In this document: positions 1-31,478 of the stretch, piece after piece | Layout of the letters: each line of letters opens with the position of its first letter | How positions within the stretch are numbered: position 1 is the first letter of the stretch | From: an uncultured archaeon | GTDB lineage: Archaea > Iainarchaeota > Iainarchaeia > Iainarchaeales > CSSED10-239 | NCBI GenBank assembly: GCA_964468895.1 | Contig: CAYXWT010000004.1 | Coordinates: 1 to 31,478, forward strand | Direction of reading: 5' to 3' | DNA: 31,478 nucleotides | Made by a program: the position numbers and the translations under genes | Notes under the pieces: model-generated | Told to the model about the DNA's origin: nothing | Database searches by the model: none | What the model saw: only the letters and a program-made list of their open reading frames with translations

Positions 1-10
1 ATGATAAATT

Positions 11-190
11 ATGCCTAGTTTAATTAAAGGGAAAAATGGAAAATTATTTAATTCTTCTTTTTTTAAGAAAAATAAAAATAAATTAATATTAAATAAAAGT
101 AAAGATCAAATTAATAAAATATCTGGAATTAAGGAATATGCTCATTTGAGAGATTATACCATTTTTCTTCAAGATTATTGGTTGAAATGA
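11..190 (+). CDS. short hypothetical ORF (59 aa), doubtful
   Basis: ATG at 11, TGA at 188-190, with in-frame stops immediately upstream. Below the ORF-track cutoff. Lys/Asn-rich with no recognisable motif. Confidence 0.15.
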   Translation: MPSLIKGKNGKLFNSSFFKKNKNKLILNKSKDQINKISGIKEYAHLRDYTIFLQDYWLK

Positions 191-292
191 AAAAAGTAAA
201 TTATTATTAATGTTTATAAAATAATGTTGTTGTGATAATTTTAAAAATAATTTTTAGGTTGTTTTTATTGGATTGTATAATAAGGGATTAAT

Positions 293-961
293 ATGAAAAA
301 AAGTAATAATAATAAATTAAAATTAAATGTATTTTATATATTATCTATTTTATTGATAATTTCTGGAATAGTAATAGGACTTGTATATTATCCTGTTATG
401 CCAGAAAAAATGATTACACATTGGAATTCAAATAATGTCCCTAATGGTTATTCTTCTAAACTTGTAGGATTATTTTTAAGTCCAATGATATCTATTGTAA
501 TTTTAGTTTTATTTTTGTATTTACCTAAATTAGATCCATTAAAAGTAAATTATTCAAAGTTTAAAAATTATTATGATGGTTTTATATTAATGGTATTATT
601 TTTTATGTTTTATATAAATGTTTTAAGTATAATTTATAATTTAGGATATCTGTTTAATTTTGGAACTTATATGGTTTTAGGTTTGTTTATGTTATTTTAT
701 TATTGTGGAATATTAATACAAAAAGCACCTCAAAATTGGTTTGTTGGTATTAGAACACCTTGGACTTTAAGTAATAAAGAAAATTGGATTAAAACACATC
801 AGTTTGGTTCTATTTTATTTAAAATTAGTTCCATAATTATGTTATTAGGTTTGTTTTTTGAAAAATATTTGATGTATTTTGTATTAATTCCAATATTTTT
901 AAGTGTAATTATAATCTGTATTTATTCTTATAGATTGTCTAAAACAAGTTGTAAAAATTAG
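293..961 (+). CDS. SdpI/YhfL-family integral membrane protein (DUF1648-like N-terminus plus SdpI-like domain)
   Basis: ORF track. Multiple hydrophobic helices. 'HWNSNNVPNGYSSK' and 'NWFVGIRTPWTLSNKENWIKTH' resemble the DUF1648/SdpI signatures. AAGGGA RBS-like motif upstream. Confidence 0.6.
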   Translation: MKKSNNNKLKLNVFYILSILLIISGIVIGLVYYPVMPEKMITHWNSNNVPNGYSSKLVGLFLSPMISIVILVLFLYLPKLDPLKVNYSKFKNYYDGFILMVLFFMFYINVLSIIYNLGYLFNFGTYMVLGLFMLFYYCGILIQKAPQNWFVGIRTPWTLSNKENWIKTHQFGSILFKISSIIMLLGLFFEKYLMYFVLIPIFLSVIIICIYSYRLSKTSCKN

Positions 962-981
962 TTTTAATAAAGGTTATAAAA

Positions 982-1560
982 ATGATTGAAGAAATAAAAA
1001 AAAATATATTTAAGTTTTCATATTCTTCTAATTTTTATTATTATAAAAATCTAAATTTATTAATAGATTGTGGTTGTAGATCTGATTTAGAAGATATAAA
1101 AAAAGAATTTTCACAAATAGATGACTTTTCAAATGTAAAATATATTGTTTTTACACATCTTCATTATGATCATATAGGTAACTTTAATTTATTTAAAGAT
1201 GCTAACTTTTATTGTTCAAAACAAGCAATAGAAGATTTTAATATTTCAGCAATAGATTGTATATTAGAACCAATTATTTCTAAAGAATTTTCTTTAAAAG
1301 TAAAATTAATAGATGTTAAAGATATTAATGAAAATTTAAAAAATAAATTTAAAGTGATTTATACTCCTGGTCATACTAGTGGATCTATTTGTTTATTAGA
1401 TAAGAAAAATAGCATCTTATTTTCTGGAGATACTTTATTTTATAATAATGTATTTGGTAGATATGATTTACCTACTTCAAAACCAATCCTTTATAATGAT
1501 AGTCTTAAGCAGATATTTAATATGGATTATGAAATACTTTGTCCAGGTCATGATTATTAA
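982..1560 (+). CDS. MBL-fold metallo-hydrolase
   Basis: HxHxDH motif 'HLHYDH', followed by 'TPGHTSGS', 'SGDTLF' and C-terminal 'CPGHD', in the canonical metallo-beta-lactamase order. Confidence 0.8.
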   Translation: MIEEIKKNIFKFSYSSNFYYYKNLNLLIDCGCRSDLEDIKKEFSQIDDFSNVKYIVFTHLHYDHIGNFNLFKDANFYCSKQAIEDFNISAIDCILEPIISKEFSLKVKLIDVKDINENLKNKFKVIYTPGHTSGSICLLDKKNSILFSGDTLFYNNVFGRYDLPTSKPILYNDSLKQIFNMDYEILCPGHDY

Positions 1561-1601
1561 TTATTATTTTTAAAAATATGTCTGTTAATTAGGAATGATT
1601 T

Positions 1602-2405
1602 ATGAAATTTAAAAGGTCTTCAACAAGAAATAATTCTAAAGGTGAGGTTTCTAAAACCAATTATAAAATATCATCAAACCTTTTTACTACTAGAATAGGT
1701 TCTTTTTTTAAGAGTAGTAGAAGAGGGGTAGTTTATACAAAAAGAGCTAAAGAAATAATGCATTCTTTTAAAGATAAGCACTTATTTAAAGAAATTCTAG
1801 AACTTTCTAAAAAAATTGGTGAACATAAAGAATTTGATCCTATAATAACTATTAAAAATTCAAATTATATTTTAACTGCTAAAAGATTTGATGGAGTAAA
1901 TATTTTTAATTGTAGAAAAACATATACTATTGAATTTAGAAATGGTAATAAAGATAAACTTTTTATTAAAGATGGAAATATAGCTCATACTATTTTTGAA
2001 CATCTGGCTTTGAATTATATGAGTAAATTAGGATTTAATATTGTTGAACCAATTTTCAGTTACACTTCAAAGTCTCACAATTATATTGTTTATGATTATA
2101 GTCATCTATCTACACTTGACGCTTTAGAGAGAAAATTAAGTCCTAGTAAATTTAGGTCACTTTCTAAAGAAGTTTTAGAAATATCTAAAAGATTGTATAA
2201 TAATAGATATAGATTAAGAACAGAAATTATAAAAGAAATGCCTTTTATTAAAAGTTTTAAGATTGCAGAGATAAAGAATACAAATGTGTTTTATGATAAA
2301 ATAAATGATAAATTGTATTTTTTTGATCCAGTTTTAGATATAATAATTGATGAAAATAAATTGCCAGATAAAAAATATATTTCTAATTTACCAGATAAAA
2401 AATAA
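1602..2405 (+). CDS. family B paralog K1: atypical protein-kinase-like fold protein, function unknown
   Basis: Paralog of 2448-3251 and 14024-14746. Shared blocks are 'LFIKDG' (beta3 Lys-like), 'FEHLALNY..LG.NI..P' (alphaC-like), 'NYIVYDY..LSTL' (hinge-like), 'EIKNTNVFY' at the DxxxxN catalytic-loop position (here E for D) and 'LYFFDP' (DFG-like). Confidence 0.45.
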   Translation: MKFKRSSTRNNSKGEVSKTNYKISSNLFTTRIGSFFKSSRRGVVYTKRAKEIMHSFKDKHLFKEILELSKKIGEHKEFDPIITIKNSNYILTAKRFDGVNIFNCRKTYTIEFRNGNKDKLFIKDGNIAHTIFEHLALNYMSKLGFNIVEPIFSYTSKSHNYIVYDYSHLSTLDALERKLSPSKFRSLSKEVLEISKRLYNNRYRLRTEIIKEMPFIKSFKIAEIKNTNVFYDKINDKLYFFDPVLDIIIDENKLPDKKYISNLPDKK

Positions 2406-2447
2406 TTATTTAATTAATTTTAAAATTACTATTAAAAATAGATATTT

Positions 2448-3251
2448 ATGAGTTTTTCAAAAATAAAAACAATTTCTAGAATAAAAAAAAAAGAACCAAA
2501 TAAAATTAAGTATAGTATTCATAGAGATATTCTTTGTCAAAAAGTATACAAGTTTTCTGGTTCTAAAGCAAGAGCTCTTATATATACAGAAAAAGCCAAA
2601 AAAATTTTATTTTCTTTAAGAAAAGAAAAGTTGTTTGAAAAAGTTTTAAGTTTATCTAAAAAGCTAGATGAAATATTAAAAAACACTGCTGAAATTAAGT
2701 TTAAAAATAATACTTATGTTCTAACTGCAAGATCACATTCTGCTAATAGTTATTTTTCTTGTAGAAAAACATTTATGATAGAGTTTTTAAAAGGACAAAA
2801 AGGAAAATCTTTTATAAAAGATGGAGATTTAAGAAGTTATGCTGTTTTTGAACATTTAGCATTAAATTATTTAGAAATGTTAGGACTTAATATAATTCAT
2901 CCTGTTTTGAGTTATACATCTGTATCTAAAAATTATATTGTTTATGATTTCACTAACTTATCAACTTTACTTTCTTTAATTGGAAAAATTTCACCAGAAA
3001 AATATAAATCTCTTATTAAAACTGTTAGTGAAATCAAAAATGCATTATATTTAGATGAAAATCAACTTAGAATAAAAAAAAAAGTTATCAAAAAATTTCC
3101 ATTTGTGGAGGATTTTATAATTAAAGATATAAATAGTAAAAATGTATTTTATGATCTAAAAAATGATAAATTATATTTTTTTGATCTTATTTTACGTGTA
3201 AAAATTGACGAAAGTAAGTTGCCAGATAAAAAATATATTTCTAATTCTTAA
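2448..3251 (+). CDS. family B paralog K2: atypical protein-kinase-like fold protein, function unknown
   Basis: Tandem with K1 after a 42-nt spacer. Same blocks as K1, with 'DINSKN' (DxxxxN) followed by 'LYFFD'. C-terminal 'KLPDKKYISN' is shared with K1. Confidence 0.45.
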   Translation: MSFSKIKTISRIKKKEPNKIKYSIHRDILCQKVYKFSGSKARALIYTEKAKKILFSLRKEKLFEKVLSLSKKLDEILKNTAEIKFKNNTYVLTARSHSANSYFSCRKTFMIEFLKGQKGKSFIKDGDLRSYAVFEHLALNYLEMLGLNIIHPVLSYTSVSKNYIVYDFTNLSTLLSLIGKISPEKYKSLIKTVSEIKNALYLDENQLRIKKKVIKKFPFVEDFIIKDINSKNVFYDLKNDKLYFFDLILRVKIDESKLPDKKYISNS

Positions 3252-3258
3252 AAAATAA

Positions 3259-3891
3259 TTATTTAACAAAAATATTATGTTTTAAAAAATCTTCTTTTAA
3301 TTTATTATAGTCTCCAGTAAAATGAATTGTATTCCAACCTAACTTTTTTGGAGCTTCAATATCTTTTGAATAGGTATCTCCTATCATTAATATTTCTTTA
3401 TTTTCAAAATTAGTTCTTGCTTGCATTTCTAAATATATTTGTGGGTGTGGTTTAACTACTCCTATTTGAAAAGAAAATAAAGAGTAATCTAAATAATCTA
3501 ATATGTTTGTTTCTTGTTTTATAATGTCATATATAAATATACTGCTATTGGTTATTAGAGCAGTTTTATATTTTTGATTTTGTAATTCTTTTAATAAAGG
3601 TATTGTAAAATCATATAATTTTATTTGATTTTCAGCTTTATCTCTAATAGCTGTTATTTTAAATATATTTTCTTTAGTTAAAGGTATATTTAATTTTTCT
3701 GCAAGTTCATTATGAGCATCTAATTCGTTTTCCCAATATTTTGTTTGAACAGTCTCTTCAAATATACTAATTAGTTTTTCTTTATCTATACTTAAATTAA
3801 ATTTTTTTTTTAAAGTATCAGAAAAATGATATTTAGTATCAGTTCTTGTAGCTAAAGTTGACCATAAATCAAAACAAATTAATTTTATCAT
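3259..3891 (-). CDS. HAD-superfamily hydrolase (haloacid-dehalogenase-like)
   Basis: Motif I 'CFDLWSTL' (DxYGTL-like variant), motif II 'LITNSS' and motif IV 'GDTYSKDIEAPKKLGW'. Confidence 0.7.
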   Translation of the reverse strand: MIKLICFDLWSTLATRTDTKYHFSDTLKKKFNLSIDKEKLISIFEETVQTKYWENELDAHNELAEKLNIPLTKENIFKITAIRDKAENQIKLYDFTIPLLKELQNQKYKTALITNSSIFIYDIIKQETNILDYLDYSLFSFQIGVVKPHPQIYLEMQARTNFENKEILMIGDTYSKDIEAPKKLGWNTIHFTGDYNKLKEDFLKHNIFVK

Positions 3892-3909
3892 AAATTATCA
3901 GATCATATA

Positions 3910-4467
3910 TTAATAAATAAAAGGAATTAATTTATATGTTTTGTTTTTATATTTTTTATAACTTTTATGTTTTTTTAATAAATAATTGTCTTCATGTTCT
4001 ACTTTTATAACTACTGCTATAATTACAGGTATGATCAAGTAAAAATAAATATTTTTACTTAATAATAATATAATTCCGCTACTAAGTAAAATTGCACATA
4101 AATATATAGGGTGTCTAATTATTCTATATACTCCTGTTTTTACAATTCTTTTTTCTGGACCAATTTGTGGATAATAATTTTCTTTTAAATTATAAATTGC
4201 GTTATATTCTATTAAACCACTTATAATTAATAATAAAACTGGAAATATATCAAATATATTAATTAACCAATAGTTAGTATAAAATAAATAATGTACTATA
4301 GAGATAAGTAAACAAATAAAAACAACTATAAAATACATAGAAGTATAAAAATCTGTTTTAAACATATTAATAGTTTCTGTAGTCATATTTATAGTTTTAC
4401 TAGTTATTTTATAACATAAAAAGTAAAATATAATTGTATATATAGTTATAATTATTAATTTATACAT
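3910..4467 (-). CDS. isoprenylcysteine carboxyl methyltransferase (ICMT)/phospholipid methyltransferase-family membrane protein
   Basis: Polytopic membrane protein with the family signature 'GVYRIIRHPIYL' and a C-terminal 'EHEDNYL..' region. Confidence 0.7.
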   Translation of the reverse strand: MYKLIIITIYTIIFYFLCYKITSKTINMTTETINMFKTDFYTSMYFIVVFICLLISIVHYLFYTNYWLINIFDIFPVLLLIISGLIEYNAIYNLKENYYPQIGPEKRIVKTGVYRIIRHPIYLCAILLSSGIILLLSKNIYFYLIIPVIIAVVIKVEHEDNYLLKKHKSYKKYKNKTYKLIPFIY

Positions 4468-4485
4468 AATTAGTCCATATCTATT

Positions 4486-4866
4486 TTATTTTAAATTTTT
4501 AAGATTTCCTTCTAAACAAATAGGTTCAAGAGCTTTTATTTCACGAAGATTTTTTCTTTTAGGTAAATCGTACAATAGAAATATTTGTTTATTTAAATGA
4601 AAAGCTACACATGCATACATTATTAGTTTACTAGATATATTATTAATAGTATTTTTATCTTTAAAATTACATAATAATATAGCATCTGTTTTTTCAAGTA
4701 ATTTTAAATCTTTAGATAATACTTCTTTATCTTTATTTATATAATTAGATGTTTTACCTAATTGAAAAGTAGGTAATGTTGTGTCTTTTTTTAATTTATG
4801 TAAATTAAATTTAATTATAGGTAATTTATCTTCAAACTTTTTATCTGATATTAAAAATATATTCAT
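4486..4866 (-). CDS. hypothetical protein (weak resemblance to nucleoside 2-deoxyribosyltransferase-like Rossmann proteins)
   Basis: ORF in an operon-like string with the ICMT and HAD genes. 'TDAILLCNFKD...YACVAFHLNKQIFLL' loosely resembles the sDxvvA...E.G.A.alGKPv pattern, but the catalytic Glu is not evident. Confidence 0.2.
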   Translation of the reverse strand: MNIFLISDKKFEDKLPIIKFNLHKLKKDTTLPTFQLGKTSNYINKDKEVLSKDLKLLEKTDAILLCNFKDKNTINNISSKLIMYACVAFHLNKQIFLLYDLPKRKNLREIKALEPICLEGNLKNLK

Positions 4867-5064
4867 AATAACTCTTTTACCTTAATAATTTCTATTAATA
4901 ATAAATTAATGAACAGTTTATAAATATGTGTTATGATTTTCATAAATACATTACTTTAAATATGTTTTTATATCTAAATATTTTAATTCTAAGATGTATG
5001 AACAACTTATAATGTATCTTAGATAAAAATACAAAATTTAGTATAAATATGGAGAAAATCAAGT

Positions 5065-5262
5065 ATGAATGGTGTTGTAAAATTCTATAACTTTAAGAAA
5101 AGATTTGGATTTATTACTGGCGAAGACGGTAAAGATTATTTCTTTCATCAAACAGGTATCGTTGTAGACTTTCAAAGAGAAATCAGAGATAATGTTCAAG
5201 TAATTTTTGACGTTGTTGAAGATGACAAAGGACCAAAAGCAGTTAATGTTAATAAAATGTAA
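5065..5262 (+). CDS. cold-shock-domain (CspA-like) nucleic-acid-binding protein
   Basis: 65 aa. 'GVVKFYNFKKRFGFI' (RNP1-like) and 'DYFFHQTGI' (RNP2-like). GGAG RBS about 11 nt upstream. Confidence 0.85.
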   Translation: MNGVVKFYNFKKRFGFITGEDGKDYFFHQTGIVVDFQREIRDNVQVIFDVVEDDKGPKAVNVNKM

Positions 5263-5304
5263 ATTCTATTTATAGTTTTTAAATTACTCTTTAATGGTTT
5301 TAAA

Positions 5305-5345
5305 GAAAAAAACAATTTGTTTTTTTCAATTTTTCTTTTTTTTTA
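5305..5345 (+). terminator. A/T hairpin plus T-tract downstream of the csp-like gene
   Basis: 'gaaaaaaacaa-t-ttgtttttttc' is a perfect 11-nt inverted repeat (5305-5327), followed by a T-rich run. The stem is almost pure A:T, so stability is modest. Confidence 0.35.
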
Positions 5346-5541
5346 TTTCTTATTTTTAATAAATTATTTATAATAGTTTATATTGTAGATTTAATTATAA
5401 TTAAACCTTATTAATTTAATATTAATTAAAAATCTTATTTTTGTATTTTAAAAATTAGTTTAGTAATAAAATGCATATATTTAAGTACTATAAACACTTA
5501 TTTATATTAGTATTTTAAATTATATAAAGGGATGATAAATT

Positions 5542-5778
5542 ATGTTAATGTATGCTTTAATTGGATTAGTTTTAATAATACTTGCATGGTGGGTTCAATT
5601 ATTTACTATAAAAGCAGATAGTAAAAAATTAAATAAACTATTTATAGTTCTTTATTGTATAGGTGTTGTGTTCTTAGTATTAGATAGTTACTATGCTGGT
5701 TTACAGGTATATGCTTTATTGAATTTAGTTAGTCTTATCTTTGCATTTATGGTTCTTGTAAGATTATTTTTAAAATAA
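5542..5778 (+). CDS. small membrane protein (78 aa, about 3 predicted helices)
   Basis: ORF track. Hydrophobic throughout. AAGGGA RBS-like motif upstream. No family recognised. Confidence 0.5.
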   Translation: MLMYALIGLVLIILAWWVQLFTIKADSKKLNKLFIVLYCIGVVFLVLDSYYAGLQVYALLNLVSLIFAFMVLVRLFLK

Positions 5779-5809
5779 TCTTTTATTTTTCTTTTTTTTT
5801 AAATAATGT

Positions 5810-6166
5810 TTGGATATAAGATATATAATGATAAAAGTAGAGTTAGAGTTTAATAAATTCTCTAGAAATACAATAGAAGTTTTTATTAAAAGCAAAATAT
5901 TAACTATTAAGTTTTGGGGTACAAAAGAAAATAAAGAACTATATGTTTTTTGTAAAAAAACACAATATATTTTTTTAGAACCTTTTGTTAATATGTATTA
6001 TAATAAAAATCCAAAAACAGTGGTTATTAGAAAGTCTTTTTTATTTTCCTTTTTAGAAAATAAAAATACTTATTTTAAGTTAAAAAATAGTGATATAAAA
6101 TCATTATTAGATAGTTTGGAAGAACTAAATTTTGAAGATTTCAAAAGATATCTACATAATTTTTAA
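5810..6166 (+). CDS. hypothetical protein
   Basis: ORF track, which uses a TTG start. An in-frame ATG lies at 5828. No motif recognised. Confidence 0.35.
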   Translation: MDIRYIMIKVELEFNKFSRNTIEVFIKSKILTIKFWGTKENKELYVFCKKTQYIFLEPFVNMYYNKNPKTVVIRKSFLFSFLENKNTYFKLKNSDIKSLLDSLEELNFEDFKRYLHNF

Positions 6167-7021
6167 TTATTTAATATTTTTTAAGAAATTAATCTGGGAT
6201 ATAATGATAGACGTTGCACAAGCAATGTTTAATGAACTTACAGATTTAGAAGACATAGGTATCTTAACTAATTTATTACTAATTTCTTTATAATTTCTAC
6301 TAAGTCCAATAGTTTCATTTCCAATTAAAACAATAGTTGGTTTATTATAATCTATATCTTGAATATATTCTTTAGCTTTAGCAGAAGTACCTATAATTTG
6401 TAAATCTTTTTGATTTTTTTTAAAATTTTCATAAAAGTCAACAAATTCTTTATAAGAATTTATTTTAAAAATAGAAGTTGCAAAAACCCCACCTAAACTG
6501 CTCCTAATAGTTTGTGGATCATACATGTCTACACTATAGTTGCCACTAATTATGATAGCATCAACTTCAAAAGCATTACAGCTTCTAATAATTGAACCTA
6601 AATTACCTTTATTAGATATATTGTCTAATAAAACTATTAATGAATCTGTTTTGTTTTTAATAGTCTTATATAAATCATTTATATTTTTGTCTTCAACTTT
6701 AATTATAGCAATAAGTTCAGAGGTATTTTCTTTATCACTTAGTTCTTTAAGAAGTTGAGGAGTAATATGAAAATGTTTACAGTTTGTTTTTTTAATAAAT
6801 TCTTTAGCCCAAATAGAAAGATTATTTTTATTATAAATTAAAGAGTCTATTTTGTAATTATTATTAGAAAGAACTTTAATAGCTTTTATACTTTCAACAA
6901 AGATTTCTTTATTTTTATTTCTTTTTTGTCTACTATTTTTTAAAGACAAAAAATGTAAATAATCATTATCTTTAGAATTAATATTATATATTTTCTTCAT
7001 AATATCAATATTAAGTGTCAT
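6167..7021 (-). CDS. SpoU/TrmH-family RNA 2'-O-methyltransferase
   Basis: SPOUT motifs in order: 'NKGNLGSIIRSCNAFEVD', 'IVLIGNETIGLS' and 'IPMSSKSVSSLNIACATSIII'. An N-terminal substrate-binding extension precedes them. Confidence 0.8.
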   Translation of the reverse strand: MTLNIDIMKKIYNINSKDNDYLHFLSLKNSRQKRNKNKEIFVESIKAIKVLSNNNYKIDSLIYNKNNLSIWAKEFIKKTNCKHFHITPQLLKELSDKENTSELIAIIKVEDKNINDLYKTIKNKTDSLIVLLDNISNKGNLGSIIRSCNAFEVDAIIISGNYSVDMYDPQTIRSSLGGVFATSIFKINSYKEFVDFYENFKKNQKDLQIIGTSAKAKEYIQDIDYNKPTIVLIGNETIGLSRNYKEISNKLVKIPMSSKSVSSLNIACATSIIISQINFLKNIK

Positions 7022-7058
7022 AATATTTAAAAATACTATAATTTTATGATACTAAACT

Positions 7059-7895
7059 TTATTTTACTAGTTTTTGAAAATCTATTTCTGCTCTACTAAT
7101 TAATGTTTTAATTTTTAGTATATGTTCTTGAAGTTTAGGATTATTATGATTTGGATGTAATATTTCATTAATATCAAATCCATGGATATTATTTTTTTCT
7201 AAATGTAATTTTATTTTTTTAGAAAAAAATGTTTTCACTAAAAATCCAATCCCATCTAATAAGCTAATTTTACTATTACTTTGTTTTTTATATCTTTTTT
7301 TAGTAAGTAATTTTAAAGCATCGCTTTGTAAATTAAATAAAAATAGTTTTATTGCTGTTATTTCTTTAATTTGTTGACCATATTTTGGATTTGCTTTTAA
7401 TTCTTTAAAAACTTCTTGAATTAGTTCTTTTGGAATGTGTTTACTTTTGATGTGTGGTATTTTATGATTTATATAATCTATATTTATAAAATATTCAATA
7501 ATTAAATGATCTATAGAATTATAAATACTATTTTTATTATTCATATTATTTTTTCTAAAATAGCCATGTACATAGTCATCTAAAATAAAATGACTAACAA
7601 AACCAAGAGCAAATGATCTATCTTCTTTTGTTTTAGCTTTTTTAAGTAATCTTTCTCCAAATCTTTTACCAAAGCCAATGTTTTCATGCCAATAAAGAGT
7701 TGTATTTGTTAATTTATTTTTTACTTTTGATTTCTTTTTTGGAGATAGTATCTCATAAATATCAGGAAATACAGATCCAGAAATAAAATGTTCTTCACTT
7801 ATTTCTTTTTCTTTTAAATTTTGTTCTTTTAGAATCTTTTTTCTGTGCTCAATTGCTTTTTTTGCAATTGCACTATGAGTTAAAGTGTTAGCCAT
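7059..7895 (-). CDS. zinc-dependent phospholipase C-like / P1-nuclease-like metal-binding protein
   Basis: 'LTHSAIAKKAI' at the N-terminus, 'GSVFPDI' and 'FVSHFILDDYVH' resemble the His/Asp ligand pattern of the Zn-PLC superfamily. Confidence 0.4.
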   Translation of the reverse strand: MANTLTHSAIAKKAIEHRKKILKEQNLKEKEISEEHFISGSVFPDIYEILSPKKKSKVKNKLTNTTLYWHENIGFGKRFGERLLKKAKTKEDRSFALGFVSHFILDDYVHGYFRKNNMNNKNSIYNSIDHLIIEYFINIDYINHKIPHIKSKHIPKELIQEVFKELKANPKYGQQIKEITAIKLFLFNLQSDALKLLTKKRYKKQSNSKISLLDGIGFLVKTFFSKKIKLHLEKNNIHGFDINEILHPNHNNPKLQEHILKIKTLISRAEIDFQKLVK

Positions 7896-8123
7896 ATTTT
7901 CAACCTAATTTTATAATAATTATAAATATTATATATAACAATATTTAAAAATAGACAAAACTATAAGGATTTAAGTTTTGATTATAATTTTAGTAATATT
8001 TTTAATTAATCAAATAAATAAGAGTTAATAAAAACTTTGATTTTAATAATAGAACATTATAGTGTACACATAAAATATACCACTATATAAGTGGAAAATG
8101 GGTTAAATTAAATTAATCCATTT

Positions 8124-8867
8124 TTATTTTTTCCTTTGTATTCTTACATAGAAAACTTCTATTTTGTCATAATCAGGTCTACTATAAGAATCATATGTTC
8201 CTTTAACTAGAGAAAATTCATATTTTAAATCTAAATTGTGTGTTTTATTAAAAACTTCTATCATTCTTGGAGCTATTTTTAATATTTTTTCAATTGCATT
8301 TTTTTTTAAATTGTTTATAAGTGCAACTTCTACAAATGCTCTACCTTTTTTACTTAACATAAGTGCTGTTTGAAATAAAGTGTATGGTGGAGATGTACTA
8401 TAATAACCAACACTTGCAGGAGCTACAATTACATCATATTTCCCTTTTACTTTATTAATAATTTCAGAATCAGCTATAGAGTTTATATGTTCAAAAACTT
8501 TTTCTCTAGAAAGATCTTCTCTTATTATTTTCTTTTCTACAAGTTTTTTATCTAATGTTGATTTAAATATATTTAACACATCAATAGTAGGTTTTATACC
8601 TATACTTTCTAATTCTTTTTTTAATATAGCTGTATCATATCCAATGCCAGGACCTAATATCATAACTTCAGGGTGTTTTTTAAGATCATTTAAAATAAAA
8701 TTAGAAACCTCTTCTTTAAGTTTATAACGATATATTTCTTCATATCTATTTCTATTACCATTAAATTCAGAGCCCCAGTTTTCAAATCCTTTTTTAATTT
8801 TAGGTCCTATATGATGATGTATATCTCTTTTATTTTCGAAAGGTTTTATCTTTGTTTTACGTATCAT
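8124..8867 (-). CDS. family A paralog P0: Rossmann/class-I SAM-methyltransferase-like protein, function unknown
   Basis: Most divergent member of the family found at 14968-18915. Shares 'FENWG..NRYE', 'VMILGPGIGYD', 'PTIDVLN', 'FEHIN', 'YDVIVAPASVGYY' and 'LFQTALMLSKKGRAFVEV'. Confidence 0.5.
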   Translation of the reverse strand: MIRKTKIKPFENKRDIHHHIGPKIKKGFENWGSEFNGNRNRYEEIYRYKLKEEVSNFILNDLKKHPEVMILGPGIGYDTAILKKELESIGIKPTIDVLNIFKSTLDKKLVEKKIIREDLSREKVFEHINSIADSEIINKVKGKYDVIVAPASVGYYSTSPPYTLFQTALMLSKKGRAFVEVALINNLKKNAIEKILKIAPRMIEVFNKTHNLDLKYEFSLVKGTYDSYSRPDYDKIEVFYVRIQRKK

Positions 8868-9339
8868 TATATTATTGTTTATGAAAATCTTTAAATATTT
8901 AATCTATATTTTAAAATATTCTTTAAAAAACATTTTATAATCTTATAAATTTTAATTAATTTTATAAATATATCTTGTTATAATTTAGTTATAAATAAGA
9001 TATTTTCAAGTTATAAGTTTAATTATGAAAGTAAAGAAAATTTAAATAAAGTAATAAAATTTTGTTTTATCTTAAATAATTTTAGTTTTAAAAATTAGAA
9101 CTCTATTTTTGATGAAGAAAAATTTATATCCAATTTTATTTTTAATATTAAATGAAGTAGAAAGTCCTGAAGCAATATTATAATTTGGGTCTTGTTTAGC
9201 CAAAAAAAGAAGTTATTATTATTAATTAAGAATAATATTTCTAAGAATATATTTAGAAGATAAATTTACGACGTAATTTATTTTGAAGATTTAGATGATT
9301 TAAATTTAAAATCTAAATAAAATAGATTTTAAAAACAAG

Positions 9340-9936
9340 GTGATTAATATTATTGAAATTTATTTAAAACATAATTTTGAGATGTTTTGTGGTTATATTA
9401 AAGGATTAATAATAAAGATAAATAATCCTAAAAGATATTTTTATCTTGAAACAATTAGAGGTAATTATAGATTATTAAATAGTAATAGAAAAAAGCTGTT
9501 AAATAAATTTAAACTTTTATTACAGGAACAGAATATTAGCTATTATTTAGTTATGTCTAGAATAAAGACTATTGGAAGTGTAGATAGAAAAGAAAGATAT
9601 AATAAAACTCAGAATACAAAGAATAATCATTATGATTCAATAGGTGTGAGAATTGTAACTTATAGTAAAAAAGATTGTTATAAAGTTATGAATCTATTAT
9701 TAAAGAATTTTAGATTGGAAAAAGAAAAAAATATTATTAACCCTGAAGATTTTTTTAAAAATAAAAAGTTAATGAGAAATACCACTAGTATTTCTAAGAA
9801 TCAAATTTTTATGAAAATAAATTATAATAGCTGTTCTGTTCATTTTATACTAATTCCAAAATATAATCTTAAATTTATTTCAAAAGAAAGACAAAAATAT
9901 ATTAATTATATAAATAATATTATTAATAAAACCTAA
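9340..9936 (+). CDS. divergent, probably truncated RelA/SpoT-like (small alarmone synthetase-fold) nucleotidyltransferase
   Basis: 'SRIKTIGSVDRKER' matches the RvKs.eSi.rK motif, 'YDSIGVRIVTYSKKDCYKVMNLL' matches D.xGxRii...dcY.v, and 'YNSCSVHFIL' matches GYrSlHliv. The downstream ExQxRT motif is absent. GTG start in the ORF track. Confidence 0.35.
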   Translation: MINIIEIYLKHNFEMFCGYIKGLIIKINNPKRYFYLETIRGNYRLLNSNRKKLLNKFKLLLQEQNISYYLVMSRIKTIGSVDRKERYNKTQNTKNNHYDSIGVRIVTYSKKDCYKVMNLLLKNFRLEKEKNIINPEDFFKNKKLMRNTTSISKNQIFMKINYNSCSVHFILIPKYNLKFISKERQKYINYINNIINKT

Positions 9937-10026
9937 TTTAGATTTAGTATTTAAATATTATTTTTAGAGATGTTATTTTGTAGAGTGTACTAAAAGTACT
10001 AATTATAAAATCATCTAAATTAAATG

Positions 10027-10040
10027 GTGATAATTATCAC
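10027..10040. promoter_or_regulatory. perfect 14-bp palindrome GTGATAATTATCAC
   Basis: Read directly from the sequence. Lies about 55 nt upstream of the GNAT pseudogene start. G/C-containing palindromes are rare in this background. Confidence 0.3.
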
Positions 10041-10095
10041 ATAAATTGAAATAAGTTAAGAGTGTATTTAAAATTATGTGTAATTTTAGATTTAT

Positions 10096-10443
10096 ATGAA
10101 TCTTAGAAAATTATTATTGAAAGACGTTAATATTCTAAAAGAATTATTTTTACAAGAAAAAGATCTTACAGATGTTGGTATAAATGTAACTTATGATAAG
10201 ATTTTATTGGAATATACTTACAATTGGTTAAAAGAAAGTGTAAAAATAGAATCTTAGATTGCAAATAAATATACTAGTAAAGGATATGGTACTTTAGTAA
10301 CAAAACTGATTATAAATAAAATTTCTAAATTATTTAATATTAATAAGATATTTGCTAATGTTTCAAAAAAGAATGTTGTTTCAATTAAAATTATAAAAGA
10401 AGATAATACTGATTTCTTTTTTAAAAAAACATTAAAATATTAA
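10096..10443 (+). pseudogene. GNAT-family N-acetyltransferase remnant with an in-frame TAG
   Basis: One frame reads 'MNLRKLLLKDVNILKELF...VKIES*IANKYTSKGYGTLVTKLI...'. 'NKYTSKGYGTLV' resembles GNAT motif A (Q/RxxGxG/A). TAG at 10255-10257. The total length is short for a GNAT. Confidence 0.45.
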
Positions 10444-10491
10444 AAATATAGTTTCAAGACCAGATGTCATATTAAGTATTGAAATAACCAA

Positions 10492-11415
10492 TTATTCTAT
10501 AAATTCATTAGTTAAACAATGACAGGAACCACCTGCAAACCTAAAATAAGTTAATGGAACTACAAATCTGGAAATATTTAATTTCTTTAATTCTTCTTCA
10601 ACATCAGCAGTTATAAATTCATGAGAATTTATTAAATATCCAGGAGAAACTATTCCATTTACTGAATAATTTCCTAAATCATTAATATCTCCTGAAGAAT
10701 CTATATTGTCAACATCTATAATTCTAACACCTAATTTTTTAAGATCTTCATAAGATGTTTTATCAACCATATTTTTTGCAACTAATAAAGCACATAATTC
10801 GTTTTCTTTATTAATAACTGGACAAAAAACAGTATCTAAATGAAAACCACTTGATTTTATAATTAAATAATTATCAGGTTTTATAATACTTTTTACAAAT
10901 TCATGACCTAACCTATTTGCTCTAGAAATGCCACCAAAATAATAAGATCCATTTTTGGTTTCAATATAATGAACTTCTCCAAATTCAATATAAGCATTTT
11001 CTGGAGGAGTTATTATTTCCTTATTAAATTTGTTTTTAATAGCTTCAGCAACAATATTTACTTCTTTAATTCTATCTTTGACACTAAAGTTAGCTTTAAT
11101 CCAATAATTTTTAAACATCATACCTCTATCTCTGATAAAAATAGCATCATGGTTTAAGTTTTTAATAGTGTTAAGTTCTTTCGGAAAATCTATAGTTTCT
11201 ATATCATATTCTGCAAGTTTTAATTTTTTCTTAAGATTGTTATGATCTTTAATAATAACATCCTGTTCTGGTATAATATTGTTTTCTTTAGCAAAAACTG
11301 TAGCGTTATTTATACTATCGTTATTCTCTCCTTTATGAACAACATATCCATTACACCAACAACCTTTAATATCTTTATTAGTTTTTGGAAGATTCATAAG
11401 TAATATTTTTTTCAT
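10492..11415 (-). CDS. guanidino-group-modifying enzyme superfamily protein (arginine deiminase / amidinotransferase / DDAH-like)
   Basis: 'GFHLDTVFCPV' (HLDT motif) and C-terminal 'FAGGSCHCLTNE' (catalytic Cys motif GGxxHC.T). Confidence 0.6.
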   Translation of the reverse strand: MKKILLMNLPKTNKDIKGCWCNGYVVHKGENNDSINNATVFAKENNIIPEQDVIIKDHNNLKKKLKLAEYDIETIDFPKELNTIKNLNHDAIFIRDRGMMFKNYWIKANFSVKDRIKEVNIVAEAIKNKFNKEIITPPENAYIEFGEVHYIETKNGSYYFGGISRANRLGHEFVKSIIKPDNYLIIKSSGFHLDTVFCPVINKENELCALLVAKNMVDKTSYEDLKKLGVRIIDVDNIDSSGDINDLGNYSVNGIVSPGYLINSHEFITADVEEELKKLNISRFVVPLTYFRFAGGSCHCLTNEFIE

Positions 11416-11514
11416 ATGATTACCTCTATTTGTTTGTATACATAAAAATTACATTTTCAAAAATAGGCTTAATCTAATTAACAAGTAAATTTATTTTTAA
11501 AAATTGATAATGAC

Positions 11515-11585
11515 AATTAGTATTTAGATTGTTTTTAGTAAGAATTTTATTTTGAATATAATATTTAAGTAAGTATAATGTTTTA
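11515..11585. repeat. about 70-nt dispersed direct repeat, copy 1
   Basis: 'aattagtatttagattgtttttagtaagaattttattttgaatataatatttaagtaagtataatg' aligns by eye with 11824-11895, with a handful of substitutions. Confidence 0.7.
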
Positions 11586-11598
11586 TACCTAACTATAG

Positions 11599-11811
11599 TC
11601 TTTTTATAGAATCTTCAAATCAATAAAGTATTGGGAGCCATTAGGAAATACAATTTTAGAATATATTAATTATATAGAATATAAGTTTGATGGTAGACTA
11701 GGTATTTTAAAACGAAAACATATTGACTGTGAAACTATTAACTATATAGGAAAAGAAGCTAATAATGTTGAACAAGAAATTATAAAAGTAGTTACTATTC
11801 TAAGTTTTTAA
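11599..11811 (+). pseudogene. start-less ORF remnant between the two 70-nt repeats
   Basis: Open frame '..YWEPLGNTILEYINYIEYKFDGRLGILKRKHIDCETINYIGKEANNVEQEIIKVVTILSF*' with no ATG/GTG start. No family recognised. Confidence 0.2.
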
Positions 11812-11823
11812 AATAAAAATTAT

Positions 11824-11895
11824 AATTAGTATTAAGATTGTTTTTAGTATGTATTTTATTTTGAATGTAATATTTAGGTGTGTATGACTTTTTTG
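11824..11895. repeat. about 70-nt dispersed direct repeat, copy 2
   Basis: 'aattagtattaagattgtttttagtatgtattttattttgaatgtaatatttaggtgtgtatgac', see copy 1. Offset is about 309 nt. Confidence 0.7.
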
Positions 11896-11998
11896 TATTT
11901 AATCATAATGTATTTTAATATAGTTTTTACAATTTAGTGGTTTTTTAATTTTTTTAGTTTAGATCTATTTTTTAAGAAATACACTTCATTATTAACCT

Positions 11999-12059
11999 GT
12001 CAATCTATTGACTGGTTTTATGGTCAAACCGGCTAACGGGTTGCCCGGTCCATATGTTT
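11999..12059 (+). promoter_or_regulatory. GC-enriched structured leader ending in the conserved 11-mer TCCATATGTTT, upstream of ATPase copy 1
   Basis: Palindrome gtcaat-ct-attgac (11999-12012), ggttt/aaacc stem (12014-12030), accgg/ccggt stem (12028-12049) and the 11-mer at 12049-12059. The same 11-mer sits at the same 38-nt distance from the ATG of ATPase copy 2. Confidence 0.4.
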
Positions 12060-13394
12060 AAATATATTTCTATTGCTATATTTCTTATGGATTATACTAA
12101 GATATTAAAAATTTGGAATCCCTGGTGGATTTCAAAGAAAGTAGATTTAAATAAATTTAAAATTGAACGAAATAAAACTAAAGAAATAATTAATTTTTTA
12201 AAAATTAGAGAAATTATAGTTTTAAAAGGTATAAGACGTTCAGGAAAATCAACTATTATTTATCAAATTATAAATTATCTTATAAATCAGAAAAAAATAA
12301 ATCCCAAAAACATCTTTTATTTTAATTTTGATCAACCTTTAAAAAGTAATGAATTAGAAGTTATGGATGATCTTTTAAATAATTATTTAGAAATTAATAA
12401 TCCAAAAGGAAAAATATATGTTTTTTTAGATGAAATTCAAAATGTAGAATTATGGGAAAGGTGGATTAAAAAAGAATATGATTTAAAAGAAAAAAGTATT
12501 AAATTTATTATAACTGGATCTAATAATTCTTTACTTTCAAATAAAATTTCTACTGCTTTAACTGGAAGAATTATTTCTATAAATATATATCCTTTATCTT
12601 TTTTAGAATATTTATTATTTAAGAATTATAAATATAAAGATCTTGATATAGATGAAAATAAAATAAAATTTCATTTTAATAAATTTTTGAAAAAAGGTGG
12701 ATTTCCAGAAGTAGTTTTAGAAAAAGATGATTATATTAATAAGAAAAGATTATTAGAATATTTTGAAAATATTATTTTAAGAGATATAATTACAATTAAA
12801 GATGTAAATGAAACTAAAAAATTAAAAGAACTTGCTCATTATCTAATTACAAATATTTCTTCACAAATAACTTATAGTAAATTAGGAAAAGTATTTGGTC
12901 TTAATAAAGCTACTGTAAAAGAATATGTTTCTTATATTGATCAATCTTTTTTAATTTTTGAGGTTAATTTTTATTCTTATTCTTTAAAAAAAAGTGTAAG
13001 TATACAAAAACCTAAAAAAATATATTGTATTGATAATGGTTTGAGAGAAGCTGTTTCTTTTAAATTTTGGGATGATAATTCAAAACTTATTGAAAATTTA
13101 GTTTTTGTAGATCTTTTAAGAAGAGGATTAGATGTTTATTATTGGTTTTCTAAAAATGAAATTGATTTTGTAGTTTCAAAAAATAATAGACTTATTTTGA
13201 TTAATGTATGTTATTCCAATGAAATTCCTGAAAGAGAAATTAAGGGTTTTAAAGAATTTGAAAAAGAATATAAGAACATAGATCAAAAAATAATAATTAC
13301 TAAAAATTTAGAAAAAGAAGAAGATGGTGTTTATTATATTCCTATATACAAATGGATTTTAAAAGATAATTTGTTATTTTATAAAGAGATTTAG
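12054..13394 (+). CDS. AAA+ ATPase, COG1373/DUF4143 family (AAA_14 plus DUF4143 plus C-terminal nuclease-like domain)
   Basis: Walker A 'GIRRSGKST' and Walker B 'VFLDEIQ'. 'GGFPE', 'RDI' and 'YCIDNG' blocks are shared with 26739-27998. The likely true start is the in-frame ATG at 12087 ('MDYTKILKIWNPWW'). Confidence 0.8.
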   Translation: MFKYISIAIFLMDYTKILKIWNPWWISKKVDLNKFKIERNKTKEIINFLKIREIIVLKGIRRSGKSTIIYQIINYLINQKKINPKNIFYFNFDQPLKSNELEVMDDLLNNYLEINNPKGKIYVFLDEIQNVELWERWIKKEYDLKEKSIKFIITGSNNSLLSNKISTALTGRIISINIYPLSFLEYLLFKNYKYKDLDIDENKIKFHFNKFLKKGGFPEVVLEKDDYINKKRLLEYFENIILRDIITIKDVNETKKLKELAHYLITNISSQITYSKLGKVFGLNKATVKEYVSYIDQSFLIFEVNFYSYSLKKSVSIQKPKKIYCIDNGLREAVSFKFWDDNSKLIENLVFVDLLRRGLDVYYWFSKNEIDFVVSKNNRLILINVCYSNEIPEREIKGFKEFEKEYKNIDQKIIITKNLEKEEDGVYYIPIYKWILKDNLLFYKEI

Positions 13395-13795
13395 CAACAA
13401 CAATAACTGCAGGAGCAAGACTATTTTTAACTATTGCTCAAACAATAGCCAAAAATGAAAAATGTCCTCATCATTATATGGATACAGATAGTATTTTTGT
13501 AGATACAAAAATATCTAGTAAAGTTATTGATTATTTTAAAAATCTAAGTCCTTATTCAAATAATATTCCTTTACTTAAAAAAGATAAAGAAAATGTTTAT
13601 TTTTATGTGATTTGTAGTAAAAGATATTGTCTTTATAGATTAGATAAAAATAAAAGAGATATTATTGATTATAAATTACATGGATTAGGTCATTTAATTA
13701 ATCCTTGGAAAAATAAAATAAAGAATTTGCAAATCCTTTCGTATATTAACAATAATATTATCGTCCATATTAATATTGTGGAGAGTAATTGTTAA
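13385..13795 (+). pseudogene. C-terminal remnant of a family-B DNA polymerase
   Basis: The frame opens at 13385, overlapping the ATPase stop. It reads 'ATTITAGARLFL..(18 aa)..HHYMDTDSIFV', i.e. the ITxxGR block followed by motif C YxDTDS. 'CSKRYCLY' sits at the KKRY/KxY motif position. The exonuclease domain and motifs A and B are missing. Confidence 0.6.
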
Positions 13796-13857
13796 AAAAA
13801 CTATTGTTTCTCTAAACCTTACAACAAAAAGAAGTTATATATAACCCAAAAATAGAA

Positions 13858-13930
13858 AGCCTCTAGTGGGATTTGAACCCACGACCTACAGTTTACAAGA
13901 CTGTTGCTCTAGCCACTGAGCTATAGAGGC
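13858..13930 (-). tRNA. tRNA-Thr (anticodon UGU), 73 nt, no encoded CCA
   Basis: Reverse complement folds as a cloverleaf: acceptor GCCTCTA/TAGAGGC, D-arm GCTC-AGTGGCTA-GAGC, anticodon arm ACAGT-CTTGTAA-ACTGT, variable AGGTC, T-arm GTGGG-TTCAAAT-CCCAC, discriminator T. Confidence 0.92.
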
Positions 13931-13977
13931 AAAGATTGTTTTTTTTATTAAAATTAGCTTTTAATAAGATATTTAAG

Positions 13978-14007
13978 TAGAGAAAACTTTAAAAATAAAT
14001 CTTTATT
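13978..14007. repeat. 30-nt perfect direct repeat, copy 1 (3' flank of K3)
   Basis: 'tagagaaaactttaaaaataaatctttatt' is identical to 14808-14837. Weaker similarity extends about 15 nt on each side. Confidence 0.85.
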
Positions 14008-14023
14008 TTTTATTTAATTTTAA

Positions 14024-14746
14024 TTAAGAAATATACCAAGGATCAATAATGTATATTTCTTTTGTTTTAGTATTATAAAGTAAGTTGTGAGGAAATAAAT
14101 CTTGTATATTTGTTGGACCAGTAACATTAGTATTTTTAGATTTTATATATTCTTGATTATTTAAACCTTTATCTATTATTGATTCTATTATTTCTCTTTT
14201 TCTTGAAATGCTAATACTTTCTTTTAGAGTTAGTTTGTTATTATCTGCTAATTCTTTAATTGTTTGAAGATTAGTAAAATCATATACTATATATGCTTTT
14301 TTTGATTTAATATTTAAATATGATAGATGAGCATCAATAATATTAATTCCTAAACTTTTTAGTATTTTTATGGCTTTCATTTCATAAAAACCATTTAAAT
14401 GAGCTTTAAGTTTGTTATCAAAAGTAGAACATTTACTATTAGGTGTTGGTTCTTCATTTATTTCTTTTACAAAATATTTTTTATTATTTTTATTAATTTT
14501 AATTATATACATTTCATTAGTGCTTGTTTTGATCTTATTACTTACTTTTTCTATTGTAAATCTACCTTTTGGGTCTTTATATTTGGGAAGTTTTTTTTTA
14601 TTCATTTCACGAAAAGCTTTAAGTAAACCTTTATTTTCTGAAAGTATTTTTCGTCCTTTTGGAGAGTAAGCTAGTTTATGATTTTCTGTTTCTAGGAACT
14701 TTGATTTTGTAATACTATATCTTTTCATATTTATATCTAAATACAA
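14024..14746 (-). CDS. family B paralog K3: atypical protein-kinase-like fold protein with the most canonical catalytic motifs
   Basis: 'KKYFVKEI' (VAIK-like Lys), 'YEMKAIKILKSLGINI' (alphaC-like), 'AYIVYDFTNLQTI' (hinge), 'DLFPHNLLY' (DxxxxN, about 14084-14101) and 'IYIIDPW' (metal-binding Asp, about 14042-14044). This arrangement resembles RIO/Bud32/APH/Kdo-kinase-type atypical kinases. Confidence 0.5.
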   Translation of the reverse strand: MYLDINMKRYSITKSKFLETENHKLAYSPKGRKILSENKGLLKAFREMNKKKLPKYKDPKGRFTIEKVSNKIKTSTNEMYIIKINKNNKKYFVKEINEEPTPNSKCSTFDNKLKAHLNGFYEMKAIKILKSLGINIIDAHLSYLNIKSKKAYIVYDFTNLQTIKELADNNKLTLKESISISRKREIIESIIDKGLNNQEYIKSKNTNVTGPTNIQDLFPHNLLYNTKTKEIYIIDPWYIS

Positions 14747-14807
14747 TCTTTTTTTAATTATTTGTGTGATTTTTGAGATTTTTATTTTAAAAATATTTTT
14801 AAGTTAT

Positions 14808-14837
14808 TAGAGAAAACTTTAAAAATAAATCTTTATT
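14808..14837. repeat. 30-nt perfect direct repeat, copy 2 (5' flank of K3)
   Basis: Identical to 13978-14007. Confidence 0.85.
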
Positions 14838-14967
14838 ATTTATTTTATTAATTGTGCCATAAAATTATAAATACTTAGAAAATCAAAATATTTAAAAAAG
14901 TAATTAGATATAATATACTTTGTTATATTTATGAATTAATAAAATAAATTTCTAATTTGTTTTTTAT

Positions 14968-15744
14968 ATGTTAATAAGAAAAAAAAATTTAAAAAAATTT
15001 GGGCAGAAAAGAGAAGTCAATGAATCTGTAAATTATATTTTAAGTAGTAAAAAAAAAGGATTTGAAAGTTGGGCTTATAAAGGAGATAGATATAGATATA
15101 AAGTTGTTTTTGAATTACAACTTAAAAAGAAGCCACTTAAATATTTGCTTGATAATAATATAAAAAACCCTGAAATTATGATGTTAGGGCCATCAACTGG
15201 AGAATATATTCTAGAATTTAAAAAAAGACTTTTAGAAAATAAAATTAAACCAATAATTGATTGCTTTTCTTTAAAAAATGAATTAAATAAAAATGTAGAA
15301 AAGGAAGTTAGATTAAATCTATTTGGTAAAGGAGCTTTTGAAAAATTAAATACAAAAGCAAATAATCTTGATTTAAAAGAAATTCAAAGAAATCTTATAG
15401 ATAAATATAATTTAATTATAGCACCAATGAGTATAGGTGTTCATACAAAGTATCCTATAAATGCTTTATTTACTTCTGCATTAATGCTTAGAAAAGGTGG
15501 TAAAGCATATGTTGAAATTCCTGCAATAGATAGAGATTATTTAGAGTATATGAAATCGCAAAAACAGTCACGAAGTAAATATGATAAACAGTTATTTTAT
15601 TCAAAATTACAAGCAACTAAAGTAGAAAAAATTTTTGATAGGTTTGTTAATTCTTATAACCCTAAATTAAAATTTAAATTAGAAGCTGTTGATACTTTTT
15701 ATCATGAAAAATATGTGTTTATAGAAATTACTAGAATACAATAA
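14968..15744 (+). CDS. family A paralog P1: Rossmann/SAM-methyltransferase-like protein
   Basis: 'LKKFGQKRE', 'FESWAYKGDRYRYK', 'IMMLGPSTGE', 'PIIDCFSL', 'YNLIIAPMSIGVHTKYPINALFTSALMLRKGGKAYVEI', 'NPKLKFKL' and terminal 'FIEITRIQ'. Confidence 0.55.
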   Translation: MLIRKKNLKKFGQKREVNESVNYILSSKKKGFESWAYKGDRYRYKVVFELQLKKKPLKYLLDNNIKNPEIMMLGPSTGEYILEFKKRLLENKIKPIIDCFSLKNELNKNVEKEVRLNLFGKGAFEKLNTKANNLDLKEIQRNLIDKYNLIIAPMSIGVHTKYPINALFTSALMLRKGGKAYVEIPAIDRDYLEYMKSQKQSRSKYDKQLFYSKLQATKVEKIFDRFVNSYNPKLKFKLEAVDTFYHEKYVFIEITRIQ

Positions 15745-15767
15745 ATTTAATTTTTTAATTATTTCAT

Positions 15768-16532
15768 TTGAGATTTATGCCTGTTACTAAAAAAATTGGA
15801 AAAAAAAGAACTGCAATTAAAAATTGTAATATTGTAAAAGCAAGTTCTAAAGAATCTTGGCCTTGTAATGGACAAATGGAAAGATTTAAAGAGATATTTT
15901 TTGTAAATTTATATAAAAAACCTTTAAATTTTTTACTAAAACTAAAAAAGCAGAATCCAAATGTTATGTTCCTTGGTTCTGGAAGAGGAGGAACTATTTC
16001 TGAATTTCTAAAATATACTTCTAAATTTAAAATAAAGCCATTAGTAGATACTTTTTCTTTAACTAAAAATCTATCTAAAAGTGTTTTGTCAAAAGTTAGA
16101 AAAGATTATTCAGCAAATATAGGTTTTGAAGAACTAAATACAAAAAACAGTAAATATAAGTTTTTAGAAAATAAATATGATCTTATAGTAGGTGCTATGA
16201 GTGTGGGATATCATACAAAGTATCCAGCAAATGCACTTTTTACTTCTGCGCTAATGTTAAAAAAAGGTGGAAAGGCATATATTGAAATAGATGATTTAAA
16301 ACAATTTTTACAATTAAATAAAACTCAATTTTTTAAGTTTCTTAAAAATTCTAATATTAATAAAGAAGAAAAATATTCTCAAAAACAGATTTTATTTTTA
16401 GAGAATGTATTTAATAGAATGGTAAATTCTTATGATTCTAAACTAGAATTTTCTTTTAACTTTATTAAATATAAAAATAAAATGTTTTCTAGTGTTGATT
16501 CTGTATTTGTAGAAATAGAAAGAATTAAATAA
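15768..16532 (+). CDS. family A paralog P2
   Basis: 'VMFLGSGRGGT', 'VDTFSLTK', 'YDLIVGAMSVGYHTKYPANALFTSALMLKKGGKAYIEI' and terminal 'FVEIERIK'. The probable start is ATG 15777 ('MPVTKK'); the ORF track uses TTG 15768. Confidence 0.55.
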   Translation: MRFMPVTKKIGKKRTAIKNCNIVKASSKESWPCNGQMERFKEIFFVNLYKKPLNFLLKLKKQNPNVMFLGSGRGGTISEFLKYTSKFKIKPLVDTFSLTKNLSKSVLSKVRKDYSANIGFEELNTKNSKYKFLENKYDLIVGAMSVGYHTKYPANALFTSALMLKKGGKAYIEIDDLKQFLQLNKTQFFKFLKNSNINKEEKYSQKQILFLENVFNRMVNSYDSKLEFSFNFIKYKNKMFSSVDSVFVEIERIK

Positions 16533-16551
16533 AGTCTGATTAATAATAAAT

Positions 16552-17301
16552 TTGATTATTATGCCTATTTTAAGAAATAAAAAAGTTATAACTAAATCAA
16601 TTTTAAAAAAATTTGGTAAAAAAAGAGAACCTTTTGATTATGTGTCTAAACAAATTATTGATAAGAATGAGGTGTGGGGACATAATGGATCCAAAAATAG
16701 ATTTAAATCTATATTTCTTAAAAACTTAGAGAGAAAACCAATTTCTTTTTTACAAAAACTTGGAAAAGAAAAGCCAACAGTTATGTTTTTAGGACCTGGT
16801 AAAGGTGGTACAATAACTGAATTTCTAAAATATACTTCTAAATTAAAAATAAATCCTGTTGTAGATGTTTTTGCTTTAACTAAAAATTTGTCTTTAGAAG
16901 CAAGTTCTAAAATTAGAACAGATTATTCTTCAGATGTTCCTTTTGAACATTTAAATATTAAAAATAGTAAATATAAATTTTTGGAATAAAAATATGATCT
17001 TGTAATTAGTGCTATGGGTGTTGGGGCACACACAAAATATACCTCTAATGCTCTTTTTACTTCGGCTTTAATGTTACAAAAAGGTGGTAAGGCTTATATT
17101 CAAACAAATATGTGGAATTATCTAGTAAAAAATTCATATGATGCTAAAAAAACAAAATTACTTATTAAAAGTGTATTTAATAGATTGGTTGTTTCTTATA
17201 ATAAAATCTTAGAAAAATCTAATCTTAACAAAAGAAAATATTCTTTTAATTTTATTGAAAGTAATAATTTAGGATTTGTTGAAATAGAAAGAATTAAATA
17301 A
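16552..17301 (+). pseudogene. family A paralog P3, interrupted by an in-frame TAA (16987-16989)
   Basis: ORFs 16552-16989 and 17014-17301 share one frame. Read through, they give '..KYKFLE*KYDLVISAMGVGAHTKY..', where paralogs have 'FLENKYDL'. The C-terminal third is shorter and more divergent but still ends 'FVEIERIK'. Confidence 0.7.
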
Positions 17302-17317
17302 ATTTAAGAATTTAATA

Positions 17318-18103
17318 GTGATGATTATTATGCCTGTTTTGAAAAAATTTGGAAAAAAAAGAGAAACTAACTTAAAAGTTAAAGAGTGGCTTAGTATAGG
17401 TTGTGAAAAATGGCGTTGTAATGGACTAAAGGAAAGATATAAACAGATTTCTGAAGCACTTGGTGGTATTCATGTTTATTTTTTAGTTTGTCGTCGAAAA
17501 TCACATCCTATTGTGATGTTTTTAGGTGCTGGAGTAGGAGAAACTATTTCTGAATTTAAAAAACATCTTTTGAAACATAAGATACATCCAACTGTAGATG
17601 TTTTTTCTTTAACTAAAGATTTATCTTCAGAGGTTAATTCTAAAACAAGACGTGATTATTCTAATAATTTGCCTTTTGAACATTTAAATATGAAAAATAG
17701 TGCTTTTAAAAATTTAGAAAATAAATATGATTTAGTTATAGGGGCCATGAGTGTTGGTGTACACACTAAATATCCTGCAAACTCTTTGTTTACTTCTGCT
17801 TTAATGCTTCAAAAAGGTGGTAGGGCATATATTGAAGTTGTAGACTTTTTAAAAAAGAATGGTGGTATATCTACTATAAAAGAACATAAAAAACTTTTAG
17901 AAAGAAATAAATCTTTTAGTTTTAGTAAGTATGAACGTTATAGTCTTTCATATATGAAACAAATTTTGGTTTTTAAAAAGGTTTTTTTAAGAATGATTGA
18001 AGTATATAATCCTAAATTAGAATTCTCTATTAAAATGATTGATAATAATTTGAATCATTTTACTTGTCAAATGAATTTTATAGAAGTAGAAAGAATTAAA
18101 TAA
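17318..18103 (+). CDS. family A paralog P4
   Basis: 'LKKFGKKRE', 'VMFLGAGVGET', 'VDVFSLTK', 'YDLVIGAMSVGVHTKYPANSLFTSALMLQKGGRAYIEV', 'NPKLEFSI' and 'FIEVERIK'. The probable start is ATG 17330 ('MPVLKKFG'). Confidence 0.55.
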   Translation: MMIIMPVLKKFGKKRETNLKVKEWLSIGCEKWRCNGLKERYKQISEALGGIHVYFLVCRRKSHPIVMFLGAGVGETISEFKKHLLKHKIHPTVDVFSLTKDLSSEVNSKTRRDYSNNLPFEHLNMKNSAFKNLENKYDLVIGAMSVGVHTKYPANSLFTSALMLQKGGRAYIEVVDFLKKNGGISTIKEHKKLLERNKSFSFSKYERYSLSYMKQILVFKKVFLRMIEVYNPKLEFSIKMIDNNLNHFTCQMNFIEVERIK

Positions 18104-18126
18104 TTTTTAATATATAATAGATACTG

Positions 18127-18915
18127 ATGTTTATGTCTCTTTTAAGAAATAAAAAAGTTTTGCTAAAACCAATTTTAAAAAAATTTGGTAAATTAAGAAA
18201 ACCATCTTTATCATTAGAGGAATATTTAGTTTCTAAAGCTAAGGAATCTTGGGGTTATAATGGAACTAAAGATAGATTTAAAACTATATTTTTTGAACAT
18301 TTACAAAAAAAACCTTTTCGTTTTTTAATTAAATTAAGAAAAGAAAAACCAAACGTTATGTTTTTAGGTGCTGGTAAAGGAGAAGCTTTATATCAATTTA
18401 TAAAATTTAGTTCTAAATTGAAATTAAATCCAATAGTAGATGTTTTTTCCTTTACTAAAAGCTTAACTAAAGATGTAAAATCTTTAGTTAATAAAGATTA
18501 TTCTTCTAGAACTCTTTTTGAACATTTAAATGTAAAGAAAAGTAAATTTAAGTTTTTAGAAAATAGATATGATCTTGTTGTAGGTGCTATGAGTGTTGGT
18601 GAACACACATATTATCCAGCAAATGCTATTTTTACATCTTCTTTAATGTTGTTAAAAAATGGAAAGGCTTATATTGAGGTTGAAGATTTAAGAGATCGTT
18701 TTACTGTTAAAGAGTATGATGCATATATATCGTATTTAAAAAAATTTCCTAAACAACATCATGATGAATTATATTATCAAAAACAAATAGATAATTTAAA
18801 AATTATATTTAAGAGAATGGTTTATTCTTATAATCCAAAATTAGAATTTTCTTTTAAAATCATTAAAAATCCCAAAACTGCTATTAATTTTGTAGAAATA
18901 GAAAGAATTAAATAA
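18127..18915 (+). CDS. family A paralog P5
   Basis: 'ILKKFGKLRK', 'ESWGYNGTKDRFK', 'VMFLGAGKGE', 'VDVFSFTK', 'YDLVVGAMSVGEHTYYPANAIFTSSLMLLKNGKAYIEV', 'NPKLEFSF' and 'FVEIERIK'. Confidence 0.55.
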   Translation: MFMSLLRNKKVLLKPILKKFGKLRKPSLSLEEYLVSKAKESWGYNGTKDRFKTIFFEHLQKKPFRFLIKLRKEKPNVMFLGAGKGEALYQFIKFSSKLKLNPIVDVFSFTKSLTKDVKSLVNKDYSSRTLFEHLNVKKSKFKFLENRYDLVVGAMSVGEHTYYPANAIFTSSLMLLKNGKAYIEVEDLRDRFTVKEYDAYISYLKKFPKQHHDELYYQKQIDNLKIIFKRMVYSYNPKLEFSFKIIKNPKTAINFVEIERIK

Positions 18916-18936
18916 AAAAACAAAATAAAATTTATT

Positions 18937-20004
18937 TTATTTCTTTAATTCTATGGTTTGAGTAGGGAAAGCAAATTCAATTTTTTCTTTTTCAAAACGA
19001 GTTTTTATTTCTGTGTTTATTTTGTCTTTTATTTGTATGTATTTTCCCCAATTTAATTCGTTTATATAATATGTGACTTTTACATCTAATGAATAACTAT
19101 TAAATTCATCAAATCTTATATAAAAATCAGGAAGTATGTTTTTATTGTTTTTAAGTATTTCTTTAACTATTGCTTTTGCTTTGTTTAATTTAGCTGTACT
19201 TGTGCTATATGTTAAACCAAGAGTTGTATCTATTCTTTTTGAAGATCTATACGATATGTTCGAAATAGTACTACCTGCAATTTTACTATTTGGCATAATC
19301 ATTAAAGTACCATTTGTTTTTTGTATTTGGGCAGATCTTAATCCTACTGCTTTAACAGTTCCTACTTCTCCATTAATTTCTACAAAATCTCCTATATTAA
19401 AGTTTTTTTCTCCAAATAATACTACACCGCTTATTAAATTTTCTAGTGCATCTTTAGCTGCAAGAGCTACTGCAATACCACCTATTCCAAGTCCTGCTAG
19501 TAATGCTCCTACATCATAACCAAAATTAGATAATACTAATACACCTGCAAAAGCTACAATTACTATGTTTGTTAAAGTTTTTAATAATGGAACTAATTGA
19601 TCATCATATTTTGTTTTTGTTTTCTTTGCTATTTTTGTAATATATTCATCTATTATTCCTAATATGAATTTTGCTAAAAACCAAGCTATACAAAATACAT
19701 ATAATAAAAATACAATTTTGGTAATTATGTTTTGAAAACTTGATGATACTGTTAAATATCTAAAACCAATTTCAAAAAATATTATTGTTATTATTAACAT
19801 AAATGGAAGTGGTTTTTCCATAATACTAACTAATATATCATCAAACTTTGTTTTTGTTTTTTCTGCAATTTTTTTAAATACGTTTTTACTAAAATAGGAT
19901 GCTATTTTGCTAACTATTATTCCTATAAATATAAATAATATAAACATTAAAATTTGTTTTAAAGTATTTCCGAAAATCATAATTTCTAACATAATTAATC
20001 TCAC
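18937..20004 (-). CDS. MscS-family small-conductance mechanosensitive channel
   Basis: N-terminal TM helices, pore-helix region 'LAGLGIGGIAVALAAKDALENLISG', and the beta-domain 'GDFVEINGEVGTVKAVGLRSAQIQKTNGTLMIMPNSKI'. Confidence 0.85.
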   Translation of the reverse strand: MRLIMLEIMIFGNTLKQILMFILFIFIGIIVSKIASYFSKNVFKKIAEKTKTKFDDILVSIMEKPLPFMLIITIIFFEIGFRYLTVSSSFQNIITKIVFLLYVFCIAWFLAKFILGIIDEYITKIAKKTKTKYDDQLVPLLKTLTNIVIVAFAGVLVLSNFGYDVGALLAGLGIGGIAVALAAKDALENLISGVVLFGEKNFNIGDFVEINGEVGTVKAVGLRSAQIQKTNGTLMIMPNSKIAGSTISNISYRSSKRIDTTLGLTYSTSTAKLNKAKAIVKEILKNNKNILPDFYIRFDEFNSYSLDVKVTYYINELNWGKYIQIKDKINTEIKTRFEKEKIEFAFPTQTIELKK

Positions 20005-20217
20005 TTTATTAATTTTTTAAAATGTAGTTATAGATATGTTTTATATCTATAGATTATTTATAATAAACTATTTATAAATGTTTTTGTAACTATATAAATA
20101 ACTAGTATATAATATTTGTAATAATATCTTATTTTGTAGTCTACTTTCAAAGATATATTCTTCTATTTAAAATAAAATTGATTCTATAAATATAAATATT
20201 TTTTAATTTGATAAATT

Positions 20218-20937
20218 ATGATTAAAAAAAAATTAAAAGTCAAATCTAAAGTTACAAAATCTACTGTTGTAGAATTGAAAGATGTTACTAAGACTTATCT
20301 TATGGGTGAAGTTGCAGTTCATGCTTTAAATGGTGTTAATTTAAAGATAAAACAAGGTGATTTTGTATCTATTATGGGTCCAAGTGGATCTGGAAAATCT
20401 ACTATGATGCATATTGTTGGTGCTTTAGATTTACCAAGTACTGGTCAAACTTTTATTAAAGGAATAGATTTGAGTACTTTAAGTGAAAATGAACTTTCTC
20501 AAATAAGAGGAAAAACAATTGGTTTTGTTTTTCAAGAATTTAATTTAATTCCTACTCTTACTGCTCTAGAAAATGTAAGATTACCTATTTTGTTTCAAGA
20601 TATAGAAGAAGATAGAACTGATTGTTGTATTGATTTATTAAAATTAGTAGGTCTAGGTGATAGAGTTGATCATAAACCTAGTGAACTTAGTGGTGGGCAA
20701 CAACAAAGGGTTGCTATTGCAAGAGCTTTGGCTAATGATCCTGAAATAATTCTTGCTGATGAACCTACTGGTGCACTTGATTCTAAATCTGGTATTGAAA
20801 TACTTGATTTACTTGAAGATTTAAATAGAAAAGGTAAAACTGTTATTATTATTACTCATGATAAATCTTTAACTAAATATACTAAAAGAAATATTTCTTT
20901 AAAAGATGGTAAAGTTATTAAAGATATTTCAAAATAA
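20218..20937 (+). CDS. ABC transporter ATP-binding protein (MacB/LolD-type)
   Basis: Walker A 'GPSGSGKST', Q-loop 'FVFQEFNL', signature 'LSGGQQQRVAIARAL', Walker B 'IILADEPTGALD' and H-loop 'ITHD'. Confidence 0.92.
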   Translation: MIKKKLKVKSKVTKSTVVELKDVTKTYLMGEVAVHALNGVNLKIKQGDFVSIMGPSGSGKSTMMHIVGALDLPSTGQTFIKGIDLSTLSENELSQIRGKTIGFVFQEFNLIPTLTALENVRLPILFQDIEEDRTDCCIDLLKLVGLGDRVDHKPSELSGGQQQRVAIARALANDPEIILADEPTGALDSKSGIEILDLLEDLNRKGKTVIIITHDKSLTKYTKRNISLKDGKVIKDISK

Positions 20938-20955
20938 AAAGTTTGTAAGATATTT

Positions 20956-22149
20956 ATGAAAGGAATGTTATCTTTTATTTTTAAAAATATAAAACGAAGA
21001 AAACTTCGAAGCTGGCTTACAATTATTGGTATAATTGTAGGTGTTTTTGCAATAGTTTCGCTAATGTCTTTATCTCAAAGTTTAGAAAATAAAATAAGTT
21101 CTAAATTTGATCAATTAGGTGCAAGAAAAATAGAAATTGTTTCTAAATATAGTTCTTATGGAACTAGTTCTTCAAGCCAAGCACTTAGTGAAGATGATAT
21201 TGCTGTTCTTGAAAAAATTCCAGATCTTGAAAAAGTAATTGGTTCTATTAAAAGTAGTGTTTCTATTGAATATAATAGAATAAATAAACATCTTACTTTA
21301 ACTGGTTATGATTGTGATAATATTGAAGATATGTTTTATCAAGAAAATTTAGAAATATTAAAAGGAAAACAAATAGTTTCTGAAAAATCTAAAGAAATTG
21401 TTATAGGTTATGGTTTTTATGGTGATTATGATAATGTTTTTGGTAAAAAACTAGATGTTGGAGATTCTTTAGAAATTAATAGTCATTCTTATAAAATTGT
21501 TGGTATTTTAGAAGATACTGGTGGACAAGGTAATTTTAATATTTATATTTCTATGACTAATATTAGAGATATAACTGGTGCAGAAGATAAAGTTGTTGAT
21601 AAAATATATGCAATTGTTAAAGAAAATAAAGTTCTTGAAGAAGTTTCTGAAAGAATACAAAATAAACTAGAAAGTTTTAGAGATTCTGATGATTTTAGTA
21701 TTACAACTCCTCAAAAGACTGCAGAAAAAAGAAAAGAAACTTTAAAAGTAGTTTCAATAGTAGTAATTGGAATTGCTGCAATTTCTTTATTAGTTGGTGG
21801 TATTGGAATTCTTAATTCTATGTATACTTCAGTAGTTGAAAGAAAAAAAGAAATTGGAGTTATGAAAGCAATTGGTGCTAAAAGAAGTGATATTTTAAAA
21901 CTTTTTTTATTAGAATCTGGTATTATTGGTTTTGTAGGTGGTCTAATAGGCTCTATTGTTGGTTTTGTAGTTGCATTTTTAGTTAGTTTTGTTGCAACAT
22001 TATTACAATTTGAAATTGTTTTTTCTTTAAGTTTTGATATTTTGTTAATAGCACTTGGTTTTTCATTTGTTGTTGGAATTATATCTGGCTTTTGGCCAGC
22101 TTATAAAGCTTCAAAACAAGAACCAGTTGAATGTTTAAGAGAAGAATAA
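20956..22149 (+). CDS. ABC transporter permease, FtsX/MacB-type (MacB_PCD plus FtsX domains)
   Basis: N-terminal TM 'LRSWLTIIGIIVGVFAIVSL', a large extracytoplasmic domain, and a C-terminal FtsX block 'GGIGILNSMYTSVVERKKEIGVMKAIGAKRSDI'. Confidence 0.85.
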   Translation: MKGMLSFIFKNIKRRKLRSWLTIIGIIVGVFAIVSLMSLSQSLENKISSKFDQLGARKIEIVSKYSSYGTSSSSQALSEDDIAVLEKIPDLEKVIGSIKSSVSIEYNRINKHLTLTGYDCDNIEDMFYQENLEILKGKQIVSEKSKEIVIGYGFYGDYDNVFGKKLDVGDSLEINSHSYKIVGILEDTGGQGNFNIYISMTNIRDITGAEDKVVDKIYAIVKENKVLEEVSERIQNKLESFRDSDDFSITTPQKTAEKRKETLKVVSIVVIGIAAISLLVGGIGILNSMYTSVVERKKEIGVMKAIGAKRSDILKLFLLESGIIGFVGGLIGSIVGFVVAFLVSFVATLLQFEIVFSLSFDILLIALGFSFVVGIISGFWPAYKASKQEPVECLREE

Positions 22150-22253
22150 AGTTACATTTTATAAATAAAATGTTCTTTATATTTGTTGTATAATATATTT
22201 AAAATAAATTATAAAAATTAAAATAAAATTTAGTATTTAGAGGTGGAATTAAA

Positions 22254-23525
22254 ATGAATATAAAAAATTTAAAAACAATATTTAGTATAGTACTAATATT
22301 AGGATTATTTGCATTTTCTGGTCTTGTTAATGCTCAACAAGATTATGATGTGATAAATTTAGATGCTAGTAATTATAATTATGATCCAGCGCCAATTACT
22401 CCTGGTGATGAGTTTGAATTGTGGATACAATTAACAAATAATAGTAATAATGCTGCTGAAAATATAGATTTTCTTTTAGAATTAGAATATCCTTTTAGTT
22501 TAGCAGATTATGATGAATTAAATGGAAATATAAGTTATATTGCACCATATCAAACTAAAATTTTAAAATATAATTTAAAATCTGATTTTTTAGTAAATTC
22601 AGATACTTACACTATTAAATTTAAATATAAAAGAAGTGGAGTAGATGTATATAATGTTGAAGAATATAATATAGATATTACTTCTCAAAATGCAATTATA
22701 GATATTATATCTTCAGATATAGAAAAAGTAGATATTGGAAAGTCTTCTAATATAAATTTAAATTTAAAAAATTTAAGTTTACAAAATGCAAAAGATGTTT
22801 TTGTAACTTTAAATAACTCTAGTGATGATAAAATAAAAGTTTTAAATTTAACTACTAAATACATTGCAAAACTAAATGCTGGACAAGAAATTAATTTGCA
22901 ATATAGTGTTTTAGCAGATAGAACTATTGAAAATAAATCTTACTCTCTTCCTATTACTATTTCATATTCAGATAGCCAAGGAGATTATAATATTTCTAGA
23001 ACAGTAGGTTTAGAGATTATTGGAAATCCAGAAGTTTTACTTAATATTATAAGTATAGGAGAGAATTATAAATTATATACTAATGATGTTCAAGAAATTG
23101 AATTTGAAATCTATAATGTTGGAAATATTGATGCTGAATCTGTTTATGTTGAAGCAAATGGTGATTTTTTAGTAGCTTCAAGTAAATATTTTGTAGGTTC
23201 TATTGAAAAAGATAATTATGATAGTGTAGATTTAGAATTAAATATAAAAGATATGCCCTCTGGAACTTATAATTTAGAAGTTATAATAAATTATAAGGAC
23301 GGAGATTTAATTGAACAAAAAATAACTCAAAATATACCAATAGAAGTTGTTAATAAATCTAAAGGTGGAAATACCTTAGTAAGTGTTGTAAGTACTATTG
23401 GATATATTATTGCAGTAATATTTGGTTTGTCTTTGATAATTATTATTATAAGATGGTTACTAAAAATACTTGTATTTCCAGCTTTTGGAATATCTAGTAT
23501 TTCAAAAAACAAAAAAAAGAAATAA
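22254..23525 (+). CDS. secreted, C-terminally anchored surface protein with repeated beta-sandwich-like (CARDB/COG1361-like) modules
   Basis: Strong GAGGTGG RBS. Signal-like N-terminus 'IFSIVLILGLFAFSGLVNAQ', repeated '..N.GN..A..V.V..' style segments, a C-terminal hydrophobic helix and a poly-Lys tail. The domain call is tentative. Confidence 0.4.
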   Translation: MNIKNLKTIFSIVLILGLFAFSGLVNAQQDYDVINLDASNYNYDPAPITPGDEFELWIQLTNNSNNAAENIDFLLELEYPFSLADYDELNGNISYIAPYQTKILKYNLKSDFLVNSDTYTIKFKYKRSGVDVYNVEEYNIDITSQNAIIDIISSDIEKVDIGKSSNINLNLKNLSLQNAKDVFVTLNNSSDDKIKVLNLTTKYIAKLNAGQEINLQYSVLADRTIENKSYSLPITISYSDSQGDYNISRTVGLEIIGNPEVLLNIISIGENYKLYTNDVQEIEFEIYNVGNIDAESVYVEANGDFLVASSKYFVGSIEKDNYDSVDLELNIKDMPSGTYNLEVIINYKDGDLIEQKITQNIPIEVVNKSKGGNTLVSVVSTIGYIIAVIFGLSLIIIIIRWLLKILVFPAFGISSISKNKKKK

Positions 23526-23591
23526 ATTATTTATTTTTCTTTTTTTTAAAAACATAATTTTTTTAGTTAGAACTTTTAAAAAGATATTTTT

Positions 23592-24818
23592 ATGCATAAA
23601 TTAAAATTTACTAATTTGGTAAATCTTACTATAAAAAATATATTTAGAAGAAAAGTAAGATCTACTCTTACTATTCTTTCTGTAATTATAGGTATTGCAG
23701 CAGTAATTTCTTTGATATTATTAAGTGATGGTTTATTTAATGCTATTGAAGGGCAGTTTGATGTTTTAGGTTCAAATACTATATTTGTATTTCCTGTACA
23801 TTTTCAACAAGGTAATCCTGTAGAAATAGTTTCAAGATTATCTGTTGAAGATAAATTAACTTTAAAAGATGTTGAAGCTCTTAGAAAAATAAAAAATGTA
23901 AAAGAGGTATATTCTTTTACATATAAAACTAGTGAGTTTGAATATAAATATGAAACACAATATGCTTTAACTGTTGTTGCTCCTGCTGATGAATGTGATG
24001 GTTTATTTGAAATTATGCAATTAGATTTTTCTTCTGGAGAAGGATTTAATGGAAAAACTGGTAAGAAAGTTATAATTGGATCATATTTTGCAAATGATCT
24101 TTTTGATCATAAAATTAGTGTTGGTAATAATGTAAAATTAAATAATATTGATTTTAAAGTAATTGGAATACTTGAACCTGTTGGTAATGTAGATGATGAT
24201 AGTACTGTTTATATTACAAAAGAAACTGCAGATAAAGTACTTGTTTTGGACTCAGAAGTTACTCAAATAATTGCCAAATCTGCTGGTGATGCTGATGTTA
24301 GTGATGTTAAAGATGATATAGTTGATAGACTTGAAAAAACACATAGTGAAGATGCATTTATGGTATATACTTCTCTTCAAATGTTAGAAATGATTCAACA
24401 GATTTTAATGGTTCTTAAAATTATTTTGATATCTATTGCTTTAATTTCTCTAGTAGTTGGTTCTATTGGAGTTATGAATTCTATATTTACTTCAGTTTTA
24501 GAAAGAATTGGAGAGATTGGTATTTTAAAATCCATTGGTGCTAAGATATATGATATTGTATTTTTATTTGTTTTAGAGTCTGTAATTTTATCTATTATTG
24601 GAGGATTAATTGGTTTGGTTTTAGGTATTGGTATAGCTAAATTAGTTGAACTTTATATTATTAGTTTGAATTTTGATATGTTACATATTATAGTTAATGC
24701 TAATATTATTATTCTGGCAATTTTTATATCTATATTGGTTGGTTTTATAGCTGGTATATTACCTGCAATTAGCGCTGCAAGATTAAAACCTGTAGATGCA
24801 CTTAGAAAAAATATTTAA
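23592..24818 (+). CDS. second FtsX/MacB-type ABC permease
   Basis: Same architecture as 20956-22149: 'VRSTLTILSVIIGIAAVISL', then 'GSIGVMNSIFTSVLERIGEIGILKSIGAKIYDI', ending '..RLKPVDALR'. Confidence 0.85.
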   Translation: MHKLKFTNLVNLTIKNIFRRKVRSTLTILSVIIGIAAVISLILLSDGLFNAIEGQFDVLGSNTIFVFPVHFQQGNPVEIVSRLSVEDKLTLKDVEALRKIKNVKEVYSFTYKTSEFEYKYETQYALTVVAPADECDGLFEIMQLDFSSGEGFNGKTGKKVIIGSYFANDLFDHKISVGNNVKLNNIDFKVIGILEPVGNVDDDSTVYITKETADKVLVLDSEVTQIIAKSAGDADVSDVKDDIVDRLEKTHSEDAFMVYTSLQMLEMIQQILMVLKIILISIALISLVVGSIGVMNSIFTSVLERIGEIGILKSIGAKIYDIVFLFVLESVILSIIGGLIGLVLGIGIAKLVELYIISLNFDMLHIIVNANIIILAIFISILVGFIAGILPAISAARLKPVDALRKNI

Positions 24819-24880
24819 AAAAATAAACACTAAACTGTAAAAAAACAAAAATAAAATTAGTAAAAGAAGATGTATAATAT

Positions 24881-25522
24881 ATGAGTAAATTAATGAAACC
24901 TGAACAAGAATTTAAAGATCCTAATGATTTTTATAATTTTAGAGAAGTTGAAAGATATAGTAAAAACTCTGGTATGAGAAAAACTCAAGAGTTATTAACC
25001 CAGATTGCACTGGATTTAGTAAATTTTGATAAAAAGAAAAAATATAAAGTTTTAGATATTGGCTGTGGTACTGCTTTTTCTTTAAATTATATATTTAAAT
25101 TAAAACAAAATAAAGAAGATTTAATAGGTTGTGACCCTGCTAAAGAAATGTATAAACATTCTAGAAAGAAAGGTTATAGAATCTATAATATGGGCTTTGA
25201 AAATATAAAAAAGATAAGTTATTATTACACTGCAAAATATTTTGATTTAATAATTTCTATTTCTGCTCTTAATTGGGTTTGTGCAAATAAAAAAGAATTA
25301 AAATTAAAAAATGAAATTAAAAAGATTGGTAAAGAACTTCATAAACTAATAAAAGATGATGGACAAATAGTAATGCAATTTTATGTTGATTCTCCTCAAG
25401 TATATGATTATGTGTGTTCTAGCTTTTCTAGATGTAATTTTGATGTTGAAAAATATATCTATAATGAAAAAAGTGCTATAAAAAGAAAATACTTTGTAAT
25501 ACTACGTAAAAAAGTCCTATAA
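24881..25522 (+). CDS. Bud23/WBSCR22-like class I SAM-dependent methyltransferase
   Basis: 'KPEQEFKDPNDFYNFREVERYSKNSGMRKTQ' resembles the Bud23 N-terminus (PE..PPE.FY...EA.KY..NSRM..IQ). Also 'VLDIGCGTAFS' (motif I), 'ISISALNWVCANKKE' (compare ISISAVQWLCNANKK), 'IVMQFY' and a C-terminal 'KRKYFVIL'. Confidence 0.65.
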   Translation: MSKLMKPEQEFKDPNDFYNFREVERYSKNSGMRKTQELLTQIALDLVNFDKKKKYKVLDIGCGTAFSLNYIFKLKQNKEDLIGCDPAKEMYKHSRKKGYRIYNMGFENIKKISYYYTAKYFDLIISISALNWVCANKKELKLKNEIKKIGKELHKLIKDDGQIVMQFYVDSPQVYDYVCSSFSRCNFDVEKYIYNEKSAIKRKYFVILRKKVL

Positions 25523-25631
25523 AATATAAAACATTAAATTTATATTTTATTTCTTCTTATTTATAGTATAAACTAAATTTATTATATGTTAATATATACA
25601 CAAATTATATTTTTTATAAATGTGATGTGCT

Positions 25632-26603
25632 ATGAATTTTAAAAGAAATAAAATTGATAATTTAAATAAAATGTTCTTTGCAGTTTTATTTATATTTACT
25701 ATTTTTATATTAAATTTAAATATAATTAGTTGTTCAGAAATAAATGATGATTTTAAAGTAACTATTAAATATCCTATTATAATTGATTTAGATAATGATT
25801 ATGATGTTTATCCTAATTTAATAAATATAAGAGATCAAGATGATTTTGATATCTATGCTGGACAAACAATTATTTCTAAATATGATTTTAATAACAAATT
25901 AAATTATAATTTAAATATTGTTTTTGATTTAAATAAAAGTTCAGAATTTATTAACGATAATTCTGATATACTTGAAGTATATCTTTTAAAAGATGTATTA
26001 AGTAAAACAGATTGTACTAATAATTCTGGAGAAGTTTATAAATTTAATAATGAAGAAATTTATATTGAAAAAGATAATACTAAAAAATATCTTTGTTATT
26101 ATGAAGATTTAGATTCTTTAAAAGTAGATCTTGAATTGGAACCAGGTATTAATTCAGTATATTTATTGTTTGTTTCTAAACCTAATTTAAAAACAAGCAG
26201 TAGTAGAGAATTAAATTTTAATACTTTTTTAGAAATAAATACAGATAATATTGATTTCAATACAGACTTATCTAATATGAATGATAATTATGATAATAAT
26301 GATGCTGATTTATTAAGAACTTTAAATAATGGTATTGATAAATTAAATAGTAATTTTGATAGTAATAGTAATGATGGTAATAATTCATCTTTATTTGATG
26401 TTAATAAAGCACAACAAACTTTTTCTAATATTAAAGATGGTGCTGAAGATCTTAAAAGTGGTGCTACTGGTTTAGTAACTTTAAATGTGTCTAGTTTAAG
26501 TGTGATAATTGGCGGTTTAATACTTGTAATTTTATTAGCATTATTTATTACTAACAAAAGTAAGAAGAAAGATAATGAATTTAAAGATTTAGATTCTTTA
26601 TAG
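25632..26603 (+). CDS. Asn/Asp-rich surface protein with an N-terminal signal/anchor and a C-terminal TM anchor
   Basis: 'MFFAVLFIFTIFILNLNIISC' near the N-terminus, a low-complexity N/D/S region, and C-terminal 'VIIGGLILVILLALFITNKSKKK'. Confidence 0.5.
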   Translation: MNFKRNKIDNLNKMFFAVLFIFTIFILNLNIISCSEINDDFKVTIKYPIIIDLDNDYDVYPNLINIRDQDDFDIYAGQTIISKYDFNNKLNYNLNIVFDLNKSSEFINDNSDILEVYLLKDVLSKTDCTNNSGEVYKFNNEEIYIEKDNTKKYLCYYEDLDSLKVDLELEPGINSVYLLFVSKPNLKTSSSRELNFNTFLEINTDNIDFNTDLSNMNDNYDNNDADLLRTLNNGIDKLNSNFDSNSNDGNNSSLFDVNKAQQTFSNIKDGAEDLKSGATGLVTLNVSSLSVIIGGLILVILLALFITNKSKKKDNEFKDLDSL

Positions 26604-26666
26604 TAAACATATTTTCTTTATTTTAAAATTAGACTTATAATTATCTACTAAATGTATGGGATTGTA

Positions 26667-26711
26667 AACCCACACAATCTTAAATTATGTGGGTTTCGAA
26701 TCCATATGTTT
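26667..26711 (+). promoter_or_regulatory. 8-bp-stem hairpin plus conserved 11-mer TCCATATGTTT upstream of ATPase copy 2
   Basis: aacccaca (26667-26674) pairs with tgtgggtt (26688-26695). 'gggtttcgaatcc' is T-arm-like. The 11-mer at 26701-26711 lies 38 nt before ATG 26739, the same spacing as at 12049/12087. Confidence 0.4.
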
Positions 26712-26738
26712 TTATTATTTTTGTTTTCTATATAATAT

Positions 26739-27998
26739 ATGAATAAAGAAGTTTTAAGAAAAACAATACTTAATCATTATGAGATGTTTACAAATAAGGA
26801 TATAGGTGTAGTAAGAGATTATCTTACTGAATTTAAAAAAGAAATAGATAATCCTTTAACAATTGTTATTACAGGTCATCGAAGAGTTGGAAAATCTACG
26901 CTTTTATTACAAATTGCAAAGAAATATTATAAAAATAATTTTTATTATTTAGATTTTTCTGATCCTTCTCTTAAAAATCTAGATGTGTCTGATTATGAAC
27001 CATTATATGAATTATTTTTAAAAGAATTTGGTTTAAAAAAAGCTTTTTTCTTTGATGAGATACAAGGTAAACCTGAGTGGAATTCTTTTGTTAATATTCT
27101 TAGAGAAAGAAAACATAAATGTTTTGTAACAGGATCTAATTCTGAAATGTTATCTTCAGAAATATCTACTTACTTAACAGGAAGGCATAAAGATAAAATT
27201 ATATTTCCTTTTTCTTTTAAAGAGTTTTTAAATTATAAAACAATAGATACTAATTTATTAACTACAACTAATACCTCAAAAATTCTTAAATATTTTGATA
27301 TTTATTTAGAAGAAGGTGGCTTTCCTGAAAATATAATATTTAATCAACCTGAAATATTAAAAGATATTTATAAAGATATTATAACTAGGGATATTATAAG
27401 TAGGTGGAATATTCAAAATATTTCAGATATAGAGGATTTAGCATATTATTTATTATCAAATACTACTAATGAGTTTACTTATAGTTCTCTTAATAAATAT
27501 CTTAAAATAAAAGATCCTAAAACTATTCAAAAATATGTTAAATATATTTGTAAAACTTATTTTTTGTTTGAATTATCTCAATTTGATTATTCACTTAAAA
27601 AACAAAGAAAAAAGAAAAAGAAAATTTATTGTATTGATAATGGTTTTTTAACTAATGTTGGATATGCTTTTTCTATTGGTAAGAGCAGATACTTAGAAAA
27701 TTTAATATTTATTGAATTAAAAAGAAGAAATAAAGAAGTATATTTCTTTAGAAATGCAAAAAATCAAGAATGTGACTTTTTGGTTGTAGATAAAAAGAAA
27801 GTAATGTCTGCAATTCAAGTTTGTTATGATTTAAAAAATATAGACACTGAAGAAAGAGAAATAAATGGGTTGATTTTTGCACTAAAAGAATATAGACTTA
27901 ATACAGGAATAATAATAACTTATAATACTTCTAAAACAATTAAAAAAGATAAATTTAATATTAAATTTATACCTGCATATAAGTGGTTATTAGAATAA
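26739..27998 (+). CDS. AAA+ ATPase, COG1373/DUF4143 family (second full copy)
   Basis: Walker A 'GHRRVGKST' and Walker B 'FFFDEIQ'. 'GGFPE', 'TRDI', 'IYCIDNG' and C-terminal 'ECDFLV...IQVCYDL..EREINGL' are present. Confidence 0.8.
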   Translation: MNKEVLRKTILNHYEMFTNKDIGVVRDYLTEFKKEIDNPLTIVITGHRRVGKSTLLLQIAKKYYKNNFYYLDFSDPSLKNLDVSDYEPLYELFLKEFGLKKAFFFDEIQGKPEWNSFVNILRERKHKCFVTGSNSEMLSSEISTYLTGRHKDKIIFPFSFKEFLNYKTIDTNLLTTTNTSKILKYFDIYLEEGGFPENIIFNQPEILKDIYKDIITRDIISRWNIQNISDIEDLAYYLLSNTTNEFTYSSLNKYLKIKDPKTIQKYVKYICKTYFLFELSQFDYSLKKQRKKKKKIYCIDNGFLTNVGYAFSIGKSRYLENLIFIELKRRNKEVYFFRNAKNQECDFLVVDKKKVMSAIQVCYDLKNIDTEEREINGLIFALKEYRLNTGIIITYNTSKTIKKDKFNIKFIPAYKWLLE

Positions 27999-28043
27999 AA
28001 TAGTGTTTTTAACTTTTGGTTTAGTTTGTGTTATAATTTACAC

Positions 28044-28080
28044 TGCACAAATTTTGTTTATTTGTGCACTTGAAGTGCAC
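28044..28080. repeat. two overlapping perfect palindromes at the truncation point of ATPase copy 3
   Basis: tgcacaaat (28044-28052) pairs with atttgtgca (28060-28068). gtgcactt (28064-28071) pairs with aagtgcac (28073-28080). Confidence 0.7.
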
Positions 28081-28399
28081 AATTGGTAGGTTATATGAAA
28101 ACGTAGTTTTTATACAACTTTTAAGAAGAGGTAAAAAAGTTTATTTTTTTAAGGATAAACTTAATTATGAAATAGATTTTATAACTTTAGAGAAAAATAA
28201 AGTTTCTTCTTTAATACAAGTATGTTATGATTTAGATATTGTAAAGACTAAAGAAAGGGAAATAAGGGGTTTATTATCAGGATTAAATGAATTTAAACTA
28301 AAAGAAGGAGTAATGATAACTCGAGATTTAGAAAAAGAAGAAAAAATAGATAATAAATTAATTAGATTTATTCCTTTATGGAAATGGTTGTTGGAATAA
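28064..28399 (+). pseudogene. 5'-truncated DUF4143 ATPase (C-terminal nuclease-like domain only)
   Basis: 'YENVVFIQLLRRGKKVYFF..EIDFI...IQVCYDL..KEREIRGL...IPLWKWLLE' aligns with the last ~105 aa of 26739-27998 and 12054-13394. No Walker motifs are present, and the GTG start lies inside a palindrome. Confidence 0.65.
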
Positions 28400-28605
28400 T
28401 TATGGATTGTTTAATTATTAAAGAGAATTATGAAAATATTTCTTTTAAAAGCTTTAGAATATTTGAAATTGAATTTTTATATATTTAAGTTATAAATAAT
28501 ACTCACAATATTAATTTTATATAAAGATGGTAATGTGGTGGTTACAAAACACTTTAACTTTGTGAACACTAGTGTACACACTTTAAATATATTTATGTAT
28601 ACAAT

Positions 28606-29562
28606 GTGTTTTTGGTATTAATTATTAGAAAATTAGGTTCTAAAAATTATTATTATTTAGAAGAATCTTTTAGGTTGTTAAATAAATCTAAAAGATTTAG
28701 AAAATATGTTGGTGTGAAGAAACCAAATAATAAAAAGCTTATATCTATAGAAGAAGAATTTTTAGATAGTATTATTGAGAAATTAACTAATTTTAAATAT
28801 GATACCAAATATATTTCTAAAAAGCAATTAATTCGAATTATTTTATTTAATGAACTATATTTTAAAAAATATAACTTGTTATCTCCAACAAAAAGAAATA
28901 AATTTGATATAAATAAAAATATTTTATTTACATTAGCTACTTTAAATACAGAAGATGTTGATATAGATATAAAAGATATTCTTGGAGCAATAAATAAAAA
29001 AGAAAAAGATTTAAATTTAAGGGAACAGATTTGTAAAAATATGTTGTTTGCTTTAAAATTTATAAAATCTGAAAATAAATTGAACTTAGATTTTATTAGA
29101 AAAGTTCATGGTATTGCAATGGCTGATTTTGAAACAAAAACACCTGGACTTTTTAGAGATAAGCAAGTATATATTTATTTAAAACATACAAAAGATATTT
29201 TAAATTCAGAAATAAAATTTAGACCACCTGGATATGGTTTGATTGTAAACAAACTAAAAGTATTTATAGAATGGTATATTACTGTAGATATTAATCCTTT
29301 AGAAAAAGCAGTATTAACTCATTTTGAAATATATGAAATTCATCCTTTTTTAGATGGAAATAAAAGAGTGTGTAGATTATTATTTAACAAAGTGTTATTA
29401 GATTATAATTTTCCATTGATTAATGTATCATACAAAAAAGATCAATCTTTTGATACATTAATTAGTTCTGTAGAAAATAATGATCCTAAATACCTAATAG
29501 AGTTTGTTTATAAACAATATTTTAAAGAAATTCAGGATTTTTTAAAATCTGTAGATAAATAG
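28606..29562 (+). CDS. Fic/DOC-family protein (AMPylase-type fold)
   Basis: Fic motif 'HPFLDGNKRVCRLL' (HxFx[D/E]GN[G/K]RxxR). The start codon is uncertain; the ORF track uses GTG. Confidence 0.8.
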   Translation: MFLVLIIRKLGSKNYYYLEESFRLLNKSKRFRKYVGVKKPNNKKLISIEEEFLDSIIEKLTNFKYDTKYISKKQLIRIILFNELYFKKYNLLSPTKRNKFDINKNILFTLATLNTEDVDIDIKDILGAINKKEKDLNLREQICKNMLFALKFIKSENKLNLDFIRKVHGIAMADFETKTPGLFRDKQVYIYLKHTKDILNSEIKFRPPGYGLIVNKLKVFIEWYITVDINPLEKAVLTHFEIYEIHPFLDGNKRVCRLLFNKVLLDYNFPLINVSYKKDQSFDTLISSVENNDPKYLIEFVYKQYFKEIQDFLKSVDK

Positions 29563-29674
29563 AATAAAAATATATTTTTTACTTCTACTTTAACTACTGT
29601 TAGAATTTTGCTGAACAAATAATTTTATTTTGTTAACTTAAGATAAATAATTTATAAATTTAATTTTTATTTTA

Positions 29675-29715
29675 ACCTAATTTTGCTATTTACTACCTAA
29701 CTTCGCCATTTGACT
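29675..29715. repeat. tandem imperfect 20/21-nt repeat whose second unit is the left arm of an inverted repeat
   Basis: 'acctaattttgctatttact' (29675-29694) and 'acctaacttcgccatttgact' (29695-29715). A related 'tgtttgccatttgctattt' lies at about 29746-29764. Confidence 0.6.
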
Positions 29716-29799
29716 TATACTGAGGTTATATTTTGTACCAACTCTGTTTGCCATTTGCTATTTTTAAAGTTTTTTTATGTCAAAGCACTATAGAAATCG

Positions 29800-30096
29800 A
29801 CTTATCTTCGTATTTTTTAATAAAATTACCAAATATTAGTTTAATATTTGGCGTTATATTTGATAAAACAGTAATTCTAAATCTCACTTTTTGATATATT
29901 CTAGTAAGTGTCAAACAAATTATCAGATTTGTAATGTAAGTAATCAAAGTTTTTCTAGCTATTGCATTTTAACAAGTTGTATAAATTGTTTTTGTTTTGA
30001 TTTAAGTCTATTAAACAAATAGTTAAAAAGATTATGGTCTTTATTTACTTTATCTATAAGTGCAACTGTGCCTATAGAGAATACAGTATTTTGCAT
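29800..30096 (-). pseudogene. decayed hsdS-like (type I R-M specificity subunit) target-recognition-domain remnant
   Basis: The minus strand reads 'GTVALIDKVNKDHNLFNYLFNRLKSKQKQFIQLV..*'. After a frame change it reads 'ARKTLITYITNLIICLTLTRIYQKVRFRITVLSNI', which parallels the HsdS pattern '..fL.Y.L.s......i' and 'R..L....l.nl.I.lP.l.EQ.kI...L'. Multiple stops are present. Confidence 0.3.
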
Positions 30097-30158
30097 AAAA
30101 TATTACTTCCAGTTTTTTGTGTATATAATATAATTCTATGAGGTAATATTTTTAATAA

Positions 30159-30272
30159 TTAGTAAATGGCGAAGTTGGGTTAGAAAAAATTTATAATCAA
30201 AAACTTGTTGATTTGGAAGAATTTAAAAAATCAATTCTTCAAAAAGCATTTAAAGGAGAACTTACATGTTAA
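30159..30272 (+). pseudogene. C-terminal fragment of hsdS (conserved coiled-coil tail)
   Basis: '..EKIYNQKLVDLEEFKKSILQKAFKGELTC*' matches the conserved HsdS C-terminus (L..lKksLLqkaFsGeL). Only about 37 codons are open, and the stop overlaps the next gene's ATG (ATGTTAA). Confidence 0.5.
30161..30183. repeat. right arm of the inverted repeat partnered with 29693-29715
   Basis: The reverse complement 'ctaacccaacttcgccatttact' aligns with 'ctacctaacttcgccatttgact'. The perfect 13-nt core aacttcgccattt sits at 29699-29711 and 30164-30176. Confidence 0.7.
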
Positions 30273-31478
30273 ATCCAAATATTTCTAAAATTATAAAACA
30301 AGGTGAAGGTATAACAATTGAATTTAAAAAATGTAAATATTCTATAACTAATTCTATTTATGAAACTGTTTGTTCTTTTCTAAATCGTAATGGTGGTGAA
30401 TTATTATTAGGTGTTAAAGATAATGGTGAAATTCAAGGTATTGATGAAAATAAAATAATACAAATAAAAAAAGATTTTGTAACTGCAATTAATAATCCTC
30501 AGAAAATGTTTCCTCCTGTTTATCTTTCCATTGAAAAAATAAAAGTTAAAGGTAAACTAATTTTATATATATTTGTTCCAGTTGGTTCTCAAGTTCAAAA
30601 ATGTAATAATAAAATATATGATAGAAACGAAGATGGAGATTTTGATATAACAAATAATCAATCTGCATTAACTAAACTTTATTTAAATAAACAAGCTCAA
30701 TATACAGAAAATAAAGTTTATCCTTATTGTACTTTAGAAGACTTAGATGAAAATTTAATAAATAAAGCTAGAACTTTAGCAGTGAATCAAAATAGTAATC
30801 ATCCTTGGAAAAACTTAACTAATATTGAATTATTAAAAAGTGCTAAACTTTATACTAAAGATTATGAAACAAATAAAGACGGTTTTACCCTTGCAGGTAT
30901 TTTATTATTTGGAAAAGATGAAACTATTCTTTCAGTATTACCACATCATAAAACTGATTTAATTGTAAGAATAAATAATTTAGATCGTTATGATGATAGA
31001 GATGATGTTAGAACTAACCTTATTAATTCTTTTGAAAGAATTATGCTATTTGCAAAAAAACATCTTTCTGATCCTTTTTATTTAGAAGGAACTCAAAGAA
31101 TAAGTTTAAGAGATAAAATATTTAGAGAAATCGCATCAAATATTTTAATACATAGAGAATATTCAAATGCATTTCCTGCTAAAATAATAATTGAAAAAGA
31201 TAAGATTTATTCGGAGAATAGTAATAAACCTCATGGTTATGGAAAAATTAATATTACTAATTTTTCTCCATTCCCTAAAAATCCAGTAATTGCAAGAGTA
31301 TTCAAAGAAATAGGTCTTGCTGATGAATTAGGTTCTGGTGTAAGAAATTTAACTAAATATGTGAAAATTTACTCAAATGGTGTTCCTGAATTAACAGAAG
31401 AAGATATTTTTAAGATAATTATCCCAATTACCAAAAAAGCTACCCCTCAAGCTACCCCCCAAGCTACCCCTCAAGCTA
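30266..31478 (+). CDS. AlbA_2 (Schlafen-like) domain plus HATPase_c_4-type putative transcriptional regulator ('RecG-like' annotation class), 3'-partial
   Basis: Hand translation shows no stop to the window end. 'GEGITIEFKK', 'NRNGGELLLGVKDNGEIQGI', 'HREYS' and 'DELGSGVRNL' are present, and the tail runs into ATPQ repeats. Absent from the ORF track because it has no stop codon. Confidence 0.6.
   Translation, partial: MLNPNISKIIKQGEGITIEFKKCKYSITNSIYETVCSFLNRNGGELLLGVKDNGEIQGIDENKIIQIKKDFVTAINNPQKMFPPVYLSIEKIKVKGKLILYIFVPVGSQVQKCNNKIYDRNEDGDFDITNNQSALTKLYLNKQAQYTENKVYPYCTLEDLDENLINKARTLAVNQNSNHPWKNLTNIELLKSAKLYTKDYETNKDGFTLAGILLFGKDETILSVLPHHKTDLIVRINNLDRYDDRDDVRTNLINSFERIMLFAKKHLSDPFYLEGTQRISLRDKIFREIASNILIHREYSNAFPAKIIIEKDKIYSENSNKPHGYGKINITNFSPFPKNPVIARVFKEIGLADELGSGVRNLTKYVKIYSNGVPELTEEDIFKIIIPITKKATPQATPQATPQA
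31439..31478 (+). repeat. 12-nt tandem repeat gctacccc(t/c)caa, at least 3.3 units, coding ATPQ repeats
   Basis: Read directly from the sequence. It is strikingly GC-rich for this window and runs off the window edge. Confidence 0.8.

Follow-up and report, generated by a model that had tools for sequence, protein, structure and literature searches.

To our knowledge, the αF helix and the roughly 100 residues past the DFG motif are regarded as the organising scaffold of every protein-kinase-like (PKL) enzyme. In a survey of the microbial kinome, all 20 PKL families kept subdomains I-IX, and the key residues were K72, E91, D166, N171 and D184 (PKA numbering), individual ones being missing in some families (Kannan et al. 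2007, PMC1821047). Bud32/PRPK keeps αF, αG and αH past DFG, its activation loop being replaced by a 7-residue linker (PMC7864929), Rio1 has αE, αF and αG (PMC5374425), and for both RIO and Bud32/PRPK the main activity is that of an ATPase or autokinase (PMC7864929, PMC5374425). Aminoglycoside phosphotransferases (APH) and choline kinases, in turn, bind their substrates through an insert between subdomains VIa and VIb and through C-terminal helices (PMC1821047). The three archaeal proteins analyzed here (K1, K2 and K3, hereafter the K family) are without the back half found in every described kinase family, and they belong to a previously unannotated, rare and fast-evolving family.

The genes lie in a window of 31,478 nucleotides (the whole stretch of DNA that was analyzed, contig CAYXWT010000004.1), which is very AT-rich (20% GC) and probably from a DPANN archaeon. 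A preliminary description had reported a triplicated family consisting of a tandem pair and a third copy, and the similarity among the three ORFs proved to be far above chance. K1 and K2 are tandem paralogues (48% identity over 253 aa, E 1e-79), while K3 is a distant third copy of the pair (32% identity to K2 over 134 aa, E 1e-9; E 2e-6 against K1). Exactly three copies were recognised in the window by the family HMM (E 1.8e-50 for K1, with an identical score in four independent assemblies, L001-L004), and no further ones among its 247-307-aa unknowns or its 254-262-aa array; Pfam and NCBIfam scans of K1-K3 matched no kinase family. All previously quoted motifs were found in K1 (MKFKRSSTRNNSK, LFIKDG, FEHLALNY, NYIVYDY, EIKNTN, YFFDP), K2 (MSFSKIKTISRIKKKEPNK, SFIKDG, FEHLALNY, NYIVYDF, DINSKN, YFFD) and K3 (YFVKE, YEMKAIKILKSLGINI, AYIVYDF, DLFPHNLLY, IYIIDPW). 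The K3 ORF also stands, yet its start had been placed mechanically at a TTG (14024-14746); the ATG at 14728 is more likely, since the homologues P0003, P0004 and P0005 start with MK(I/K)Y and the window reads ATG AAA AGA TAT there. The window is otherwise rich in accessory-type genes, including Fic, a RelA/SpoT-like protein, AAA_14/DUF4143 ATPases and other paralogue arrays. An ORF beside K3 (13478-13795, 105 aa, starting 'MDTDS') was considered as a family-B DNA polymerase remnant of an integrated element, which neither Pfam nor the PDB search supported.

Table 1. Coordinates of the K genes and of their predicted functional elements in the window (counts refer to the 42-member family alignment; residues are in K2 numbering unless another copy is named)
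Feature	Copy and residues	Position	Strand	Remarks
K1 gene	K1	1602..2405	+	267 aa; minimal kinase-like family member, Glu223 at the catalytic-loop Asp position
K2 gene	K2	2448..3251	+	267 aa; complete K/E/D/N/D set; protein used for modelling
K3 gene	K3	14024..14728	-	234 aa; different subfamily from K1/K2; likely ATG start
N-terminal basic tail	K2 1-20	2448..2507	+	predicted largely disordered; pLDDT 42 and 61 (first two 10-residue blocks)
Family-specific N-terminal module	K2 ~20-75	2505..2672	+	two strands, two to three helices; pLDDT 79-90
Tyr of N-terminal module	K2 Tyr46	2583-2585	+	near-invariant, 40/42
β3 Lys, predicted to bind ATP phosphates (PKA K72 equivalent)	K2 Lys124	2817..2819	+	42/42; strand 119-125
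β3 Lys equivalent	K1 K123	1968-1970
β3 Lys equivalent	K3 K88	14465-14467
αC Glu (PKA E91 equivalent)	K2 Glu135	2850..2852	+	39/42; helix 132-144; PKA alignment
αC Glu equivalent	K1 E133	1998-2000
αC Glu equivalent	K3 E116	14381-14383
Catalytic loop (DxxxxN)	K2 D227-I-N-S-K-N232	3126..3143	+	D 38/42, N 36/42
Catalytic loop	K3 D210-L-F-P-H-N215	14084-14101
Catalytic loop	K1 E223-I-K-N-T-N228	2268..2285	+	Glu (GAG) in place of catalytic Asp
DFG-equivalent Asp in YFFD, predicted to bind metal	K2 Asp246	3183..3185	+	41/42; after strand 241-244; CK2 alignment
Metal-binding Asp equivalent	K1 D242	2325-2327
Metal-binding Asp equivalent	K3 D229	14042-14044

In the alignment of the 42 members, the most conserved columns were the five positions predicted to correspond to the PKL key residues, together with the family-specific Tyr46 (Table 1). 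The key residues were found family-wide, with Glu at the D166 position in K1, and in the secondary structure of the AlphaFold2 (AF2) model the predicted Lys, Glu, Asp, Asn and Asp were placed on β3, αC and the β6 / loop / β7 / β8 segment. The catalytic region (consensus isDinseNvFiD...YifDp; DLKSHN in member P0007) aligned with HRDVKPHN...DWG of CK2 (E 0.12), Asp246 standing opposite the Asp of DWG, and with HKDLKSKN of KSR (E 0.15). The register and spacing seen against CK2 (D-x4-N, with the Asp another 14 residues on) recurred in the alignments with KSR and PKA. The comparison of the family with PKA by hhalign was in register (E91, hinge, D166, N171 and D184), yet its probability was 2.8% (E 0.016), and we take this alignment as supportive only. 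All the sequence-level links to kinases were marginal (E between 0.016 and 0.4); the PDB sequence matches (E 0.12-0.4) were confined to the catalytic-loop region, and a PDB search with K2 alone returned nothing better than E > 0.8. The absence of a glycine-rich loop, pointed out earlier, was borne out family-wide, as no column between β1 and β3 had Gly in more than 15 of the 42 members (none reaches 40%). Neither His nor Arg precedes the catalytic Asp in the family alignment, the position two residues before D227 (that of PKA H164) being Ile in 29/42 members rather than His or Tyr. Catalytic competence is predicted for K2 and K3.

The AF2 model of K2, built with the 42-sequence alignment, reached a pLDDT of 84.9 and a pTM of 0.84. 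Its elements follow the order β-β-β-β, αC, β4, β5, helices, β6, loop, β7, β8 and Asp, which is the bilobal order of PKL proteins (antiparallel N-lobe β-sheet with αC, hinge, catalytic loop and β7-β8 hairpin). A non-kinase architecture was looked for with this model and Foldseek, and only protein-kinase-like structures were retrieved: the best 50 PDB matches all had the kinase fold (probability 0.8-1.0, mostly >=0.96) and included CDKL5, ABL2, ASK1, NEK1, APH(3'), APH(2'') and the ThurKC kinase domain, while the named top matches in BFVD were viral Ser/Thr kinases (best E 3.8e-4, probability 1.0). Foldseek E values were modest (about 3e-3), and TM-scores were low (0.27-0.40) because only 140-200 residues superpose. 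An earlier model from a 3-sequence alignment was poor (pLDDT 53), yet it too matched only the kinase fold. These models support a PKL fold for K1, K2 and K3, in which the recognisable parts would be the N-lobe β-sheet with αC, the hinge (YIVYDF), αD/αE, the DxxxxN loop and the metal-binding Asp.

The K proteins terminate right after that Asp, a feature that goes beyond the preliminary description. The tail after D246 had a median of 10.5 aa (range 4-31) in the 42 members and was 5 aa long in K3, which ends in IYIIDPWYIS*. Because the chain ends so soon, the activation segment, the P+1 loop and αF-αI are all absent, and the subdomain retention expected of PKL families was not found; accordingly, no APE motif, αF Asp220 or αG-αI was present in any of the 42 members. 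The possibility that an adjacent ORF encodes the missing C-lobe was rejected, as the downstream genes are unrelated (HAD, tRNA-Thr, TK or HIT). The αF helix is the usual scaffold of the kinase core, and its absence raises doubt about the stability or activity of the core in isolation.

At the opposite end, the N-termini had been described as long, basic and similar to nothing recognisable. The basic tail is real (K+R content of 28.8% in the first 30 residues vs 18.4% in the rest, family-wide, and few acidic residues), but it does not stand alone: it is followed by a conserved, structured module of 50-110 residues across the family that carries the near-invariant Tyr.

An exhaustive profile search of 1.84 billion representatives recovered about 55 related clusters at E <= 1e-3, with lengths of 67-307 aa (typically about 230-290 aa for K-family proteins) and with archaeal (DPANN-type) names wherever a member has one. 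The catalytic residues were kept across these clusters despite overall identities of 20-30%, and the K family therefore consists of real genes under constraint. With K2 as query, a word-index search of 5.8 billion proteins retrieved nothing beyond K2 and K1 themselves; the 42-sequence profile retrieved at least 7 proteins. Scanning GTDB genomes gave no match for the A2 family patterns and one MAG for the A5 patterns, so the GTDB representatives do not include the genome from which the window comes. Members are annotated as 'hypothetical' nearly everywhere, one K3 homologue being named 'serine/threonine protein kinase' by JGI; Pfam and NCBIfam have no entry for the family, and no paper on a DPANN kinase-like family was found in the literature. 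A phage or defence-system origin was rejected for lack of evidence, as no member was found in the viral contigs searched and PHROGs returned only noise. In PADLOC, K3 had a non-significant match (E 0.001, 16 bits, 68 residues) to PD-T4-6, which we take to be a predicted kinase defence protein, and the other four proteins tested had none.

We consider it probable that the K family comprises archaeal 'mini-kinases', in which a PKL core with an early stop is preceded by the N-terminal module and carries out a putative Mg-ATP-dependent phosphotransfer; most likely the proteins are Mg-ATP phosphotransferases or ATPases. Mg-ATP would be seated in the cleft, with its α and β phosphates bound by Lys124 (held by Glu135) and the Mg ions held by Asn232 and Asp246, while Asp227 would act as the catalytic base and the γ-phosphate would pass to a hydroxyl acceptor or to water. 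The N-terminal module, with the basic disordered tail ahead of it, probably packs on the remnant of the C-lobe, giving an acceptor site or structural support. A bolder version, which we advance tentatively and as possible rather than expected, holds that the ~170-residue core works free-standing without αF, propped by the unrelated N-terminal module, and that DPANN archaea have amplified and rapidly diversified this 'mini-kinase'. The Tyr might then take over the scaffolding role of αF/D220 or form the acceptor site, and the purpose might be nucleotide salvage (for instance, as a thymidine kinase (TK) or dUTPase partner replacing a missing nucleotide kinase) or, alternatively, conflict with a host or virus.

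The spacing of the catalytic loop and the metal-binding Asp had been likened earlier to that of RIO/Bud32, aminoglycoside/choline and Kdo-type kinases. A kinase register was indeed recovered (with CK2, KSR and PKA), but membership in those families was not, since K1-K3 and the 42 members reached no model threshold for RIO, Bud32, APH/choline kinase, Kdo kinase or ePK. The likeness to Bud32/PRPK and RIO1/RIO2 is nevertheless considerable, as these are small archaeal and eukaryotic PKL proteins of comparable size with the K/E/D/N/D set, a reduced C-lobe and no activation loop. On this basis, the K proteins could be switches in which ATP hydrolysis or autophosphorylation drives a conformational step on an RNA or RNP held by the basic tail, with no separate substrate. 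The activation loop and the C-lobe docking parts are missing in both cases (PMC7864929; PMC5374425), the N-terminal tails are K/R-rich, acid-poor and predicted to be disordered, and Tyr46 could serve as the autophosphorylation site. We hold such a switch to be unlikely, however. The short tails of the K family leave no room for αF-αH, and the N-terminal module with its Tyr is the family's own. The RIO1 model (PF01163) gave no match at E <= 1 in the 42 members or at E <= 10 for K1-K3, and the Pkinase and Bud32 models matched none of them. Hallmarks of RIO proteins are the αR helix, the flexible loop and a phosphate loop of the STGKEA type; no STGKEA-type or Gly-rich loop motif was recognisable in the family alignment. 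Kae1 and Cgi121 genes were absent from about 14 distinct K contexts, and no KEOPS or ribosome-biogenesis neighbours were found in those examined. Housekeeping switches are usually single-copy and slow-evolving, whereas the K family is present in several copies and changes about twice as fast as the genes beside it, and Lys-rich tails are frequent in 20%-GC proteomes.

The small-molecule kinases (Kdo kinase/WaaP, APH, choline kinase and fructosamine kinase) resemble the K family in being minimal PKL cores without an activation loop, and some K members likewise lie in operon-like arrangement with metabolic enzymes. Sub-threshold Pfam matches among the members were to Kdo (PF06293; 2/42, best E 0.028, below the gathering threshold, with K1-K3 unmatched), Kinase-PolyVal, HipA_C and Fructosamin_kin (one member, E 0.018, below the curated cut-off), and APH (PF01636) was absent among the Pfam families listed for the 42 members. 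The substrate-binding insert and C-terminal helices of APH and choline kinases are absent in the K family, and although APH structures appeared among the Foldseek matches, their superposition was poor (rmsd 13-16 Å). Hanks kinases (CK2, KSR, PKA, CDKL5, ABL) were the best structural matches, and the catalytic-loop consensus is similar to that of CK2; the K family differs from them by lacking the Gly-rich loop, the His/Arg before the Asp, the activation segment, APE and αG-αI, and the PF00069 and PF07714 models matched neither K1-K3 nor the 42 members.

The difference noted earlier between the tandem copies, DINSKN in K2 and EIKNTN in K1, was read in both ORFs, and the replacement of Asp by Glu (Glu223, codon GAG, one transversion from GAT) may impair the activity of K1. 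It bears on the view that some or all copies, chiefly K1, are non-catalytic pseudokinases or nucleotide-binding scaffolds that, for example, regulate an active paralogue. Tandem pairs of active and inactive kinases are a known arrangement, the Glu codon of K1 was seen in four assemblies, the Gly-rich loop is absent and the C-lobe is extremely truncated. Against this, family-wide conservation ranks among the highest at the catalytic Asp, the Asn and the metal-binding Asp, which is unexpected for pseudokinases, and K1 retains the other four key residues (Lys, Glu, Asn and metal-binding Asp). A Glu can still serve as base, and it recurs at this position in 3/42 members. We regard loss of catalysis in some or all copies as unlikely, and under the mini-kinase reading K1 would probably be weakened in catalysis.

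The gene contexts of the K family differ by lineage, and none is conserved beyond a single syntenic clade, for which reason they say little on the substrate. The order MBL hydrolase-K-(K)-HAD was found in the window and its relative, in 4 loci the stop codon of K overlaps the start of TK (ATGA), dUTPase-K-HIT occurs in 3 genomes, and deoxyhypusine synthase-K-Orn/Arg decarboxylase (polyamine genes) was also seen. As a whole, these contexts lean weakly to small-molecule or nucleotide-linked chemistry. Between two genomes, the identity of the K proteins was 47-48% vs 71-97% for the flanking genes, and tandem amplification is repeated (2+1 copies here, 3-4 in L005, and 3 in L012 and L020). Both traits, the abundance of accessory-type genes in the window and the weak K3 match to PD-T4-6 would fit a rapidly diversifying effector or defence set of episymbiotic DPANN archaea, acting by the same chemistry on host, virus or self proteins in an arms race. 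We find this role quite improbable: the sequences show no obvious signal peptide or transmembrane segment, no member was found in the viral contigs searched, PADLOC gave no significant match, and the neighbours elsewhere are housekeeping metabolic genes (TK, dUTPase, HIT and deoxyhypusine synthase), while the fast evolution could reflect relaxed constraint on a small protein.

That the proteins are not kinases at all, the motifs resembling those of kinases by chance in a low-complexity proteome rich in Lys, Asn and Ile, and the fold being an AF2/Foldseek artefact, is very improbable in spite of the marginal sequence matches, low TM-scores and extreme composition bias, given that two independent models matched kinases only (50/50 of the best PDB matches, with viral kinases at the top of BFVD), that conservation peaks at exactly the five canonical catalytic positions, that the D-x4-N and 14-residue spacing recurs in independent alignments and that the secondary-structure order fits a kinase core.

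A full K/E/D/N/D machinery with a stop so close to the metal-binding Asp would mark how small a viable kinase core can be, and the K family would reveal another means of stabilising such a core and provide a compact template for engineering. Should the core prove to be free-standing, no smaller architecture would be known in the kinase superfamily, and the enzyme family would be new. A family model would be useful for annotation, given the 'hypothetical' labels and the absence from Pfam and NCBIfam, and the operon-like coupling to TK, dUTPase/HIT and polyamine genes in other lineages points to concrete candidate substrates. Tiny DPANN genomes rarely retain paralogues without reason, and the K family adds to these archaea a lineage-specific, multi-copy and fast-evolving putative enzyme family.

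Pairwise comparison confirmed the triplicated family proposed in the preliminary description, with K1 and K2 in tandem sharing 48% identity over 253 residues (E 1e-79), and a third copy, K3, aligning with K2 (32% over 134 residues, E 1e-9) and with K1 (28%, E 2e-6). The family HMM detected exactly three copies in the window, which has a GC content of ~20% throughout, and every motif previously quoted for the three proteins was found in their sequences. The ATG listed for K3 (MKRYSIT..., 234 aa) is most likely the genuine start, rather than the TTG, since homologues start likewise.

Features of the window (nucleotide positions) and elements of the K2 model (residues)
Feature	Position	Strand	Remarks
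K1	1602-2405	+	ORF, 267 aa
K2	2448-3251	+	ORF, 267 aa; 42 nt apart from K1
K3	14024-14746	-	ORF; TTG at 14746, likelier start ATG 14728
Cold-shock domain protein	5065-5262	+	CSD, E 7e-17, in an apparently archaeal genome; 97% identical in related locus L026
Accessory-type gene cluster	9340-9936, 28606-29562, 12054-13394, 26739-27998, 28064-28399	+	Includes RelA/SpoT-like small synthetase domain protein, Fic/DOC protein, two AAA_14/DUF4143 ATPases, DUF4143 fragment
105-aa ORF	13478-13795	+	Adjoins tRNA-Thr
tRNA-Thr	13858-13930	-	
254-262-aa paralogues	14968-15744, 15768-16532, 17318-18103, 18127-18915	+	Arranged as two tandem pairs, one 42% and the other 49% identical
ABC ATPase, then two MacB/FtsX-type permease paralogues	20218-24818	+	Permeases of 397 and 408 aa
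CARDB/DUF7490-like protein	22254-23525		Between the two permeases
K2 model, basic tail	1-20		Disordered
K2 model, structured N-terminal module	20-25, 43-47; 48-56, 62-75		Strands; helices
K2 model, four strands	82-86, 90-96, 107-113, 119-125		
K2 model, helix	132-144		
K2 model, two strands	152-157, 162-167		
K2 model, two long helices	183-202, 204-216		
K2 model, strand, loop, two strands	220-226; 233-236, 241-244		Followed by two short strands and the C-terminal end

None of the three proteins matched Pfam or NCBIfam, even at E <= 10. When 5.8 billion proteins were searched by word index, K2 as query returned K2 and K1 alone, and K3 returned four relatives, one of them named 'serine/threonine protein kinase' by JGI. 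A profile of the three copies, run exhaustively with HMMER against 1.84 billion cluster representatives, recovered 55 proteins at E <= 1e-3 (22 at E <= 1e-10), of 67-307 aa (the majority 205-307 aa); the few named ones were 'hypothetical protein' from MAGs of 'archaeon' or 'Candidatus Diapherotrites archaeon'. Among 185,579 GTDB species genomes only one was detected, and no member was found in viral contigs. Based on these counts and names, the family is real, small, rare and archaeal; no description of it was found in the literature. Member names, the GC of the loci (19-31%) and the archaeal neighbours in related loci (TBP, L21e, AglB/STT3, FEN1, deoxyhypusine synthase) suggest that the window derives from DPANN.

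AF2 modelling of K2 gave a poor result with the three-sequence alignment (pLDDT 53) and a pLDDT of 84.9 (pTM 0.84) with the 42-member family alignment. The order of elements in the latter model corresponds to a predicted kinase N-lobe, alphaC, beta4-beta5, hinge, alphaD/alphaE, beta6, catalytic loop, beta7, beta8 and DFG. The best 50 Foldseek matches in the PDB were exclusively kinase-fold proteins (probability 0.8-1.0, E from 2.7e-3), including CDKL5, ABL1/2, ASK1, NEK1, CDC7, MEK1, Lyn and Hck, as well as APH(3'), APH(2'') and the ThurKC kinase domain, and the named top matches in BFVD were viral Ser/Thr kinases, the best one at E 3.8e-4 with probability 1.0. TM-scores were low (0.27-0.40) because just 140-200 residues superpose; the poor model retrieved matches of the same class. 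No non-kinase architecture emerged from AF2 or from either Foldseek search, and the kinase fold suggested previously is very probably that of the K family.

Conservation, scored over the 42 members (20-30% overall identity, initiator Met set aside), was highest at K124 (42/42), D246 (41/42), Y46 (40/42), E135 (39/42) and D227 (38/42; K2 numbering), with N232, G146 and Y166 at 36/42 each. In the model, K124 lies in the fourth strand, equivalent to beta3, E135 a single turn from the start of the alphaC-like helix, D227 immediately after the strand 220-226, N232 before strand 233-236 and D246 after strand 241-244. The Lys, Glu, Asp, Asn and Asp are inferred to converge in one pocket. In independent sequence alignments, their register agreed with that of kinases. 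The family profile ('isDinseNvFiDlktkklYifDp') aligned with CK2 alpha' (E 0.12), the three-copy profile ('KDiKSKNVlYD') with 'HKDLKSKNVFYD' of KSR (E 0.15), and hhalign against the verified PKA sequence covered 89 columns at low probability (E 0.016), pairing E135 with PKA E91, IVYDF with the hinge sequence MVMEY, and D227 and N232 with D166 and N171, respectively. Taken singly, each of these sequence links is marginal; the kinase case derives from the fact that they agree among themselves as well as with the conservation pattern and the model, and chance resemblance to kinases is the least likely explanation.

As already described, a Gly-rich loop is missing: Gly occurred in at most 15 of 42 members in every beta1-beta3 column, and K1 and K2 carry S/N-C-R-K-T where most members have G-x-N-T-N. 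No His or Arg precedes the catalytic Asp (Ile in 29/42). The most striking oddity was that the chain stops soon after the metal-binding Asp, with a median of 10.5 further residues (range 4-31), K3 finishing with 'IYIIDPWYIS' and a stop. PKLs (protein-kinase-like proteins) have ~100 residues after DFG, starting with D220 of the F-helix (PMC1821047), Bud32/PRPK keeps alphaF-alphaH in its 'briefed' C-lobe (PMC7864929) and Rio1 keeps alphaE-alphaG (PMC5374425), whereas K proteins leave no room for such post-DFG helices. The genes downstream were unrelated: K2 is followed by a HAD hydrolase in convergent orientation, K3 by tRNA-Thr, and other members by TK or HIT. Ahead of beta1 there are 49-111 residues (median 79.5 in the 42-member alignment), which form a confidently modelled module (pLDDT 79-90 at residues 20-30 and 40-75 of K2), marked by L-x-Y-[ST]-x-x-A-K...NPGLLK and by Tyr46, which is nearly invariant. 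This module would pack on the remnant C-lobe, and may replace the missing scaffold, form an acceptor site, or both.

Model thresholds of RIO, Bud32/ePK, Kdo/WaaP and APH/ChoK were not reached, and Pfam matches among members (Kdo, Kinase-PolyVal, HipA_C, Fructosamin_kin) were sub-threshold. Since, moreover, the K family lacks subdomains VIII-IX, stated as general for PKLs, it is placed here in the PKL superfamily at the fold level only, outside any known family and with an unprecedented truncation. The best-supported interpretation is a new minimal PKL family that would bind Mg-ATP and transfer or hydrolyse the gamma-phosphate by the canonical Lys-Glu / Asp / Asn-Asp machinery; K2 and K3 are predicted, with moderate confidence, to be catalytically competent. 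Alternatively, the proteins could be RIO/Bud32-like ATPase switches acting on RNA, which would suit their basic tails, or pseudokinase scaffolds. Glu was found at the catalytic Asp site in 3 of 42 members; the codon of K1 Glu223 (GAG) is one transversion from GAT, and K1 scored identically in four assemblies. K1 may be attenuated, and the label 'pseudokinase', raised for it earlier, is unproven.

The related locus L026 shares synteny with the window (SdpI-MBL-K-HAD-ICMT-...-CSD-...-SpoU), but has a single K gene (6001-6789) in place of K1-K2. Flanking proteins were 71-97% identical, whereas K1, K2 and the L026 protein shared only 47-48% with one another; the K family thus evolves far faster than its neighbours, with the catalytic set kept. 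Tandem amplification was recurrent (three to four copies in locus L005, three each in L012 and L020). Rapid evolution, multiple copies and accessory-gene surroundings would also be consistent with a role in conflict or host interaction.

Directly beside K3, the four 254-262-aa paralogues form another lineage-specific amplified family, with motifs such as KKFGKKR, MSVG-HTKYPANALFTSALML-KGGKAYIE and SYNPKLEFS common to all and a weak Methyltransf_23 match as the sole match of one. The 105-aa ORF begins 'MDTDSIFVD' and contains 'SKRYCLY'; its assignment as a family-B DNA polymerase fragment (motif C, KKRY) was unsupported by Pfam/PDB sequence search, the sole matches being eL38 noise (E 0.16).

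As regards the minimal kinase family, gene contexts differed among lineages. At four loci of clade A (L021-L025), the stop codon of K and the start codon of a thymidine kinase gene overlap (ATGA), K proteins there having diverged to 46-67% identity; the K gene is translationally coupled to this TK1-type enzyme (e.g. L024, 5962-7337), with DUF4013, DUF2666 and DUF6498 in the flanks. On the minus strand of L024 (4769-5905) there is also a gene for a fused phosphopantetheine adenylyltransferase-like / dephospho-CoA kinase protein. The Diapherotrites-like clade has the order dUTPase-K-HIT-(K)-Memo/AMMECR1, in which the K and HIT genes overlap. Three of its genomes (L009, L012, L014) keep K-HIT-K' with overlapping stop/start codons, then a fused Memo/AMMECR1 protein (e.g. 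L014, 128-2146), at ~50% K identity; 5-6 kb upstream there are genes for Orn/Arg decarboxylase and arginase, an echo of the order deoxyhypusine synthase-K-Orn/Arg decarboxylase-K-K in L019 and L020. Two lineages hint at pyrimidine deoxynucleotide metabolism. K1-K2 are preceded by an MBL-fold hydrolase gene and followed by a HAD hydrolase gene, both encoding enzyme types often acting on phosphoesters. Each association is conserved within one syntenic lineage only, so that these contexts are hints rather than proof. Tempered by the predicted nature of the structure, the finding is relevant to kinase structure and evolution and to DPANN biology.

Follow-up and report, generated by a model that had tools for sequence, protein, structure and literature searches.

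A kinase-like and a methyltransferase-like gene family meet at a repeat-bounded cassette in a DPANN-type archaeon, probably through locus recombination

Two expanded gene families, one encoding kinase-like proteins (K) and the other methyltransferase-like proteins (P), are located within the window, i.e. the whole 31,478-nt stretch of archaeal DNA analysed here, and meet back to back at one point. The initial annotation had raised the hypothesis that such an adjacency marks a functional pair whose two enzymes modify the same target. Comparison of related strains and more distant genomes points to a different origin, which we consider the probable one with some room for doubt: two independent, lineage-restricted families that undergo tandem birth-and-death, the K cassettes being gained and lost by recombination at a promoter-like repeat beside a tRNA-Thr gene. 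A dedicated kinase–methyltransferase pair beyond one narrow clade is not supported. The co-location itself is real, as alignment and our own HMMs identified three K and six P genes in the window, and the HMMs detected no further K or P ORFs there.

At the junction, K3 (14024..14728, minus strand) lies against P1 (14968..15744, plus strand, 258 aa), which opens the methyltransferase-like array. The reported 221-nt gap between them (14747–14967) was confirmed with the ORF list, in which K3 runs to a TTG at 14746. Because all homologues open with MK(K/R/I)YSI, the true start of K3 is probably the ATG at 14728, giving a protein of 234 aa and a divergent spacer of 239 nt (14729..14967). AT-rich, TATA-like stretches were recognized by eye ∼25–30 nt upstream of both start codons. 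A tRNA-Thr(TGT) gene (13858..13930, minus strand; ARAGORN, and Rfam with 77.5 bits) forms the left landmark of the variable locus, and a conserved neighbourhood (18937..24818) borders it on the right, encoding by Pfam an MscS channel (minus strand), an ABC ATPase, an FtsX/MacB permease, a CARDB protein and a second FtsX/MacB permease. An ORF by the tRNA (13400–13795), suspected by eye to be a PolB remnant ('YMDTDS...KRY'), found no support in Pfam or PDB sequences and so does not count in favour of an integrated element. By Pfam, the genes near the locus also include those of DUF4143/AAA_14 ATPases and a Fic protein. As had been noticed at first, all eight intact K and P proteins (pI 9.6–9.9) carry basic N-terminal tails (net charge +5 to +9 over residues 1–35) and have no hydrophobic stretch like those of signal peptides or transmembrane helices; the tails are weak evidence, since the whole proteome of this very AT-rich genome (∼21% GC) of a DPANN-type archaeon is Lys-rich.

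Besides K3, the window contains the minimal protein-kinase-like paralogue K1 (1602..2405; 245 bits with the K HMM) and its tandem paralogue K2 (2448..3251), both on the plus strand and 267 aa in length. K1 and K2 share 48% identity in the alignment and K3 shares 25–32% with them, while K3 scored 348 bits against our K HMM; K1 groups with P0013 in a separate K clade. The label 'kinase-like' holds at the level of fold and motif. Although the AlphaFold2 model of K3 was of moderate quality (pLDDT 67, pTM 0.62, one of five models above pLDDT 60), a bilobal kinase fold was recovered, with the top Foldseek matches in the PDB (E 3e-4, TM 0.38–0.43) and BFVD (E 1.6e-5) being nearly all protein kinases. 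Across 33 diverse K members, the Lys of the catalytic set, K88, never varies, and conservation of E116, D210 and D229 is 90% or higher; N215 is invariant among seven close members, and the spacings are canonical (D-x4-N, D210–N215 = 5; N-x13-D, N215–D229 = 14). No conserved GxGxxG of a Gly-rich ATP loop was found in the K alignment, and a full C-lobe (αF–αI and the activation segment) is lacking, with the proteins stopping 3–30 residues past D229, the 'DFG' Asp. The N-terminus consists of a conserved helical region bearing a LAYS..GK.I...NPGL motif, plus the variable basic tail. Curated kinase families (Pfam Pkinase, RIO1, Kdo and APH; NCBIfam) gave no match at E ≤ 0.01 save isolated sub-threshold ones in single members, the Kdo, Fructosamin_kin, HipA_C and Kinase-PolyVal models each matching one member weakly, and the K profile retrieved nothing from the PDB kinases at E ≤ 1. 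K is best explained as a predicted minimal protein-kinase-like phosphotransferase. It has in common with minimal or atypical enzymes of this kind (RIO, Bud32 and the Kdo/WaaP lipopolysaccharide kinases) a length of ∼230–290 aa, an N-lobe β3 Lys and αC Glu, a D-x4-N loop, a metal-binding Asp and the lack of an activation segment, but differs from them in falling below all Pfam/NCBIfam thresholds, in having no evident Gly-rich loop and almost no C-lobe past the catalytic core, and in its N-terminal helical region with the basic tail. The family comprises ∼100 clusters at 50% identity. Scanning metagenomes with K patterns brought up only contigs from the same population, and literature searches found no published description of either K or P.

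Downstream of P1, the array continues on the plus strand with P2 (15768..16532, 254 aa), P3 (16552..17301), P4 (17318..18103, 261 aa) and P5 (18127..18915, 262 aa), of which P2, P4 and P5 were assigned by alignment and the P HMM. P3 is a probable pseudogene, judging from an in-frame TAA (16987–16989) and from its two halves, which match positions 3–137 and 140–253 of the P HMM in the same frame. A solitary gene, P0 (8124..8867, minus strand, 247 aa; 308 bits with the P HMM), represents a 'singleton' subfamily, its closest relatives being the singleton P genes of contigs L003 (51% identity) and L006 (41%), and pairwise identities among P0–P5 range from 30 to 52%. P0 lies 4.9 kb from K1/K2, and PEMT/ICMT-like, Zn-phospholipase-C-like and HAD genes were detected between them by Pfam.

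The methyltransferase-like assignment likewise stands at fold and motif level. P1, which scored 350 bits against our P HMM, yielded an AlphaFold model (pLDDT 79, pTM 0.80) with a seven-stranded Rossmann-like fold and 276 Foldseek matches in the PDB at E ≤ 1e-3, the 50 best of which are almost all SAM methyltransferases, headed by CouO, NovO and UbiG (E ∼1e-7, best 7e-8; TM ∼0.5). In nine P sequences the SAM motif reads V-M-x-L-G-x-G-x-G with G74 and G78 invariant, and the acidic D98 at the end of β2 is invariant as well. At the sequence level, the best Pfam match of any P protein, P2 versus Methyltransf_23 (E 1.3e-4, 22.2 bits), stays below the cut-off of 27, NCBIfam gave no match and a PDB profile search nothing significant. 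Parts specific to P are an N-terminal extension (a K/R-rich tail followed by E-x-W..G...R-Y/F-K) and a variable helical insert after β5. P is best explained as a predicted class I SAM-dependent methyltransferase with a basic N-terminal extension, which resembles CouO/NovO, UbiG and Methyltransf_23-type enzymes in its Rossmann-type fold, motif I LGxGxG and acidic residue ending β2, but is only 9–17% identical to them and has its own extension and insert.

A perfect 30-bp direct repeat (TAGAGAAAACTTTAAAAATAAATCTTTATT) brackets K3, with copy A (13978..14007) between tRNA-Thr and the K3 3′-end and copy B (14808..14837) inside the K3–P1 spacer; this 30-mer occurs twice in the window versus 0 expected from 100 shuffles. 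It is conserved in the related contigs L001, L002, L012 and L016. In L001, the same repeat flanks a four-gene K array and the contig ends in tRNA-Thr beside that array, while L012 presents an empty site: the tRNA-side flank is followed by one repeat, the orthologues of P1 (71% identical) and P2 (78%) and, directly after this two-gene array, an MscS gene 77% identical to that of the window, with no K gene. Because the motif recurs in L012 as an extra copy 18–47 nt upstream of the second P gene, the repeat appears promoter-like, and may correspond to an archaeal BRE/TATA promoter element. Different P genes touch the K array, namely P1 in the window, a P2-like gene in L001 and a P4-like one in L013, and therefore the junction seems to have been rebuilt rather than passed on as an unchanging pair. 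A short identical repeat flanking a variable number of genes close to the promoter, with a single-repeat empty site in a relative, is reminiscent of Campbell-type or integron-like cassettes; the K locus differs in having no integrase or attC-like structure, and its mechanism is deduced from strain comparison only, which is compatible with insertion or deletion of the K cassette. No recombinase gene was found in the window by Pfam. By a rough estimate, under random gene placement a K gene would land at one end of the P array with a probability on the order of 1%, and the repeat-bounded cassette structure accounts for the K3/P1 adjacency better than function does.

The genomic contexts surveyed cover ∼10 independent loci, most of them on short contigs. 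Three related strain lineages (L001/L002, L013/L014 and L016) also have a divergent K|P junction, and L006 is the only further contig with both families close to each other, a partial K orthologue lying 3.7 kb from a P gene with four unrelated genes between. In five more distant genomes (L021, L024, L026, L028 and L029), the order RPA–K–CorA is fixed with gaps of 11–40 nt, glycosyltransferase and polysaccharide-synthesis genes lie downstream of the K orthologue loci, and none of the five has a P ORF within 10 kb of K. None of three single P genes (L003; L017, Ca. Iainarchaeum; L018, Ca. Forterrea) has a K gene within the surrounding 4.7–10 kb. In the Ca. Iainarchaeum MAG, the single P gene adjoins the same ABC/FtsX/CARDB/MscS/methyltransferase set as the window array, and therefore the P locus is taken to be ancestral. 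Two candidates for shared neighbours were rejected: the 376-aa gene by the P gene of L006 is unrelated to the 376-aa nucleotidyltransferase near K orthologues, and the HAD hydrolase genes by K2 and by the P gene of L003 are not orthologous.

These contexts bear directly on the pair suggested in the initial annotation. Adjacency is not conserved across divergent genomes; outside the clade the families occupy separate contexts (five K loci and three P loci), and linkage is confined to close relatives, one of which (L012) has the empty site and no K cassette, and to L006 with its 3.7-kb distance. The two families thus largely stand apart elsewhere, within the ∼10 loci compared, which is for the most part the outcome that the initial annotation itself had set against a pair, and the proposal of a common target is not supported. 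We infer that functional coupling is probably absent, with more reserve for this genus, given the small sample of contexts.

Retained copies of both families are best explained as being under purifying selection. The dN/dS values were 0.17 for K3 versus its L001 orthologue, 0.38 for P1 versus its L012 orthologue, 0.26 for P2, and 0.25 for the neighbouring MscS, and ∼0.6 was obtained between K1 and K2. Meanwhile, the first K copy of L001 is broken, K genes number 0, 1, at least 2, or 4 across strains, and P genes number 2, or 5 and more, varying independently of K.

The favoured explanation runs as follows. K and P are probably separate enzyme families limited to DPANN-type (Iainarchaeum-like) archaea, with the home locus of K just downstream of the replication-protein-A gene and upstream of CorA, and that of P beside the MacB-type ABC/CARDB/MscS cluster. 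Tandem duplication with birth-and-death turnover has probably enlarged both of them in the window's genus, as suggested by the differing strain copy numbers and the pseudogenes. The K genes would form a cassette bounded by the 30-bp promoter-like repeat, which also precedes P genes, and for this reason K3 would have come to lie against P1; recombination at the repeat, whether Campbell-type integration, excision or deletion, may add, expand or remove K genes in the stretch that separates tRNA-Thr from the P array. On this reading, the adjacency is mainly a product of locus recombination and not evidence of a dedicated module. As counterpoints, three of the four related lineages sampled have kept a K|P junction despite the array turnover, a persistence that could reflect selection for linkage, K1/K2 are only 4.9 kb away from P0, and the 3.7-kb distance in L006 is shorter than random placement predicts.

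A narrower form of pairing, in which one control region drives divergent expression of K3-type and P1-type proteins that act sequentially or antagonistically on one target in this genus alone, would agree with the divergent junctions of the window, L016, L001/L002 and L013/L014 despite their different junction paralogues, with the expansion of both families in the same genus, with the basic tails on both sides and with the loose proximity in L006 and of K1/K2 to P0. We regard it as unlikely, since L012 keeps intact P genes under purifying selection beside its empty site and without a K cassette, K and P have separate conserved contexts outside the genus, their copy numbers vary independently, and the junction-bearing contigs are all close relatives, so that shared ancestry suffices. 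Less probable again is a specific recruitment of K cassettes to the P promoter motif, by which the divergent arrays would constitute a fast-evolving two-enzyme module on one target, engaged in host or virus interaction of a DPANN symbiont; if true, it would amount to a conflict or modification system of a novel type, combining a truncated kinase fold with a dedicated methyltransferase. A new kinase–methyltransferase system is, on the whole, no longer among the supported readings.

It is likewise doubtful that an integrated mobile element or defence/conflict island inserted at tRNA-Thr carries the K cassette and P array as its cargo, with an arms race against viruses or the host driving their tandem diversification. 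The tRNA adjoins the locus, direct repeats flank the cassette, copy numbers vary and pseudogenes occur, the ATPases and the Fic protein are close by, and K3 weakly matches the PD-T4-6 defence kinase in PADLOC (E 1e-3, 16 bits); but PADLOC matched no system and gave nothing for P, Pfam detected no integrase, transposase or other mobility gene in the window, and the repeat is located upstream of tRNA-Thr, 48 nt from its 5′-end, and does not overlap its 3′-end. Moreover, K, P and the 22-nt core of the repeat are all absent from 2.9 million viral contigs, the synteny of the P locus with a distant MAG argues for a chromosomal, ancestral position, and the dN/dS values of orthologues are ordinary.

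The logic first proposed for K and P, a kinase and a methyltransferase on one target, is realized in WbdD of E. coli O9a, a bifunctional protein of an ABC-transporter pathway in which a kinase-fold domain and a SAM methyltransferase domain modify a glycan terminus one after the other (PMC3482155). WbdD differs in being a single fused polypeptide of glycan export, whereas K and P are encoded by separate, divergent genes of independent copy number that are unlinked outside one genus, and neither sequence nor structure gave a specific match of K or P to WbdD. A route of this kind, or one resembling ethanolamine kinase and phosphoethanolamine methyltransferase, in which K makes a phosphate ester on a small molecule or glycan and P modifies it during remodelling of surface glycans or scavenged-lipid head groups, is the least credible reading: the polysaccharide-synthesis genes after K orthologues, the PEMT/ICMT-like, phospholipase-like and HAD genes before P0 and the missing protein-substrate-binding C-lobe of K would suit it, but K and P match no PDB kinase or methyltransferase in sequence, their fold matches do not go beyond the level of each superfamily, the neighbouring ABC transporter belongs to the MacB/FtsX and not the Wzm/Wzt type, and K and P are not co-located in glycan clusters.

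DPANN archaea have tiny genomes, for which ∼6 kb of divergent paralogues, all belonging to two uncharacterised enzymes, is no small outlay. The analysis defines a minimal kinase-like family that had gone unannotated, whose position after the RPA gene is strikingly conserved, and a methyltransferase family that had likewise gone unannotated, and the locus illustrates how genes in such arrays may be gained and lost by a simple repeat-mediated process.

The initial annotation described K3 (14024-14746, minus strand, TTG start), a minimal kinase-like gene, as lying divergently against P1 (14968-15744, plus strand), the first methyltransferase-like gene of the P1-P5 array, and the ORF coordinates bear out both the orientation and the 221-nt gap; the K3|P1 adjacency is real. 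Because every homologue begins with MK(K/R/I)YSI, the ATG at 14728 is the probable start of K3, giving a protein of 234 aa and a K3-P1 spacer of 239 nt. HMMs built here grouped K1, K2 and K3 into one family and P0 with P1-P5 into another, and scanning the window with them recovered no additional member of either. Identities were 48% for K1 versus K2, 25-32% for K3 versus K1/K2, 36-52% among P1-P5, and 30-37% for P0 versus P1-P5; judged from sequence, the paralogues of both families are old. P3 carries one in-frame TAA (16987-16989) at the position of an Asn in its paralogues, and since both halves are in frame and still recognisable, it is either a pseudogene of recent origin or a gene split in two. 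All K and P proteins are basic, with positively charged N-termini and no hydrophobic segments, in agreement with the basic tails and missing signal peptides described initially, while such charge is to some degree expected in so AT-rich a genome (window GC ∼21%). Antisense ORFs of 75-85 codons, rich in Phe/Ile/Leu, lie inside K3 (14412-14669, plus) and each K copy of the related contig L001 (L001:1437-1664, 2212-2439 and 3008-3256, minus), and most likely arise incidentally where AT-rich DNA encodes Lys/Asn/Glu-rich sequence.

At fold level, the enzymatic labels of both families hold. The predicted K3 structure was moderate (pLDDT 67), with protein kinases making up nearly all top matches in the PDB and in a viral structure library. 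An exhaustive profile search yielded 98 K clusters at 50% identity (38 with E ≤ 1e-10), all of 200-310 aa; among 33 diverse members, the β3 Lys is invariant, and the αC Glu, catalytic Asp and DFG-type Asp, canonically spaced, each reach 90% conservation or more, the Gly-rich loop is not conserved, and the chain stops just past the last Asp. No sequence matches to K were found in Pfam, NCBIfam or PDB. K is therefore an unannotated, truncated kinase-like family. The P1 model was good (pLDDT 79, pTM 0.80) and matched class I SAM methyltransferases (CouO, NovO, UbiG, ArsM and others, E down to 7e-8); motif I (LGxGxG) and the β2 acidic residue D98 are invariant in the P alignment, and Pfam returned only sub-threshold Methyltransf_23 matches.

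The window encodes archaeal-type genes (among them those for CARDB surface proteins, DUF4143/AAA_14 ATPases, MscS, a MacB-type ABC transporter, a SpoU methylase and one tRNA-Thr). Contigs near-identical to it occur in several metagenomes. K/P relatives are found on contigs that also encode EF-1α, ribosomal protein S10, RtcB, replication protein A (RPA) and MCM, and further ones in MAGs bearing the names Candidatus Iainarchaeum and Ca. Forterrea. On these grounds, a DPANN archaeon of the Iainarchaeota/Diapherotrites type is the most likely source. Between K1/K2 and P0 (1602-8867) lie genes for a HAD hydrolase, a PEMT/ICMT-type membrane methyltransferase, a SpoU methylase and a Zn-phospholipase-C-like protein; a common link to lipid head groups, as might suit a symbiont that scavenges lipids, is purely speculative. 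A 307-aa protein (10492-11415, minus) with zero Pfam matches ends in '...AGGSCHCLTNE', which may resemble the motif around the catalytic Cys in enzymes that modify guanidino groups (amidinotransferase, arginine deiminase type).

Among close relatives, L016 has the same K|P arrangement as the window, L001/L002 carry an array of four K genes, the first copy broken, opposite a P2-like gene, and in L013/L014 two or more K genes lie opposite a P4-like gene, which a P2-like gene follows. In more distant genomes the two families are found apart. One K orthologue group (P0024, P0047, P0050, P0108 and P0109) follows an RPA (Rep_fac-A_C) gene at a distance of 11-40 nt in all five genomes and lies upstream of CorA in four of them (L021:8661-11875, L024:8635-10804, L026:8644-11848, L028:8644-11845 and L029:4716-7915; also L006:1-1530), usually with a T2SSE ATPase and a nucleotidyltransferase gene upstream and glycan-synthesis genes downstream, a hint that ancestral K may have had a housekeeping function or one tied to RPA; no P ORF occurs within 10 kb in any of the five. 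Conversely, no K was found within 4.7-10 kb of the single P genes of L003, L017 (Ca. Iainarchaeum) and L018 (Ca. Forterrea, complete genome). The L017 P gene adjoins FtsX-CARDB-FtsX-ABC, MscS and methyltransferase genes, the set also found after the P array of the window, so the P locus is ancestral and the array expanded in place. Only L006 among these has both families on one contig, with a partial K beside RPA, 3.7 kb and four unrelated genes from a P gene. By its own standard, the functional pair proposed initially, with K and P acting on a common target, is thus largely refuted in the contexts examined, about ten independent loci. Since there are only so many to compare, a genuine K-P module specific to the genus keeps some probability, and the K|P junction does recur despite turnover, with loose K-P proximity twice more, yet we consider such a module unlikely.

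Repeat-mediated cassette dynamics best account for the adjacency, at a variable locus where two lineage-restricted enzyme families evolve independently. K3 lies between two copies of a perfect 30-bp direct repeat (13978-14007 and 14808-14837), not expected by chance. In L001 this repeat encloses all four K genes of the array, beyond which the contig reaches tRNA-Thr, as in the window. The more diverged relative L012 (MscS 77%, P1 71% and P2 78% identical to those of the window) displays an empty site, lacking K and with just two P genes, in the order tRNA-side flank, one repeat copy, P1 and P2 orthologues, MscS. Slightly diverged copies lie 18-47 nt upstream of the second P gene in L012 (L012:1084-1113) and, on the P side of L001, 9-18 nt from the P2-like start (L001:501-530), suggesting a promoter module reused ahead of P genes; we take its motif, GAAAAC-TTTAAAAATA, to resemble an archaeal BRE/TATA element. 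This module may also be where recombination takes place, by which K cassettes would be integrated, amplified or deleted and P genes also lost, such as P1 in L001. The dN/dS of orthologues was 0.17 for K3, 0.38 for P1 and 0.26 for P2, versus 0.25 for the neighbouring MscS, and was higher, about 0.6, for paralogue pairs; on these ratios, the retained copies are functional genes evolving at ordinary rates, with no decay and no obvious diversifying selection.

Two full DUF4143/AAA_14 ATPase genes, the C-terminal fragment of a third and one Fic-domain gene also lie in the window (12054-13394, 26739-27998, 28064-28399 and 28606-29562), and these families reappear on the K-orthologue contigs L021, L024, L026 and L028, being typical of variable regions there. 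A direct repeat of 89 nt (81% identity; 11496-11584 and 11805-11893) sits within the 640 nt without genes that precede the first DUF4143 ATPase gene. Between that ATPase gene and tRNA-Thr, an ORF (13400-13795) reading '...ITAGARLF...YMDTDS...SKRY...' recalls family-B DNA polymerase motifs, a reading unsupported by Pfam and PDB sequence searches. Support is weak for a mobile or defence island, as Pfam finds no recombinase in the window, K and P have no relatives among viral contigs, PADLOC calls no system, and the ancestral nature of the P locus also speaks against it. The sequential kinase/methyltransferase chemistry of WbdD (PMC3482155) is the closest known logic to K plus P, but nothing specific supports it here. 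The most useful outcomes are an unannotated minimal kinase family whose linkage to RPA is fixed, and a repeat-bounded cassette for which an empty site exists.

Follow-up and report, generated by a model that had tools for sequence, protein, structure and literature searches.

What are the six related genes of this locus, five of which stand in a row, and on what would their products act? The window (the whole 31,478-nucleotide stretch of DNA that was analysed) contains the following copies; the starts were chosen from orthologs.

14968-15744, + strand: c1, 258 aa, the array's first gene; orthologs L001a and P0013; motif I is GPSTG
15777-16532, + strand: c2, 251 aa; start at ATG 15777 fixed by orthologs P0003 and L019c
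16561-17301, + strand: c3, 246 codons with one in-frame TAA
17330-18103, + strand: c4, 257 aa, identical to P0005
18133-18915, + strand: c5, 260 aa, identical to P0001; the copy used for the AlphaFold model
8124-8867, - strand: c6, 247 aa, a distant paralog in a separate clade with P0028

The best reading of sequence and structure model is that the six genes encode class I (Rossmann-fold) SAM-dependent methyltransferases of predicted activity, which make up a rare family without a name. The family is new within a known superfamily. It is very likely that the genes are an active methyltransferase panel made by tandem duplication.

A sequence-only reading had described five head-to-tail paralogs at 14968-18915 and a sixth at 8124-8867. 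The ORFs, positions, strand and paralogy of the five hold, except that c3 is not intact; the sixth is a paralog with about 30% identity, but its location on the minus strand had been overlooked. All of the motif strings quoted in that reading occur in the copies, and the TT that precedes ATG CCT or ATG TCT is seen at the starts of c2-c5. The spacers from c1 to c5 are 32, 28, 28 and 29 nt. The recent clade c2-c5 has pairwise amino acid identities of 50-56%, while c1, which is 37-44% identical to these four, belongs to an older subfamily; for c6 the value is 30-31%. The family profile matches each copy with E 1e-67 to 1e-73, far beyond chance.

The TAA in c3 (16987-16989), which had also been overlooked, splits the gene into ORFs of 145 and 95 aa. 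A single G>T substitution separates it from intact orthologs (P0004/L017b, P0014/L019b), the codon being GAA in the closest ortholog, L019b, and GCA in L017b. All other family-conserved residues of c3 are retained. Either the gene acquired this nonsense mutation recently or the base was called wrongly. The array itself is not an assembly artefact. Its copies have a DNA identity of 57-71% and share no exact run longer than 28 nt, which makes it implausible that an assembler collapsed or expanded them. The order c3 (3' end)-c4-c5-MscS occurs at 99.9% in the independent assemblies L008 and L009, and similar arrays are present in the relatives L001, L017, L018 and L019. The expansion noted in the earlier reading is real and lineage-specific, and the genome that carries it is very AT-rich, densely coded and of DPANN type.

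Neither the array copies nor c6 exceed any threshold in Pfam, NCBIfam or PADLOC, in agreement with the claim that the family has no name. Methyltransf_23 (PF13489) matches window copies below threshold, best in c2 (E 1.2e-4 and 22.2 bits, below the gathering score of 27 bits), and has no match to c5 or c6; 14 of 79 relatives match it (best E 7e-8). Profile matches in the PDB are the methyltransferase MM_2633 (3dtn, E 0.0034) and a spermidine synthase (E 1e-4). The AlphaFold model of c5 has a pLDDT of 80.9 with a 10-sequence alignment and 93.0 (pTM 0.89) with a 79-sequence alignment. Both models alternate strands and helices and end in a beta hairpin. The top Foldseek matches in the PDB are class I SAM methyltransferases only, led by NovO (E 1.5e-9) and followed by CouO, Rv2258c, Coq5, UbiG, phosphatidylethanolamine (PE) and phosphoethanolamine N-methyltransferases and CmoM, with 475 matches at E<=1e-3; the viral library leaves this picture unchanged. 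The best matches have a TM of ~0.5, 6-8 A rmsd and 10-14% identity, so the cap lacks a solved counterpart and homology does not reveal the acceptor.

Among the 79 relatives the glycine loop is nearly fixed (G79 and G83 100%, G81 81%), as are the acidic positions (D/E103 94%, E/D130 100%). Other conserved positions are Y146 (87%), D147 (82%), T/S159 (99%), L173 (99%), G177 (100%) and R258 (97%). The departures are Ser at G81 and Asn at D147 in c1, and Y-S in place of H158-T159 in c6. Contacts of D103 and E130 with SAM are predicted from motif position, and the strand-2 acidic residue falls at different places in two profile alignments. The class I assignment made from the letters is borne out by the fold and by three sequence features, namely motif I, the acidic residues and the LxxGG strand.

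The group of NovO/CouO C-methyltransferases (5mgz, 5m58), Coq5 (4obw), UbiG (5dpm, 4kdr) and Rv2258c (5f8e) shares the Rossmann-type core. These enzymes resemble the family in size (230-260 aa) and in a lid formed by the helices that come ahead of strand 1 together with an insertion that follows strand 5. They are the best Foldseek matches (E 1e-9 to 1e-7, probability 1.0), but with only 10-14% identity, a TM of about 0.4-0.5 and 6-9 A rmsd. For the near-invariant residues that are specific to the family (W40, G44, E130, T159 and R258) and for its F[VI]EIERIK strand at the C-terminus, no counterpart has been described. The sequence-level kinship found is limited to the Methyltransf_23 clan of generic class I domains and to 3dtn from Methanosarcina mazei. 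In 3dtn, motif I is in register, as are the motifs of strands 4 and 5, whereas the Methyltransf_23 model leaves out the family's N-terminal W..G module and the cap. The best PDB sequence match of the 79-member profile (positions 69-205) is Plasmodium falciparum spermidine synthase (2hte/2pss/4uoe), which shares the register between the glycine loop and the '...T-LF...L-G' that follows strand 4. However, the aminopropyltransferase GGGDG Asp that selects decarboxylated SAM is absent (the equivalent residue, 82, can be K, T, R, V or I), and A-M-S-V-G takes the place of the catalytic DSSDP.

Halophile glycine/sarcosine and sarcosine/dimethylglycine methyltransferases (GSMT/SDMT) are adjacent paralogs that act stepwise. 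Together with the phosphoethanolamine (PMT) and PE N-methyltransferases (3uj7, 8ys9), they are class I enzymes of similar size and a precedent for neighbouring paralogs whose substrates are small amines of related kinds or the head groups of lipids, with osmotic or membrane links. The fold search also matched structures of PMT and PE-NMT. These enzymes have no family-level sequence match to the array family, which has between 1 and 5 copies depending on the lineage and so does not match a pathway with a fixed set of three steps.

Ortholog dN/dS is 0.22-0.40, compared with 0.14-0.26 for MscS and 0.19 for RelA_SpoT. The intact copies are under purifying selection of an ordinary kind, not diversifying selection. 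Between copies, the Rossmann core (residues 141-180) has an identity of 66-80%, against 18-32% for the cap (residues 181-220), which holds most of the indels. The copy set turns over between strains, which have 2 to at least 4 copies in varying order: c1-c2 in L001, c4type-c3type in L017, c4type-c2type in L018 and P0007type-c3type-c2type-c4type in L019. The core-cap contrast and this variation fit the earlier suggestion of a panel whose members have diversified in substrate. The family is small, with 123 clusters in a set of 1.84 billion representatives, and archaeal at every locus examined, two of these loci being from DPANN MAGs.

The surroundings of the genes include a conserved block that had been overlooked.

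7059-7895, - strand: Zn_dep_PLPC-like gene, following c6 on the same strand
13858-13930, - strand: tRNA-Thr(UGU), divergent neighbour of the family gene, kept in L001, L010, L015 and L025
14024-14746, - strand: famB gene, of a kinase-like orphan family
14808-14849, + strand: conserved BRE/TATA-like element (AGAAAAC TTTAAAAATA), upstream of c1, candidate promoter
18937-20004, - strand: MscS-type mechanosensitive channel, convergent with c5, which ends 21 nt away
20218-24818, + strand: MacB-type ABC system
20218-20937, + strand: MacB-type ATPase
20956-22149, + strand: FtsX/MacB_PCD permease
22254-23525, + strand: CARDB surface protein
23592-24818, + strand: second FtsX permease
24881-25522, + strand: conventional class I methyltransferase (Methyltransf_11/25/31)
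25632-26603, + strand: acidic surface protein, found in L035 too

The family gene keeps to one block (tRNA-Thr, MscS, MacB-type ABC/FtsX/CARDB, methyltransferase, surface protein) while its position shifts. It adjoins MscS in the window, L001 and L017 and the second FtsX gene in L010, L015 and L025; it lies within the ABC operon, 3 nt past the first FtsX gene, in L011, L027 and L028, and after the surface protein in L035. The conventional methyltransferase and the acidic surface protein accompany the block in L010 and L015. Block proteins share only 44-70% identity across these lineages. The block is absent around the family gene in L003, L012, L024, L030, L031 and L033, and it may partly be inherited synteny of related DPANN genomes. 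In the window, famB is a ~830-bp insertion between tRNA-Thr and c1, flanked by a 42-nt direct repeat and absent in L001.

The BRE/TATA-like element is proposed as the array promoter. A second copy at 13978-14019 is 95% identical. The 16-mer of the element occurs unchanged in the two window copies and in L001, where it lies between tRNA-Thr and the family gene, and has 1-2 mismatches in L010 and L015. T-runs are present in the c1-c2 and c4-c5 spacers and could terminate archaeal transcription, a point against co-transcription of the array.

A small, non-polymeric acceptor tied to the adjacent envelope/osmotic module is a tentative choice, with somewhat less than an even chance. The closest structural neighbours, cap-bearing small-molecule and lipid methyltransferases, support a small-molecule or lipid acceptor, as does the phospholipase-C-like gene that c6 adjoins.

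The main rival on the acceptor, unlikely but to be taken seriously, is that the copies methylate RNA, most likely tRNA, held by a basic, disordered N-terminal tail and the cap, with paralogs differing in tRNA or position. Translation and tRNA genes recur beside single-copy relatives, which favours an RNA acceptor: RNase-Z-like MBL, PheRS and MetRS in L031; NFACT-R and Pelota in L024; RtcB, S10 and EF1A in L033; tRNA-Phe and LysRS in L012; and a class I aaRS in L035. However, small archaeal genomes are rich in translation genes, and adjacency to them therefore counts for little as evidence. It is also because of such housekeeping neighbours in other archaea that the earlier phrase "rather than housekeeping" is not established. 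The divergent tRNA-Thr(UGU) lies 100-200 nt upstream in L001, L010, L015 and L025, and likewise in the window apart from the famB insertion. In L026 the tRNA gene is that of another isoacceptor, tRNA-Thr(CGU), and stands 100 nt downstream of the family gene, with DAC and TruD after it. These adjacencies come mostly from a single synteny block, and a roughly estimated p of ~0.05 applies to a second tRNA-Thr adjacency among ~8 contexts. The window copies have a net charge of +22 to +28 (+5 to +9 in the first 25 residues), but this is largely compositional: many neighbours have a pI of 9.3-10, and homologs at 55% GC are neutral or acidic (pI 6.2 and 7.8). The fold matches include TrmR and CmoM with tRNA. 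CmoM (8joz, 4htf), a tRNA carboxymethoxyuridine methyltransferase, is a cap-bearing class I enzyme of 250 aa (Foldseek E ~1e-6) and acts on tRNA, and the array family recurrently adjoins tRNA genes. However, CmoM is 12% identical, ranks under the small-molecule enzymes and belongs to a bacterial pathway, and none of its substrate-binding residues was identified as conserved in the family. The copies have no RNA-binding add-on domain, small-molecule enzymes are the top structural neighbours, and five to six paralogs of one RNA methyltransferase in strain-variable number would be unusual for a reduced genome.

It is quite improbable that the copies methylate proteins (at Lys, Arg or the N-terminus), with products of the neighbouring envelope or transporter genes as their targets. 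The PRMT5 Pfam matches (3 of 79 relatives, best E 3e-4) and a CheR match (E 0.034) are marginal, and although one family member is operonic with FtsX and CARDB genes (L011), the copies have no SET, PRMT or PrmA signature and no substrate-docking domain, and small-molecule enzymes dominate the fold neighbours.

A defence or counter-defence locus, or mobile-element cargo such as DNA-modification enzymes or effectors, is more improbable still. The region is plastic, array content varies by strain, the famB insertion is cassette-like, candidate defence genes are close by (AAA_14/DUF4143, that is PDC-S01, and a SoFic-like Fic protein) and a possible polymerase remnant lies beside the tRNA. However, no copy has a PADLOC match, a signal peptide, DNA-methyltransferase motif IV ((D/N/S)PP(Y/F)) or a target-recognition domain, and IMG/VR and GenBank phages contain no relatives of the family. 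The earlier suggestion of defence or effector functions is therefore not supported. Purifying selection also speaks against it, the array is on the tRNA's 5' side whereas integration is usually on the other, and c1-type orthologs keep the same site despite the divergence of the flanking block.

Least probable of all is that the copies are duplicates in decay or without catalytic function (pseudoenzymes), or that the array is an assembly artefact: despite the c3 nonsense codon, a dN/dS of 0.82 between c4 and its nearest relative, a frameshifted c3/c4 hybrid in L007 and short-read contigs that often end within the array, c1, c2, c4, c5 and c6 are full length and keep most near-invariant residues (the deviants being those of c1 and c6 given above), and ortholog dN/dS is near that of neighbour genes.

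The preferred explanation as a whole, a co-transcribed SAM methyltransferase panel with diversified acceptors that are probably small or envelope-linked, has about an even chance of being right. The ancestor would have been a single gene between tRNA-Thr and the envelope block (MscS, MacB-type ABC/FtsX/CARDB), and its tandem duplication would have given the five copies of this lineage, presumably read as one operon from the single BRE/TATA promoter upstream of c1, with c3 only just knocked out. SAM would be held by the conserved core, with the glycine loop LG[PA]GxG after strand 1, the strand-2 Asp/Glu at the ribose and the invariant Glu after strand 3 at the adenine. The methyl group would pass to an acceptor, possibly a lipid head group, an amine osmolyte or an exported compound, under a helical cap made of the N-terminal helices and the insertion between strands 5 and 6. 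Since the core is kept while the cap and the first ~40 residues are divergent, the copies would form a panel with different acceptor specificities.

The window has a G+C content of about 21% and is densely coding. It carries a tandem array of five family genes (c1 to c5) and a distant paralog (c6), whose starts were fixed from orthologs.

Family copies in the window
14968-15744, plus strand: c1, 258 aa
15777-16532, plus strand: c2, 251 aa
16561-17301, plus strand: c3, 246 codons with an in-frame TAA
17330-18103, plus strand: c4, 257 aa
18133-18915, plus strand: c5, 260 aa
8124-8867, minus strand: c6, the sixth copy

The gaps between the array genes are 32, 28, 28 and 29 nt, and the starts of c2 to c5 read TT followed by ATG CCT or ATG TCT. 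Amino acid identity is 50-56% among c2 to c5, 37-44% between c1 and these four, and 30-31% for c6. The family profile matches each copy with an E value of 1e-67 to 1e-73. The sequence-only reading had described five same-strand genes and a sixth copy with a shared set of motifs; every one of these motif strings is present, and the stop codon in c3 has to be added to the description.

The gene c3 contains one in-frame TAA (16987-16989). Outside of this stop there is no frameshift and all conserved residues are kept. The nearest c3 ortholog (L019b, the second family gene at a locus on another contig; 89% aa identity) has GAA at the stop position and L017b has GCA; therefore, the stop was created by a single G>T change. 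The TAA may be a real recent knockout, a population variant or a base-call error, which are inseparable because the base is covered by this contig alone. The array itself is not an assembly artefact, which the sequence-only reading had named among its refuting conditions, since the copies share low DNA identity (57-71%, with a longest common exact run of 28 nt) and two independent assemblies (L008 and L009) agree, both containing the 3' end of c3, c4, c5 and MscS at 99.9% identity. No gene-conversion tracts were detected between the copies.

The family is rare. A word-indexed search of 5.8 billion proteins gave nine clusters, which lack Pfam domains and are named "hypothetical protein" at most. 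When 1.84 billion representatives were searched exhaustively with the profile, there were 123 clusters at E<=1e-3, of which 56 were at E<=1e-30. A pattern-limited scan, with a narrow alignment that reaches close relatives only and under-samples breadth, matched two of 185,579 species-representative genomes: a Candidatus Iainarchaeum MAG (sample CSSed10) and an unclassified archaeon MAG. Iainarchaeota belong to the DPANN kingdom Nanobdellati. All recovered contexts are archaeal, with PCNA, L35Ae, EF1A, Pelota, RtcB and TrmB alongside. Their G+C content is mostly 21-32%; an archaeon with 55% carries one divergent clade. A viral origin was rejected, as IMG/VR and the GenBank phages contain no relatives. 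Neither the family nor the gene block next to it was described in anything that the literature searches found.

The family belongs to none of the curated families that were tested. With Pfam PF13489 (Methyltransf_23, gathering cut-off 27 bits), c2 scored 22.2 bits (E 1.2e-4), c1 14.1 and c4 13.8, and the Pfam scan of c5 and c6 gave no Methyltransf_23 match and nothing relevant. The model is matched by 14 of 79 relatives (E<0.01; best 7e-8), scattered members of which also match other methyltransferase models. The family resembles Methyltransf_23 but falls below its curated threshold for membership. Scanned with NCBIfam, neither the five intact copies nor two distant relatives had a meaningful match (E<=1). 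Assignment to a well-characterised housekeeping family, which the sequence-only reading had named as grounds for abandoning its proposal, did not result from either Pfam or NCBIfam.

The AlphaFold model of c5 has a pLDDT of 80.9 with 10 sequences and of 93.0 (pTM 0.89) with 79, and the secondary structure is identical in both. Three helices at the N-terminus are followed by five strand-helix units, an insertion of three helices (186-233) and a hairpin at the end. Its strands are at 74-78, 101-105, 121-122, 146-151, 173-184, 239-245 and 251-258, with helices between them; the predicted core is thus an alternating beta/alpha core of seven strands with an antiparallel beta6-beta7 end hairpin. The top Foldseek matches in the PDB are class I SAM-dependent methyltransferases only, with probability 1.0 to hundreds of them and 475 matches at E<=1e-3. 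NovO is the best (E 1.5e-9), followed by CouO, Rv2258c, Coq5, UbiG, BamL, PE/phosphoethanolamine N-methyltransferases and CmoM, all of them distant (10-14% identity, TM about 0.4-0.5, rmsd 6-9 A). A search of a viral structure library had the same methyltransferase outcome. The model suggests a core common to known class I methyltransferases and a cap without a solved counterpart.

The cofactor motifs point the same way. A ten-member profile matched the putative methyltransferase MM_2633 (3dtn) in the PDB with an E value of 0.0034, and motif I and the motifs of strands 4 and 5 were aligned in register. Motif I reads V-M-F-L-G-[AP]-G-x-G and directly follows strand 1. In family numbering, all 79 relatives have G79 and G83 of this loop and 81% have G81, a position occupied by Ser in c1. 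Acidic residues are found roughly where expected (Asp/Glu103 in 94% of the relatives, Glu/Asp130 in 100%), and by their position D103 may contact the ribose hydroxyls and E130 the adenine N6 of SAM; the strand-2 acidic position is placed differently by the 3dtn and spermidine synthase profile alignments. Among the same 79 relatives, other conserved core residues are Tyr146 (87%), Asp147 (82%), Leu173 (99%) and Gly177 (100%), and family-specific ones are Trp40 (92%), Gly44 (97%), Thr/Ser159 (99%) and Arg258 (97%). By its predicted fold the family would belong to the class I SAM-methyltransferase superfamily, and reading it as a methyltransferase family is well supported. The methyltransferase-like structure first proposed from motif order was right on fold, Foldseek matches and motif conservation.

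Two narrower identities were rejected. Spermidine synthase is a PDB match of the 79-member profile (E 1e-4), but the GGGDG Asp and the D-S-[ST]-D-P catalytic motif of the spermidine/spermine synthases (aminopropyltransferases) are missing. The GGGDG loop Asp of aminopropyltransferases excludes the SAM carboxylate; the six copies have K, T, R, K, V and I at position 82 and read [GA][AP]MS[VI]G after strand 4. A DNA/RNA amino-methyltransferase of the restriction-modification type (N6-A, N4-C) was rejected because no copy has the (D/N/S)-P-P-(Y/F/W) motif IV, the corresponding region being SVGxHTKYP. When the 79-member profile was compared by hhalign with the window methyltransferase at 24881-25522, the motifs were in register and the match was not significant (E 0.048, probability 1%).

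In a neighbour-joining tree without support values, c2 to c5 and the L019a type form one recent clade with c2-type, c3-type and c4-type orthogroups and c5 alone. The copy c1 is part of an older branch, whose sister group contains the single-copy genes of L010, L015 and L003, and c6 falls in a third, distant clade. Copy content and order vary among related strains and species.

Array order at other loci (P0007 is a protein cluster of relatives)
L001: c1-c2, then MscS
L017: c4 type-c3 type, then MscS
L018 and L023: c4 type-c2 type
L019: P0007 type-c3 type-c2 type-c4 type

In the most divergent clade of the family there is also an abutting pair of genes (256 and 251 aa, 1-nt gap), at L012 7229-8756 (ENA ERZ27247989, the 55% G+C archaeon), flanked by tRNA-Phe/PurM and class I LysRS/PCNA; therefore, the family has been duplicated in tandem more than once. 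Another locus (L007 1-745, JGI 3300039187) has a hybrid gene with a frameshift upstream of c5. Its 5' part is 89% identical to c3 of the window (16651-17103), and from position 130 on the locus is 98% identical to window 17513-25515, starting inside c4. Either unequal crossing-over produced the hybrid as a recombinant allele, or it is a chimera that the assembly made at a conserved stretch.

The copies are maintained by purifying selection, since the dN/dS of orthologs (Nei-Gojobori) is 0.22-0.40. MscS and the RelA_SpoT-like gene, compared between the same genomes, have values of 0.14-0.26 and 0.19, respectively; a c4 comparison gave 0.82, with doubtful orthology. The copies evolve about as fast as the neighbouring genes or faster, and between the window and L017 c3 is 82% identical and MscS 95%. 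Between paralogs, identity is 66-80% in the core (141-180), 18-32% in the cap (181-220), where most indels fall, and about 30% in the first 40 residues. With a conserved core and a divergent cap, the idea of a diversified panel is plausible.

The array starts next to a tRNA gene and an inserted gene of a second orphan family, famB.

Features upstream of the array and famB copies
13858-13930, minus strand: tRNA-Thr(UGU)
13978-14019 and 14808-14849: 42-nt direct repeat with a promoter-like element, 95% identical
1602-2405, plus strand: famB
2448-3251, plus strand: famB
14024-14746, minus strand: famB (234-267 aa over all copies, including L018 1-1191 and L023 2-997)

The same tRNA-Thr(UGU) is divergent and 100-200 nt upstream of the family gene in L001, L010, L015 and L025. 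The spacer contains the conserved element AGAAAAC-TTTAAAAATA, exact in L001 and with 1-2 mismatches in L010 and L015, which we take to be an archaeal BRE and TATA box facing the family gene. In L010 it lies about 30 nt before the start codon. Bacterial promoter and terminator models are uninformative for an archaeon. A TGA[TG] motif 7-10 nt before the internal starts is a partial match to the archaeal Shine-Dalgarno core. The five genes are probably one transcription unit, given the single conserved promoter, the 28-32-nt spacers and the TGA[TG] motif. In the window the two repeat copies flank an insertion of about 830 bp bearing famB, and L001 has one repeat copy and no famB; famB therefore looks like a cassette-like insertion into the tRNA-Thr/c1 spacer that duplicated the promoter-like element. 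The left repeat copy now faces the famB antisense strand. In L018 and L023 two famB copies lie beside, and divergent to, an array of methyltransferase genes; the window has one copy so placed. This lineage-restricted paralog family has no match in Pfam and six clusters only among 5.8 billion proteins, one named Ser/Thr kinase by JGI; kinase-like signals are faint (KSR pseudokinase E~0.4; PADLOC PD-T4-6 E 1e-3).

Other features of the window
3910-4467 (minus), 6167-7021 (minus), 7059-7895 (minus) and 9340-9936 (plus): small enzymes around c6, namely a PEMT/ICMT-type membrane methyltransferase, a SpoU RNA methylase, a Zn-dependent phospholipase-C-like protein and a RelA_SpoT-like protein
11496-11584 and 11805-11893: 89-nt direct repeat, 81% identical, 309 nt apart
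12054-13394, 26739-27998 and 28064-28399: AAA_14/DUF4143 ATPases, two full and one C-terminal fragment
13391-13795, plus strand: short ORF whose frame extends upstream of its ATG
28606-29562: Fic-domain protein
29563-31478: window end, about 1.9 kb without an ORF >=60 aa

The short RelA_SpoT-like protein is barely over its cut-off (29.6 bits). The 89-nt repeat is within an ORF-free spacer of 640 nt that separates an unknown gene (307 aa) from an AAA_14 ATPase. That ATPase (12054-13394, the one scanned) matches the PADLOC candidate system PDC-S01 (E 2e-106) and the Fic-domain protein matches SoFic and PDC-S04; therefore, candidate defence genes flank the region. The short ORF contains ...ITAGAR...YMDTDSIFV...SKRYCLY, a string that resembles the C-terminal palm motifs of a family B DNA polymerase, possibly a protein-primed one; neither the Pfam nor the PDB sequence search supported a polymerase. 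Truncated and beside the 3' end of tRNA-Thr, it could be the remnant of an integrated element. The window is tightly packed except at its end, where no Rfam family reached the gathering score.

Downstream of c5 the order is convergent MscS, ABC ATPase, FtsX/MacB permease, CARDB surface protein and second FtsX permease, then a conventional methyltransferase and an acidic surface protein. Other lineages also have these genes around the family gene, joined at different junctions.

Position of the family gene relative to the block
Window, L001 and L017: beside MscS
L010, L015 and L025: convergent with the second FtsX permease (FtsX2)
L011, L027 and L028: within the ABC operon, 3 nt after the first FtsX permease (FtsX1)
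L035: after the surface protein

Other neighbourhoods of relatives (single-copy except at L012)
L003: conventional methyltransferase, HD hydrolase
L024: NFACT-R, Pelota, CDC48
L026: tRNA-Thr(CGU), DAC, TruD
L030: ATP-grasp protein, AMMECR1
L031: RNase-Z-like MBL, PheRS, MetRS
L033: RtcB, S10, EF1A
L012: tRNA-Phe, PurM, LysRS, PCNA

Identity between the lineages that have the block is 44-70% for its proteins and 31-45% for the family genes. Proximity that outlasts rearrangement is moderate evidence for a functional link; this proximity is not universal. Proteins of 318-320 aa adjoining family genes in L003, L015 and L035 were considered as a common partner and rejected, as they are not one family; the L035 member is the o323-type surface protein of the block.

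It is very probable that the genes would encode active SAM-dependent methyltransferases and that one ancestral gene at the tRNA-Thr/envelope-block site became a panel by tandem duplication. In the members of this panel the cofactor core would be retained and the acceptor-binding cap would vary. More tentatively, and with somewhat less than even confidence, the acceptor would be a small, non-polymeric molecule tied to the adjoining envelope or osmotic genes. Three observations favor such an acceptor: cap-bearing methyltransferases of small molecules and lipids have the nearest folds, the family gene stays with MscS and the MacB-type system, and a phospholipase-C-like gene is directly downstream of c6.

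The main rival is an RNA acceptor, probably tRNA, which seems unlikely. In its favor are two independent tRNA-Thr adjacencies and many neighbours in translation and tRNA processing. Against it, one synteny block holds most of the tRNA adjacencies, the copy number varies and there is no RNA-binding domain. The N-terminus is basic and disordered; however, charge was rejected as a sign of RNA binding since it is compositional, most proteins of this AT-rich genome being basic and the GC-rich homologs not (pI 6.2 and 7.8). Protein methylation is a minor alternative, as is a defence or mobile-cargo role; the suggestion of defence or effector functions found no support, as none of the five intact copies matched a PADLOC-DB v2 defence family at E<=0.01. 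A further minor alternative is that the copies are pseudoenzymes or the array an assembly artefact; the purifying selection and the agreement of independent assemblies count against it.

A further reading is rather improbable: the array may be a strain-variable "tailoring" locus of a DPANN symbiont, whose methyltransferase panel remodels envelope molecules. Substrates would be, for example, lipids scavenged from the host or a product that the MacB-type ABC/CARDB system transports, and gene birth, death and reshuffling at the array site would tune the cell surface or host interface. In a weaker version tRNA-Thr and related tRNAs would be the substrates; this would be a rare instance in which a tRNA gene is linked with the enzymes for its own modification.

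The family is new and narrowly distributed within a very well known enzyme superfamily, and its organisation, a strain-variable tandem array at a conserved envelope-associated address, is unusual. It is a tractable target, with no curated model and about 123 clusters, because of its confident predicted structure, clear invariant residues and reproducible genomic address by MscS, the MacB-type transporter and surface proteins. An ordinary acceptor would limit the value to the addition of a new family to the methyltransferase superfamily. Knowing the acceptor class would annotate the whole family and could reveal in what way these organisms modify lipids, osmolytes or RNAs that they are unable to make. 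Since DPANN archaea have tiny genomes and are host-dependent, a family that is expanded and not lost points to what is important in their way of life, and the interest would be greater if the acceptor is a host-derived lipid or other interface molecule.

What the first reader, a model, noticed from the sequence alone, without database searches (positions are those of the whole stretch)
15520..18792. Conserved catalytic-like core with a length- and sequence-hypervariable segment in every family A copy
Between the conserved '..KGGKAYIE' strand and the conserved '..SYNPKLEFSF..FVEIERIK' end, the copies become essentially unalignable by eye. They also differ in length. P1 reads 'PAIDRDYLEYMKSQKQSRSKYDKQLFYSKLQ', P2 'DDLKQFLQLNKTQFFKFLKNSNINKEEKYSQKQ', P4 'VDFLKKNGGISTIKEHKKLLERNKSFSFSKYERYSLSYMKQ' and P5 'EDLRDRFTVKEYDAYISYLKKFPKQHHDELYYQKQ', while P0 and P3 are much shorter. 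The flanking core is highly similar; P2 and P3 look roughly three-quarters identical over about 110 aa by eye. In class I methyltransferases, insertions after the central strands commonly form the substrate-recognition cap. The pattern therefore fits diversification of target specificity on a fixed catalytic scaffold. No reverse transcriptase or template repeat is present in the window, so a DGR mechanism is not indicated.
Basis: partly seen in the sequence, partly recalled or inferred. Interest (0 to 1): 0.6.

Follow-up and report, generated by a model that had tools for sequence, protein, structure and literature searches.

The report
Methyltransferase-like paralogue array with variable cap
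A very AT-rich, probably DPANN-type archaeal genome carries five tandem genes plus one dispersed gene of an undescribed methyltransferase-like family; their conserved cofactor-binding core is interrupted by a helical "cap" insertion that differs completely between paralogues but is inherited stably, so this is ordinary paralogue divergence and not an active hypervariation system.

Summary
Six family A copies (P0–P5) share a conserved core. Pairwise identity drops from about 0.7 to about 0.12 immediately after the "KGGKAYIE" strand, over 8–39 residues of differing length.

AlphaFold2 models (pLDDT 86–89) and Foldseek place the family in the class I SAM-methyltransferase fold. A Gly-rich loop and the β2 Asp are conserved, but no member reaches a Pfam threshold or matches any NCBIfam model.

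The variable segment lies between β5 and αE and is predicted as ordered helices. This is the position of the cap or lid in CouO, Coq5, CmoA and UbiG.

It is not actively hypervariable:
- Orthologues in other metagenomes keep each paralogue's own segment and length.
- Pooled dN/dS is 0.71, against 0.29 for the core.
- There is no template repeat, reverse transcriptase, inverted repeat or gene conversion.
- Two other cap-side elements, the first N-terminal helix and the β6–β7 hairpin, vary just as much.

New context: the family has about 120 clusters among 1.8 billion representatives, and the only named hosts are archaeal MAGs. It is linked to an ABC–FtsX–CARDB–FtsX module. Copies embedded in that operon lack the cap. 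P3 is a pseudogene, and array order differs between lineages.

Substrate specialisation is plausible but untested.

The parts
8124..8867 (-). P0, the dispersed and most divergent family A copy (247 aa). Its cap segment is only 8 aa (8301-8324).
   Evidence: ORF; family HMM E = 3e-73; about 30% identical to the array copies; segment coordinates.
14968..15744 (+). P1, first array copy (258 aa). Variable cap segment at 15520-15606 (29 aa).
   Evidence: Orthologue P0015/L008_a is 79% identical in the core and 41% in the segment.
15768..16532 (+). P2 (254 aa; likely true start is the ATG at 15777, 'MPVTKK'). Variable cap segment at 16290-16382 (31 aa). Second variable patch, the β6-β7 hairpin, at about 16461-16502.
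   Evidence: AF2 model: pLDDT 88.8; β5 is E164-174; cap helices H177-180, H185-194, H199-209; αE is H211-222. Orthologues P0001 (95% identical) and P0002 (78%) keep the same 30-aa segment.
16552..17301 (+). P3, a pseudogene with an in-frame TAA at 16987-16989. Short cap segment at 17107-17148 (14 aa).
   Evidence: The same truncated product (P0016) is recorded from NCBI, JGI and ENA. Intact orthologues P0007 and P0009 exist.
17318..18103 (+). P4 (261 aa). Longest cap segment, at 17840-17956 (39 aa).
   Evidence: AF2 model: pLDDT 86.2; segment is a loop plus H187-196 and H204-217, with pLDDT 82-88. Coordinates.
18127..18915 (+). P5 (262 aa), last array copy. Cap segment at 18682-18780 (33 aa).
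   Evidence: Identical protein P0004 occurs on five other contigs.
18937..25522 (.). Conserved neighbouring module: MscS (18937-20004, minus strand), ABC ATPase (20218-20937), FtsX/MacB permease 1 (20956-22149), CARDB-like membrane protein (22254-23525), FtsX/MacB permease 2 (23592-24818), and an ordinary Methyltransf_11/25/31 protein (24881-25522).
   Evidence: Pfam hits. The same module lies beside or around family A in L005, L007, L010, L017, L018, L025, L026, L028, L030, L031, L033, L034 and L037-L041.

Best explanation
Family A is a small, previously undescribed family of roughly 250-aa class I (Rossmann-like) SAM-methyltransferase-fold proteins. Its only named hosts are archaeal MAGs.

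The conserved β1-β5 core carries the canonical cofactor contacts: a Gly-rich loop after β1 (G70/G72/G74), an invariant Asp at the tip of β2 (D94), and a conserved 'DYS' at β3.

The variable segment is a helical cap inserted between β5 and helix αE. Along with the first N-terminal helix and the β6-β7 hairpin, it lies on the side of the sheet where the C-terminal ends of the strands point. In class I methyltransferases the cofactor and the methyl acceptor bind on that side.

The gene was duplicated in tandem beside a conserved ABC/FtsX/CARDB/MscS module. The duplicates then diverged by ordinary substitutions and indels, fastest in these three structurally permissive cap-side elements. Each paralogue ended up with its own stably inherited cap. 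No active diversification mechanism is involved.

Shown here: the fold, the motifs, the position and order of the segment, vertical inheritance, the rate differences, and the absence of DGR, cassette or gene-conversion signals.

Inferred only: SAM binding and catalysis; that the cap lines the acceptor pocket; and that the different caps give the paralogues different acceptors or partners (my estimate for this last step is about 0.45).
For: - **Fold.** AF2 pLDDT is 88.8 and 86.2, with pTM 0.89 and 0.87. Foldseek gives 253 PDB hits at E <= 1e-3; the top hits are nearly all class I methyltransferases (CouO/NovO, UbiG, Coq5, BamL, BioC), with a best E of 5e-9. A profile hit to the methyltransferase 3dtn has E = 3e-4.
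- **Motifs.** L69, G70, G74, D94 and E121 are invariant in 19 sequences. G67/G71 are invariant, and D91, D110 and S112 are at least 90% conserved, in 63 sequences (P0001 numbering).
- **Conservation map.** Family-wide entropy is lowest at β1, β2, β4 and β5 (1.35-1.6 bits). It is highest at VAR1 (3.44), the hairpin (3.75) and H18-26 (3.26).
- **Cap position in relatives.** In CouO, Coq5 and CmoA, a two-helix cap and the N-terminal part flank the cofactor site and are where these enzymes differ most (PMC5289526). In UbiG, the 165-187 insertion covers the SAM pocket and can be deleted (PMC4796655).
- **Stable inheritance.** Segment lengths are 30/30/30 (P2 group), 38/33/34 (P4), 13/13 (P3) and 28/29 (P1). 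Within-group identity is 32-90%, against 3-19% between groups.
- **Rates.** Pooled ω is 0.29 (core), 0.39 (C-terminal part), 0.59 (N-terminal part) and 0.71 (VAR1).
- **No gene conversion.** The nearest relative of each copy is the same in the N-terminal, core and C-terminal regions.
- **General indel hotspot.** Across 120 representatives, the β5-to-αE stretch spans 0-66 aa (SD 14), while core length has SD 5.3.
Against: - No member reaches a Pfam gathering score (best 22.2 bits against a cut-off of 27) or matches any NCBIfam model. Family assignment therefore rests on predicted structure and motifs.
- TM-scores to solved methyltransferases are only 0.45-0.5.
- The acidic residue usual in motif I (hhD/EhGxG) is hydrophobic here.
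It is a topological inference.
- P3 is a pseudogene. P0, P3 and the operon-embedded clade lack most or all of the cap, so the cap is dispensable for the fold and perhaps for function.
- ω near or above 1 in the P1 and P4 pairs (1.3 and 2.0, small counts) fits relaxed constraint as well as adaptive change.
Confidence: 0.7

Rival explanations
1. Neutral drift in a dispensable surface insertion. The paralogues are functionally redundant, and the cap is simply the part of the fold that tolerates substitutions and indels. No specificity differences exist.
For: - The site is an indel hotspot family-wide, spanning 0-66 aa.
- A whole clade, plus P0 and P3, do without most or all of the cap.
- Pooled ω is 0.71, with 1.3 and 2.0 in the P1 and P4 pairs.
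- One array copy is already a pseudogene.
- Array content differs between lineages.
Against: - In the P2 group the segment has ω of about 0.2 and is 77-90% identical, with its length unchanged at dS of about 0.5-0.8.
- The segments are predicted as ordered amphipathic helices with pLDDT 82-92, not loops.
- Four intact paralogues are maintained in a very small, AT-rich genome.
Confidence: 0.3
2. The cap is a protein-protein interface, either a homodimer contact or a contact with the ABC/FtsX/CARDB module or the membrane. Paralogue-specific caps would then keep the duplicates from cross-pairing, or direct them to different partners, and would not select the methyl acceptor.
For: - In CouO the dimer interface is formed by the cap helices, and Coq5 and CmoA also dimerise (PMC5289526).
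- In UbiG the equivalent insertion binds membrane and gates SAM entry (PMC4796655).
- Family A is genomically tied to a membrane transporter module.
- The operon-embedded clade lacks the cap.
Against: No interaction was tested or modelled here. The cap-less, in-operon correlation is a single clade and so a single event.
Confidence: 0.15
3. Active, targeted diversification of the segment by a DGR, by cassette exchange or gene conversion from silent copies, or by an invertible shufflon.
For: Only the sharp boundary between the conserved flank and the divergent segment, plus one mosaic P3/P4 copy in L002.
Against: - No reverse transcriptase appears in any window ORF scanned.
- No second copy of any segment longer than 18 nt exists in the window.
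- Inverted repeats are at most 39 nt, A/T-rich and 70-89% complementary.
- All copies are in direct orientation.
- Orthologues keep their segments.
- Nearest relatives agree across all regions of each gene.
- The L002 mosaic begins at a contig end, carries a frameshift, and may be an assembly chimera.
Confidence: 0.03
4. The proteins are non-catalytic SAM-binding or pseudo-enzyme subunits. They would act as regulatory or scaffolding parts of the transporter module, and the cap would have no role in catalysis.
For: - The family is below threshold for every curated methyltransferase model.
- The motif I acidic residue is missing.
- No invariant catalytic-type residue follows β4: the His of 'HT' is replaced in P0, L007 and P0018.
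- In one clade the gene sits inside the transporter operon.
Against: The SAM-contact motifs (GxGxG, β2-Asp, β3-Asp) are the most conserved positions. Many genuine small-molecule methyltransferases lack a conserved catalytic base.
Confidence: 0.1

Closest known systems
CouO/NovO, Coq5, CmoA and YecO: class I methyltransferases with a two-helix cap domain
   Same: They are the best structural matches (Foldseek E = 5e-9 to 1e-6). Like family A, they have a Rossmann-like core with a β2-Asp contacting the ribose and a helical cap. These enzymes differ mainly in the cap and the N-terminal part, with the cofactor site between the two (PMC5289526). Family A varies in the same two places.
   Different: Sequence identity is only 13-14% and TM-scores are about 0.5. 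There is no significant sequence-level hit. Their catalytic residues were not shown to be conserved here. They are single genes in biosynthetic pathways, not tandem arrays. The family A substrate is unknown.
E. coli UbiG, with its 165-187 insertion
   Same: It is among the top structural hits. Its insertion covers the methyl-donor pocket, gates SAM entry, binds membrane, and can be deleted without loss of fold (PMC4796655). This parallels the cap-less natural variants in family A. From my memory of the UbiG sequence, the insertion directly follows the 'LVKPGG…' β5 strand, as VAR1 follows 'LKKGGKAYIE'. I did not test this.
   Different: UbiG's own paper calls the site 'between β4 and α10'. Membrane binding by family A was not tested. 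There is no relationship to ubiquinone biosynthesis.
Putative methyltransferase MM_2633 of Methanosarcina mazei (PDB 3dtn)
   Same: It is the only solved protein found by sequence (profile E = 3e-4 with A1, 0.058 with A2). The alignment is collinear from motif I through β5 and into a helical stretch after β5.
   Different: The match is weak, and the protein has no known function.
Tandem arrays of paralogous class I methyltransferases with different specificities, such as the mycobacterial mmaA1-mmaA4 mycolic-acid methyltransferases (from my own knowledge, not tested here)
   Same: Adjacent paralogues on a common SAM-binding scaffold have diverged in their substrate-side elements.
   Different: The family is unrelated at the sequence level. 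In family A, different functions for the paralogues are only hypothesised.
Diversity-generating retroelement target proteins
   Same: A short stretch of extreme sequence difference lies within an otherwise conserved protein.
   Different: There is no RT and no template repeat. The differences include indels and lie between old paralogues, and the segment is stable in orthologues.

Membership tests
Class I (Rossmann-like) SAM-dependent methyltransferase superfamily | α/β fold with the strand succession β1-αA-β2…β5-αE-β6-β7 and a C-terminal β6-β7 hairpin | tested here: met
   AF2 models have pLDDT 88.8 and 86.2, and their elements appear in this order. Foldseek returns 253 PDB hits at E <= 1e-3, and the top hits are nearly all class I methyltransferases. 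This is a predicted structure, not a solved one.
Class I (Rossmann-like) SAM-dependent methyltransferase superfamily | Gly-rich motif I (GxGxG) in the loop after β1 | tested here: met
   The motif reads 'VMFLGxGxG'. G70 and G74 are invariant in 19 and in 63 sequences. The middle Gly is replaced by S or A in a few members. The acidic residue that often precedes the motif is hydrophobic here.
Class I (Rossmann-like) SAM-dependent methyltransferase superfamily | Acidic residue at the tip of β2 that binds the ribose hydroxyls | tested here: met
   D94 ('VDVF', at the end of E92-96) is invariant in 19 sequences and at least 90% conserved in 63. Its role is as described for CouO Asp70 (PMC5289526).
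Class I (Rossmann-like) SAM-dependent methyltransferase superfamily | Significant match to a curated methyltransferase sequence model (Pfam clan or NCBIfam) at its own threshold | tested here: not met
   The best match is Methyltransf_23 at 22.2 bits, against a cut-off of 27. Only 4 of 63 members give even weak hits, and NCBIfam gives none.
Class I (Rossmann-like) SAM-dependent methyltransferase superfamily | Binds SAM and transfers a methyl group | not testable with these tools
   This needs biochemistry.
Cap-bearing small-molecule methyltransferases (CouO/Coq5/CmoA/UbiG type) | Helical insertion after β5 that packs over the cofactor or acceptor pocket | tested here: inconclusive
   Ordered helices lie between β5 and αE in both models. 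Alignments to CouO are collinear and near full length (238 columns).
Diversity-generating retroelement system | Reverse transcriptase gene near the variable gene | tested here: not met
   No RVT family appears in any window ORF of 90 aa or more.
Diversity-generating retroelement system | Template repeat nearly identical to the variable region | tested here: not met
   The best non-self match of any segment is at most 18 nt of A/T-rich sequence. Only this window was searched, not the whole genome.
Invertible shufflon or phase-variable specificity cassettes (hsdS-like) | Inverted repeats flanking exchangeable segments, plus a site-specific recombinase | tested here: not met
   All copies are in direct orientation. 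Inverted repeats are at most 39 nt and 70-89% complementary, consistent with chance in 21% GC DNA. The Pfam scans found no recombinase.

The most novel reading that the evidence does not exclude
Family A is a dedicated cytoplasmic accessory of an archaeal MacB-type ABC/FtsX-CARDB envelope module. The cap-less form works inside that operon. In the window's lineage the gene left the operon, has a helical cap, and expanded into a rapidly rearranging tandem array. The paralogue-specific caps would let the array methylate different exported or cell-surface substrates. That would make it a diversifiable surface-modification toolkit in a host-dependent archaeon with a reduced genome.
Probability: 0.12. 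Interest if true: 0.6.

Novelty: new member of a known kind. Interest (0 to 1): 0.33.

Why it matters
A conserved SAM-binding scaffold with a divergent cap is the textbook way class I methyltransferases diversify, so the finding taken alone is ordinary.

Three things give it modest value.
- **The family is unannotated.** It matches no Pfam or NCBIfam model, has about 120 clusters among 1.8 billion representatives, and all its members are labelled hypothetical.
- **The copy number is unusual.** Six copies is a lot for such a small, AT-rich genome.
- **The family is consistently linked to a transporter cluster.** It sits beside or inside an ABC-FtsX-CARDB-FtsX cluster. That linkage gives a concrete starting point for finding the function of both the family and the transporter module.

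The natural series of cap-less, short-cap and long-cap forms is a ready-made set for testing what the cap does.

Tried and rejected
- **DGR.** No RT and no template repeat.
- **Shufflon or cassette exchange.** No meaningful inverted repeats and no recombinase.
- **Gene conversion homogenising the core.** Rejected, because cores cluster by paralogue type across lineages and nearest relatives agree in all three regions.
- **Alternative genetic code.** I considered this for the in-frame TAA in P3 and for the apparently ORF-free right end of the window. All other genes read open in table 11. The right end holds a 408-codon ORF (30254-31477) that runs off the window, which the ORF lister omits.
- **PolB fragment.** The ORF at 13478-13795 ('MDTDSIFV') has no support in Pfam, PHROGs or the PDB.
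- **Family B as a kinase.** Only a non-significant resemblance to KSR kinase domains, E = 0.15.
- **Metagenome scan with the wide alignment A4.** It failed because no stretch was conserved enough. Repeating it with A2 worked.
- **Cap lengths from the profile alignment.** The alignment mis-registered the short forms. Motif-anchored counting replaced it. Two regex mis-hits were corrected by eye: L038 = 9 and window P4 = 48.
- **Source organism.** Cluster records gave no name or accession. The archaeal, probably DPANN attribution rests on related MAGs.
- **Literature.** Searches found no description of the family or the cluster.


Full report
**What is there**

The window is 21% GC. It contains six homologous ORFs:

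| Copy | Coordinates | Strand |
|---|---|---|
| P0 | 8124-8867 | minus |
| P1 | 14968-15744 | plus |
| P2 | 15768-16532 | plus |
| P3 | 16552-17301 | plus |
| P4 | 17318-18103 | plus |
| P5 | 18127-18915 | plus |

P1 to P5 form a head-to-tail array with spacers of 16-23 bases. P3 carries a single in-frame TAA at 16987-16989, where the other copies read 'LENKYDL'. The same truncated product is on record from three sources. Intact orthologues P0007 and P0009 exist, so the stop is a real nonsense mutation.

**Checking the observation**

A MAFFT alignment of the six copies shows identity among P2-P5 of 0.6-0.8 from the 'VMFLG' strand to 'KGGKAYIE'. Identity then falls to 0.11-0.12 over alignment columns 201-240. 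Among P1-P5, the lowest 40-column window starts at column 201 and directly abuts the highest window, at columns 162-201. Identical pairs are 12% inside the segment and 49% outside it (Fisher p = 7e-43). Segment lengths are 8, 29, 31, 14, 39 and 33 aa for P0 to P5. Nucleotide homology between copies stops one base before each segment and resumes at its end. A second variable patch lies near the C-terminus, and the N-terminal region is also divergent.

**What the proteins are**

- **Curated models.** Pfam gives only sub-threshold Methyltransf_23 matches (best 22.2 bits, cut-off 27). None of 63 family members passes a threshold, and NCBIfam has no model.
- **Sequence to PDB.** A profile of the six copies hits the class I methyltransferase 3dtn at E = 3e-4.
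- **Predicted structure.** The AlphaFold2 models of P2 and P4 are confident (pLDDT 88.8 and 86.2; pTM 0.89 and 0.87). Both show the class I succession β1, αA, β2, a short β3, β4, αD, β5, αE, β6, β7.
- **Structural neighbours.** Foldseek finds 253 PDB chains at E <= 1e-3. The top hits are nearly all class I methyltransferases, such as CouO/NovO, UbiG, Coq5, BamL and BioC. TM-scores are only about 0.45-0.5.
- **Conserved positions.** The most conserved positions are the Gly-rich loop after β1, the Asp at the tip of β2 (D94), a 'DYS' at β3, and the 'LKKGGKAY' β5. These match the canonical cofactor contacts, including the β2-Asp described for CouO (PMC5289526).

I therefore place the family in the class I fold on structural and motif grounds. 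Catalysis is untested.

**Where the segment sits**

In P2 the segment (residues 175-204) follows β5 (E164-174) and precedes αE (H211-222). It is predicted as helices H177-180, H185-194 and H199-209, with pLDDT about 91. In P4 it is a loop plus H187-196 and H204-217, with pLDDT 82-88. It is therefore not a disordered linker.

The three most variable elements, both family-wide and among the paralogues, are this cap, the first N-terminal helix (H18-26) and the β6-β7 hairpin. By the established topology of the fold, all three lie at the C-terminal edge of the sheet, where cofactor and acceptor bind. This is an inference, because I had no model coordinates to measure.

In the closest solved relatives, a two-helix cap and the N-terminal part flank the cofactor site and are the parts that differ most between enzymes. 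The cap helices there also form the dimer interface (PMC5289526). In UbiG, an insertion at residues 165-187 covers the methyl-donor pocket, gates SAM entry, binds membrane, and can be deleted (PMC4796655).

**Is it hypervariable?**

No. The large protein search found only 18 relatives. Several are orthologues of individual paralogues from other metagenomes.

- **Orthologues keep their own segment.** Lengths are 30/30/30 (P2 group), 38/33/34 (P4), 13/13 (P3) and 28/29 (P1). Identity within groups is 32-90%, against 3-19% between groups.
- **Rates.** Nei-Gojobori estimates pooled over six orthologue pairs give ω of 0.29 (core), 0.39 (C-terminal part), 0.59 (N-terminal part) and 0.71 (segment). 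The P2 group's segment is at about 0.2. The P1 and P4 pairs are at 1.3 and 2.0, but on small counts.
- **No gene conversion.** The nearest relative of every copy is the same in the N-terminal, core and C-terminal regions, apart from one mosaic. Gene conversion therefore does not explain the conserved core.
- **No diversification machinery.** There is no reverse transcriptase, template repeat, recombinase or meaningful inverted repeat.

The segment is the least constrained part of an old set of paralogues. It is not a site of ongoing diversification.

**Family-wide picture**

An exhaustive profile search of 1.84 billion representative proteins finds 123 clusters at E <= 1e-3 and 58 at E <= 1e-30. 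Many alignments break at profile position about 180, where the segment begins. Across 120 representatives, the β1-β5 core length has SD 5.3, while the β5-to-αE stretch spans 0-66 residues. The site is thus a general indel hotspot of the family. Named genomes carrying relatives are archaeal MAGs, including Candidatus Forterrea multitransposorum, of the Iainarchaeota.

**Genomic context (new)**

The array lies next to MscS, an ABC ATPase, two FtsX/MacB-type permeases flanking a CARDB-like membrane protein, and an ordinary methyltransferase.

- **Beside the module.** The same module lies beside family A in L005, L010, L017, L018, L025, L026, L028 and L030.
- **Inside the module.** In L034, L037, L038, L039/L041 and L040 (Forterrea), family A lies inside it, in the order ABC, FtsX1, family A, CARDB-like, FtsX2. 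The genes are co-oriented and abut or overlap. L031 and L033 are short contigs that show only family A followed by the CARDB-like gene.
- **Cap length tracks position.** These seven copies have 9-10 residues between β5 and the αE motif, so they have no cap. All other copies have 12-48 (with two regex errors corrected by eye).
- **One clade.** The seven copies form one clade (bootstrap 88). This is therefore a single event of unknown direction.

The linkage suggests a functional tie to the transporter module, but that is association only.

**Array dynamics**

- **Copy number.** Related lineages carry one copy (L010, L017, L018), two (L008: P1' and P2'), or four or more.
- **Order.** The L020/L013/L014/L021 lineage has the order P0006, P3', P2', P4' in four independent assemblies, against P1, P2, P3, P4, P5 in the window.
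- **Uneven divergence.** Its members are 96%, 92% and 78.5% identical in nucleotides to P2, P3 and P4. Its first copy has no counterpart in the window.
- **A mosaic copy.** L002 is 98% identical to the window downstream. It has a P3-type 5' part joined to a P4-type 3' part, with a 4-base deletion. This is consistent with unequal crossing-over, but the copy starts at a contig end and could be an assembly chimera.

**Verdict**

'Hypervariable' should be replaced by 'paralogue-specific'. Target diversification remains a reasonable but untested inference, with neutral drift and an interface role as live rivals.

This is a new, unannotated family within a well-known kind of enzyme architecture. Interest is modest, and comes mainly from the transporter linkage and the expansion in a reduced archaeal genome.

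Noticed in passing
window 16987-16989 (within P3, 16552-17301): An in-frame TAA turns P3 into a pseudogene. The same truncated 142-aa product is recorded from NCBI, JGI and ENA, and intact orthologues (P0007, P0009) exist in related lineages.
   Followed up: yes
window 1602-2405 (+), 2448-3251 (+), 14024-14746 (-); L016 1-1137: A second lineage-specific paralogue family ('family B', about 240-267 aa). One copy is divergently adjacent to the family A array, and two copies sit beside the array in L016. It has no Pfam, NCBIfam or PHROG match, only a non-significant resemblance to KSR kinase domains (E = 0.15).
   Followed up: partly
L007/L040 8072-13168; L034, L037, L038, L039, L041; window 18937-25522: A conserved gene cluster, ABC ATPase - FtsX/MacB permease - (family A) - CARDB-like membrane protein - FtsX/MacB permease, with MscS and an ordinary methyltransferase nearby. 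It recurs across distant archaeal lineages. I found no description of it in the literature searched.
   Followed up: partly
L002 1-716: A mosaic family A copy. It is P3-type over about the first 300 bases and P4-identical from about base 600, with a divergent middle part and a 4-base deletion causing a frameshift. It is either an unequal crossover product or an assembly chimera, since it starts at the contig end.
   Followed up: partly
L020 99-2876, L013, L014, L021 compared with window 14968-18915: Array order and membership differ between related lineages: P0006-P3'-P2'-P4' against P1-P2-P3-P4-P5. Divergence of shared members is very uneven (96%, 92% and 78.5% nucleotide identity).
   Followed up: partly
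window 13478-13795 (+), beside tRNA-Thr 13858-13930 (-): A 105-aa ORF beginning 'MDTDSIFV', which by eye recalls polymerase B motif C. It has no hit in Pfam, PHROGs or PDB sequences, so the lead is unsupported.
   Followed up: partly
window 12054-13394, 26739-27998, 28064-28399: Two full AAA_14/DUF4143 ATPase paralogues, plus a 111-aa C-terminal DUF4143 fragment immediately downstream of the second. A Fic-domain gene follows at 28606-29562.
   Followed up: no
window 30254-31477 (+): A 408-codon ORF runs off the right end of the window, so the ORF lister does not show it. About 1 kb of it is 66% identical in nucleotides to an ATP-dependent DNA helicase gene of a Mycoplasma phage (MW353172.1). 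About 650 bases upstream (29600-30250) have no ORF.
   Followed up: partly
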